Origin: Candidatus Omnitrophota bacterium
GTDB taxonomy: Bacteria > Omnitrophota > Gorgyraeia > Zapsychrales > JANLHA01
Assembly (NCBI GenBank): GCA_963662715.1
Contig: OY759724.1
Span: 3,180,001-3,212,000, forward strand
Reading direction: 5' to 3'
Length of the DNA stretch: 32,000 nt
Of the stretch, positions 1 to 32,000 are shown in pieces. The notes beneath the pieces are model-generated. The model was not told the origin of the DNA. It did not search any database and worked only from the letters and a program-made list of their open reading frames with translations. Positions within the stretch are counted from its first letter, which is position 1; every line of letters starts with the position of its first letter. Position numbers and translations under genes: made by a program.

Positions 1-567
1 AGAATCATCATGATTTATCAGGGACCGCAAGACATGGGGTAAAGTGGCACTGTCTACTGTCAAGCCCTTCAAAGGATAAATCTTCCGCGTGGTCTTCTTG
101 TTTTGTCCATCATAAGATGTGTAGCGGATCTGTTTTTGCGCATAATCAAAGTATTTCTCTTTTTTGACAATAACCTCCTGGGCCCCTTTATATCGAAGAG
201 AACCCTTGCTTTCCAGCGGGTAAAGAATTCCGTCCCGCAGTTCGGCGGTAGACTCCGAAGCCCAGACAACATCCGCATAGTCGGCATAGTCCCCCTCGCC
301 CTGAGATGTAAATTTATAGTAAACCGAGGAATCATGTTTTGTTCTTTGAGTGATAAATTTCACAAAGGAACGCGGCTGCAAAGAATCTTTTTCGACATAG
401 CGAAAAGATAATATTTCATAATCCGGGAAAAAGGACGGTCGCGATGAAGAAACCGGGATATTCCCTTTAAGGGCATGGTCCTCAGCCCCGGCAACATGAT
501 AAGCCGGCAGACAGATTCCCAGTCCGAGGACCAGAAAAAATATTTGTCTTTTGAATCGGGTATCCAT
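1..567 (-). CDS. Hypothetical exported protein, 3'-truncated by the window edge (first 189 codons present)
   Basis: Absent from the ORF track because it runs off the window. The minus-strand frame starting at ATG (complement of 565-567) stays open to position 1; I checked every + strand triplet in this frame and found no tta/cta/tca. The N-terminus MDTRFKRQIFFLVLGLGICLPAYHVAGAED looks like a Sec signal peptide. No family recognised. Confidence 0.5.
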   Translation of the reverse strand, partial: MDTRFKRQIFFLVLGLGICLPAYHVAGAEDHALKGNIPVSSSRPSFFPDYEILSFRYVEKDSLQPRSFVKFITQRTKHDSSVYYKFTSQGEGDYADYADVVWASESTAELRDGILYPLESKGSLRYKGAQEVIVKKEKYFDYAQKQIRYTSYDGQNKKTTRKIYPLKGLTVDSATLPHVLRSLINHDDS

Positions 568-813
568 AACAGCATTCCAATTTTTAAAATCACCAGAAAA
601 TTCAGCGTCTCATTTTGAGATATATATTATACATAAATACCCGGGAGACACAACGGATACTCTCCCCGGGCGAAGATATTCAAAGAAAGCAAAACCCGGG
701 CCATAGGAGGGACATTCTTATCATGGACTCGGGAGACAGGCGTGTGCTAAAATATTCTTATACGGCTTGGTGCCGCAAATTTTATCATCAACCAATCATC
801 CCGGGTCAAAGGC

Positions 814-1473
814 ATGTTCATTCCTCAACCTGTATCAATTCACCGCAAACGGCCTCAAATGGTTTTATTTGCTGCTTATCTGTTCGTCCTGTCTATGACT
901 TTCTTCGGGCAGGGAGAAGGCGTGCAGGCCGGGCCGCCATCAGAACAAATTGTTTTTGCCGGGGACAGCCTGATCTTTTCAGGCCCCTGGAAAAGCTTTT
1001 TTAAGAACGGCCATATTCATAATTCCGGAGTTGTCGGCGACACGACCCAGGACCTTTTAAACAGGGTGGATGAGATATTGGCGGTAAAACCCGGAAAAAT
1101 CTTCCTCATGATCGGGATCAATGACCACCCGCAGGAAAACAACATCGATACTATTCTGAACACCTATAGAAAAATCCTCCAGAAAATTCAGCAGAATCTG
1201 CCGGAGTCTCATATCTATATTCACAGCATTTTACCGGTCAACAATGAACGGTTAAAAACTTATTACCATCAGCAAATTTCTAACGAGAACATTATGAAAC
1301 TGAACAAAGCCATCCTGTCTCTGACTCAAAACGGCCCAGTCACTTATATCGACCTGTACCCTCATTTCCTTAAAGACGGGGAACTCAACCCGGACATGAC
1401 AAAAGACGGGGTGCATCTGAACCGGGAAGGGTATCTTCTCTGGAAAAACCTTATCGCCGGGTACATCCAGTAA
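814..1473 (+). CDS. SGNH/GDSL-family hydrolase (acylesterase/lipase-like), probably secreted
   Basis: 219-aa ORF. It has the GDS block (VFAGDSLIF), MIGINDH and a C-terminal DxxH block (DGVHLNREGY). Hydrophobic N-terminal segment MVLFAAYLFVLSMTFF; Met16 at 859 is an alternative start. Confidence 0.8.
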   Translation: MFIPQPVSIHRKRPQMVLFAAYLFVLSMTFFGQGEGVQAGPPSEQIVFAGDSLIFSGPWKSFFKNGHIHNSGVVGDTTQDLLNRVDEILAVKPGKIFLMIGINDHPQENNIDTILNTYRKILQKIQQNLPESHIYIHSILPVNNERLKTYYHQQISNENIMKLNKAILSLTQNGPVTYIDLYPHFLKDGELNPDMTKDGVHLNREGYLLWKNLIAGYIQ

Positions 1474-1495
1474 ATCACCGGGAGAAACGACAGGC

Positions 1496-2542
1496 TTATT
1501 CTTGCGCCTGCACAATCGTTTGCGAAATCCTCGGCCCTACCCATTGGCTGAACTGATAATTTCCCCTCCCGTTAAGATGAATAACGTCAGAAAACTTTTC
1601 TCTCGGATAAGCCTCGAAAAGGGGAGTGACATAAAAAAATTTTTCATGTTTTTTTTGCAGATCAACCAACATGCCCTCGTAATCCCTTAAATATCCCTCT
1701 TGTTCAAGTCTCTCATAGATCACGTCCATGAGCGGAGCCTGAAACAGGATGACAACAATACGGTTCTCCTGCGCCAGTTCCAGGAAGCGCTCCAGCCAGT
1801 AGATGTTCTCATCCGTCAAGGCCAGCTTTCTTTGATATAATTTGGACCCCTTCACCTCGGCAAGGCGGGGAGGGACATTCCGGCCGAATGCCGTTGTCCC
1901 GGATTGTCTCGTTGAGGTGTGACGAATCCAAACCATATGGTCCTTGATATATTCAGGATTAAGCAGCAACTTTTTGACGCGGTTTTTATATCTTAAGGCA
2001 AAACTCGCTTCCTTCAACCGAAGTTCACACGACTGCAGCCACAGAGGCAAGGGCAGCACGCTGAAAAGGTCGTAGGGCGAATACATCATGTTCAATCTGT
2101 GGATATGGGCCAAGTGATCATCCTCTTCCGAATGGTCTTCCGGCGGGGCAGCCCAGGCATCAGGCGAGAAGCTTAAAAAGACATACCGGGGCGCGGGATG
2201 ATCCTTTAAATATTTCCTGAGCAATAAATAATACGCCGGCATACCCTGGGCCGGGGTGGCGTAGTTGTAGAAAGACATCGGCTCGCCAAGGTCCTGCGAT
2301 ACTTGTTCGGCGACCTTTTTGGCATAAACACCAAGGATGGTGCTGTCTCCCAGGAAAAGTCCTGTATAAGACTGGGGCTGCTTTAACCGGCTGTTTTTAT
2401 AAAAAATAATCGAATCGCTGGGAGGGCGGATATACCCCGCATAATGCCGCAAAACCAGCTCTGTCATCCCGAACAATACAAGACAACCGACCAAACCCAA
2501 CGGAAATTTTTTAAAATTGAAAGTAGATAAAATCCTGAGCAT
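1496..2542 (-). CDS. SGNH-like membrane-anchored protein, partner of the adjacent MBOAT (AlgJ/DltD/DUF1574-like role)
   Basis: 348 aa with an N-terminal TM helix (FPLGLVGCLVLFGMTELVL), a GDS block (LFLGDSTILG) and a C-terminal DxxH-like block (SDVIHLNGRG). Its start overlaps the stop of the upstream same-strand MBOAT gene by 32 nt. Confidence 0.65.
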   Translation of the reverse strand: MLRILSTFNFKKFPLGLVGCLVLFGMTELVLRHYAGYIRPPSDSIIFYKNSRLKQPQSYTGLFLGDSTILGVYAKKVAEQVSQDLGEPMSFYNYATPAQGMPAYYLLLRKYLKDHPAPRYVFLSFSPDAWAAPPEDHSEEDDHLAHIHRLNMMYSPYDLFSVLPLPLWLQSCELRLKEASFALRYKNRVKKLLLNPEYIKDHMVWIRHTSTRQSGTTAFGRNVPPRLAEVKGSKLYQRKLALTDENIYWLERFLELAQENRIVVILFQAPLMDVIYERLEQEGYLRDYEGMLVDLQKKHEKFFYVTPLFEAYPREKFSDVIHLNGRGNYQFSQWVGPRISQTIVQAQE

Positions 2543-3953
2543 CGGAAACTCCGAAAATAATTAACAACATCAATAAGACATAATAACAAACCGATTTAAC
2601 GGGCCAGGGCAGTTTATAAACGGCCATCAGGTCATGTTTCATATACTGATACATCTGAATACCCAGCAGAACAGCGGAATAGGAAAGCATTTGGACAAAA
2701 AGCGGCCAGCTCGCCGGCACGTCATGCCACTGCCAATTCGTAAACAGGGCTTTCCCCATAAGCACAACCTGCTGAACCGACTGGGCGCGGAAAATCAGCC
2801 AGCCGATACAGACGACATGAAAAAAGAACGCCGTTTCAAAAAAGACCGCGGCCCGGGACCGCCAGGACCTCCCGGCACGATCTTTCTTTGCAATGACCGG
2901 ATCAAGAAGACTTTCCTTCAAGTGATATACGACCAGAATCGTGCCGTGATACACGCCCCAAAAGACAAAAGTCCAGGCAGCGCCGTGCCATAATCCGCCT
3001 AATATCATCGTGACCATAAGATTTCTTAATGTTTTAAGCACACCTTTACGATTGCCTCCCAGAGGAATATAAAGATAGTCCCGTATCCAGGTGGAAAGAC
3101 TGATATGCCACCTCTGCCAGAAATCGCTGGGGTTCCTGGCAAAATAAGGGAGGTTGAAATTGACCATGATTTCAAATCCCATACATTTACACAGCCCGCG
3201 GGCGATATTCGAGTACCCGGCAAAATCACAAAAGATCTGAAAGGCAAAAGCGTATAACCCGATGAGGATTTCGAATCCGTGAGTATATTGCGTCCGGGCA
3301 AAAACCGGGTCGACAATACGGGCCAGATTGTCCGCGACAAAAACTTTTTGAAACAGGCCCCAGAATATCAAATAACATCCTTCGTAAAAAAGCGTGCGGG
3401 AGACGGTTCTCGGCTTTTCGATCTGAGGGAGAAGGTGCCGAGCTCTTTCAATAGGCCCTGCGACCAACTGAGGGAAGAACGCCACAAAAAGGGCGAAGTT
3501 CAATTTATCCCTGGTGGGCTTAATCCTCTCATAATAGATATCAATGGTATAGCTCATGGTCTGAAAGGTGTAAAAAGATATGCCGACGGGCAGGATAATT
3601 TTTAAAGCAGGGCCATGTAAAGGGATATTCAAGACCCTCCCGAAAGCCAAAAAATTCTCCAGGAAGAAATTATAGTATTTAAAAACTCCCAGCAGGGCCA
3701 GATTGACAAAAATGCTGAGGGCTAAATATCGTTTTTTCCCTCTTTTATCCGGGGTTTCACTGATTCTTATCCCGCAAAAATAATCGACAAACGTCGAAAT
3801 CCAGATAAGAGACAAAAACCGCCAGTCCCAGCTTCCGTAAAACCAGTAACTGGCAATGAGCAGCAAAAAGTTTTGTTTTTTATGCGGCGAGCATAAATAA
3901 AGGGCGTAAACAAAGACAAAAAAAACAAAAAATTGATAGGAATTAAATAACAT
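2511..3953 (-). CDS. MBOAT-family membrane-bound O-acyltransferase (AlgI/DltB/PatA-like)
   Basis: 480 aa, polytopic. It has the conserved MBOAT histidine region FWQRWHISLSTWIRDYLYIPLGGNR, a second His in GGLWHGAAW, and the characteristic C-terminal FIYFQF. Confidence 0.9.
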   Translation of the reverse strand: MLFNSYQFFVFFVFVYALYLCSPHKKQNFLLLIASYWFYGSWDWRFLSLIWISTFVDYFCGIRISETPDKRGKKRYLALSIFVNLALLGVFKYYNFFLENFLAFGRVLNIPLHGPALKIILPVGISFYTFQTMSYTIDIYYERIKPTRDKLNFALFVAFFPQLVAGPIERARHLLPQIEKPRTVSRTLFYEGCYLIFWGLFQKVFVADNLARIVDPVFARTQYTHGFEILIGLYAFAFQIFCDFAGYSNIARGLCKCMGFEIMVNFNLPYFARNPSDFWQRWHISLSTWIRDYLYIPLGGNRKGVLKTLRNLMVTMILGGLWHGAAWTFVFWGVYHGTILVVYHLKESLLDPVIAKKDRAGRSWRSRAAVFFETAFFFHVVCIGWLIFRAQSVQQVVLMGKALFTNWQWHDVPASWPLFVQMLSYSAVLLGIQMYQYMKHDLMAVYKLPWPVKSVCYYVLLMLLIIFGVSDAQDFIYFQF

Positions 3954-4204
3954 TTATTTTAGGACATCATCCCCGGGTATATTTCCGCTTTACCTGAAAT
4001 CCGGGAATCTATAAGGAATTGTCATTCAGATATCTTTAATATTAAGATGATCTGAATTTTCGCAAGTAAATTTTATTATTATTGTATCTCTTTTCAATTT
4101 TTTTGCATCTGCTTTTTAAAACATTCGGGTATTCCTTCAATACGGGCCGGTCTCCCCGAGATAATGGGCCTACGGACAAAGATTATCAGGACAAAAGGCT
4201 TAAA

Positions 4205-4233
4205 TTGTACAAAAACAGCAATTATGGTAAAAT
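4205..4233 (+). promoter_or_regulatory. Putative sigma70-type promoter for the 85-aa ORF
   Basis: TTGTAC (4205-4210), a 17-nt spacer, then TGgTAAAAT (extended -10; TAAAAT 4228-4233), about 58 nt upstream of the ATG at 4292. Confidence 0.4.
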
Positions 4234-4291
4234 ATATTTAGAATTAGCACAAATGCATATCTTGGCATCACTTGGGAAAAAGAGGTGCGGG

Positions 4292-4549
4292 ATGAGCGAA
4301 AGACAAAAAAGATATTGCCTCCGCTTCAATAAAAACATTATCCTGTCCGACAAAGATGACATGCTCGTTTGTGAATGCAGTATCCCGAAGGAAAAGAGAG
4401 AAACCTTGTGTGCTGTTATCTGTGTTCACAATCAAAAAACCCAGTTACTCGTGGCCCAGATGAAAAAACAAAGGAACCTTTCCGAGGAAGACATCCAAAC
4501 ATCATTGGAGCCGTTCGGATACCGGGACTGGGCCTCTATCAAGGATTAA
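4292..4549 (+). CDS. Small hypothetical protein (85 aa, five Cys), no family recognised
   Basis: In-frame ATG inside ORF-track entry 4082..4549. AGAGGTG sits 5 nt upstream of ATG 4292 and a candidate promoter lies at 4205-4233. The part of the ORF upstream of 4292 overlaps that promoter and looks non-coding. Confidence 0.4.
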   Translation: MSERQKRYCLRFNKNIILSDKDDMLVCECSIPKEKRETLCAVICVHNQKTQLLVAQMKKQRNLSEEDIQTSLEPFGYRDWASIKD

Positions 4550-4797
4550 GGGTTTTTTACCTTCAAGCATGTCCAAGGCTCTAAAGCCCGGAGTGACAGG
4601 GGAAACCATCCTTAGCCATTATTGCTTCATTTTTCTGCATTTTGCCCTTCCTGACGGCACGGCTTCAGTATAAACATTTTTCCGAACTAGGCTCATGGTT
4701 CGGGAAAATCACTTGTTTCTGCATATTATGCGACTTTCGAACCAAAAGGAAACAAAGCCCCCCTTGCCAAAACCCGTTCCATGTGATACTATTACAA

Positions 4798-4824
4798 TGA
4801 TAGTATCATTATGATACTATCATA
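4798..4824. promoter_or_regulatory. 27-bp perfect palindrome (13-1-13), candidate operator upstream of fic
   Basis: ATGATAGTATCAT-T-ATGATACTATCAT, ending about 16 nt before the fic start codon. A third half-site-like copy TGATACTAT lies at about 4785-4793. Coordinates are +/-1: my manual count of the printed sequence disagrees by 1 nt with the ORF track in this stretch. Confidence 0.55.
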
Positions 4825-4839
4825 AATAAAGGAATCGAT

Positions 4840-5805
4840 ATGAGACCGCCATATACCATCACAAACGACATCCTGACTCTTTGCACAGAGATCACCATGC
4901 TGTTGGGTAAATACGAGGGATTACAGGCCCCTGTGCCCAAGCCAGAGCTGCGTAAGCATACAAAAATTATCACCATTCAATCGAGCCTGGCTATAGAAGG
5001 GAATACTTTATCCATAGATCAGGTGACAGATATTATTAACCACAAAAGGGTAGCAGGCCCTCAAAAGGATATTCTGGAAGTTAAAAACGCCATTAAGGTT
5101 TATGACATGCTGGATAAGTTTGAGCCGGAAAGCCTTGAGTCATTGTTAAAAGCTCATAAAATTCTTATGGAGGGCCTTATAACGGATGCGGGGAAACTGA
5201 GGGGCGGTAATGTGGGCATCCGGTCAGGGGGAAAAATCGTTCACATGGCTCCGAAATACACGATGGTTCCCCAATTAATGGGTGACCTGTTTACGTTTCT
5301 TAAAGAAGAAACGGATATCCACCCGCTCATCAAATCCAGTGTCTTTCATTATGAGTTTGAGTTCATTCATCCCTTTATGGACGGAAACGGGCGCATAGGG
5401 CGTTTGTGGCAATCCGTGATTTTGTATAATTACCGCAAAATTTTTGAATACATCCCTGTTGAGACTGTCGTCAAACGCCGGCAAATGGAATATTATGACG
5501 CCCTGGCACAATCCAGCAAAAAAGGGAACTCAACCGTATTCATTAAATTTATGCTGGAAACAATCAAAGAAGCCACCCTTGAATTCACAAAGGAACTCAA
5601 ACCCGTTAAGCAATCTACGGACTTAAGGATCGAAACCGCTAAAAATCACTTTAAAAATTCATCATTCTCCCGCAAAGATTATCTACAACTCCATCCGAAT
5701 ATCTCAACCGCCACTGCCAGCCGTGATTTAACCATTGCGGCAGCCAACGGCATCTTGCAGAAGACCGGCACCAAAGCCCAGACGAAATACCTTTTCATTA
5801 CGTAA
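4840..5805 (+). CDS. fic: Fic-family protein (class II, AMPylase-type motif) with a C-terminal HTH-like tail
   Basis: Canonical Fic motif HPFMDGNGRIGR (HxFx[D/E]GNGRxxR). An N-terminal inhibitory-helix motif S-x-x-x-E-G is present in SSLAIEGNT. The C-terminal segment SRKDYLQLHPNISTATASRDLTIAAANGILQKTG resembles a winged-helix/HTH. AAGGA SD upstream. Confidence 0.9.
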   Translation: MRPPYTITNDILTLCTEITMLLGKYEGLQAPVPKPELRKHTKIITIQSSLAIEGNTLSIDQVTDIINHKRVAGPQKDILEVKNAIKVYDMLDKFEPESLESLLKAHKILMEGLITDAGKLRGGNVGIRSGGKIVHMAPKYTMVPQLMGDLFTFLKEETDIHPLIKSSVFHYEFEFIHPFMDGNGRIGRLWQSVILYNYRKIFEYIPVETVVKRRQMEYYDALAQSSKKGNSTVFIKFMLETIKEATLEFTKELKPVKQSTDLRIETAKNHFKNSSFSRKDYLQLHPNISTATASRDLTIAAANGILQKTGTKAQTKYLFIT

Positions 5806-5919
5806 AAGCAACGGTTTCCCGGCCGGGCACGTTTGGGCTAAAGATATCCGAGTGCCCCTCAACTCACAAAAAATATATAATTTGGTTAAAAAATGCCAGT
5901 TTTAGGGCGTATTGAGCCA

Positions 5920-5948
5920 TTGACAAGGGGCAGATATGGGGGATAATA
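5920..5948 (+). promoter_or_regulatory. Putative strong promoter upstream of the gene remnant (and possibly reading toward cas6)
   Basis: TTGACA (5920-5925), a 16/17-nt spacer, then GATAAT/ATAATA (5942-5948), followed by AAGGGAGG (5964-5971) and ATG 5980. Confidence 0.4.
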
Positions 5949-5979
5949 AATTATAATTTAAATAAGGGAGGAAATATCT

Positions 5980-6157
5980 ATGTATCCCGCTAATGTTTAT
6001 AAAATTTTTTTAGCTTCCCCTAGTGACGTGGCAAAAGAAAGGCAATTGGCTCAACAAGTTATTGTTCAAGTGGAACGACTTGCATTCTCAATCTAGCAGA
6101 ATTGTCCTACAAGCAACTGGATGGGAAAAAGCTGAATTAAGTCAGTTTTTGGCGTAG
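5980..6157 (+). pseudogene. Frameshifted, truncated remnant of a larger gene (N-terminal module only)
   Basis: Frame A, ATG 5980 to TAG 6094-6096, reads MYPANVYKIFLASPSDVAKERQLAQQVIVQVERLAFSI*. The +1 frame from 6068 reads KWNDLHSQSSRIVLQATGWEKAELSQFLA* (stop 6155-6157). Together they reconstruct the pattern (I/V)F(L/I)ASP(S/G)DVxxER ... WN ... IVL ... WE that I recognise from N-termini of much longer proteins. Only about 60 codons survive. Confidence 0.45.
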
Positions 6158-6165
6158 TCAGCCTA

Positions 6166-6194
6166 TTGACAGAATGATTATTTTGGCAGATCAT
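6166..6194 (+). promoter_or_regulatory. Weak candidate promoter for the cas operon
   Basis: TTGACA (6166-6171), a 17-nt spacer, then GATCAT (6189-6194), 60-100 nt upstream of the possible cas6 starts. Confidence 0.25.
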
Positions 6195-6255
6195 ATCAAA
6201 ATAAAGAAACAATCAAGCTTCTTATCATTTTTTCAGAACAATACAACTTTTTTAA

Positions 6256-6984
6256 TTGTACAAAGGGAAAAGGAATCCTGTCGTGAAGAACATGATTATC
6301 CCTCATAAAACTTTTGTTAGAGAAAAATTGATTTGCGTGCAGTTTGATTCGGTCCATTTACGTTCGTTTGACATTCCGAAATTCCGGGGGTATCTTTCCG
6401 AAAAATATTCCTCTTATAATTTGATCCATAATCATCTTGAAGATAATAGATTGAGATATGCCTATCCCCAGATTCAATTTAAAACCATTAACAATAAACC
6501 TGTTATTATCGGACTCGGGGAAGGGATTGAAATATTAAAGAAAGTATTTCTTGATATTCAGGAATTGAAGATTAATCAGGAGAGACTGCAGATTAATGAA
6601 AAGTCTGTCATGCTGCGGGAATGGAAGCTGGGGCAGACAGAAGAACAGGTAAAGTATCGTTTTATCTCTCCCTGGATGGCGCTGAATCAGGAAAATCATA
6701 AAAAGTATATTCATCTCAGTTGGCATGAAAAACGATCGTTTCTTGAGAGGATTCTCGCCGGGAATCTGAAATCACTGGCGAAAGGATTTCAGTATTTTAT
6801 CCCGGATTTTGATAACCTGCACGTTCAGCTTGATCTTAAGCCGGTAACCCGTAATTTTAAAAATATCAAAATGACCTGCTTTAGCGGGACATTTCAAACA
6901 AATTTTTTCATTCCCGATCACCTCGGCCTGGGCAAACAGGTCGCGCGAGGGTTTGGGGTGGTGGAGAGGTTAAAGGAGAAATGA
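6256..6984 (+). CDS. cas6: CRISPR-associated endoribonuclease Cas6
   Basis: C-terminal glycine-rich loop GLGKQVARGFGVV (GxGxxxxxGxG) typical of Cas6 RAMPs. It is the first gene of the cas operon and ends 3 nt before the next gene. The ORF-track start is TTG 6256; GTG 6283 (AAGGA 8 nt upstream) and ATG 6292 are plausible alternative starts. Confidence 0.8.
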   Translation: MYKGKRNPVVKNMIIPHKTFVREKLICVQFDSVHLRSFDIPKFRGYLSEKYSSYNLIHNHLEDNRLRYAYPQIQFKTINNKPVIIGLGEGIEILKKVFLDIQELKINQERLQINEKSVMLREWKLGQTEEQVKYRFISPWMALNQENHKKYIHLSWHEKRSFLERILAGNLKSLAKGFQYFIPDFDNLHVQLDLKPVTRNFKNIKMTCFSGTFQTNFFIPDHLGLGKQVARGFGVVERLKEK

Positions 6985-6987
6985 AAT

Positions 6988-8496
6988 ATGAGTCTAGCCT
7001 ATAAACTTTGGAGGATCGGGAGCGCATTGAATGAGGAGGATGTTTTTGAATTGATGAATGAGAATTCAAAAATTCCCGATGATCCCAGGTATTTGATGGT
7101 GGATTTTATAATCCAGGATGAAAGTGTTATAGATGTGCAAATCAAAGAGAAAGGCATCAGCAAAGATAAATTGTTTATGACACCTAAACTCGGTGGAGCA
7201 GGGACAGGGATTTATTATTTGTATCCCAACATTATTTTACAGAAGAATATTCCCTCTGAAAAAATTTTTCTATTGAAGAATACTCTATTCAACATAGTTT
7301 GCGTGTTTGCAAATGAGCCGAATAAAAAGCTGGCAGATCTTGTGATTAATCACTTTGAACGTGTTGAGGAGTTATGCTCATCGCATGAAAAAGGCGATTA
7401 TGTTTTTTGTATAACGATCAACGGAAAAACTTTTTGGGAATGTATGCCGGAGGTCTGGGAGAATTGGGTGAAATGTCCTTTTGTCGAAAATAAAAGCCTT
7501 TGCGAAGGACGGGATATCTTTACTAATGAGAGTTGCCGAGTTGGATACCAGCCAGATGTTAAGATTTTTTCTTATGATAATTATCATGATACCCTGAAAT
7601 ATCGTCTGACTAAGAATTATGCATTCTCCGCACAGAGTGCTAGGAACATTCGTTTTGGGTGGATGTTTGTTTGGGAAAATTTATTTTTTTGGTATAAAGG
7701 GCAATCTTACTGTCTTCTTCCTAATCTTATTAATTTTAGCCCGAGTGTTTATAAGGAGATTTTAATGAAATACAAGCAACTTAATAAAAAAGAGAGAGGA
7801 CGAAATGCTACGATTAGTGATTTAAAAAAACAGGAAGACGCTATTAAAAAAAAGTTAAAAAAGGAAAAAAATACGAAGAAAAAGGATGCTCTAAGAATTG
7901 AAGAATTGGAAAAGAGTCTTGAAGAGAAGTCAGCGGCTTTGTTGACATTAGACGTAGGGTTGATAATCAAAAGCCATGATGAGTTGGATAGTCTCTTGGA
8001 ATATCGAAACATGATGACGCTAGATTATTATTTTTTTGATCGTAATCTCACCAACAAATCCTTTCAGATTAAAGGCGCATTGGAAGAAATTTTGCCTAGT
8101 CAGATAAGTCGAGTGGTGAATGCTTTAAGGGAGCATAAAATTGACGAAAATATTACTTATTCCCCGAAAGAGAGAAGTGGTTTTGTAAGTCTTAAGCATT
8201 ATTTTTCTAGAAAAGAAATAGAAATTGTTTATACGAAAGGGTTTTCCGGGAGGAACGATTTCAGCAATACGATTCTTAAAGAACGTATTTATTTGGCTCG
8301 CTTACTTTTGACAGATGAACAAATATCCATAGATAACCTGATGGAGCGGTTTGAGTATCATCGCGAAAAAGACTACGAAGGGCATAAGCGAGTCCACGAT
8401 GGAATTAAGGATTGGCTCCAATATTCTGGCATATATCGCGAATCCGAAGAACGCATTCTTACATTCTTAAAACAGCTTAATAAAATAAAGGAGTAG
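6988..8496 (+). CDS. cas8b: Cascade large subunit (Cas8b-like), divergent
   Basis: Assigned mainly by position (between cas6 and cas7) and size (502 aa). AAGGAG SD. Contains a four-Cys cluster (C152, C163, C172, C183; nt 7441-7536) and a Lys/Glu-rich coiled-coil-like segment (residues 261-319). No sequence motif I can tie firmly to a named Cas8 family. Confidence 0.6.
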   Translation: MSLAYKLWRIGSALNEEDVFELMNENSKIPDDPRYLMVDFIIQDESVIDVQIKEKGISKDKLFMTPKLGGAGTGIYYLYPNIILQKNIPSEKIFLLKNTLFNIVCVFANEPNKKLADLVINHFERVEELCSSHEKGDYVFCITINGKTFWECMPEVWENWVKCPFVENKSLCEGRDIFTNESCRVGYQPDVKIFSYDNYHDTLKYRLTKNYAFSAQSARNIRFGWMFVWENLFFWYKGQSYCLLPNLINFSPSVYKEILMKYKQLNKKERGRNATISDLKKQEDAIKKKLKKEKNTKKKDALRIEELEKSLEEKSAALLTLDVGLIIKSHDELDSLLEYRNMMTLDYYFFDRNLTNKSFQIKGALEEILPSQISRVVNALREHKIDENITYSPKERSGFVSLKHYFSRKEIEIVYTKGFSGRNDFSNTILKERIYLARLLLTDEQISIDNLMERFEYHREKDYEGHKRVHDGIKDWLQYSGIYRESEERILTFLKQLNKIKE

Positions 8497-8501
8497 GGCT
8501 T

Positions 8502-8951
8502 ATGGGAGGGAAAAGCTTTAAAGAAAAATTGGAAGCCCGTATACAGGAAGATACGGCTAATTTTTGGTCTCGTCCGCAAATTCAGAAGGCATATTATTCT
8601 GGGGCTTATTCCAAGGCTATTGTTAATGGTTCATGGACTTCCAAAGTGAGTAAACAAAATGAAACATTTAAAAAGTGGCTTTCTAATCAAATTATTAATG
8701 CCAAAAACCTTGACCGTATATTTGAAATGGCTTTTCGTTTTGAGCAGAAATTAAAAATTCGGGTTCGAAACGATGGTGAAGTTCGTCGTCTTGCCCATGG
8801 AGTTGCTGCGGCTTCTGCGGCTGGGATATCAAGTGCAAAAATTTCATTTGCTTTTGTTGCTGGATTTGATGACTACGGGGTTTTTATAAAAGACAACCCT
8901 GCAGAAAAAAATCAGGATATGGATAACGAAATTAAGGAAGAACATAATTAA
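8502..8951 (+). CDS. cas11: Separately encoded small-subunit-like protein (Cas11-like), 149 aa
   Basis: Assigned by position (between the large subunit and cas7) and size. It has its own AAGGAG (8488-8493) 8 nt upstream of the ATG, embedded in the last codons of the upstream gene. Its reading frame differs from the large subunit. The sequence looks helical (KAYYSGAYSKAIV..., FKKWLSNQIINAKNLDRIFEMAFRFEQKLKI). Confidence 0.45.
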   Translation: MGGKSFKEKLEARIQEDTANFWSRPQIQKAYYSGAYSKAIVNGSWTSKVSKQNETFKKWLSNQIINAKNLDRIFEMAFRFEQKLKIRVRNDGEVRRLAHGVAAASAAGISSAKISFAFVAGFDDYGVFIKDNPAEKNQDMDNEIKEEHN

Positions 8952-8967
8952 CCTTCAGGAGGAATTT

Positions 8968-9885
8968 ATGTCAGAACAAGCTAAACACAGTGAATTGCTT
9001 TTTATTTGGGATGCCAAAACATGCAATCCGAATGGTGATATGTCGGCAGATAATGCTCCTCGTTTTGATGATGTCGATGAAAAGGCTATTGTTAGTGATG
9101 TTAGGGTTAAAAGAACGATTAGGGATGATTTACAAAAAAGGAAAAATGAGCCCATTTTTATTAACAATGATGAAATTTTATCCAAAGGGCTTACGGCTGA
9201 AGCTCGTTTTAAGGAGTTAAAAGATAAATTAAAAGATATTAAAAACGAAAAAGAAGTTTTTCTTTCTTGTATTGATAATAGGCTTTTTGGAGGAGTTGCT
9301 CCTAAAAGTGATATTCAACTTGTGGGGACTGTTCAGTTGGGATGGACTAAATCACTTAACCGTACGGAAACAATTTTAAAATCAGGTACGGGGGCTTTCG
9401 CGACTACTGGGAAGTCTGGAGAAACTAAGTATACGAAAACGTTCCGTGCCGATAATTATATCCCGTATGGACTCTTTGCAATGTATGGAACTGTCAATCG
9501 CCTGCAGGCCGAGAAAGCCAGTACGCAAGAAGAAGATATTAAAAAAATGCTAGATTCCCTTTGGATGGGAACGAAATTATTGAATACACGTAGCAAAGAG
9601 GGACAAAAATCACGTTTGCTGATACGAATTATTTACAAAGCCGAGTCCTTTTTCTTCATTGGGTTGTTGGATGAACTCGTGACCTTAAAAAATGAGGATT
9701 CTTCTCTTCTTAGAGAAATAGATGAGTGTGATATTGATTTTTCAAAATTGGTTGCGGCCATTGATGCGGCTAAGAATCATATTGAAAAGGTTGAGATTGT
9801 TCTCGATGCCTCGATGGAAAAATATCGCGATGTTTTTGGCAATCAGATTTTTTCCATTAAGACTGAGACCGAATTTATACAATAA
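8968..9885 (+). CDS. cas7: Cascade backbone subunit Cas7 (Csh2/Csd2-type, I-B/I-C clade)
   Basis: The N-terminal signature CNPNGDMSADNAPRFDDVDEKAIVSDVRVKRTIRDDL matches the NPNGD...PR.D....SDV.lKR.IRD pattern of the Csh2/Csd2 (CT1132) Cas7 family. GGAGG SD. 305 aa. Confidence 0.9.
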   Translation: MSEQAKHSELLFIWDAKTCNPNGDMSADNAPRFDDVDEKAIVSDVRVKRTIRDDLQKRKNEPIFINNDEILSKGLTAEARFKELKDKLKDIKNEKEVFLSCIDNRLFGGVAPKSDIQLVGTVQLGWTKSLNRTETILKSGTGAFATTGKSGETKYTKTFRADNYIPYGLFAMYGTVNRLQAEKASTQEEDIKKMLDSLWMGTKLLNTRSKEGQKSRLLIRIIYKAESFFFIGLLDELVTLKNEDSSLLREIDECDIDFSKLVAAIDAAKNHIEKVEIVLDASMEKYRDVFGNQIFSIKTETEFIQ

Positions 9886-9899
9886 TAAGGAGCGCGGCT

Positions 9900-10643
9900 A
9901 TGCTTGTTTTTAAAATATGGAGCAGGTTCGGCGTTTTTCGCGATCCACTGACCATCACTCAAAATATTACCTTCCCTTTGCCGCCTAAAACCACAGTAGG
10001 AGGGATGATGGCTGCGGTTTTGGGTATTGATTATAATGATTATTTTCGTGATCCAAATTATTTTTTGTTCGGGTATTCGGTCGTTACTTTGAATCCTATC
10101 AGAAAAAAAAGTTTTGCTCAAAATTATATTGATGATTATACCAAAGGATCTTCAAGAAAACTATCTCAATTGGGGAATGCTTCTAAAAAGTTCCCCGGTG
10201 ATATTGGTAAGCTGGGAGAAAAATTTACAAAGCCTAAACCAATCTTTCGAGAACTTTTGTGTGCTCCCGCATATCTTGTTTTTATTGATGATTATATATA
10301 TATAAAAAAGCTTAGAAAGGCCATAGAGAATCACACAACCGGTTTTGCCCTTTACATGGGGAATTCGGAATTCCCGGCCAATATCAAATTCATTCCTGTT
10401 TTATCCTTCAACCCGGTCAACGATGTCTGTCTCGATTCCTTCACAACCCGGCCAGATCTTCTGGAGTTTGAAGCTAACAAAAGATACACAAATTTACATT
10501 TCGCAACCAGCGTTACAGGTGAACGTGAATACACACAATACCGCAAAATCATTTTCTCCGAAGCCGGAATCCGTCTGAAGAAACCGGTGGAAGCCGTCAA
10601 AATCGTTACGGAAGACAAAACATATGTCTGTGAATTTATCTGA
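9900..10643 (+). CDS. cas5: Cascade subunit Cas5
   Basis: Cas5-type N-terminus (FGVFRDPLTITQNITFPLPPKTTVGGMMAAVLG). 247 aa, AAGGAG SD, directly follows cas7. Confidence 0.85.
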   Translation: MLVFKIWSRFGVFRDPLTITQNITFPLPPKTTVGGMMAAVLGIDYNDYFRDPNYFLFGYSVVTLNPIRKKSFAQNYIDDYTKGSSRKLSQLGNASKKFPGDIGKLGEKFTKPKPIFRELLCAPAYLVFIDDYIYIKKLRKAIENHTTGFALYMGNSEFPANIKFIPVLSFNPVNDVCLDSFTTRPDLLEFEANKRYTNLHFATSVTGEREYTQYRKIIFSEAGIRLKKPVEAVKIVTEDKTYVCEFI

Positions 10644-12849
10644 GTATTGCTCCCATCCAGGTTATCCGTACGAGAAACATATCGGAAACATTGCAGACTC
10701 TTTCCCGGATCCGTTGCATAAGGAAATCGCACATTTTCATGATGCCGGAAAACTTTCTGACAAATTCCAAAATGGTGTCCTGAAGGGAACAACAAAAACA
10801 ACGCACGCACTGGAAGGTGCTTTTGTTTATTTTGCTGACTGCTGCAAACAGAAAAGACCACTTGCGCGTGATGTGTTAACAGCATTTTGGACAATTGCGG
10901 CGCATCATACAGGTCTTGACGATTATCGTAATTTTTGGGAATCTCGGTGCACCGACTATGAGGAGCTTGTTTATGTCTTGTCTGATTTTGAGGAAAATCT
11001 TGCGCAGGTTATGGAAAGACTTTATGGGTTATCGAATTTCCCTGCGGGAAATATATGTGAGTGGTTTGATGAGAATAAGGAACAAATCGCCAAACTTCTT
11101 AAAGAACCTTTCGGGAATTTCTTTATCATTCGCGAGTCGTTCTCCCGTCTGATCTTTGCCGACAGGTATGAGGCTATATTTAAAGAATCTTTTCATGATA
11201 TGAATATGTTGGATACCCCATCGTATAAGGACAAACTTAAGGTGGTATTTGACAAATTCTCAGCAAAAGGTGGAACTCTGACTGAATATAGAAACGCTTT
11301 CCGGGAAACTATTTTGACAAATTATTATAATAGCAAGGGAAAACGTTTTTTCATTGTCGAGGCACCTACTGGAATTGGAAAGACATTGACTGCTTTGGAT
11401 CTGGCATTACATATTACCAAAGACAAAAAAAAGAAACGTATCATCACATCCCTCCCAATGACATCTATCATTGATCAGACTCAGATGGTCTATTCTGAGA
11501 TCCTTGGAGAAGACGCTGTGTTGAAAGATCACTATCTGGCAGATACTAAGAACTATGATGACCACATCGATATTCAAAAAAATGATTTCTTGATGAACAG
11601 TTGGGCAAATGACGGAATTATTGTTACTACATTTAACAGATTGTTTAATGCTCTGTTTTCTGTCAGTAACAGCGACATTTTCAAATTTTGGACTTTACGG
11701 GATAGTGTTGTAATTCTTGATGAGGTACAAACCATCCCGCGCGTGCTTATTCAAGATGTGGCACGGGTTCTGGATGAACTGTCTTTTCTGATGAATATTG
11801 ATTTTATCGTCATGTCGGCTACGGTTCCAGAGATCAAAAGATTCCTGGCCCCGGAAAAAATCGCGGTGCTTTCGAGTGACCGGTTCTTCCAGGATGAGAC
11901 CAACAACCGTTATATCCTTCAATACGATGAAAATATTCCCGATACGGATTCTCTCATCGAAGCTGTGATGCGTGCCTACAGGGGGCATCAGTCCGTCCTG
12001 TGCGTCGTCAATACCAAGAAGACCGCCTTGCAGGTTTATAAGGGTTTGAAAAAATATTTTAGTTCGGAACTGTATCTATTAAGCGGATATTTTTTGCCAT
12101 GCGAGAGAGAAAGAATTCTCAAGGAAATCGGGGAAAAACTCGGAGGCGAAAAGCTTGTCCTTGTTTCAACACAAGTAGTCGAGGCTGGTGTTGATCTGGA
12201 TTTTGATCAGGGCTTCCGCGAATTTGCTCCGTTTTCCAGTATCATTCAAACAGCCGGAAGGATTAACCGGGAAGGTAAAAATGATCCAAGTGAACTAACA
12301 GTTTTTCCCTTAATTACCTCTGGGCCTTACCACAAAATCGATATGTGTGCGGACAAGGTTATCCCTTGGTTAAAACAAGGTTTTCCAGAAAACAAATTAT
12401 TTAATGTGATAAGGCAATATTTTAAGAATATTATTGAGTCTTCCAATCCTGATCCTTTATTGCTTCAGGACATAAAAAATTTAAATTACAAGACAGTCTC
12501 GAACTCCTTCAGAAATAATTTTATGACGGATACCCCTTTTTATGTAAAAGTCTTTGTCGAAATTTGTCCCGGACTGTATGAGCAGTTTGATGAAGAACGA
12601 AAAATGCTTTTAGCCGGATTGAATGATTCGGATGAATTATCGAGAAAAATGAGATGCAAGGTTCGCCTGAGAAAAATGATGAACAAATTATCGAAGTATA
12701 TTATTAACGTATCTAAATTTGATGTCGTGGGTTTAAGCAATTTGTGGGATTTAGACGATTTATATATTTGTTTTTATGATCATTTGACAGATTATTATAA
12801 CGTTGAAAAAGGCTGGAGCGTTTCAGAATCATCTAGTTTAATGTTCTGA
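10624..12849 (+). CDS. cas3: Cas3 nuclease-helicase (fused HD + SF2 helicase)
   Basis: HD-domain motifs are present (EKHIGN, HFHDAGK, THALEG, AAHHTG). Helicase motifs: I APTGIGKT, II VILDEVQ, III SAT, V VSTQVVEAGVDLDFD, VI QTAGRINREG. The start overlaps cas5 by 20 nt. Confidence 0.95.
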   Translation: MSVNLSEYCSHPGYPYEKHIGNIADSFPDPLHKEIAHFHDAGKLSDKFQNGVLKGTTKTTHALEGAFVYFADCCKQKRPLARDVLTAFWTIAAHHTGLDDYRNFWESRCTDYEELVYVLSDFEENLAQVMERLYGLSNFPAGNICEWFDENKEQIAKLLKEPFGNFFIIRESFSRLIFADRYEAIFKESFHDMNMLDTPSYKDKLKVVFDKFSAKGGTLTEYRNAFRETILTNYYNSKGKRFFIVEAPTGIGKTLTALDLALHITKDKKKKRIITSLPMTSIIDQTQMVYSEILGEDAVLKDHYLADTKNYDDHIDIQKNDFLMNSWANDGIIVTTFNRLFNALFSVSNSDIFKFWTLRDSVVILDEVQTIPRVLIQDVARVLDELSFLMNIDFIVMSATVPEIKRFLAPEKIAVLSSDRFFQDETNNRYILQYDENIPDTDSLIEAVMRAYRGHQSVLCVVNTKKTALQVYKGLKKYFSSELYLLSGYFLPCERERILKEIGEKLGGEKLVLVSTQVVEAGVDLDFDQGFREFAPFSSIIQTAGRINREGKNDPSELTVFPLITSGPYHKIDMCADKVIPWLKQGFPENKLFNVIRQYFKNIIESSNPDPLLLQDIKNLNYKTVSNSFRNNFMTDTPFYVKVFVEICPGLYEQFDEERKMLLAGLNDSDELSRKMRCKVRLRKMMNKLSKYIINVSKFDVVGLSNLWDLDDLYICFYDHLTDYYNVEKGWSVSESSSLMF

Positions 12850-12864
12850 TAACAGGGAATATTT

Positions 12865-13848
12865 ATGCAACTCATCCTAAACACATACGGCTCATACCTC
12901 CATCAATCCGATGGGATATTTGAGGTTAAGGTAGATAAGGAGAAGACCCGTATCTCCCCCAAGAAGGTGCAGTCTATAGTTGTCACAACAGGGATTAGTT
13001 TATCATCCGATGCCATGCAGTTGGCGGTTGAAAATAATATTGACGTTTTGTTTATGGACAAGTTCGGTAATCCTTTTGGCCGGGTATGGCATGGGCGTTT
13101 GGGATCAACAGCGCGTATCCGCCGGGCGCAGTTGGAACATGCGGTATCAGAAGGGGGAATTATTATCGGAAAGAAGTTTGTCGAGAAAAAGTTTGATAAT
13201 CAAATTGCGTTTTTGCTTGCGTTGCGTGACCGGCGTACAGCCATGTCGGCAGAAATTACCAAGGTTATCCAGGTGATCAGGGACGCAAAGGAAAAGCTTC
13301 TGCTTGTGAATGGTCCGGTTGACGAGCAGCGGGGAAGCATTATGGGCATAGAAGGACAATCCGGCAGACGGTATTGGGAAATTTTAAGTTTGCTGCTGCC
13401 GGAACGGTTTCGTTTTAACGGCCGCAGCCGTAATCCGGCAGGGGATGAGTTTAATTGTCTTTTAAATTATGCTTACGGAGTTTTGTACGGGATCGTTGAA
13501 CGGGCTTGTGTTTTGGCAGGAATTGATCCTTATGTCGGTTTTATTCATACGGATCATTATGCCAAGACTTCTATGGTTTTTGATGTTATTGAAGGGTATC
13601 GTATTTTTGCGGATGAAACGGTTTTTAATTTGTTCTCACGTAAAAAAGTTAAACAGGCTTTGTTTGACCGCATGCAGAATGGTTTTGTTTTGAACAAAGA
13701 AGGTAAGGCTGTTTTGCTTGCGGATTATAATGTGTATTTGGATGACTGCATTCTTTATAATGGACGCCGTCTGAAAAGACGGGATACGATTCAGTTTGAC
13801 TTGCACAAACTAGCCAACAGCTGGATAAAAACGGATGCCGTTCTTTAG
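12865..13848 (+). CDS. cas1: Cas1 integrase
   Basis: 327 aa with Cas1-type regions EFNCLLNYAYGVLYG and GFIHTDHYAKTSMVFDVIEGYR (conserved E/H/D context). Confidence 0.95.
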   Translation: MQLILNTYGSYLHQSDGIFEVKVDKEKTRISPKKVQSIVVTTGISLSSDAMQLAVENNIDVLFMDKFGNPFGRVWHGRLGSTARIRRAQLEHAVSEGGIIIGKKFVEKKFDNQIAFLLALRDRRTAMSAEITKVIQVIRDAKEKLLLVNGPVDEQRGSIMGIEGQSGRRYWEILSLLLPERFRFNGRSRNPAGDEFNCLLNYAYGVLYGIVERACVLAGIDPYVGFIHTDHYAKTSMVFDVIEGYRIFADETVFNLFSRKKVKQALFDRMQNGFVLNKEGKAVLLADYNVYLDDCILYNGRRLKRRDTIQFDLHKLANSWIKTDAVL

Positions 13849-13876
13849 GGGGCGTGCCCGAGGAAAGACAGATGAG

Positions 13877-14182
13877 ATGAAACCAACAGAAACACTGGTT
13901 TGGGTTATTTATGATATCTGCAGTAATAATATCCGGCGCAAAGTAATCAAAGCGACTGAGGCAACCGGATTGTACCGGGTGCAGAAATCTGTTTTTTTAG
14001 GCACGATTAACCGGGCGGATCTGGATTCTCTGGCGCTTGAGATTGAAGACTTGATTGATGAGGAGAGTGATTCGGTTTATATTTTTCCGATGTGTGAGAC
14101 TGATTTTAAAAAAGTGGTTTTAAAAGGACAGGCTTTTGACAAAAGTCTTGTTACAGATGAGGTGAAAAGTTTGTTTGTCTGA
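13877..14182 (+). CDS. cas2: Cas2
   Basis: Cas2 pattern LVWVIYDI...RRKV...GLYRVQKSVFLG. I prefer ATG 13877 (GAGGAAAG 10 nt upstream) to the ORF-track start 13835, which would add 14 residues overlapping the cas1 3' end. Confidence 0.85.
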   Translation: MKPTETLVWVIYDICSNNIRRKVIKATEATGLYRVQKSVFLGTINRADLDSLALEIEDLIDEESDSVYIFPMCETDFKKVVLKGQAFDKSLVTDEVKSLFV

Positions 14183-14203
14183 TTAAAATAAAAAGGAGAA
14201 GGT

Positions 14204-14809
14204 ATGCTGAAGGTCAGTGATCCGCAACAGCAGGTCATGATAACACCGAGTGAGGTGATCGAATATTTATATTGTCCCCGATTTACATATTATCTGAATG
14301 TCTTAAGAATTGATCAGTACGAAAAAAATCGTTATAAAGTCCAGAAGGGGCGGCGTGTACATGAAGAAAGGCTGAATCATAATAAGAATTATTTAAGAAA
14401 AAAGATTCCTGTTATAAAAAAAGAAACTAATGTTTATCTGGCTGACCCTGTTTTGCGGGTGAGAGGGATTGTTGATGAAGTGCTTTATTTAGAGGATGAG
14501 TCTCTTTCTCCTGTGGATTATAAATTTTCTCCATATAAGGATTTTGTTTTTAAGACGCATAAAGTGCAGATGTGTTTGTATGCTTTACTAATTGAAAAAA
14601 ATTACCAAAAGCCCGTTAAGAAAGGGTATATTGCTTATATCAGAGGGGGGAGTAAAACCTGTGAAGTTGATATTACTGATAAAATGAAGTCGGATGCACG
14701 GGCAATCGTGGATAGTATTCTTGAGATTATTGTGGGCGAAAGATTGCCGGGAAAGACGAAAAACAAGGTGAGATGTATTGACTGTACTTATAAAAATATT
14801 TGTGTTTGA
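14204..14809 (+). CDS. cas4: Cas4 (RecB-like nuclease with 4-Cys cluster)
   Basis: N-terminal Cys (YCPRFTYY) plus C-terminal CIDCTYKNIC (CxxCxxxxxC). RecB-like motifs GIVDEV, PVDYK and VQMCLYAL. AAGGAG SD. 201 aa. Confidence 0.9.
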   Translation: MLKVSDPQQQVMITPSEVIEYLYCPRFTYYLNVLRIDQYEKNRYKVQKGRRVHEERLNHNKNYLRKKIPVIKKETNVYLADPVLRVRGIVDEVLYLEDESLSPVDYKFSPYKDFVFKTHKVQMCLYALLIEKNYQKPVKKGYIAYIRGGSKTCEVDITDKMKSDARAIVDSILEIIVGERLPGKTKNKVRCIDCTYKNICV

Positions 14810-14982
14810 GAATGGTAATGATAGAAGTTGATATATATGAATATGTTGTGGGGAATTAATCGCGGGAATAATGGTGAAAACAGAGCAGAAAAGCTCTTGT
14901 GTCGAGGGGGTTCTTTGATAATTCAATATGATTTTTGCGGAGATGAACATTTTGTGGTATATAAAGTTAGAAGAAATGTGCG
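14810..14982 (+). promoter_or_regulatory. CRISPR leader (173 bp, AT-rich)
   Basis: Lies between the cas4 stop and repeat 1. The opposite end of the array carries the degenerate repeat, so this is the leader end. Confidence 0.65.
14935..14963 (+). promoter_or_regulatory. Putative pre-crRNA promoter within the leader
   Basis: TTGCGG (14935-14940), a 17-nt spacer, then TATATA (14958-14963), 19 nt upstream of repeat 1. Confidence 0.4.
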
Positions 14983-15462
14983 GTCGTCAGTACATATCCA
15001 ACAAAACAAGGATTGAAACAGCAACCGACAAATCAAGCCCGTTGCTTCGTTCTGCGTCGTCAGTACATATCCAACAAAACAAGGATTGAAACGTAATAAC
15101 CGTAAGTAAGTTAGTAATAACCCACCATAAGGTCGTCAGTACATATCCAACAAAACAAGGATTGAAACATCATCTTGGTCACTTCGTCTAATGCAAAGCT
15201 CTGGTCGTCAGTACATATCCAACAAAACAAGGATTGAAACGGAAGTAAACGCTCACAGGGAATTGCTACGCCTAAGGGTCGTCAGTACATATCCAACAAA
15301 ACAAGGATTGAAACATATTAAAATCAACAGAGATATACTCCAAAAACTCTTGTCGTCAGTACATATCCAACAAAACAAGGATTGAAACAAGCACCAAAGA
15401 TTAAACCATGAGATACAAAAGAATCGTCGTCAGTACATATCCAACAAAACAAGGATTGAAAC

Positions 15463-16016
15463 GGCGGGACCCATCCACGGGCTGATATGCCTTCTCTTAG
15501 TCGTCAGTACATATCCAACAAAACAAGGATTGAAACTTTTTCAGAAAAAAAATACCGGCAACCGTTGAGCGGAGTCGTCAGTACATATCCAACAAAACAA
15601 GGATTGAAACACTCATCATACGTCCCCACTAAGTGGAACACATGCGGTCGTCAGTACATATCCAACAAAACAAGGATTGAAACATGTGCGCTGATCCCCA
15701 AGAACCACGCCAGGCAGCAGGTCGTCAGTACATATCCAACAAAACAAGGATTGAAACTAATGAACGCCCTCGGGGAGGAGCCGAAATGAGCATAGTCGTC
15801 AGTACATATCCAACAAAACAAGGATTGAAACTTCATGGGATGACCGCCTGTCACCTGCATTTCTCCTGGTCGTCAGTACATATCCAACAAAACAAGGATT
15901 GAAACTAGTAGCCGTCTGCTTCTTTTGCCTTATATATGCCGGTCGTCAGTACATATCCAACAAAACAAGGATTGAAACCTTCTACAGCTATCAAAGTATC
16001 ACCATTTGTCCAATAA
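15463..16016 (+). repeat. Intra-array duplicated block, copy A (spacers 7-14)
   Basis: Spacers 7-10 (15463-15720) and 13-14 (15906-16016) are identical to spacers 20-23 and 25-26. Spacers 11-12 (15758-15868) are unique to this copy. Confidence 0.95.
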
Positions 16017-16419
16017 GTCGTCAGTACATATCCAACAAAACAAGGATTGAAACAATAGATAATATTTCTATAACATCCGGGATGTTTAAGGGTCGTCAGT
16101 ACATATCCAACAAAACAAGGATTGAAACTTATTCTTTTCAGCATGGAAAAAATATAGCACATTTTGTCGTCAGTACATATCCAACAAAACAAGGATTGAA
16201 ACGAATAAAGAGAGAAACGCAGATACAACTTACATGAGTCGTCAGTACATATCCAACAAAACAAGGATTGAAACGAGAAGGATACGACATTATCGTTGAT
16301 GCCACAAACAGTCGTCAGTACATATCCAACAAAACAAGGATTGAAACCATCATATTAAACATCAGGGGCGTTTCTTAGTTGAGTCGTCAGTACATATCCA
16401 ACAAAACAAGGATTGAAAC

Positions 16420-16898
16420 GGCGGGACCCATCCACGGGCTGATATGCCTTCTCTTAGTCGTCAGTACATATCCAACAAAACAAGGATTGAAACTTTTTCA
16501 GAAAAAAAATACCGGCAACCGTTGAGCGGAGTCGTCAGTACATATCCAACAAAACAAGGATTGAAACACTCATCATACGTCCCCACTAAGTGGAACACAT
16601 GCGGTCGTCAGTACATATCCAACAAAACAAGGATTGAAACATGTGCGCTGATCCCCAAGAACCACGCCAGGCAGCAGGTCGTCAGTACATATCCAACAAA
16701 ACAAGGATTGAAACGCGACAGAACCATTGCTAGAACCAGAACCACCGGAAGTCGTCAGTACATATCCAACAAAACAAGGATTGAAACTAGTAGCCGTCTG
16801 CTTCTTTTGCCTTATATATGCCGGTCGTCAGTACATATCCAACAAAACAAGGATTGAAACCTTCTACAGCTATCAAAGTATCACCATTTGTCCAATAA
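16420..16898 (+). repeat. Intra-array duplicated block, copy B (spacers 20-26)
   Basis: Spacers 20-23 (16420-16677) equal spacers 7-10, and spacers 25-26 (16788-16898) equal spacers 13-14. Spacer 24 (16715-16750) is unique to this copy. The ORF-track peptides from 15487 and 16444 share an identical first ~90 residues, which confirms the identity. Confidence 0.95.
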
Positions 16899-17119
16899 GT
16901 CGTCAGTACATATCCAACAAAACAAGGATTGAAACTAAAACATGTGTCAAGCCTCCTGTGTATTAATTAGACGTCGTCAGTACATATCCAACAAAACAAG
17001 GATTGAAACAAGGCTTATGAAGATCTTAAACGGTCCGGGAAGCTGTGTCGTCAGTACATATCCAACAAAACAAGGATTGAAACCGAAACGAAGAACGACC
17101 AGAAAAAAGATTTTCAAGG

Positions 17120-17156
17120 GTAGTCAGCACATATCCAACAAAACAAGGATTGAAAT
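17120..17156 (+). repeat. Degenerate terminal (trailer-end) repeat
   Basis: GTAGTCAGCACATATCCAACAAAACAAGGATTGAAAT differs from the consensus at positions 3, 9 and 37. Confidence 0.9.
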
Positions 17157-17336
17157 TTTCCAGAATTGAATGTTTGGGAGCCGTTACAGCAGGGAATAAG
17201 ACAGAGTTGATAGCACATTAACATTGAAAAATCCCGCAGATGGTTTATACTAAAATCACTTATTGGTAGTAGACCATTTGCGGGAAATCCCTGTAGGAGG
17301 AGGATATAACGCAAAGGGGAAACTTGAAAAAATTGA

Positions 17337-17364
17337 TTTACTTTTAAACGATCTCAGGTATAAT
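17337..17364 (+). promoter_or_regulatory. Putative promoter of the tRNA cluster
   Basis: TTTACT (17337-17342), a 16-nt spacer, then TATAAT (17359-17364), about 105 nt upstream of tRNA-Thr. Confidence 0.35.
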
Positions 17365-17470
17365 AAAATTTCTGAAAATAGCACGAATTTAGCACAAATC
17401 TTTCTTTTTCGGTTGGCGCTGGATTCAAGCTTCTCAAGAAGCACCTAAAAACAAACGACTTAGAAATTAT

Positions 17471-17546
<76 letters not shown>

Positions 17547-17560
17547 TCTTTAGTTTTTCA

Positions 17561-17643
17561 GGGCAGATACCCAAGTGGTCAAAGGGGACAGACTGTAAAT
17601 CTGTTGCGGAATCGCTTCGGAGGTTCGAACCCTCCTCTGCCCA
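17561..17643 (+). tRNA. tRNA-Tyr (anticodon GTA), long variable arm, CCA not encoded
   Basis: Acceptor GGGCAGA/TCTGCCC, anticodon arm ACAGA-CTGTAAA-TCTGT, long variable arm, T arm GGAGG-TTCGAAC-CCTCC, discriminator A followed by TTT. Confidence 0.85.
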
Positions 17644-17667
17644 TTTAATTTTGGATTCGACAGCCCT

Positions 17668-17741
17668 GCGAGAGTAGTTCAGTGGTAGAACACAAGCCTT
17701 CCAAGCTTGATACGAGGGTTCGATTCCCTTCTCTCGCTCCA
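17668..17741 (+). tRNA. tRNA-Gly (anticodon TCC), CCA encoded
   Basis: Acceptor GCGAGAG/CTCTCGC, D arm GTTC-AGTGGTA-GAAC, anticodon arm CAAGC-CTTCCAA-GCTTG, T arm GAGGG-TTCGATT-CCCTT. 74 nt. Confidence 0.85.
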
Positions 17742-17850
17742 ATTTTGCAGGATGTTTTTTGCAATAGCGATGGGCATATTCTAAGACTAACACAAAAAAT
17801 TAGCGGGCCAGTATTTTCTGCTAAGGCTTCACTCAAACGACTCCCGGATC

Positions 17851-18555
17851 ATGAAAGTAACGTTATTAATCCCAACCCTGAACGAAATTGACGGCATGAA
17901 AGCGATCATGCCCAAAATCAAGCCGGAATGGTATGATCAGTTATTAATCATCGACGGGCAATCAACGGACGGGACCATCGAATACGCCAAGGAAAAAGGG
18001 TATCCTGTTATCATCCAGCAAAAAAAAGGCATGCGGCATGCCTATATGGAAGCCCTGCCGCATGTTACCGGGGATGTCATCCTGACATTCAGCCCGGACG
18101 GCAACTCCATTCCGGAATTGATTCCCGAATGTATCGCCAAACTGAAATCGGGTTACGACATGGTGATTGTTTCCCGCTACGCTGAAGGGGCGAAAAGTTA
18201 TGATGACGACTGTGTCACGGCTTTCGGGAACAAATTATTCACAACCACGATCAATTTGCTGCACGGAGCCCGCTACACAGACGCCATGGTCATCTTCCGC
18301 GCCTATAGAACAAGCCTTATCCAGGAACTGGACCTCGACAAAGATTCCAGCTATGAATTTGAAGAAAAATTGTTTAAGACAAAGATCAGCTGGGAACCTT
18401 TGCTTTCAATACGGTGCGCCAAACGCAAACTCAAAGTGGCTGATATCCCCGGGGACGAACCCGCCAGGGAGGGGGGGGAGCGGAAACTGCAGGTCTTGCG
18501 CTGGGGGGCCGCTTATATGTTTGAGGTCTTTCGGGAAGTCTTTGTCTGGAAATAA
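17851..18555 (+). CDS. Family 2 glycosyltransferase (polyprenol-phosphate sugar synthase-like)
   Basis: 234 aa with a GT2 N-terminus (VTLLIPTLNE, LLIIDGQSTDGT, ILTFSPDGN). Confidence 0.8.
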   Translation: MKVTLLIPTLNEIDGMKAIMPKIKPEWYDQLLIIDGQSTDGTIEYAKEKGYPVIIQQKKGMRHAYMEALPHVTGDVILTFSPDGNSIPELIPECIAKLKSGYDMVIVSRYAEGAKSYDDDCVTAFGNKLFTTTINLLHGARYTDAMVIFRAYRTSLIQELDLDKDSSYEFEEKLFKTKISWEPLLSIRCAKRKLKVADIPGDEPAREGGERKLQVLRWGAAYMFEVFREVFVWK

Positions 18556-18628
18556 CAATACGGTACCGTTTTCTCTAAGAAAATAAAGAAATCATTTCTT
18601 TCCCAAATCATCTGGCCCTTCCAGACCT

Positions 18629-20509
18629 ATGAAATCATTGAGAATACCGCTAAAAAAAGTTCTTTTGAACGATGGGATTTTAGCGGTTTTTTTATTAGGC
18701 TTGTTTCTTGCCACGAACGGATATACATTCGGCTGGGATGACCAGCATCTCGAAATCCCCCTGTTAAAAAGCCTTATTGATCCCGCCCTTTACGCGGGAG
18801 ATTATTATGTCGAAAGCCTGAAGAAAAACTTTTCGTCCATTCTCTATCCTCTGCTGGCCAGAACCATCAGCGTTCAGCAAATCCCTTCGGTCTATCTGGG
18901 CTTTTATTTGATCAGCCGGTATTTCTTTTTTTTCTGGATCTATAAACTCTGGGCCCTCATATCAAAATCAAAACTCACCGGATTCCTTTGTGTCGTGATG
19001 TTCATTGTTTTAGGCCGCGTGGAAGAATTCCTCTACCGCACGTTTTCCCACCAGGAATTCGCTCTTGCCGTTATTATGAGCGGCCTTTATTTCTTCTACC
19101 GGGAAAGGTTCGTTTTAGCCGCGTTCATTTTCGGCATGGCCGCCAATTTTCATTCTCTATACAGCCTTTTTCCTTTTATCTACATGCTCGCTTATTTATC
19201 AACGCATCTTTCCCGTTACGGGAGCCGGACGCTCTTTAAAACTTCCGCAGCATTCCTGCTGTCCCTGTGCCCCCTGATCATCTGGATGAGAGCAAAATTA
19301 TTTATGCCCGGGGCAGACACCTCCGTGGACCTTCAGGAATGGGTGCATCTTTATCAGCTAGCCTGCCCGCAGAATTTTATTTTCCTGGATGTCGATATCA
19401 AAGACGTCACAAAGAACCTCTCACTTTTTTGGAGAGCCACAGCTCCTTACTGGCCGATCTTCTGCTTGACCATGCTTAACCAATGGCACAACCCGGTTTT
19501 TCAGCGTGACCGGAAGGTAAAAACCATACTCATAACCGCGGCTTTTTTCTTGTTCCTGTCTTTGATCTTCACCTATATTTTCCCTCAGCGCTTTATTCTG
19601 GATTTGAATCTGGTGCGTCACACGCAATTCATGCTTTTCTTCCTCTGGGGGTACACCGTCATTCTCATCATGACGCTGATAAAGGACCGTTCCGACCTGG
19701 CCGTATTGGCCTTGTCCTTGTGCCTTCCGCTCATCCGCTTCGGAACATATATCAGCCCGCTCGCTGTCATCCTGATGACGGCAATCCTGGTTGTGGGCAA
19801 AGGCTGCCGGTCACAGCATCAGGAAGAAAGGGGGCGTATCCGTCCCGTTATGGCTTACGGAACGATCCTGCTGGGCTTAGGGGTTATTTTCAGGACCGTT
19901 CTCATCGACAAGTTCAACACCCCGACGCTCATAATGATCAAAATCATCTGGATTCTTCTTTTGACGAATTATTTAATTTTACGGCATGTTAAAAAACCAG
20001 CCTGGGAAACGGTTCTCCGTGTCTTATTCCTAATCATTCCTCTCACGGCTTTTTCGCTCCACTATACTTTTTATCATTTTAAAAGACTCGAAATAGAAAA
20101 AAAGGCGGCGGGGTTTTGGCAGCTGCAGAGGAACTGGGAAGATATGCAGCACTATGTCAGGATGAACACGCCGCAGGATGCCCTCCTTTTAGTCCCTTAT
20201 GACATGACAATGGGAGGGTTCAGGATTTTTTCAGAAAGAAAAATTATCTGTTCTTACCGGGACTGCGGGATTGTCGGCTTTGATTACCAGACAGCCAGGG
20301 CATGGAAGAAAAAGGTCGAGGACATCGAACCCTTTAAAGTGATCGCAAAGGAGGATATCACCCCGGCCATTCAGAATGCTTTATTCAAATATAAAGTTAA
20401 CTATATTGTATTCATGAATTATCTTGCCCCGAAGGCCAATCCTGTTATGAAGCCCGTTTACCGGAACGGGGTGTTTTCTCTCTATAAAGTTCTGATAAAC
20501 CCCAGATAG
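18629..20509 (+). CDS. Large polytopic membrane protein, possible GT-C-type glycosyltransferase
   Basis: 626 aa with many hydrophobic helices over about 480 residues, then a soluble C-terminal domain. It lies immediately downstream of a GT2 gene. The functional call is inference from context only. Confidence 0.5.
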   Translation: MKSLRIPLKKVLLNDGILAVFLLGLFLATNGYTFGWDDQHLEIPLLKSLIDPALYAGDYYVESLKKNFSSILYPLLARTISVQQIPSVYLGFYLISRYFFFFWIYKLWALISKSKLTGFLCVVMFIVLGRVEEFLYRTFSHQEFALAVIMSGLYFFYRERFVLAAFIFGMAANFHSLYSLFPFIYMLAYLSTHLSRYGSRTLFKTSAAFLLSLCPLIIWMRAKLFMPGADTSVDLQEWVHLYQLACPQNFIFLDVDIKDVTKNLSLFWRATAPYWPIFCLTMLNQWHNPVFQRDRKVKTILITAAFFLFLSLIFTYIFPQRFILDLNLVRHTQFMLFFLWGYTVILIMTLIKDRSDLAVLALSLCLPLIRFGTYISPLAVILMTAILVVGKGCRSQHQEERGRIRPVMAYGTILLGLGVIFRTVLIDKFNTPTLIMIKIIWILLLTNYLILRHVKKPAWETVLRVLFLIIPLTAFSLHYTFYHFKRLEIEKKAAGFWQLQRNWEDMQHYVRMNTPQDALLLVPYDMTMGGFRIFSERKIICSYRDCGIVGFDYQTARAWKKKVEDIEPFKVIAKEDITPAIQNALFKYKVNYIVFMNYLAPKANPVMKPVYRNGVFSLYKVLINPR

Positions 20510-20598
20510 CCCGTCATAATTTTTGCGGCATGGATATGAAACAGGACATTTATATTAAAAGGTTTATGCTCAGGGCCGTTTTTATTTTGTGAACAAAC

Positions 20599-20626
20599 TT
20601 GATTGACTTTTCTTTACCCGTATAAT
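20599..20626 (+). promoter_or_regulatory. Putative gpsA promoter
   Basis: TTGATT (20599-20604), a 16-nt spacer, then TATAAT (20621-20626). GGAGG lies just upstream of the GTG start at 20662. Confidence 0.4.
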
Positions 20627-20661
20627 AATAGGTGTAGATAACTCATCCCGGGGAGGGAAAC

Positions 20662-21660
20662 GTGAAAAACATTAAAAATATTTCTGTTATCGGCGATGGG
20701 AGCTGGGGGACGACTCTTGCGGTTTATCTGGCGGAAAAAGGGTACCCCGTCATGCTCTGGAGCGCCTTCCAGCAGAATGTGACCGCCATCCAAAAAACGA
20801 GAACAAATAAAATCTTCCTGCCGGGGATAAAAATCCCTGACAATGTTACGGCAACGGCCGACCTCAAACAAGCGCTGGATTTTGCCCCTTTGATAATCTT
20901 AGCGGTTCCCTCGCAATACCTCAACGGTGTCTTAAAACGCTTCTCTTCCTGCCAATATTCCCAAAAAACATACCTGAGCGTCATTAAAGGGATTGACACC
21001 CAGCACCTGCTCCGCATGTCCCAGGTGATCACCCGTCATCTAGGTCATGTCAAACTCGCCGTCCTTTCCGGGCCGACGATTGCCATGGAAGTGGCGCGCG
21101 GACTGCCGACAACCGCTGTCATTGCGGCCAAAAATCCCCGGACAGCCAAGCAACTGCAGACGGTTATGAATTCCAAATGTTTCCGGATCTACACCAACAA
21201 CGACATGATCGGGCTGGAAATAGGGGGGAGCTTAAAAAATGTCATCGCTCTGGCCTGCGGGGTCTGTGACGGACTGGGATTCGGGACAAACACAAAAGCG
21301 GCCATCTTAACGCGCGGCCTCGTTGAAATGGCCCGCCTGGGAAAAGCCATGGGCGCGCAGCAGAAAACATTCTCCGGGCTGGCTGGCTTGGGAGACCTGG
21401 TCACAACCTGTGTGAGCCCGCAAAGCCGGAACAGGCATGTCGGAGAAGAATTGGGAAAAGGCCGGGCCATCCAGGAGATCCTGGATTCCATGAATATGGT
21501 CGCCGAAGGGGTCGCCACCGTTAAAGCCATTCACCGTCTGCGCCTTAAATATGGCGTAAGTATGCCCATTTCAGAGGAAGTCTACAAAATCATCTATAAA
21601 GGGAAAAATCCCAAGGAAGCCGTCACGGATCTCATGACACGTAAAATGAAGTCCGAGTAA
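20662..21660 (+). CDS. gpsA: NAD(P)H-dependent glycerol-3-phosphate dehydrogenase
   Basis: 332 aa. N-terminal Rossmann motif ISVIGDGSWGTTLA and GpsA-typical regions (GPTIAMEVA, EIGGSLKNVIALACG, GLGDLVTTC). GTG start. Confidence 0.9.
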   Translation: MKNIKNISVIGDGSWGTTLAVYLAEKGYPVMLWSAFQQNVTAIQKTRTNKIFLPGIKIPDNVTATADLKQALDFAPLIILAVPSQYLNGVLKRFSSCQYSQKTYLSVIKGIDTQHLLRMSQVITRHLGHVKLAVLSGPTIAMEVARGLPTTAVIAAKNPRTAKQLQTVMNSKCFRIYTNNDMIGLEIGGSLKNVIALACGVCDGLGFGTNTKAAILTRGLVEMARLGKAMGAQQKTFSGLAGLGDLVTTCVSPQSRNRHVGEELGKGRAIQEILDSMNMVAEGVATVKAIHRLRLKYGVSMPISEEVYKIIYKGKNPKEAVTDLMTRKMKSE

Positions 21661-21749
21661 GGGATATGCCTTCCTTAAAGTACGGCCTTTTTTGTTTTTT
21701 GTCCTTACGTTTTTAAAATTACCCCTATATTCAAAAGATAATATTTTCT

Positions 21750-21777
21750 TTGCATATAAATAGGATTATTGTATAAT
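21750..21777 (+). promoter_or_regulatory. Putative promoter upstream of tRNA-Pro (and possibly the downstream operon)
   Basis: TTGCAT (21750-21755), a 16-nt spacer, then TATAAT (21772-21777), 54 nt upstream of the tRNA. Confidence 0.4.
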
Positions 21778-21831
21778 AAACGTTCTAAATTGATTAATAT
21801 AATGATTTAGTATCATATTCTCATAAATTTC

Positions 21832-21909
21832 CGGAGCGTAGCGCAGCTGGATGAGCGCACTTGAATGGGGTTCAAGAGGTCGACGGTTCGAATCCGTCCG
21901 CTCCGACCA
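21832..21909 (+). tRNA. tRNA-Pro (anticodon GGG), CCA encoded
   Basis: Acceptor CGGAGCG/CGCTCCG, D arm GCGC-AGCTGGATGA-GCGC, anticodon arm CTTGA-ATGGGGT-TCAAG, T arm GACGG-TTCGAAT-CCGTC, discriminator A. Confidence 0.85.
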
Positions 21910-21949
21910 ATTATATAATAATGACAGTCTAAGAATGGGGAGGAAGACG

Positions 21950-22315
21950 ATGGATAAACAAAGTCACCCTGAACGGAGAAGATACCATAGAATTCAGAAA
22001 AATTTCATCCTGACATACTATGATATGGCTAACCCTGACCATCGGTTTGAAGCGACTCAGCTGAAAAATATCAGCTTGGGAGGGATGTGCCTCATCACAT
22101 CAAAAGGCTTCCCCGCACATACGGTGCTGGCCATTGAGTTAAAGACACCTTTTCTGCTGGAGTTGACTCATTTGGAAGGTCTGGTGCTGGAATCCCATGA
22201 AAAGGTCAAAGATATCATTTATGAAACACGGCTGGAATTCAAAAATTTATCGCTGGATGCCGAATATCTGCTGAACAAACTTGTTGAACATTTCGAAAAG
22301 AAAGAGCAAGAATAA
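21950..22315 (+). CDS. PilZ-domain protein (putative c-di-GMP receptor), 121 aa
   Basis: Both PilZ motifs are present: RxxxR in ERRRYHRI and (D/N)xSxxG in NISLGGM. I chose ATG 21950 (GGGGAGGAAG SD) because the longer ORF-track version (21851) starts inside tRNA-Pro. Confidence 0.75.
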   Translation: MDKQSHPERRRYHRIQKNFILTYYDMANPDHRFEATQLKNISLGGMCLITSKGFPAHTVLAIELKTPFLLELTHLEGLVLESHEKVKDIIYETRLEFKNLSLDAEYLLNKLVEHFEKKEQE

Positions 22316-23613
22316 TGAAACATTTAACGATCGGGTTGATCGGTTATGGCAATGTGGGCAGCGGGGTCATCAAATTTCTGCAGACGAAGAAAAATTATAT
22401 CAACAAAAAATATGCTGTGGATATTTCCGTGAAGAGCATCTGCGACATCCGCTTCAGCGAGGAACAGCCCAAAAACCTGCAAAAATACCATATCACCCCG
22501 AATGCTCAGGATATCATCAACGACCCTGATATTGACGCCGTTGTGGAACTCATCGGAGGAACCGGGCCGGCCAAAAATCTTGTTTTTCAGGCGCTGAAAA
22601 ACAAAAAATATGTTGTCACAGCCAACAAAAGCCTTATCGCCCAATATGGCAAAGAGCTTTTTGAGGAAGCCCACAAACAGGACAGGAATATCTACTTCGA
22701 ATCCTCGGTCATGGCCGGAGTTCCCATCATTAAAATGATCTCCGAAGGCGTCGCCGGGAATCAATTTTCCAGCATCTACGGCATCATCAACGGGACCTGC
22801 AATTATATTCTGTCGGAAATGAGCCAGACGAACTGCTCCTTTGACGAAGCGGTAAAGAATGCCCAAAAGTGCGGATTTGCCGAGGCTGACCCGACATTGG
22901 ATATCAACGGCATGGATTCGGCTCATAAACTGGCTATTCTTGTCGCCTTAACGATGGGGCGATTCATAAAATTAAAGGATATTCATACCGAAGGCATCAC
23001 CCATATTTCCCATGAAGACATTGAATACGCGGAAAATCTTGGCCTGACGATCAAACTTCTCGCCATTGCGAAAAAACAGAAGGAAAAGATCGAAGCGCGC
23101 GTTCACCCGACCTTGATTTCCAAAACGCATCCTTTAGCTTCAATCAACGGGGTCATGAACGCTTTATTCACGACGATTGATCCTTTAGGCGAAGTCATGC
23201 TGTCCGGGCAAGGCGCGGGTCAAATGGCCGCCGCCTCCGGCGTTGTCAGTGATTTAATCAATTTATGCACCAGACAAGGGATGCCGGCATCCCAGATGAT
23301 CGGGAACTTATTCCTGGAATCCAGCTCGGTCAGCATTGAAACGATCGATGAAGTTTCCACGAAATTTTATATCCGGTTTACCGCTGTCGACAAACCCGGC
23401 GTTTTATCGCAAATTGCCGGTATTTTGGCCGAACACGGGATAGGGATCAATTCCGTCACCCAGAAGGCCCACAACAAAGCCACGGCCGTCCCGGTTATCA
23501 TGATCACGGACTATGCCCCGGAAAAAATGATACGTCTGGCGTTGCAGCAAATCCATAAACTTTCTATCGTTAAAAGCAAACCCGTCGTTATCAGGATGGA
23601 AAATCTATCATAA
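22315..23613 (+). CDS. hom: Homoserine dehydrogenase
   Basis: 432 aa. N-terminal NAD-binding IGLIGYGNVGSGV, the signature AEADPTLDINGMDSAHKLAIL, and a C-terminal ACT-like domain (FYIRFTAVDKPGVLSQIAGILAEHGIGI). Confidence 0.9.
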   Translation: MKHLTIGLIGYGNVGSGVIKFLQTKKNYINKKYAVDISVKSICDIRFSEEQPKNLQKYHITPNAQDIINDPDIDAVVELIGGTGPAKNLVFQALKNKKYVVTANKSLIAQYGKELFEEAHKQDRNIYFESSVMAGVPIIKMISEGVAGNQFSSIYGIINGTCNYILSEMSQTNCSFDEAVKNAQKCGFAEADPTLDINGMDSAHKLAILVALTMGRFIKLKDIHTEGITHISHEDIEYAENLGLTIKLLAIAKKQKEKIEARVHPTLISKTHPLASINGVMNALFTTIDPLGEVMLSGQGAGQMAAASGVVSDLINLCTRQGMPASQMIGNLFLESSSVSIETIDEVSTKFYIRFTAVDKPGVLSQIAGILAEHGIGINSVTQKAHNKATAVPVIMITDYAPEKMIRLALQQIHKLSIVKSKPVVIRMENLS

Positions 23614-23637
23614 TATTTTAAAGGAGCTGTTGAACTG

Positions 23638-24693
23638 ATGTGGAAAGGCATTATTGAACAATATCGTGACTTCCTGCCCGTGTCTGAGAAAACTCCTGTG
23701 GTGACACTGCAGGAAGGGAACACCCCGCTGATTCTGGCTGAGGATTTAACGGAAAGGATCGGGCTTAAAGTCTATTTGAAATATGACGGCTGCAATCCTA
23801 CGGGGTCATTTAAAGACCGCGGGATGACCATGGCCATTTCTAAAGCCAAGGAACAAGGGGCCAAAATCGTTATGTGCGCTTCGACCGGGAACACGTCCGC
23901 TTCGGCGGCCGCTTATGCCGCGCGCAGTGAAACGATGACCTGTGTGGTTTTAATCCCGGAAGGGAATATCGCCCTGGGTAAACTTGCCCAGGCGATGATC
24001 CATGACGCAAAGGTCATTGCGATTAAAGGGAACTTCGACCAGGCGCTGAACCTTGTTAAAGAAATCACGAGCAACTACCCTGTGGAACTGGTCAATTCCA
24101 TAAATCCTTTCCGGATCGAAGGCCAGAAATCGGCGGCTTTCGAAATCTGCGACGCCTTGGGTGATGCCCCGGAATTTCACTCAATCCCTGTCGGGAATGC
24201 CGGGAATATCACCGCCTATTGGAAAGGATACCAGGAATATAAAAGATGCGGCCGAGCGTCTCAACTGCCGGTAATGCTCGGTTTTCAGGCGGCCGGGGCC
24301 GCTCCTATTGTTCACGGGAAAATTATTACTCATCCGGAAACGATTGCCACCGCGATCCGCATCGGAAATCCCGCAAGCTGGAAAACAGCAGAAGCCGCCC
24401 GCGACGAATCCGGAGGAATTATCGACATGGTCACAGATGAAGAAATCCTGGCAGCCTACAAGATACTCGCGCGGGGGACAGGAATTTTTGCTGAACCGGC
24501 TTCTGCCGCTTCTATCGCAGGCCTGCTGAAATTACATGACCGCGGCTTTTTCGATTCCCATAAAGGAGCCCGCGTGGTTTGCACCCTGACCGGGCACGGC
24601 CTGAAAGATCCTAATATCGCCATCAAGAATGTCGCTGATCCCGTATCGCTAGAGCCTGATATAAAAGGAATTCTCAAGGAAATCGGCTTATAG
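23638..24693 (+). CDS. thrC: Threonine synthase
   Basis: 351 aa. PLP-lysine motif NPTGSFKDRG and ASTGNTSASAAAYA. Adjacent to hom. Confidence 0.9.
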   Translation: MWKGIIEQYRDFLPVSEKTPVVTLQEGNTPLILAEDLTERIGLKVYLKYDGCNPTGSFKDRGMTMAISKAKEQGAKIVMCASTGNTSASAAAYAARSETMTCVVLIPEGNIALGKLAQAMIHDAKVIAIKGNFDQALNLVKEITSNYPVELVNSINPFRIEGQKSAAFEICDALGDAPEFHSIPVGNAGNITAYWKGYQEYKRCGRASQLPVMLGFQAAGAAPIVHGKIITHPETIATAIRIGNPASWKTAEAARDESGGIIDMVTDEEILAAYKILARGTGIFAEPASAASIAGLLKLHDRGFFDSHKGARVVCTLTGHGLKDPNIAIKNVADPVSLEPDIKGILKEIGL

Positions 24694-24704
24694 GTATTGC
24701 AAAA

Positions 24705-25340
24705 ATGGGATTGAAACAAAAACGGGTCTTAATAACCTGCGGGCCGACGTGGGTGCCCATAGATGACGTACGCGTCATAAGCAACATTTCAACCGGGGAG
24801 CTCGGGCAGAAATGCGCTCTGGCCTTTAAAAAAAGAGGGGCCAGAATTACGCTTTTAGAAGGCCCGGTGAGCGTTCCTCTGAATATCCAGGGGATACGGC
24901 GGGTCAAATATCGGTATTTTCATGAATTGCGGGATTTGTTAAAGAAGGAGCTTAAAAAAAATTTTGATATTGTCCTTCATGCAGCCGCGGTTTCCGACTA
25001 CCAGCTTAAGAGCGCTGTTAAAGGAAAAATATCATCGCAAAAAGAACAGCTGACTTTGCAGTTGATCCCTGCGGACAAACTGATAAAAACCATCAAACAA
25101 CTCTCACCGCAGGCCTGTTTAGTCGGGTTTAAACTTGATCCGAGATTCAACCGAAAAAGACTTTTGCAGCAGGCCAAAGATTTAATGCGGTCAGCCGGCT
25201 GCGATATGGTGGTGGCCAATTCCACCAAACCGGGCTACCGTGCGTTCACGGTGAACAGCCGCCATGAAACATCACAGACAGCCGATTCAAAAGAAAAGCT
25301 GATAGGACTTTTAATCAAAGAACTGGAAAATATCCCATGA
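24705..25340 (+). CDS. Stand-alone CoaB-like protein (phosphopantothenate-cysteine ligase domain)
   Basis: 211 aa. VLITCGPTWVPIDDVRVISNISTGELG, AAAVSDY and LVGFK align by eye with the CoaB half of E. coli Dfp ([38 protein letters not shown]). Confidence 0.65.
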   Translation: MGLKQKRVLITCGPTWVPIDDVRVISNISTGELGQKCALAFKKRGARITLLEGPVSVPLNIQGIRRVKYRYFHELRDLLKKELKKNFDIVLHAAAVSDYQLKSAVKGKISSQKEQLTLQLIPADKLIKTIKQLSPQACLVGFKLDPRFNRKRLLQQAKDLMRSAGCDMVVANSTKPGYRAFTVNSRHETSQTADSKEKLIGLLIKELENIP

Positions 25341-26539
25341 AGTACATCATCATTGTCCCAGACGGCATGGCCGACCAGCCCTTGGAAGAATTGGGGGGTA
25401 AAACCCCGCTTGAGGCTGCCCATACCCAGAACATGGACTATCTGGCCCGTAACGGCACTGTGGGGATGGTGAAGACCATTCCGGACGGGATGAAACCCGG
25501 TTCGGAAATCGGCAACCTTTCCCTGATGGGCTATGATCCTAAGAAAGTCTTTTCCGGGCGCGCCCCGCTGGAAGCAGCCAACATGGGCATTGCCCTGGCA
25601 GAGGATGAAGTCGCATTCCGCTGCAATCTCGTCACAATAGCCGACAAAAAAATGCTGGACTACAGCGCAGGGCATATCCCGAGCAAAGAAGCGTCCTTGA
25701 TCATCGAGACTCTCAACAAGAATATCGCCGAAGAAGGCATCCGGTTCATTGCCGGGAAAAGCTACCGGCATCTCATGGTCATTAAGGTCCGGAACGTTCA
25801 GGAGTTTATCAATATAAAATGCACACCGCCGCACGATATTATGGGGAAAAGCATCGACAAGTTCTTACCCGAAGGGGCCGGGGCAAAAATCCTGCTGAAG
25901 CTCATGGAAAAATCTGAAAATATCCTTGCGGAACACCCCGTCAACAATGTACGGATAGATCTGAAAGAAAACCCTGCCAACATGATCTGGTTGTGGGGAC
26001 AGGGGATCAAACCGAATCTTCCGGCTTTTAAAGACAAATACGGCGTAACGGGGGGGATCATTTCGGCCGTTGACCTGGTGAACGGGATCGGGCGACTGGC
26101 AGGATTAGACATTATCAAAGTCCCGGGGATTACGGGCTACTATGACACGAATTATCTCGGCAAAGCGAAATATGCCCTTAACGCGCTTAAGACCAAAGAT
26201 TTTGTTTATATTCATATTGAAGCTCCGGATGAGGCCGGACACAACGGAGACGCCAAAGCAAAAATGGAATCCATTGAAAAAATTGACCGGGAAATCGTGG
26301 GAACGATTATCACCCATTTCGACGCCCATGATGCGGTGAGAATTCTTGTGCTTCCGGATCACCCCACGCCAGTCCATTTAAGGACGCATACCCGGGACCC
26401 GGTGGGTTTCGTCATGTATGGCAAAGGCGTGCCCCTTGATACGGCGGAATATTTCGACGAAACCTCGGCCAAGGAAAAAGGATTAAAATATAAAAGCGGC
26501 GAAGACCTCATGGAATTTTTCATGAATAAATACTTGTAA
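25337..26539 (+). CDS. ApgM-type cofactor-independent phosphoglycerate mutase family protein (possible non-canonical homoserine kinase)
   Basis: 400 aa with alkaline-phosphatase-superfamily metal-site motifs (IIIVPDGMADQP, HIEAPDEAGHNGD, LVLPDHPTP). ATGA overlap with the upstream gene. Confidence 0.8.
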   Translation: MKYIIIVPDGMADQPLEELGGKTPLEAAHTQNMDYLARNGTVGMVKTIPDGMKPGSEIGNLSLMGYDPKKVFSGRAPLEAANMGIALAEDEVAFRCNLVTIADKKMLDYSAGHIPSKEASLIIETLNKNIAEEGIRFIAGKSYRHLMVIKVRNVQEFINIKCTPPHDIMGKSIDKFLPEGAGAKILLKLMEKSENILAEHPVNNVRIDLKENPANMIWLWGQGIKPNLPAFKDKYGVTGGIISAVDLVNGIGRLAGLDIIKVPGITGYYDTNYLGKAKYALNALKTKDFVYIHIEAPDEAGHNGDAKAKMESIEKIDREIVGTIITHFDAHDAVRILVLPDHPTPVHLRTHTRDPVGFVMYGKGVPLDTAEYFDETSAKEKGLKYKSGEDLMEFFMNKYL

Positions 26540-26544
26540 AGACT

Positions 26545-28191
26545 ATGAATTCCGTATTGATATTACTTGGTGCTGTAGTGTTTTTTATTCTGGGATACCG
26601 GTTTTATGCCTCGAAAGTGGCCACGATCTGGCAAATCGACGTCAACCGGCCCACTCCGGCTGTGAGCCAATATGACGGTGTCGACTATGTCCCGGCAAGA
26701 AATTGGCTCATGTTGTTCGGGCACCATTTCGCTTCCATTGCCGGCGCCGGCCCCATTATCGGACCGGTTATTGCCGTGACGCTCTGGGGCTGGGTTCCGG
26801 CCCTGATCTGGGTTGTGTTGGGATCTATTTTCCTCGGCGGCATCCATGATTTCGGTTCCTTAATGATATCTGTCAGGGAAGACGGGGCCACGATCGGAGA
26901 CATCGCCTCAAGCGTTATCTCCAAGCGGGCCAAAATCATCCTTTCTATCTTTATCTGGTTGGCGTTAATTCTTGTCATCGCCGTCTTTGCTTATTTCGGA
27001 GCTAAGACTTTTGTCGAACAACCCAAAGTCGTAGCACCCTCATTAGGCATCATCCCCCTTGCGGTCATGGTCGGCCTGGGGCTATACACGTTAAAATGGC
27101 CTCCGACTGTCGTAACAGTCTGCGGCCTTTGCGTTTTATCCTGGCTCATTTTTTTCGGGGAACAATGCCCTATTTCTTTAGGGGATAACGGCATGACCTT
27201 ATGGATCCTTGTCCTGTTGGTTTATTGTTATATTGCGTCGATCTTGCCCGTTAATATCCTTTTACAACCCCGCGATTACCTCTCAAGTTATCTACTGATC
27301 GGAGGGATTGTTCTGGCCGTATCCGGGATATTCGTGAGCCACCCGGACATGGCGTCCCCGGCTTTCATTTCTCATACGAGTCCGGTTGGTTTTATCTGGC
27401 CGATGATGTTTATTACTGTGGCCTGCGGGGCTAACTCGGGATTTCATTCTCTCATCGCCTCCGGCACGACATCCAAACAGCTGCCGAATGAAAAATATGC
27501 CAAAAGAATCGGATTCGGAGGCATGCTTTTGGAAGGCTTTTTAGCGGTCATTGTTATTATATTAATAACCAGCGGATTCACTCTGGATGAATTCAACGCT
27601 CATGTCGCGGCCAAAACAGACCCCCTGAACCTTTACGGTCTGGCCTTCGGAAACATCACATCACCGATTTTGGGGGAGTGGGGCACGTTTATCGCTTTAA
27701 CGATCTTAAACGTTTTCATCCTGACCACACTGGACTCAGCCACCAGGATCACAAGATATATCACCGAAGAACTCCTGGGAATAAAAAACCGGTTTATATC
27801 GACCTGGATCATTATCATGGCCGGGGGCTTTCTCGCTTTGAGCAAGGACAGCGCACAGACCCCCCTTTGGCAAAAAATCTGGCCGGCCTTCGGGGCTTCC
27901 AACCAACTGGTGGCCGCGCTGGCATTACTTGTTATATCGGCTTGGTTGTTAAGCAAAAAAAGACCGACAATTTATTCCCTTTTACCGGCTGTTTTTATGC
28001 TCCTGACATCCATCGCCGCCCTTGTATTTCAAATTATGACGTATTTCAAAACGAAGGACTACGGATTAATCGTCATTTCCGGGGTGCTTATCATTTCAGC
28101 GGCTTTTTTATGCAGCGAAATTTTCTTAAGTTTCCGGAAAACACTTAAAAATGCAAGACTGTTGTTTCATTTTGAAAGAGGACGAACATGA
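26545..28191 (+). CDS. cstA: CstA-family transporter (carbon starvation protein A; peptide/pyruvate transporter family)
   Basis: 548 aa, polytopic. CstA-typical N-terminal region (LFGHHFASIAGAGPIIGPVIAV..WGWVPALIWVVLGSIFLGGIHDF). Confidence 0.85.
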   Translation: MNSVLILLGAVVFFILGYRFYASKVATIWQIDVNRPTPAVSQYDGVDYVPARNWLMLFGHHFASIAGAGPIIGPVIAVTLWGWVPALIWVVLGSIFLGGIHDFGSLMISVREDGATIGDIASSVISKRAKIILSIFIWLALILVIAVFAYFGAKTFVEQPKVVAPSLGIIPLAVMVGLGLYTLKWPPTVVTVCGLCVLSWLIFFGEQCPISLGDNGMTLWILVLLVYCYIASILPVNILLQPRDYLSSYLLIGGIVLAVSGIFVSHPDMASPAFISHTSPVGFIWPMMFITVACGANSGFHSLIASGTTSKQLPNEKYAKRIGFGGMLLEGFLAVIVIILITSGFTLDEFNAHVAAKTDPLNLYGLAFGNITSPILGEWGTFIALTILNVFILTTLDSATRITRYITEELLGIKNRFISTWIIIMAGGFLALSKDSAQTPLWQKIWPAFGASNQLVAALALLVISAWLLSKKRPTIYSLLPAVFMLLTSIAALVFQIMTYFKTKDYGLIVISGVLIISAAFLCSEIFLSFRKTLKNARLLFHFERGRT

Positions 28192-29411
28192 CAAAAGCCA
28201 TTATTGTTCAGAAATTCGGCGGGTCGTCCGTTGCCAATATTGATCGTATTAAAATCGTTGCCGAACGGGTCCTGCAGACAAAGACGAAAAGAAACAGTGT
28301 CGTTGTGGTGGTCTCCGCCTTGGGGGATACGACGGATGAACTTGAAGAGCTGGCATTCAGCATCACGAAACAGCCGCCTGAGAGAGAGATGGACATGCTC
28401 ATGTCAACGGGCGAACAAATTTCCTGCGCTCTTTTGGCGATGGCTATCAAGGCCTTGGGACATGACGCCATTTCATTGACCGGCGGGCAGGTGGGGATCA
28501 AAACGGACAAATCTCACACCAAGGCGCGCATCGAGTCTATCGACGCGCAGCGTATACGCAAAGCCCTGAAAGAGAATAAAATTGTTATCGTTGCCGGGTT
28601 TCAAGGGGTGACGAGCGACGATGACATTACGACGCTAGGGAGGGGAGGATCCGACCTGACAGCCGTGGCTCTGGCCATCACCTTGGGAGCCCGTGTCTGT
28701 GAAATTTTTACCGATGTGAAAGGTATTTATACAACGGATCCCCGCATTGAGAAGAAAGCCAAGAAAATTAAAACCATTTCTTATGATGAAATGCTGGAAA
28801 TGGCATCCTTAGGCGCTCAAGTCATGCAGGCCCGTTCTATTGAAGTTGCCAAACGGTTTAATATTCCTATTCATGTTCGGTCAAGTTTTTCTAAGGAGGA
28901 AGGGACCATGATCATCAAAAACAGTCCAAAGCTCGAGCAGATTGCCGTGAGCGGGATCACTTGCAATAAGAAAGAAGCTAAAATCACAATTTGTGCCGTG
29001 CCGGACAGGCCGGGTGTCGCTGCCCATATTTTCACAGAAATTTCCAAAACCGGCGTGAATGTAGACACCATTGTGCAGAACGTTTCCCACACCAAGCATA
29101 CGGATATTTCATTTACCGTACCCCGGGCGGACCTGACAAAAGCCTTGAAATCAGCAGAGCAGATTGCCAAAAAAATGCAGGCCAGTGAAATTTTACATGA
29201 CAAAAATATCGCCAGAGTTTCCATCATCGGCTCCGGGATGCGTTCCCATCACGGGATTGCCGCAAGAATGTTCCAGACGCTGGCGACTCACAAGATCAAT
29301 ATTGAAATGATTACGACCTCGGAAATCAGCATTTCCTGTATCATTGATGAAAAATTCTCTGATAAAGCCGTAAAGGCCTTGCATTCCAGCTTCAATTTGG
29401 CTAAAGGGTAA
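28188..29411 (+). CDS. lysC: Aspartate kinase
   Basis: 407 aa. N-terminal VQKFGGSSVAN and LGRGGSDLTAVALA. Two C-terminal ACT-like repeats. ATGA overlap with the cstA stop. Confidence 0.9.
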   Translation: MTKAIIVQKFGGSSVANIDRIKIVAERVLQTKTKRNSVVVVVSALGDTTDELEELAFSITKQPPEREMDMLMSTGEQISCALLAMAIKALGHDAISLTGGQVGIKTDKSHTKARIESIDAQRIRKALKENKIVIVAGFQGVTSDDDITTLGRGGSDLTAVALAITLGARVCEIFTDVKGIYTTDPRIEKKAKKIKTISYDEMLEMASLGAQVMQARSIEVAKRFNIPIHVRSSFSKEEGTMIIKNSPKLEQIAVSGITCNKKEAKITICAVPDRPGVAAHIFTEISKTGVNVDTIVQNVSHTKHTDISFTVPRADLTKALKSAEQIAKKMQASEILHDKNIARVSIIGSGMRSHHGIAARMFQTLATHKINIEMITTSEISISCIIDEKFSDKAVKALHSSFNLAKG

Positions 29412-29471
29412 TATTTCCGGAACACACAGGCGGCGTTTTCAGCCTAATTTCTTAGAGAAAGGACAAACATT

Positions 29472-31046
29472 ATGTCCAGACAAATAGTGATTTATGACAC
29501 AACATTGCGCGACGGCTCGCAGACAGAAGGGATTTCTTTTTCGGTTAACGACAAGCTCAAAATCGCCGAAAAGCTAGACCAACTGGGCGTCCATTATATT
29601 GAAGGCGGGTGGCCGGGGTCTAATCCCAAAGACAAGGAATTTTTCAAACTGGCCCAGGGGAAAAAGTTCAAAAACGCCCGGATCACAGCTTTTGGTTCAA
29701 CCCGCAGGGCCAGGATCAAAGCTTCGGATGATGCAAATCTGCAGGAACTTATCCGTTCTAAAGCCCCGGCCGTTACGATATTCGGGAAGACCTGGGATCT
29801 GCATGTGACCGATGTTCTTAAGACCTCTTTAGAAGAAAATCTGGACATGATCAGAGATTCCGTCCATTTCCTCAAGTCTAAGAAACGGGAAGTCTTCTAC
29901 GACGCCGAACATTTTTTCGACGGGTACAAGGCGAACCCCGATTATGCTTTAAAAACACTTTTAGCCGCACAGGAAGGGAAGGCGGACTGTATTATCCTGT
30001 GTGACACAAACGGCGGGACACTGCCCCAGGAAATTCAGAAAATCATGTCCGAAATACAGCAGGCCGTCACGGCGCCTCTGGGCATTCACACTCATAATGA
30101 TCTTGATTTGGCGGTGGCCAACAGTTTAACAGCGATCGTGTCCGGCTGCACACAGGTTCAAGGGACATTCAACGGACTGGGAGAACGGTGCGGGAATGCC
30201 GATCTGTGCACGATCATTGCCATCCTGCATTCAAAAATGAAAATCAAATCTATCCCGGAAAACAAGGTTAAACTTTTAACGGAGACCGCTTACTTCTTGA
30301 GTGAAATCAGCAATATTAAGCTGGCGGATAATCATCCCTTTGTCGGGCACTCTGCTTTTGCCCATAAGGCCGGAGTTCATATCGACGCCATGTTAAAAAA
30401 TCCTTTAGCCTATGAACACGCGGATCCGCAAATCGTCGGGAACCACCGTCGTTTTATCACATCGGAACTGGCCGGAAAAATGCCTATCATTATGAAAGCC
30501 CAACAGATGGACACGTTCATCGATAAGAAATCACCGCAGGCCAAGAAACTGCTGAAAGAGCTGCAGGAAAAAGAACATGAAGGATATCAATTTGAAGCCG
30601 CGGATGCCTCCTTTGAGCTTTTCATGAAAAAGGCCCTTAAAAAATATACGCCTTTCTTCAAGCTGGAGGGGTTTAAAACTTTTATTGAGAAGCGTTTTGA
30701 CGGGAAGATCTTCGCGGAAGCATCTATACGGATCGATGTCAATGGACAAGAAAAATTCTCGGCGGCTGAAGGTGACGGACCCGTGGATGCTTTAGACCGG
30801 GCCTTGAGGCTTGCCCTGGATAATTTTTACCCGAACCTTAAAGACATGCATCTGAGAGACTATAAAGTCAGGGTCATCGATTCCAAGGCGGGAACGGCCG
30901 CCAAGGTAAGGGTTCTCATCGAATCGCAGGACAAAACGGATTCCTGGACAACGGTCGGCGTCCATGAAAACATCATCCAGGCCAGCTGGGAGGCTCTCAC
31001 GGACAGCATCGAGTATAAACTCATGAAAGACAGGAAAAAAAACTAA
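29472..31046 (+). CDS. cimA: Citramalate synthase (LeuA-related, CimA-type)
   Basis: 524 aa. The N-terminus IYDTTLRDGSQTEGISFSVNDKLKIAEKLDQLGVHYIEGGWPGSNPKDKEFF is typical of the roughly 525-aa citramalate synthase branch rather than classical LeuA. HTHNDLDLAVANS metal site. Confidence 0.8.
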   Translation: MSRQIVIYDTTLRDGSQTEGISFSVNDKLKIAEKLDQLGVHYIEGGWPGSNPKDKEFFKLAQGKKFKNARITAFGSTRRARIKASDDANLQELIRSKAPAVTIFGKTWDLHVTDVLKTSLEENLDMIRDSVHFLKSKKREVFYDAEHFFDGYKANPDYALKTLLAAQEGKADCIILCDTNGGTLPQEIQKIMSEIQQAVTAPLGIHTHNDLDLAVANSLTAIVSGCTQVQGTFNGLGERCGNADLCTIIAILHSKMKIKSIPENKVKLLTETAYFLSEISNIKLADNHPFVGHSAFAHKAGVHIDAMLKNPLAYEHADPQIVGNHRRFITSELAGKMPIIMKAQQMDTFIDKKSPQAKKLLKELQEKEHEGYQFEAADASFELFMKKALKKYTPFFKLEGFKTFIEKRFDGKIFAEASIRIDVNGQEKFSAAEGDGPVDALDRALRLALDNFYPNLKDMHLRDYKVRVIDSKAGTAAKVRVLIESQDKTDSWTTVGVHENIIQASWEALTDSIEYKLMKDRKKN

Positions 31047-31081
31047 ACCGCTACGACACGCATTAAGGGATTGTAGAAATC

Positions 31082-32000
31082 ATGAATGAATTACCGCCAC
31101 GTTTTATTTTTAATGATATTGAACCGAACTGGTGTTCGCTCTGGGAAAACACGAATATTTTCCACGGCTCGGCGAATCCGGCTAAAAAACCCTATTCCAT
31201 TGTCATTCCCCCTCCTAATGTCACGGGTATTCTCCATATGGGGCATGCTTTAAACAATACCCTGCAGGACATCATCATTCGCTACAAAAGGATGCAGGGC
31301 CATGAAACATGCTGGATGCCGGGGACGGACCATGCCGGTATTGCCACTCAAAATGTCGTTGAACGCCAGCTGGCACAGGAGGGGAAAACCCGTTATGATA
31401 TCGGCCGGGAGGAAATGCTCGCAAGGCTGTGGAAATGGAAAGAAGAATACGGAGGCACGATCATCAATCAGCTGAAAAAACTGGGATCTTCCTGCGACTG
31501 GGCACGGACACGGTTCACGATGGATGACGATTACAGCGACGCCGTGAAAGAAGTTTTTGTCCGGCTTTATGAAAAAGGCCTTATCTACCGCGGCAGATAT
31601 ATCATAAACTGGTGCCCCCGCTGCCAGACCGCGCTGTCTGATGAAGAAGCCGAACATCGCGAACAACAGGGCGCTTTGTATTACATACGCTATCCGTTGA
31701 AAAATGACGCCGGGCAATACGTCATTGTGGCGACGACCCGGCCGGAAACCATGCTGGGGGATACGGCCGTTGCTGTTCATCCGGAAGACCCCCGTTATCA
31801 ACACCTGATCGGGCAAACAATCACCTTGCCTATCATCAAACGGGACATTCCTGTGGTCGCGGACGCCTTTGTTGATCCGGCTTTCGGCACGGGAGCGGTC
31901 AAAGTCACTCCGGCTCACGATCCCAACGATTTTGAAATCGGCACGCGTCATAAATTAGCGTTCGTTAATATCATGCATGCCGATGCCGTCTTAAACGAAG
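31082..32000 (+). CDS. valS: Valyl-tRNA synthetase, 5' part (runs off the window)
   Basis: Absent from the ORF track (no stop inside the window). From ATG 31082 I read [28 protein letters not shown]...[56 protein letters not shown]...[22 protein letters not shown]...[19 protein letters not shown]. It has the class I HIGH motif and ValRS-typical blocks. Confidence 0.9.

Follow-up and report, generated by a model that had tools for sequence, protein, structure and literature searches.

The window, a 32,000-nucleotide stretch of contig OY759724.1 from a Candidatus Omnitrophota bacterium, carries nine plus-strand cas genes between positions 6256 and 14809; a 173-nt leader and a CRISPR array of 30 repeats (14983-17156) come next. 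This is the order described in the sequence-only reading, and all nine open reading frames are present:

6256..6984, + strand: cas6b, crRNA-processing endoribonuclease (Pfam Cas6b_N 100.2 bits, Cas6b_C 134.2 bits)
6988..8496, + strand: cas8b of the TM1802/Csh1 family, without the C-terminal Cas11-like domain (PADLOC Cas8b PDLC01623, E 7.2e-9)
8502..8951, + strand: putative stand-alone cas11b, small subunit (own ATG; Shine-Dalgarno sequence AAGGAG at 8488-8493, within the last cas8 codons)
8968..9885, + strand: cas7b (Csh2), Cascade backbone (TIGR02590, 216.5 bits; curated cut-off 171.55)
9900..10643, + strand: cas5b (PADLOC Cas5b, 97.9 bits)
10624..12849, + strand: cas3, HD nuclease and helicase fused (PADLOC Cas3b PDLC01759, 448 bits)
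12865..13848, + strand: cas1 (TIGR00287, 283.7 bits; PADLOC Cas1b PDLC02066, 436.6 bits, full length)
13835..14182, + strand: cas2 (Pfam CRISPR_Cas2, 71.9 bits; PADLOC Cas2b, 132.2 bits)
14204..14809, + strand: cas4, RecB-like nuclease with four cysteines (TIGR00372, 121.8 bits; PADLOC Cas4b, 254 bits)
14810..14982, + strand: leader, AT-rich and non-coding, 173 nt from cas4 to the first repeat, with the degenerate repeat at the opposite end of the array
14983..17156, + strand: CRISPR array, 30 repeats (37 nt each) with 29 spacers, 23 of them unique

[quoted passage not shown] Cas6 scores 254 and 234 bits with the PADLOC Cas6 and Cas6b profiles, and Cas7, which reaches 163 bits with Pfam Cas_Cas7 and is 67-75% identical across the main clade, gives 85.7 bits with the Csd2 model, under the cut-off of 182.25. 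The best NCBIfam match of Cas5 is TIGR02592, at 69 bits, below its 97-bit cut-off. The Cas3b, Cas1b, Cas2b and Cas4b matches are nearly full length, that of Cas3b pairing residues 7-737 with profile positions 2-707 of 711. Cas3 also matches the TIGR01587 helicase core (159.8 bits) and an HD model (33.2 bits, residues 35-182), and its HD, Walker A (GIGKT) and DEVQ motifs can be read in the translation, as can C24 and the C-terminal C-x2-C-x5-C of Cas4. Two of the listed starts, each taken from the longest open reading frame, are probably too early: cas6, for which alignments with homologues set in at residue 20-30, probably starts at GTG 6283 or ATG 6292, and cas2 probably at ATG 13877, behind GAGGAAAG.

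Thirty copies of the 37-nt repeat, GTCGTCAGTACATATCCAACAAAACAAGGATTGAAAC, lie in 14983-17156, where none is expected by chance; 29 of them are exact and the final one carries 3 mismatches. The 3' terminus of the repeat is ATTGAAAC, the expected 8-nt 5' handle, and the 3' half of the repeat (ATCCA..AACAAGGATTGAAAC) is common to the arrays of related Cas6b-bearing loci. The 29 spacers measure 35-39 nt. The array had been called long, which holds for its 30 repeats, but six of the 29 spacers are internal duplicates (7-10 equal 20-23, and 13-14 equal 25-26), which leaves 23 unique. None of the spacers tried yielded a protospacer, and activity of the system is therefore something we infer.

The one unusual feature of the locus is that the Cas11 small subunit, as we identify it here, has its own gene. 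The 502-aa large subunit is assigned to the Cas8b/TM1802 (Csh1) family: PF09484 is present in its homologues, which go by the names TM1802 family or Csh1. In these short Cas8 proteins the PF09484 match ends at position 468-471 of 602. The AF2 model of Cas8 has a pLDDT of 90.2, and its top Foldseek match is the type I-C Cas8c 8dfs_I (E 1.2e-5). The downstream 149-aa protein alone has no match among the Pfam, NCBIfam or PADLOC models, including those of Cas11, Csa5, Cse2, Csm2 and Cmr5, and PF09484 does not detect it even at E up to 10, divergent members having been tested. It is basic (pI 9.4), and its AF2 model (pLDDT 81.5) is all-alpha, with six helices. In size, helical content and charge the protein fits a small subunit, although Foldseek with this model retrieved no solved Cas11 (best E 2.0).

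Homologues of the 149-aa protein form at least 162 protein clusters; the 120 listed are all 134-156 aa long, and wherever a source names a member the name is "hypothetical protein". An exhaustive HMMER search over 1.84 billion representatives returned small stand-alone proteins and no fusion, with the exception of a weak, multi-stretch match to a 2021-aa protein, which we take to be a chance hit. The GTDB loci fetched number 25 and represent at least 12 phyla; in every one the small gene adjoins its cas8 and/or cas7, and the order cas8, small gene, cas7, cas5, cas3 is complete wherever the contig reaches far enough. The same split is found in Desulfocicer vacuolatum, Campylobacter concisus, Kuenenia stuttgartiensis and the closest metagenomic relative, and the Shine-Dalgarno sequence and ATG at the junction are conserved among related loci. 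The mean column identity of the small reading frame is 66%, and across phyla the small protein is 54-66% identical, versus 35-41% for Cas8 and 39-42% for Cas3.

Joining each Cas8 to its small protein shows, at the level of sequence profiles, that the latter corresponds to the C-terminal ~130 positions of canonical Cas8b. In four of the five matching concatenates the PF09484 match reaches position 599-600 of 602; in the fifth (L020) it is broken into two stretches. The joined protein scored higher in all five cases (60.5 versus 39.5, 39.0 versus 31.9, 32.0 versus 25.6, 37.9 versus 33.8 and 58.9 versus 43.3 bits), the comparison being the reversed small protein in four loci and, for Desulfocicer, the Cas8 alone of a close homologue. 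The PADLOC profile PDLC01623, an independent model, behaves likewise (77.1 versus 45.5 and 70.9 versus 65.9 bits), with matches that reach 541-542 of 544. Across the two profiles the gain relative to reversed controls is +4 to +32 bits; within the main clade it is modest, +4 to +7 bits, and only the Campylobacterota branch gives a large increase. The window's own joined pair matches neither PF09484 nor PDLC01623, so that for this locus it is the homologues that supply the profile evidence. When three canonical Cas8b sequences were searched with HMMs built from the small family, no match exceeded the shuffled controls, and hhalign against the Deferribacter Cas8b placed the family in the right region (477-599 of 628) at an E of only 0.31.

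In a MAFFT alignment, the end of the window's Cas8 (FLKQLNKIKE) and the beginning of the small protein (MGGKSFKEKLE) align with FLEELEILNKEVKP and MQENSKFNEIFEK of Deferribacter, and the remainder is colinear to the end. At this point the uninterrupted Deferribacter cas8b has AAGGAGGT, 7 nt and an ATG with 153 aa left, and the Thermus brockianus cas8b has an internal GGAGG and ATG with 142 aa left. The window reads AAGGAG, TAG, 5 nt and ATG, followed by 149 aa. Because the stop codon stands between the Shine-Dalgarno sequence and the ATG, at the internal start of the Deferribacter and Thermus genes, and because the joined proteins carry the profile matches to their end, we conclude that cas8b was probably split at the Cas11b start and that the 149-aa gene represents its former C-terminal domain, now a stand-alone cas11b; we give this reading a probability of about 85%.

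The sequence-only reading had proposed either an undescribed I-B-derived variant or a hybrid. A true hybrid or new subtype would be an I-B backbone that recruited csa5 from I-A, cse2 from I-E or a type III cas11, and separate small-subunit genes are indeed the rule in I-A, I-E and type III (PMC11899642; PMC6079278 Table 1), while the small protein alone matches no I-B model. It is equally unmatched by the Pfam and PADLOC models of Csa5, Cse2, Csm2 and Cmr5 at E up to 1, it extends the match to the Cas8b profile colinearly up to the last positions, its junction coincides with the internal start of canonical cas8b and all other genes are I-B, which makes such recruitment very improbable. We reject the hybrid architecture, as no part of the locus comes from I-A, I-E or I-C, and with it the import of the small gene from another subtype, since that gene appears to be the C-terminal part of cas8b cut at the internal Cas11b start. 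The I-B variant and the separate small-subunit-like gene stand, and the literature searched reports no stand-alone cas11 in I-B, so the split-cas8b arrangement is apparently undescribed. Other expectations of that reading were also borne out: Cas7, Cas5 and Cas6 score best on I-B profiles, the large subunit is weak against existing profiles and the small one has none, and the arrangement recurs in a coherent clade. The cas1-cas2-cas4 order is not diagnostic of a subtype. Shared with the closest relative and Cloacimonadota, it gives way to cas4-cas1-cas2 in Kuenenia and cas4-cas2-cas1 in Campylobacter concisus, and in Desulfobacterales cas1-cas2 lies upstream and cas4 downstream; being variable within the clade, the position of the adaptation genes carries no weight.

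The 149-aa product might instead be an accessory or regulatory protein (a regulator, a chaperone or an extra DNA-binding factor) rather than a Cascade subunit, the truncated Cas8b working without Cas11. Its lack of a structural match to solved Cas11 and of any stand-alone profile match would agree with this, as would a conservation unusually high for Cas11. We nevertheless consider it unlikely, because the position between cas8 and cas7 is fixed in every locus covering both sides, the Shine-Dalgarno sequence lies inside the end of cas8, the protein suits a small subunit in size, helices and charge, the anchored profile matches equate it with the C-terminal domain of Cas8b, and the Tma and Hfx I-B Cascades require Cas11b (PMC13199841; PMC11899642). 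Still less probable is recoding, in which read-through or frameshifting past the stop would also yield a full-length Cas8b with its C-terminal domain. Of the 12 pairs examined, from the window and 11 related loci, five share a frame, with the stop and 0-3 codons in between, but the frames differ in the window, L017, L021, L022, L025 and L028 (+4/+5 nt gap or 4-nt overlap), so that no single recoding mechanism would be conserved, and five or six in-frame pairs of 12 do not clearly exceed the one-third expected by chance. Only 5 nt separate the two frames, as a nonsense or frameshift mutation in a decaying system, or an assembly error, might leave them. This last reading is already refuted by conservation: the split recurs in each of the 25 related loci fetched that span the junction and is spread over the clusters counted above, the small frame is strongly conserved, its start signals are conserved as well, and the remaining genes are all intact.

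Canonical I-B (I-B1) systems, exemplified by the Thermotoga maritima TM1802 locus, Haloferax volcanii, Clostridium thermocellum, Methanococcus maripaludis and Deferribacter desulfuricans pDF308, share with the window Cas6/Cas6b, a TM1802/Csh1-family Cas8b, Cas7/Csh2, Cas5b, fused HD-helicase Cas3, Cas4, Cas1, Cas2, a repeat ending in ..TTGAAAC and a Cas11b-sized product starting at a Shine-Dalgarno sequence and ATG ~140-150 codons before the end of the cas8b coding region. In these systems Cas11b is documented to be translated internally (bioRxiv 10.1101/2020.04.18.045682; PMC11096372; PMC11899642; PMC13199841) from an uninterrupted cas8b, whose full-length product keeps a covalent Cas11-like C-terminal domain (PMC13199841; PMC11899642; bioRxiv 10.1101/2020.04.18.045682), whereas in the window a stop intervenes, Cas8b ends at ~470 of the 602 Pfam positions and Cas11b would exist as a free protein only. 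A small-subunit gene adjoining that of the large subunit recalls I-A (Cas8a with Csa5/Cas11a) and I-E (Cse1 with Cse2/Cas11e), but the small protein has no sequence relation to Csa5 or Cse2, cas3 is unsplit, unlike in I-A, and cas4 and a Csh2-type Cas7 are present, unlike in I-E. I-C and I-D likewise derive their internally translated Cas11c and Cas11d from the 3' end of the large-subunit coding region, and the Cas8 model is structurally nearest Cas8c; both, however, retain a single large-subunit gene, I-C lacks cas6 and uses Cas5c, I-D has Cas10d, and the Cas7 of the window reaches the I-C model Csd2 only below cut-off.

Based on these observations, we propose an origin and working for the split system. 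In canonical I-B, one cas8b gives full-length Cas8b and several copies of Cas11b, the latter from an internal Shine-Dalgarno sequence and ATG ~140-150 codons upstream of the stop. In the lineage of the window, a stop arising right after the Shine-Dalgarno sequence would have produced adjacent genes for a 502-aa Cas8b without the C-terminal domain and a 149-aa Cas11b, the Shine-Dalgarno sequence of cas11b being encoded by the final cas8b codons (..AAG GAG TAG ggctt ATG). Cas6b would cleave the 37-nt repeats to leave the 5' handle, and the crRNA would be assembled with Cas5b, about seven Cas7b and Cas6b, an assembly and stoichiometry that we infer. Cas8b would read the PAM, several free Cas11b copies may make up the "belly" along which the displaced DNA strand is held, degradation of the target would fall to the fused HD-helicase Cas3, and Cas1, Cas2 and Cas4 would add spacers beside the leader. 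Cas11, which elsewhere in I-B comes from a hidden start within the large-subunit gene, would thus have a gene of its own here, in an arrangement that recurs in many bacterial phyla.

The locus comprises nine close-packed open reading frames on the + strand, followed by a leader and a CRISPR array, and the sequence-only reading had described this gene set correctly; reading frames and repeats were recovered at 6256-17156.

6256-14809, + strand: nine reading frames in the order cas6, cas8 (502 aa), a 149-aa gene, cas7, cas5, cas3, cas1, cas2, cas4
6988-8496, + strand: cas8
8502-8951, + strand: the 149-aa gene, a putative stand-alone cas11b
14810-14982: leader region between cas4 and the array, a 173-nt non-coding stretch
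14983-17156: CRISPR array of thirty 37-nt repeats, 29 of them identical and the last with three mismatches (chance expectation, none)

The stretch beside cas4 is taken as the leader because the degenerate repeat sits at the far end of the array. Both cas6 and cas2 are present, with probable starts other than those first listed: GTG 6283 or ATG 6292 is more likely for cas6, and ATG 13877, behind GAGGAAAG, for cas2. The 29 spacers (35-39 nt) are likewise present, but six of them are internal duplicates, leaving 23 unique: spacers 7-10 recur as 20-23 (15463-15720 vs 16420-16677) and spacers 13-14 as 25-26 (15906-16016 vs 16788-16898). This duplication in blocks suggests that the copies arose by recombination between repeats and were not acquired independently. 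No protospacer match was obtained for the array in GenBank phages, nor for three spacers in IMG/VR. Activity of the system is plausible, given intact genes throughout, 29 perfect repeats and its conservation.

Seven of the nine proteins are readily recognized, each with an I-B model as its best match. The family membership of the proteins, the gene content and the motifs, which are intact as the sequence-only reading had called them, are all seen in the window.

Profile matches of the seven readily recognized proteins
Cas6: Pfam Cas6b_N and Cas6b_C, 100 and 134 bits
Cas7: Csh2 TIGR02590, 216.5 bits (cut-off 171.55)
Cas5: PADLOC Cas5b best, 97.9 bits; TIGR02592 at 69 bits, under its 97-bit cut-off
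Cas3: PADLOC Cas3b, 448 bits over residues 7-737, nearly full length, with HD and helicase in one protein
Cas1: PADLOC Cas1b, 437 bits
Cas2: PADLOC Cas2b, 132 bits
Cas4: PADLOC Cas4b, 254 bits

The 502-aa protein matches PADLOC Cas8b PDLC01623 (E 7.2e-9) and has no Pfam or NCBIfam match of its own, PF09484 and TIGR02556 not being reached; PF09484 is present in its homologues, for which the names given are 'TM1802 family CRISPR-associated protein' or 'Csh1'. Its AlphaFold2 (AF2) model (pLDDT 90.2) is closest in Foldseek to the type I-C Cas8c 8dfs_I (E 1.2e-5). The model also contains a long, confidently predicted K/E-rich helical hairpin at residues ~252-321 (helices 252-294 and 301-321). Cas8 is shorter in Campylobacter (462 aa) and longer in other relatives (546-595 aa), reflecting variable insertions in the family.

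The locus thus displays a Cas8b signature, a Csh2-family Cas7 with Cas5b, a separate cas6, a single fused HD-helicase cas3, and cas4, cas1 and cas2, and it departs from the textbook description of I-B in having a separate 149-aa gene after a truncated cas8b. The lack of a stand-alone cas11 is a descriptive trait and not a signature gene, and the locus is therefore kept in I-B as a variant; on these profile matches we assign the system to subtype I-B, from which it differs in that one trait. The sequence-only reading had also offered a hybrid architecture. Separate small subunits do occur in I-A, as Csa5 with Cas8a, and in I-E, as Cse2 with Cse1. However, I-A has split cas3'/cas3'', whereas the window cas3 is fused and neither Csa5 nor Cas8a is matched; I-E has Cas7e, Cas5e and Cas6e and no cas4, whereas the window has cas4 and a Csh2-type Cas7 and matches neither Cse1 nor Cse2. 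A hybrid with I-A or I-E is rejected on these grounds, all recognizable proteins matching I-B best. Type I-C, with Cas8c and Cas7/Csd2, lacks cas6, whereas the window has cas6b and reaches only 85.7 bits with Csd2 against a cut-off of 182.25. Across Pfam, NCBIfam and PADLOC, no part of the locus indicates I-A, I-E, I-C or I-G.

What distinguishes the system as a variant of I-B is the 149-aa gene, whose product is without a match in Pfam, NCBIfam or PADLOC. Among 5.8 billion protein clusters searched, at least 162 are relatives; the 120 listed are 134-156 aa long, and 'hypothetical protein' is the only name that any source gives. Mean column identity across 28 diverse members is 66%. HMMER, run exhaustively over 1.84 billion representatives, found only small stand-alone proteins, none of them fused to a larger protein; a single long match (2021 aa, E 1.8e-5, in eight stretches) looks like chance. 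Scanning one genome per GTDB species yielded 25 related loci, hosted by Ignavibacteria, Thermodesulfobacteriota including Desulfobacterales, Spirochaetales, Cloacimonadota, Victivallales, SAR324, Neomarinimicrobiota, Thermotogota, Sumerlaeota, Bacteroidota (Crocinitomix) and Campylobacterota. When the nine window proteins were mapped onto these loci, the small gene adjoined cas8 and/or cas7 in all 25 and lay between them in each locus spanning both sides, and the series cas8, 149-aa gene, cas7, cas5, cas3 was complete in each of the 25 whose contig extends that far. The split is also found in the cultured organisms Desulfocicer vacuolatum DSM 3385, Campylobacter concisus (CP049232.1) and Kuenenia stuttgartiensis. 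Pseudogene formation or assembly error as the origin of the split was considered and rejected, as was programmed read-through of the stop. Compared with loci L003-L027, which carry the same split, the putative Cas11b at 8502-8951 ranks second in conservation across phyla among the effector proteins: identities to the window in the main clade are 67-75% for Cas7, 54-66% for Cas11b, 40-45% for Cas5, 35-41% for Cas8 and 39-42% for Cas3. Small subunits normally diverge fast, and conservation this high is unusual.

Evidence for the identity of the small protein comes from joining it in silico to its Cas8. For the short Cas8 of Campylobacter, Desulfobacula and Thermodesulfobacteriota, the PF09484 match ends at position 468-471 of 602; with the small protein attached, it reaches 599-600 in four of five matching concatenates and is split into two stretches in the fifth (locus L020). 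Each of the five outscores its comparison, which was the same Cas8 followed by the reversed small protein at four loci and, for Desulfocicer, the Cas8 alone of a close homologue: 60.5 vs 39.5 (Campylobacteraceae), 39.0 vs 31.9, 32.0 vs 25.6, 37.9 vs 33.8 and 58.9 vs 43.3 bits. The PADLOC Cas8b profile PDLC01623 behaves in the same way (77.1 vs 45.5 and 70.9 vs 65.9 bits against controls), its match extending to position 541-542 of 544, and the advantage of joining over controls is +4 to +32 bits across both profiles. When joined pairs were aligned by MAFFT with two uninterrupted Cas8b, the small protein beyond the junction is colinear with the canonical C-termini; the junction reads ..ILTFLKQLNKIKE / MGGKSFKEKLE.. 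in the window and ..VRFLEELEILNKEVKP / MQENSKFNEIFEK.. in Deferribacter desulfuricans.

The same correspondence is seen in the DNA. In Deferribacter cas8b, AAGGAGGT stands seven bases ahead of an internal ATG at the junction, with 153 codons remaining, and in that of Thermus brockianus GGAGG precedes an internal ATG with 142 codons remaining; such internal translation of Cas11b has been described for I-B (bioRxiv 10.1101/2020.04.18.045682; PMC11096372; PMC11899642; PMC13199841). In the window the sequence is AAG GAG TAG ggctt ATG with 149 codons after it, and a Shine-Dalgarno (SD) sequence within the last cas8 codons is kept across the clade. Canonical I-B shares the arrangement of the Cas11b start, and only the window lineage has a stop that ends Cas8b just before it. 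The profile extension, anchored by Cas8, together with the junction and SD correspondence, indirectly supports homology to the C-terminal domain of the large subunit. The protein further has the size (about 100-150 aa), position beside the large subunit, fold and charge of a Cas11: its AF2 model (pLDDT 81.5) is all-alpha with six helices, and its pI is 9.4 (family median 9.1), in keeping with the characterization of small subunits as all-alpha and basic (Makarova et al. 2011, PMC3150331). We consider it very probable that the 149-aa protein is Cas11b, a cut-off C-terminal part of Cas8b.

Taken on its own, the small protein gave no such signal. Its profile found no solved structure by sequence, the best matches being at chance level, and Foldseek of its AF2 model against the PDB returned 37 matches, none of them a Cas11 (best E 2.0), so similarity to a solved Cas11 structure was not seen there; this null is a weak negative because small helical bundles are hard for the method. 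Ten divergent members, each run through Pfam by itself with E allowed up to 10, did not match PF09484. Narrow and broadened family HMMs, run with filters off against the Deferribacter, Thermus and Haloferax Cas8b and 600 shuffles, scored the real sequences no higher than the shuffles. Alignment of the family to single canonical Cas8b with hhalign gave E 0.3-0.6 and was long and colinear only for Deferribacter, in which the right region was found at E 0.31. In the search for canonical Cas8b sequences from which to build a C-terminal profile, a word-indexed protein search gave solely the same split clade, tblastn of the Deferribacter Cas8b against plasmids gave only itself, and a metagenome scan found nothing. 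These negatives for the small protein alone are unsurprising, since small subunits of different subtypes lack sequence similarity (PMC11899642). The window's own joined pair matched neither PF09484 nor PADLOC Cas8b; the PADLOC match of its Cas8 alone is lost at E up to 0.01 whether the small protein is joined forward or reversed, probably an effect of HMMER filters or bias correction. As the pair misses both Cas8b profiles, the case for Cas11b in the window rests on clear homology to the relatives that match (tblastn E 2e-22 to 7e-57).

The gene order that the sequence-only reading had stressed as distinctive does not characterize the lineage, for the adaptation genes shift position within the clade.

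Placement of the adaptation genes in loci with the split
Kuenenia: cas4-cas1-cas2 after cas3, the textbook I-B order
C. concisus: cas4-cas2-cas1
Desulfobacterales and others: cas1-cas2 upstream of cas6, cas4 after cas3
L032 (closest relative, metagenomic), one Cloacimonadota and one Spirochaetales genome: cas1-cas2-cas4 downstream, as in the window

The processing module varies as well: in the main clade Cas6b is paired with 37-nt repeats sharing ATCCA..AACAAGGATTGAAAC, and in the Campylobacterota branch a classical Cas6 goes with 30-nt repeats resembling canonical I-B. Locus L006 (metagenome-assembled genome JBLIRR010000047.1) combines cas8-cas11-cas7-cas5-cas3 with a 30-nt repeat of canonical type and a Cas1 that is distant (21% identity), and a Cas6b was not detected there; adaptation and processing modules have therefore been exchanged around the effector module. 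What stays constant in the lineage is the split of the large subunit; the gene order does not. Between cas6 and cas8, L032 has an extra 109-aa DUF3024 reading frame (3709-4038) and the Kuenenia locus L033 an extra 69-aa one (8135-8344), both absent from the window.

Several features of the surroundings deserve mention. A Fic-domain gene lies just upstream of cas6 (4840-5805), directly preceded by a 14-nt tandem repeat (4784-4823; TGATACTATCATTA, 2.9 copies), and in L032 a 485-aa SLFN/AlbA_2 - HATPase_c_4 - Fic-like_C gene (10182-11639) is inserted between cas3 and cas1; Fic-related genes may be recurrently linked with this I-B lineage, or this may be coincidence. Genes for tRNA-Thr(tgt), tRNA-Tyr(gta) and tRNA-Gly(tcc) occupy 17471-17741, ~315 nt past the last repeat, and tRNA-Pro(ggg) lies at 21832-21909. 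The G+C content is about 0.45-0.50 in the flanks vs 0.35-0.40 in the cas genes, consistent with horizontal acquisition of the locus beside a tRNA cluster. At 814-3953, a GDSL-like acylhydrolase (+) adjoins a DUF1574 protein (-) and an MBOAT acyltransferase (-), a set resembling a polysaccharide O-acetylation cluster and unrelated to the CRISPR finding.

Drawing on what is known of type I systems, we propose the following working for this variant. Cas6b would cut inside the repeat to leave an 8-nt ATTGAAAC handle on a crRNA of ~73 nt, on which Cas5b, about seven Cas7b and Cas6b would assemble. The truncated Cas8b would sit at the Cas5 end and read the PAM, and several free Cas11b, translated from their own start behind the SD embedded in cas8b, would form a minor filament that stabilizes the R-loop. 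Recruitment of Cas3 would then lead to target degradation, and Cas1-Cas2 with Cas4 would insert new spacers on the leader side of the array. What is new with respect to canonical I-B is a large subunit without a tethered Cas11-like domain. As a joint reading, to which we assign a probability of about 0.45, this would be a natural I-B lineage, spread horizontally over at least 12 phyla, in which the large subunit lacks a covalent Cas11-like domain and the minor filament consists wholly of free, unusually conserved Cas11b; the split would not be cosmetic, and the variant would be absent from descriptions and current Cas profile sets.

Published accounts give I-B as having no stand-alone cas11 gene (PMC11899642; PMC13199841; PMC6079278, Table 1; bioRxiv 10.1101/2020.04.18.045682), and a split I-B is not described in the literature searched for Cas8b and Cas11, at title and abstract level and outside the Makarova 2020 classification. 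There may be an earlier mention elsewhere, as the variant has been in public genomes for years. For annotation, a conserved, putative Cascade subunit is now a 'hypothetical protein' covered by no Pfam, NCBIfam or PADLOC model, and with a profile for it the annotation of I-B would become complete in Campylobacter concisus, C. showae, Desulfobacterales, Kuenenia and many metagenome-assembled genomes. I-B systems are under development for genome editing. In two recent I-B studies, Cas11b had to be added on an artificial gene of its own (PMC11096372; PMC13199841); a natural I-B that already encodes cas8b and cas11b separately sidesteps this need, is convenient for reconstitution and allows the necessity of the tethered domain to be tested. 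The understanding of type I interference is unchanged by the split. The fused C-terminal domain has been proposed as the nucleation point of the belly in I-B, I-C and I-D, and it would be dispensable if the joint reading is true. Whether separate small-subunit genes represent a reversion of fused genes, or several fusions occurred, is unsettled (McBride et al.). The lineage shows how a single step, a stop codon between SD and ATG, can lead from 'internal start' to 'two genes', and, should the joint reading hold, it would be a living intermediate bearing on whether fission of fused large subunits gave rise to separate cas11 genes.

Follow-up and report, generated by a model that had tools for sequence, protein, structure and literature searches.

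A small gene of 149 codons (ORF149), located between the large-subunit gene and cas7 in a type I-B CRISPR-Cas operon of a Candidatus Omnitrophota bacterium, very probably encodes the Cas11 small subunit of the type I-B Cascade as a cistron of its own. The gene lies at positions 8502–8951 on the + strand of the window (the whole stretch of DNA analyzed, 32,000 nucleotides), and its geometry was as the first-pass annotation had described it. The ORF starts with ATG and encodes 149 amino acids (16.9 kDa) between a 502-aa cas8b-like ORF and cas7; its ATG is found 5 nt past the TAG of the upstream ORF (6988–8496), and the two ORFs are in different frames ((8502−6988) mod 3 = 2). The upstream ORF ends in AAG GAG TAG, and the sequence AAGGAG (8488–8493), read directly from its last two codons (Lys-Glu) and located 8 nt before the ATG of the small gene, is the Shine-Dalgarno (SD) sequence of the latter. 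The proposal of an independent small-subunit cistron, made from the sequence of this locus, was supported by the homology of the ORF149 family to the Cas11 segment of Cas8b and by the presence of a cas8 gene without that segment.

The small gene is part of a complete type I-B locus on the + strand, with the order cas6b-cas8b-ORF149-cas7-cas5b-cas3-cas1-cas2-cas4 plus a CRISPR array, the cas genes being typed with PADLOC, NCBIfam and Pfam models. The crRNA endoribonuclease gene cas6b (6256–6984; PADLOC Cas6, E 3e-76; Pfam Cas6b_N and Cas6b_C) precedes the large-subunit gene cas8b (6988–8496), which encodes a 502-aa member of the TM1802 family without the Cas11-equivalent C-terminal region and with a match to the PADLOC model Cas8b PDLC01623 (E 7e-9). 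Downstream of ORF149 are found cas7 of the Csh2 type (8968–9885; TIGR02590, E 5e-64, above the curated cut-off), whose start at 8968 has its own AGGAGG in front, cas5b (9900–10643; PADLOC Cas5b, E 2e-28) and cas3 (10624–12849; PADLOC Cas3b, E 2e-134; TIGR01587 and TIGR01596), in which the HD nuclease (residues 35–182) and the helicase are encoded in a single gene. These are followed by cas1 (12865–13848; TIGR00287, E 2e-84), cas2 (13835–14182; PADLOC Cas2b, E 2e-39) and cas4 (14204–14809; TIGR00372, E 3e-35). The array (14983–17156, + strand) contains 30 copies of a 37-nt repeat ending ATTGAAAC, with 0 matches expected by chance. As its last repeat (17120–17156) is degenerate, with 3 mismatches, the leader is placed on the cas4 side (14810–14982), in agreement with transcription of the + strand.

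For cas6 (TTG; 6256–6330) and cas2 (13835–13895), the mechanical ORF calls probably start too early: the profile matches set in only at residues 25 and 21, respectively, and internal Met codons are present in both. Translation of cas6b probably begins a few codons after the listed TTG, and that of cas2 probably at a site within the listed ORF. The genes flanking the cas locus of the window are chromosomal housekeeping genes. Between these and the cas operon, immediately upstream of the latter, is a gene encoding a Fic/DOC domain (4840–5805). In front of this gene a 14-nt unit, TGATACTATCATTA, is repeated in tandem (2.9 copies; 4784–4823) and could be an operator.

Cas8b, Cas7/Csh2, Cas5b, Cas6b, a single-gene Cas3, cas4-cas1-cas2 and the array type the locus as I-B. 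Type I-A was excluded, as no Csa5 match was found, cas3 is unsplit and the best models were Cas3b, Cas7b and Cas5b. The published I-B scheme includes the feature "no separate cas11 gene", and the locus departs from it by carrying a separate cas11-like gene; this constitutes a variant within I-B and is no reason to exclude the locus from the subtype.

ORF149 is a real conserved gene and no chance ORF. When 5.8 billion proteins were searched, it matched 162 protein clusters (90% identity level) at E ≤ 1e-3, and the best 120 of these clusters were 134–156 aa long, matched at E ≤ 1.3e-42 and had source names that all read "hypothetical protein". Among the clusters listed, the sources include Ignavibacteria, Ca. 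Kuenenia, Thermotogota, Spirochaetales, Delongbacteria and Desulfobacterales. Stand-alone members of the family range overall from 134 to 167 aa, and the median pI of the family is 9.1. Over 35 diverse members the mean column identity was 65%, with invariant motifs that include K-x-W-L-S-N-Q and F-x-x-G-x-D-D. A family profile search with HMMER against 1.8 billion cluster representatives returned 21 relatives, all of them short and stand-alone except for a protein of 2021 aa that was matched only weakly and in part (E 5.7e-5); no Cas8 fusion was found among the 21. ORF149 alone had no match in Pfam, NCBIfam or PADLOC, its 35 relatives gave no consistent matches in these three collections, and nothing was found by a sequence search of the PDB with the small-family profile. 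RefSeq/UniProt also label as "hypothetical protein" the members from Campylobacter concisus (WP_196089201.1), Desulfocicer (WP_084069204.1) and Ca. Kuenenia (WP_164994630.1).

The position of the gene is constant as well. In 7/7 distinct loci (the window and six others) the family gene is followed directly by cas7 and lies behind a cas8-like gene; the named loci besides the window are those of Desulfocicer vacuolatum (L001), Ca. Kuenenia stuttgartiensis (L003), Campylobacter concisus and two metagenomic contigs (L012 and L013), the last two being the loci of the most divergent family members. In the loci other than the window, the upstream gene carries PF09484 (TM1802 family) wherever it was searched against Pfam, in all of them save L012, where it is truncated. 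The split is thus a clade-wide architecture, widespread and old, and not peculiar to the window locus. This qualifies the first-pass annotation, which had regarded the locus as an informative intermediate between fused and split Cascade architectures: the split cas8/cas11 architecture stood, but the locus belongs to a clade that is old and widespread, and is no unique intermediate.

This conservation also bears on whether the split could be an artefact or a decaying gene, that is, a fused cas8b broken by a frameshift or a nonsense mutation in this genome. A frameshift would leave two ORFs arranged as these are, out of frame with each other and separated by 5 nt. However, more than 100 clusters show the same split, conservation of both halves is strong, the small gene is equipped with an ATG and an SD of its own, no fused close relative was found by HMMER, and the array with its 30 repeats was called intact. 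Moreover, the frame offset from cas8 to the small gene was 2, 0, 1 and 2 in the four loci measured, covering all three values, and such a series cannot be produced by a sequencing frameshift or a recent nonsense mutation. As the split recurs with varying frame offset, it is old and no error, and a gene broken in this genome is extremely improbable.

Gene content around the conserved core differs among the loci. The adaptation genes follow cas3 in the order cas1-cas2-cas4 in the window (12865–14809) and are arranged as cas4-cas1-cas2 in Kuenenia (L003, 12635–14340); in Desulfocicer (L001, 4087–5419) cas1-cas2 lie upstream of cas6 and cas4 comes after cas3. In contig L013, cas8 and the small gene are separated by an additional ORF of 92 aa (5726–6004), the N-terminal segment of which is hydrophobic, and the gene after cas5 encodes an acyltransferase (8163–9146) rather than Cas3.

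For comparison with genes in which both parts are joined, fused TM1802-type Cas8b1 loci were searched for with the T. maritima Cas11 DNA taken from the supplement of PMC13199841, a query damaged by OCR. The scan of the genome collection gave one Thermotogaceae locus and that of the metagenomes five more, four of them near-duplicates. A tblastn search of plasmids with the concatenated Campylobacter pair gave no match. The fused set consists of three sequences only: L006 (Thermotogaceae), L007 (Thermotoga-like) and L008. In these loci cas7 follows directly after cas8b1, with no small gene between, and the Cas11-equivalent segment of L007 has a mass of 15,079 Da, in agreement with the 15.1 kDa reported for the T. 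maritima Cas11.

That the large subunit of the window lacks the small-subunit part, as the first-pass annotation had proposed, was supported by profile alignment. Split-type Cas8 proteins match PF09484 only to profile position 468–471 of 602, stopping before positions 487–601, to which the Thermotoga-type Cas11 segment maps. In hhalign comparisons the split Cas8 family covered only columns 54–427 of fused Cas8b1 (E 2.7e-9), and Cas8 searches with a single sequence and with a profile returned only split-type proteins and no fused relatives. The best PDB fold matches of an AF2 model of the window Cas8 (pLDDT 84) were Cas8c chains of I-C Cascade (8dfs_I, E 6.5e-5).

The last ~100 residues of this 502-aa Cas8 are helical in the AF2 model, and the Cas8e/Cse1 protein of I-E systems retains a helical bundle at its C-terminus alongside a separate Cas11. 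Both points would agree with a large subunit that still supplies its own small subunit, through internal initiation or through a retained Cas11-like domain, leaving ORF149 as a diverged paralogue with a specialised role. Against this, hhalign detected no similarity of the split Cas8 to the small family (E 0.52) or to the fused Cas11 region (E 0.45), and the Cas11 positions of the Pfam, TIGRFAM and PADLOC profiles were matched only when the small protein was appended, as detailed below; we regard such a paralogue as very unlikely. The window Cas8 also contains, at about residues 252–321 (7741–7950), a long lysine-rich helix pair resembling a coiled coil. This lysine-rich region varies in length among homologues (450–595 aa overall) and draws spurious coiled-coil matches, and some homologues have a second insertion near residue 130–200.

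The segment missing from the split Cas8 has its homologue in the small protein. The profile similarity to a small subunit or a Cas8 C-terminus that the first-pass annotation had anticipated was detected at the level of the family, both with the Campylobacter concisus member and with hhalign. The C. concisus member alone matched PDLC01304 (residues 7–120 on profile positions 217–324 of 326, E 2.4e-6) and PDLC01623 (residues 8–121 on positions 437–542 of 544, E 4.9e-6), and the Thermotoga Cas11 segment matches the same coordinates of both profiles. ORF149 is 42% identical to the C. concisus member over 128 residues (E 4e-30); it is tied to the Cas8b profiles only through its family, with no direct match of its own.

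The concatenate of the window Cas8 and ORF149 had no Pfam or PADLOC match, and the Campylobacter Cas8 was therefore used as the anchor in an assay in which a small protein was appended to it and the profile scores were compared. Addition of the native small protein raised the score of the Campylobacter Cas8 from 49.8 to 71.6 bits for PF09484, from 66.3 to 92.9 bits for PDLC01343 and from 53.4 to 77.8 bits for PDLC01623, and produced a match of 41.8 bits (E 4.6e-11) to TIGR02556, for which Cas8 alone had none; in all four profiles the alignment then reached the profile end. The PF09484 test included the most constructs and controls, with three native pairs and six small proteins on the Campylobacter Cas8, and position 599–600 was reached by 9/9 real constructs. 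ORF149 itself, when placed on the Campylobacter Cas8, extended the PF09484 match to position 599 of 602 with a gain of 7.3 bits, and for some members the gain was small or absent (P0109, +2.5 bits; P0128, −2.1 bits). Reversed, shuffled and Cas7 controls stopped at positions 478–505 of PF09484 with no gain, and the reversed control was negative for TIGR02556 and PADLOC too.

When an alignment of 48 family sequences was compared by hhalign with the three fused C-termini, the score was 36.2 (E 1.8e-5, probability 78%) over 114 collinear columns, compared to scores of at most 19.4 for the controls (30 column shuffles and the reversed alignment). Significance was reached only after divergent family members and the three fused sequences had been added, the narrow 35-sequence profile against single fused sequences being not significant (E 0.015 and 0.072). 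The small family was placed on fused columns 442–555 (E 1.6e-4), and the two split proteins tile the fused protein. In a MAFFT alignment, the end of the split Cas8 (...FLKQLNKIKE) was aligned to ...YLRRLNVLKGG of the fused proteins, and the starts of the small protein and of the T. maritima Cas11 were no more than about six residues apart.

Another PADLOC model, PDLC01518, labelled Cas8b and only 134 positions long, matches the Thermotoga Cas11 segment of L007 end to end (residues 5–125, E 1.2e-5), and gave no match to the Campylobacter member, ORF149 or its 35 aligned relatives. Its match to the Cas11 segment implies that curators have probably met short Cas8b C-terminal proteins before, and suggests that there are further short proteins, Cas11-like or corresponding to the Cas8b C-terminus, that carry the label of a large subunit.

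An AF2 model of ORF149 (pLDDT 82, pTM 0.78) showed a six-helix bundle with no strands and a disordered acidic tail. The protein has a pI of 9.4, and its core of 132 residues, with a pI of 9.9, contains 22 K+R versus 13 D+E and 17 F/W/Y. Small subunits have been described as having about six helices (Makarova 2011, PMC3150331), and the size, six helices and basic, aromatic-rich make-up of ORF149 fit the general small-subunit description given there. A Foldseek search of the PDB with the ORF149 model, solved I-A to I-G Cascades included, gave a best E of 2.4 and listed no CRISPR protein. Thus, of the structural expectations raised by the first-pass annotation, the helical-bundle fold was found in the AF2 model, whereas the match to a solved Cas11 or Cas8 C-terminal domain was not found by Foldseek in the PDB. 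Small helical bundles are difficult targets for Foldseek, and Cas11 families lack sequence similarity to one another. Sequence searches of the PDB with the small-family and Cas8 profiles matched no TM1802-type Cas8b or Cas11.

The absence of a fold match between the model and a solved Cas11, and of a direct match between the window protein and any curated family, would also be expected of an accessory or regulatory protein unrelated to Cas11, such as a transcriptional regulator, an anti-CRISPR-like modulator or a chaperone, present at this site by chance. This explanation is contradicted by the homology of the family to the Cas11 segment of the Cas8b profiles and to the fused C-termini, obtained with negative controls, by an adjoining Cas8 that lacks exactly that segment, and by a position that is invariant in seven loci from distant phyla. 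In addition, Pfam gave no DNA-binding domain matches and Foldseek of the ORF149 model against viral structures gave no significant match, and we consider a chance neighbor of this kind highly improbable. The more specific candidate of an anti-CRISPR or regulatory small protein was rejected, with no viral fold match, no Pfam domain and a fixed place in cas operons.

The junction between the two genes was compared with the internal start of the fused ones. In the window (8488–8496), Desulfocicer (L001, 7983–7991) and Kuenenia (L003, 7985–7993), the last two cas8 codons are AAG GAG, followed by the stop and by an ATG 5–9 nt past it. The corresponding sites of the fused genes read AAA GGA GGT ... 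ATG in L006 (about 3995–4012), AAG GGG GGT ... TTG in L007 (about 2715–2738) and AGG AAG GAG GGA ... GTG in L008 (about 2944–2967), and in all three the SD of the internal Cas11 start consists of Lys-Gly-Gly or Lys-Glu-Gly codons homologous to the end of the split cas8. Since the SD comes from homologous codons in split and fused genes, the forms differ essentially by one stop codon, and interconversion by gain or loss of that stop would be easy in either direction. The alignments point to an initiation region that is the same element in both forms, the sole architectural difference being, on this evidence, whether ribosomes translating cas8 stop or read through.

A mechanism can be proposed on this basis. 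The cas8b of this clade ends exactly where canonical TM1802-type cas8b1 carries the internal Cas11 start site, its last codons, AAG GAG, serve as the SD, and the stop comes next, with the ATG of the small gene 5 nt further on. Ribosomes would thus start cas11 at the same kind of initiation region as that used internally by fused genes, while those on cas8 would terminate rather than read through. Cas11 would be translated independently, probably in excess of Cas8, and several ORF149 copies may form the minor ("belly") filament beside Cas8, where they would stabilise the R-loop and the non-target strand by analogy with the Cas11 of other type I complexes, with presumably no Cas11-like domain tethered to Cas8.

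It is possible, if on balance doubtful, that the split preserves an ancestral two-gene state or recreates it by a single stop-codon change. If this were the case, the nested cas11 of I-B, and by extension that of I-C and I-D, would have arisen through loss of the cas8 stop codon at a junction with an SD formed by the final codons of cas8. The sites of internal initiation in fused cas8 genes would then represent fossil intergenic regions, and Cascade would be able to function without the Cas11-like domain that is covalently tethered to Cas8. The sequences offer a simple route between separate and nested cas11, namely one stop codon beside a shared SD, and the split clade constitutes a natural experiment suggesting that tethering of a Cas11-like domain to Cas8 is not required for a working I-B Cascade.

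What is new here is an I-B clade with split large and small subunits, and no new system. I-A and I-E systems have a separate cas11 gene, whereas I-B, I-C and I-D have been described as having none and as producing Cas11 by internal initiation (PMC11899642, PMC13199841, bioRxiv 10.1101/2020.04.18.045682), and our literature search turned up no report of an I-B system with a cas11 gene standing alone. The clade brings a real but modest correction to the published statement that I-B has no separate cas11 gene. A conserved, probable Cascade subunit, the ORF149 family, is labelled hypothetical and has no place in the Pfam, NCBIfam and PADLOC copies that were searched; as long as databases leave it unlabelled, the effector modules of this I-B clade are described incompletely. 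The T. maritima Cas8b1 (TM1802) includes a Cas11 of 15.1 kDa, without which Cas8b1 fails to join Cascade (PMC13199841). Reconstitution of split-type systems must include the small gene.

The known systems closest to the split clade include those in which Cas11b is produced by internal translation in cas8b, as in T. maritima (TM1802/Cas8b1) and in the I-B systems of Synechocystis, Haloferax and Leptospira (McBride et al. 2020). The ORF149 family represents the same protein segment, aligning end to end with the Thermotoga-type Cas11 region, and shares with T. maritima-type Cas11b a similar size (15–17 kDa), the position of the SD (homologous Lys-Glu / Lys-Gly-Gly codons) and the operon place before cas7. 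It differs in the stop codon between SD and start, and hence in having a separate cas11 gene and a Cas8 without a tethered Cas11-like domain, in a sequence identity of only about 16% to the fused Cas11 segment, and in its start codon, which is ATG in the window and TTG or GTG in 2/3 fused examples. With cse2 of I-E and csa5 of I-A it shares a separate small all-alpha gene beside the large-subunit and cas7 genes, and with I-E also the gene order cas8-cas11-cas7, but no sequence or Foldseek similarity to either was detectable and the rest of the window operon is I-B. In the Synechocystis I-B Cascade (PDB 8H67/8IP0), the belly, which holds the non-target strand, is made up of Cas8b and three free copies of Cas11b, and the C-terminal domain of Cas8b is identical to Cas11b and covalently attached (PMC11096372). 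The window Cas8 and ORF149 had no sequence match to 8H67/8IP0, and the entry was absent among the Foldseek matches listed. By analogy, this Synechocystis complex would be the expected functional model for the complex containing ORF149.
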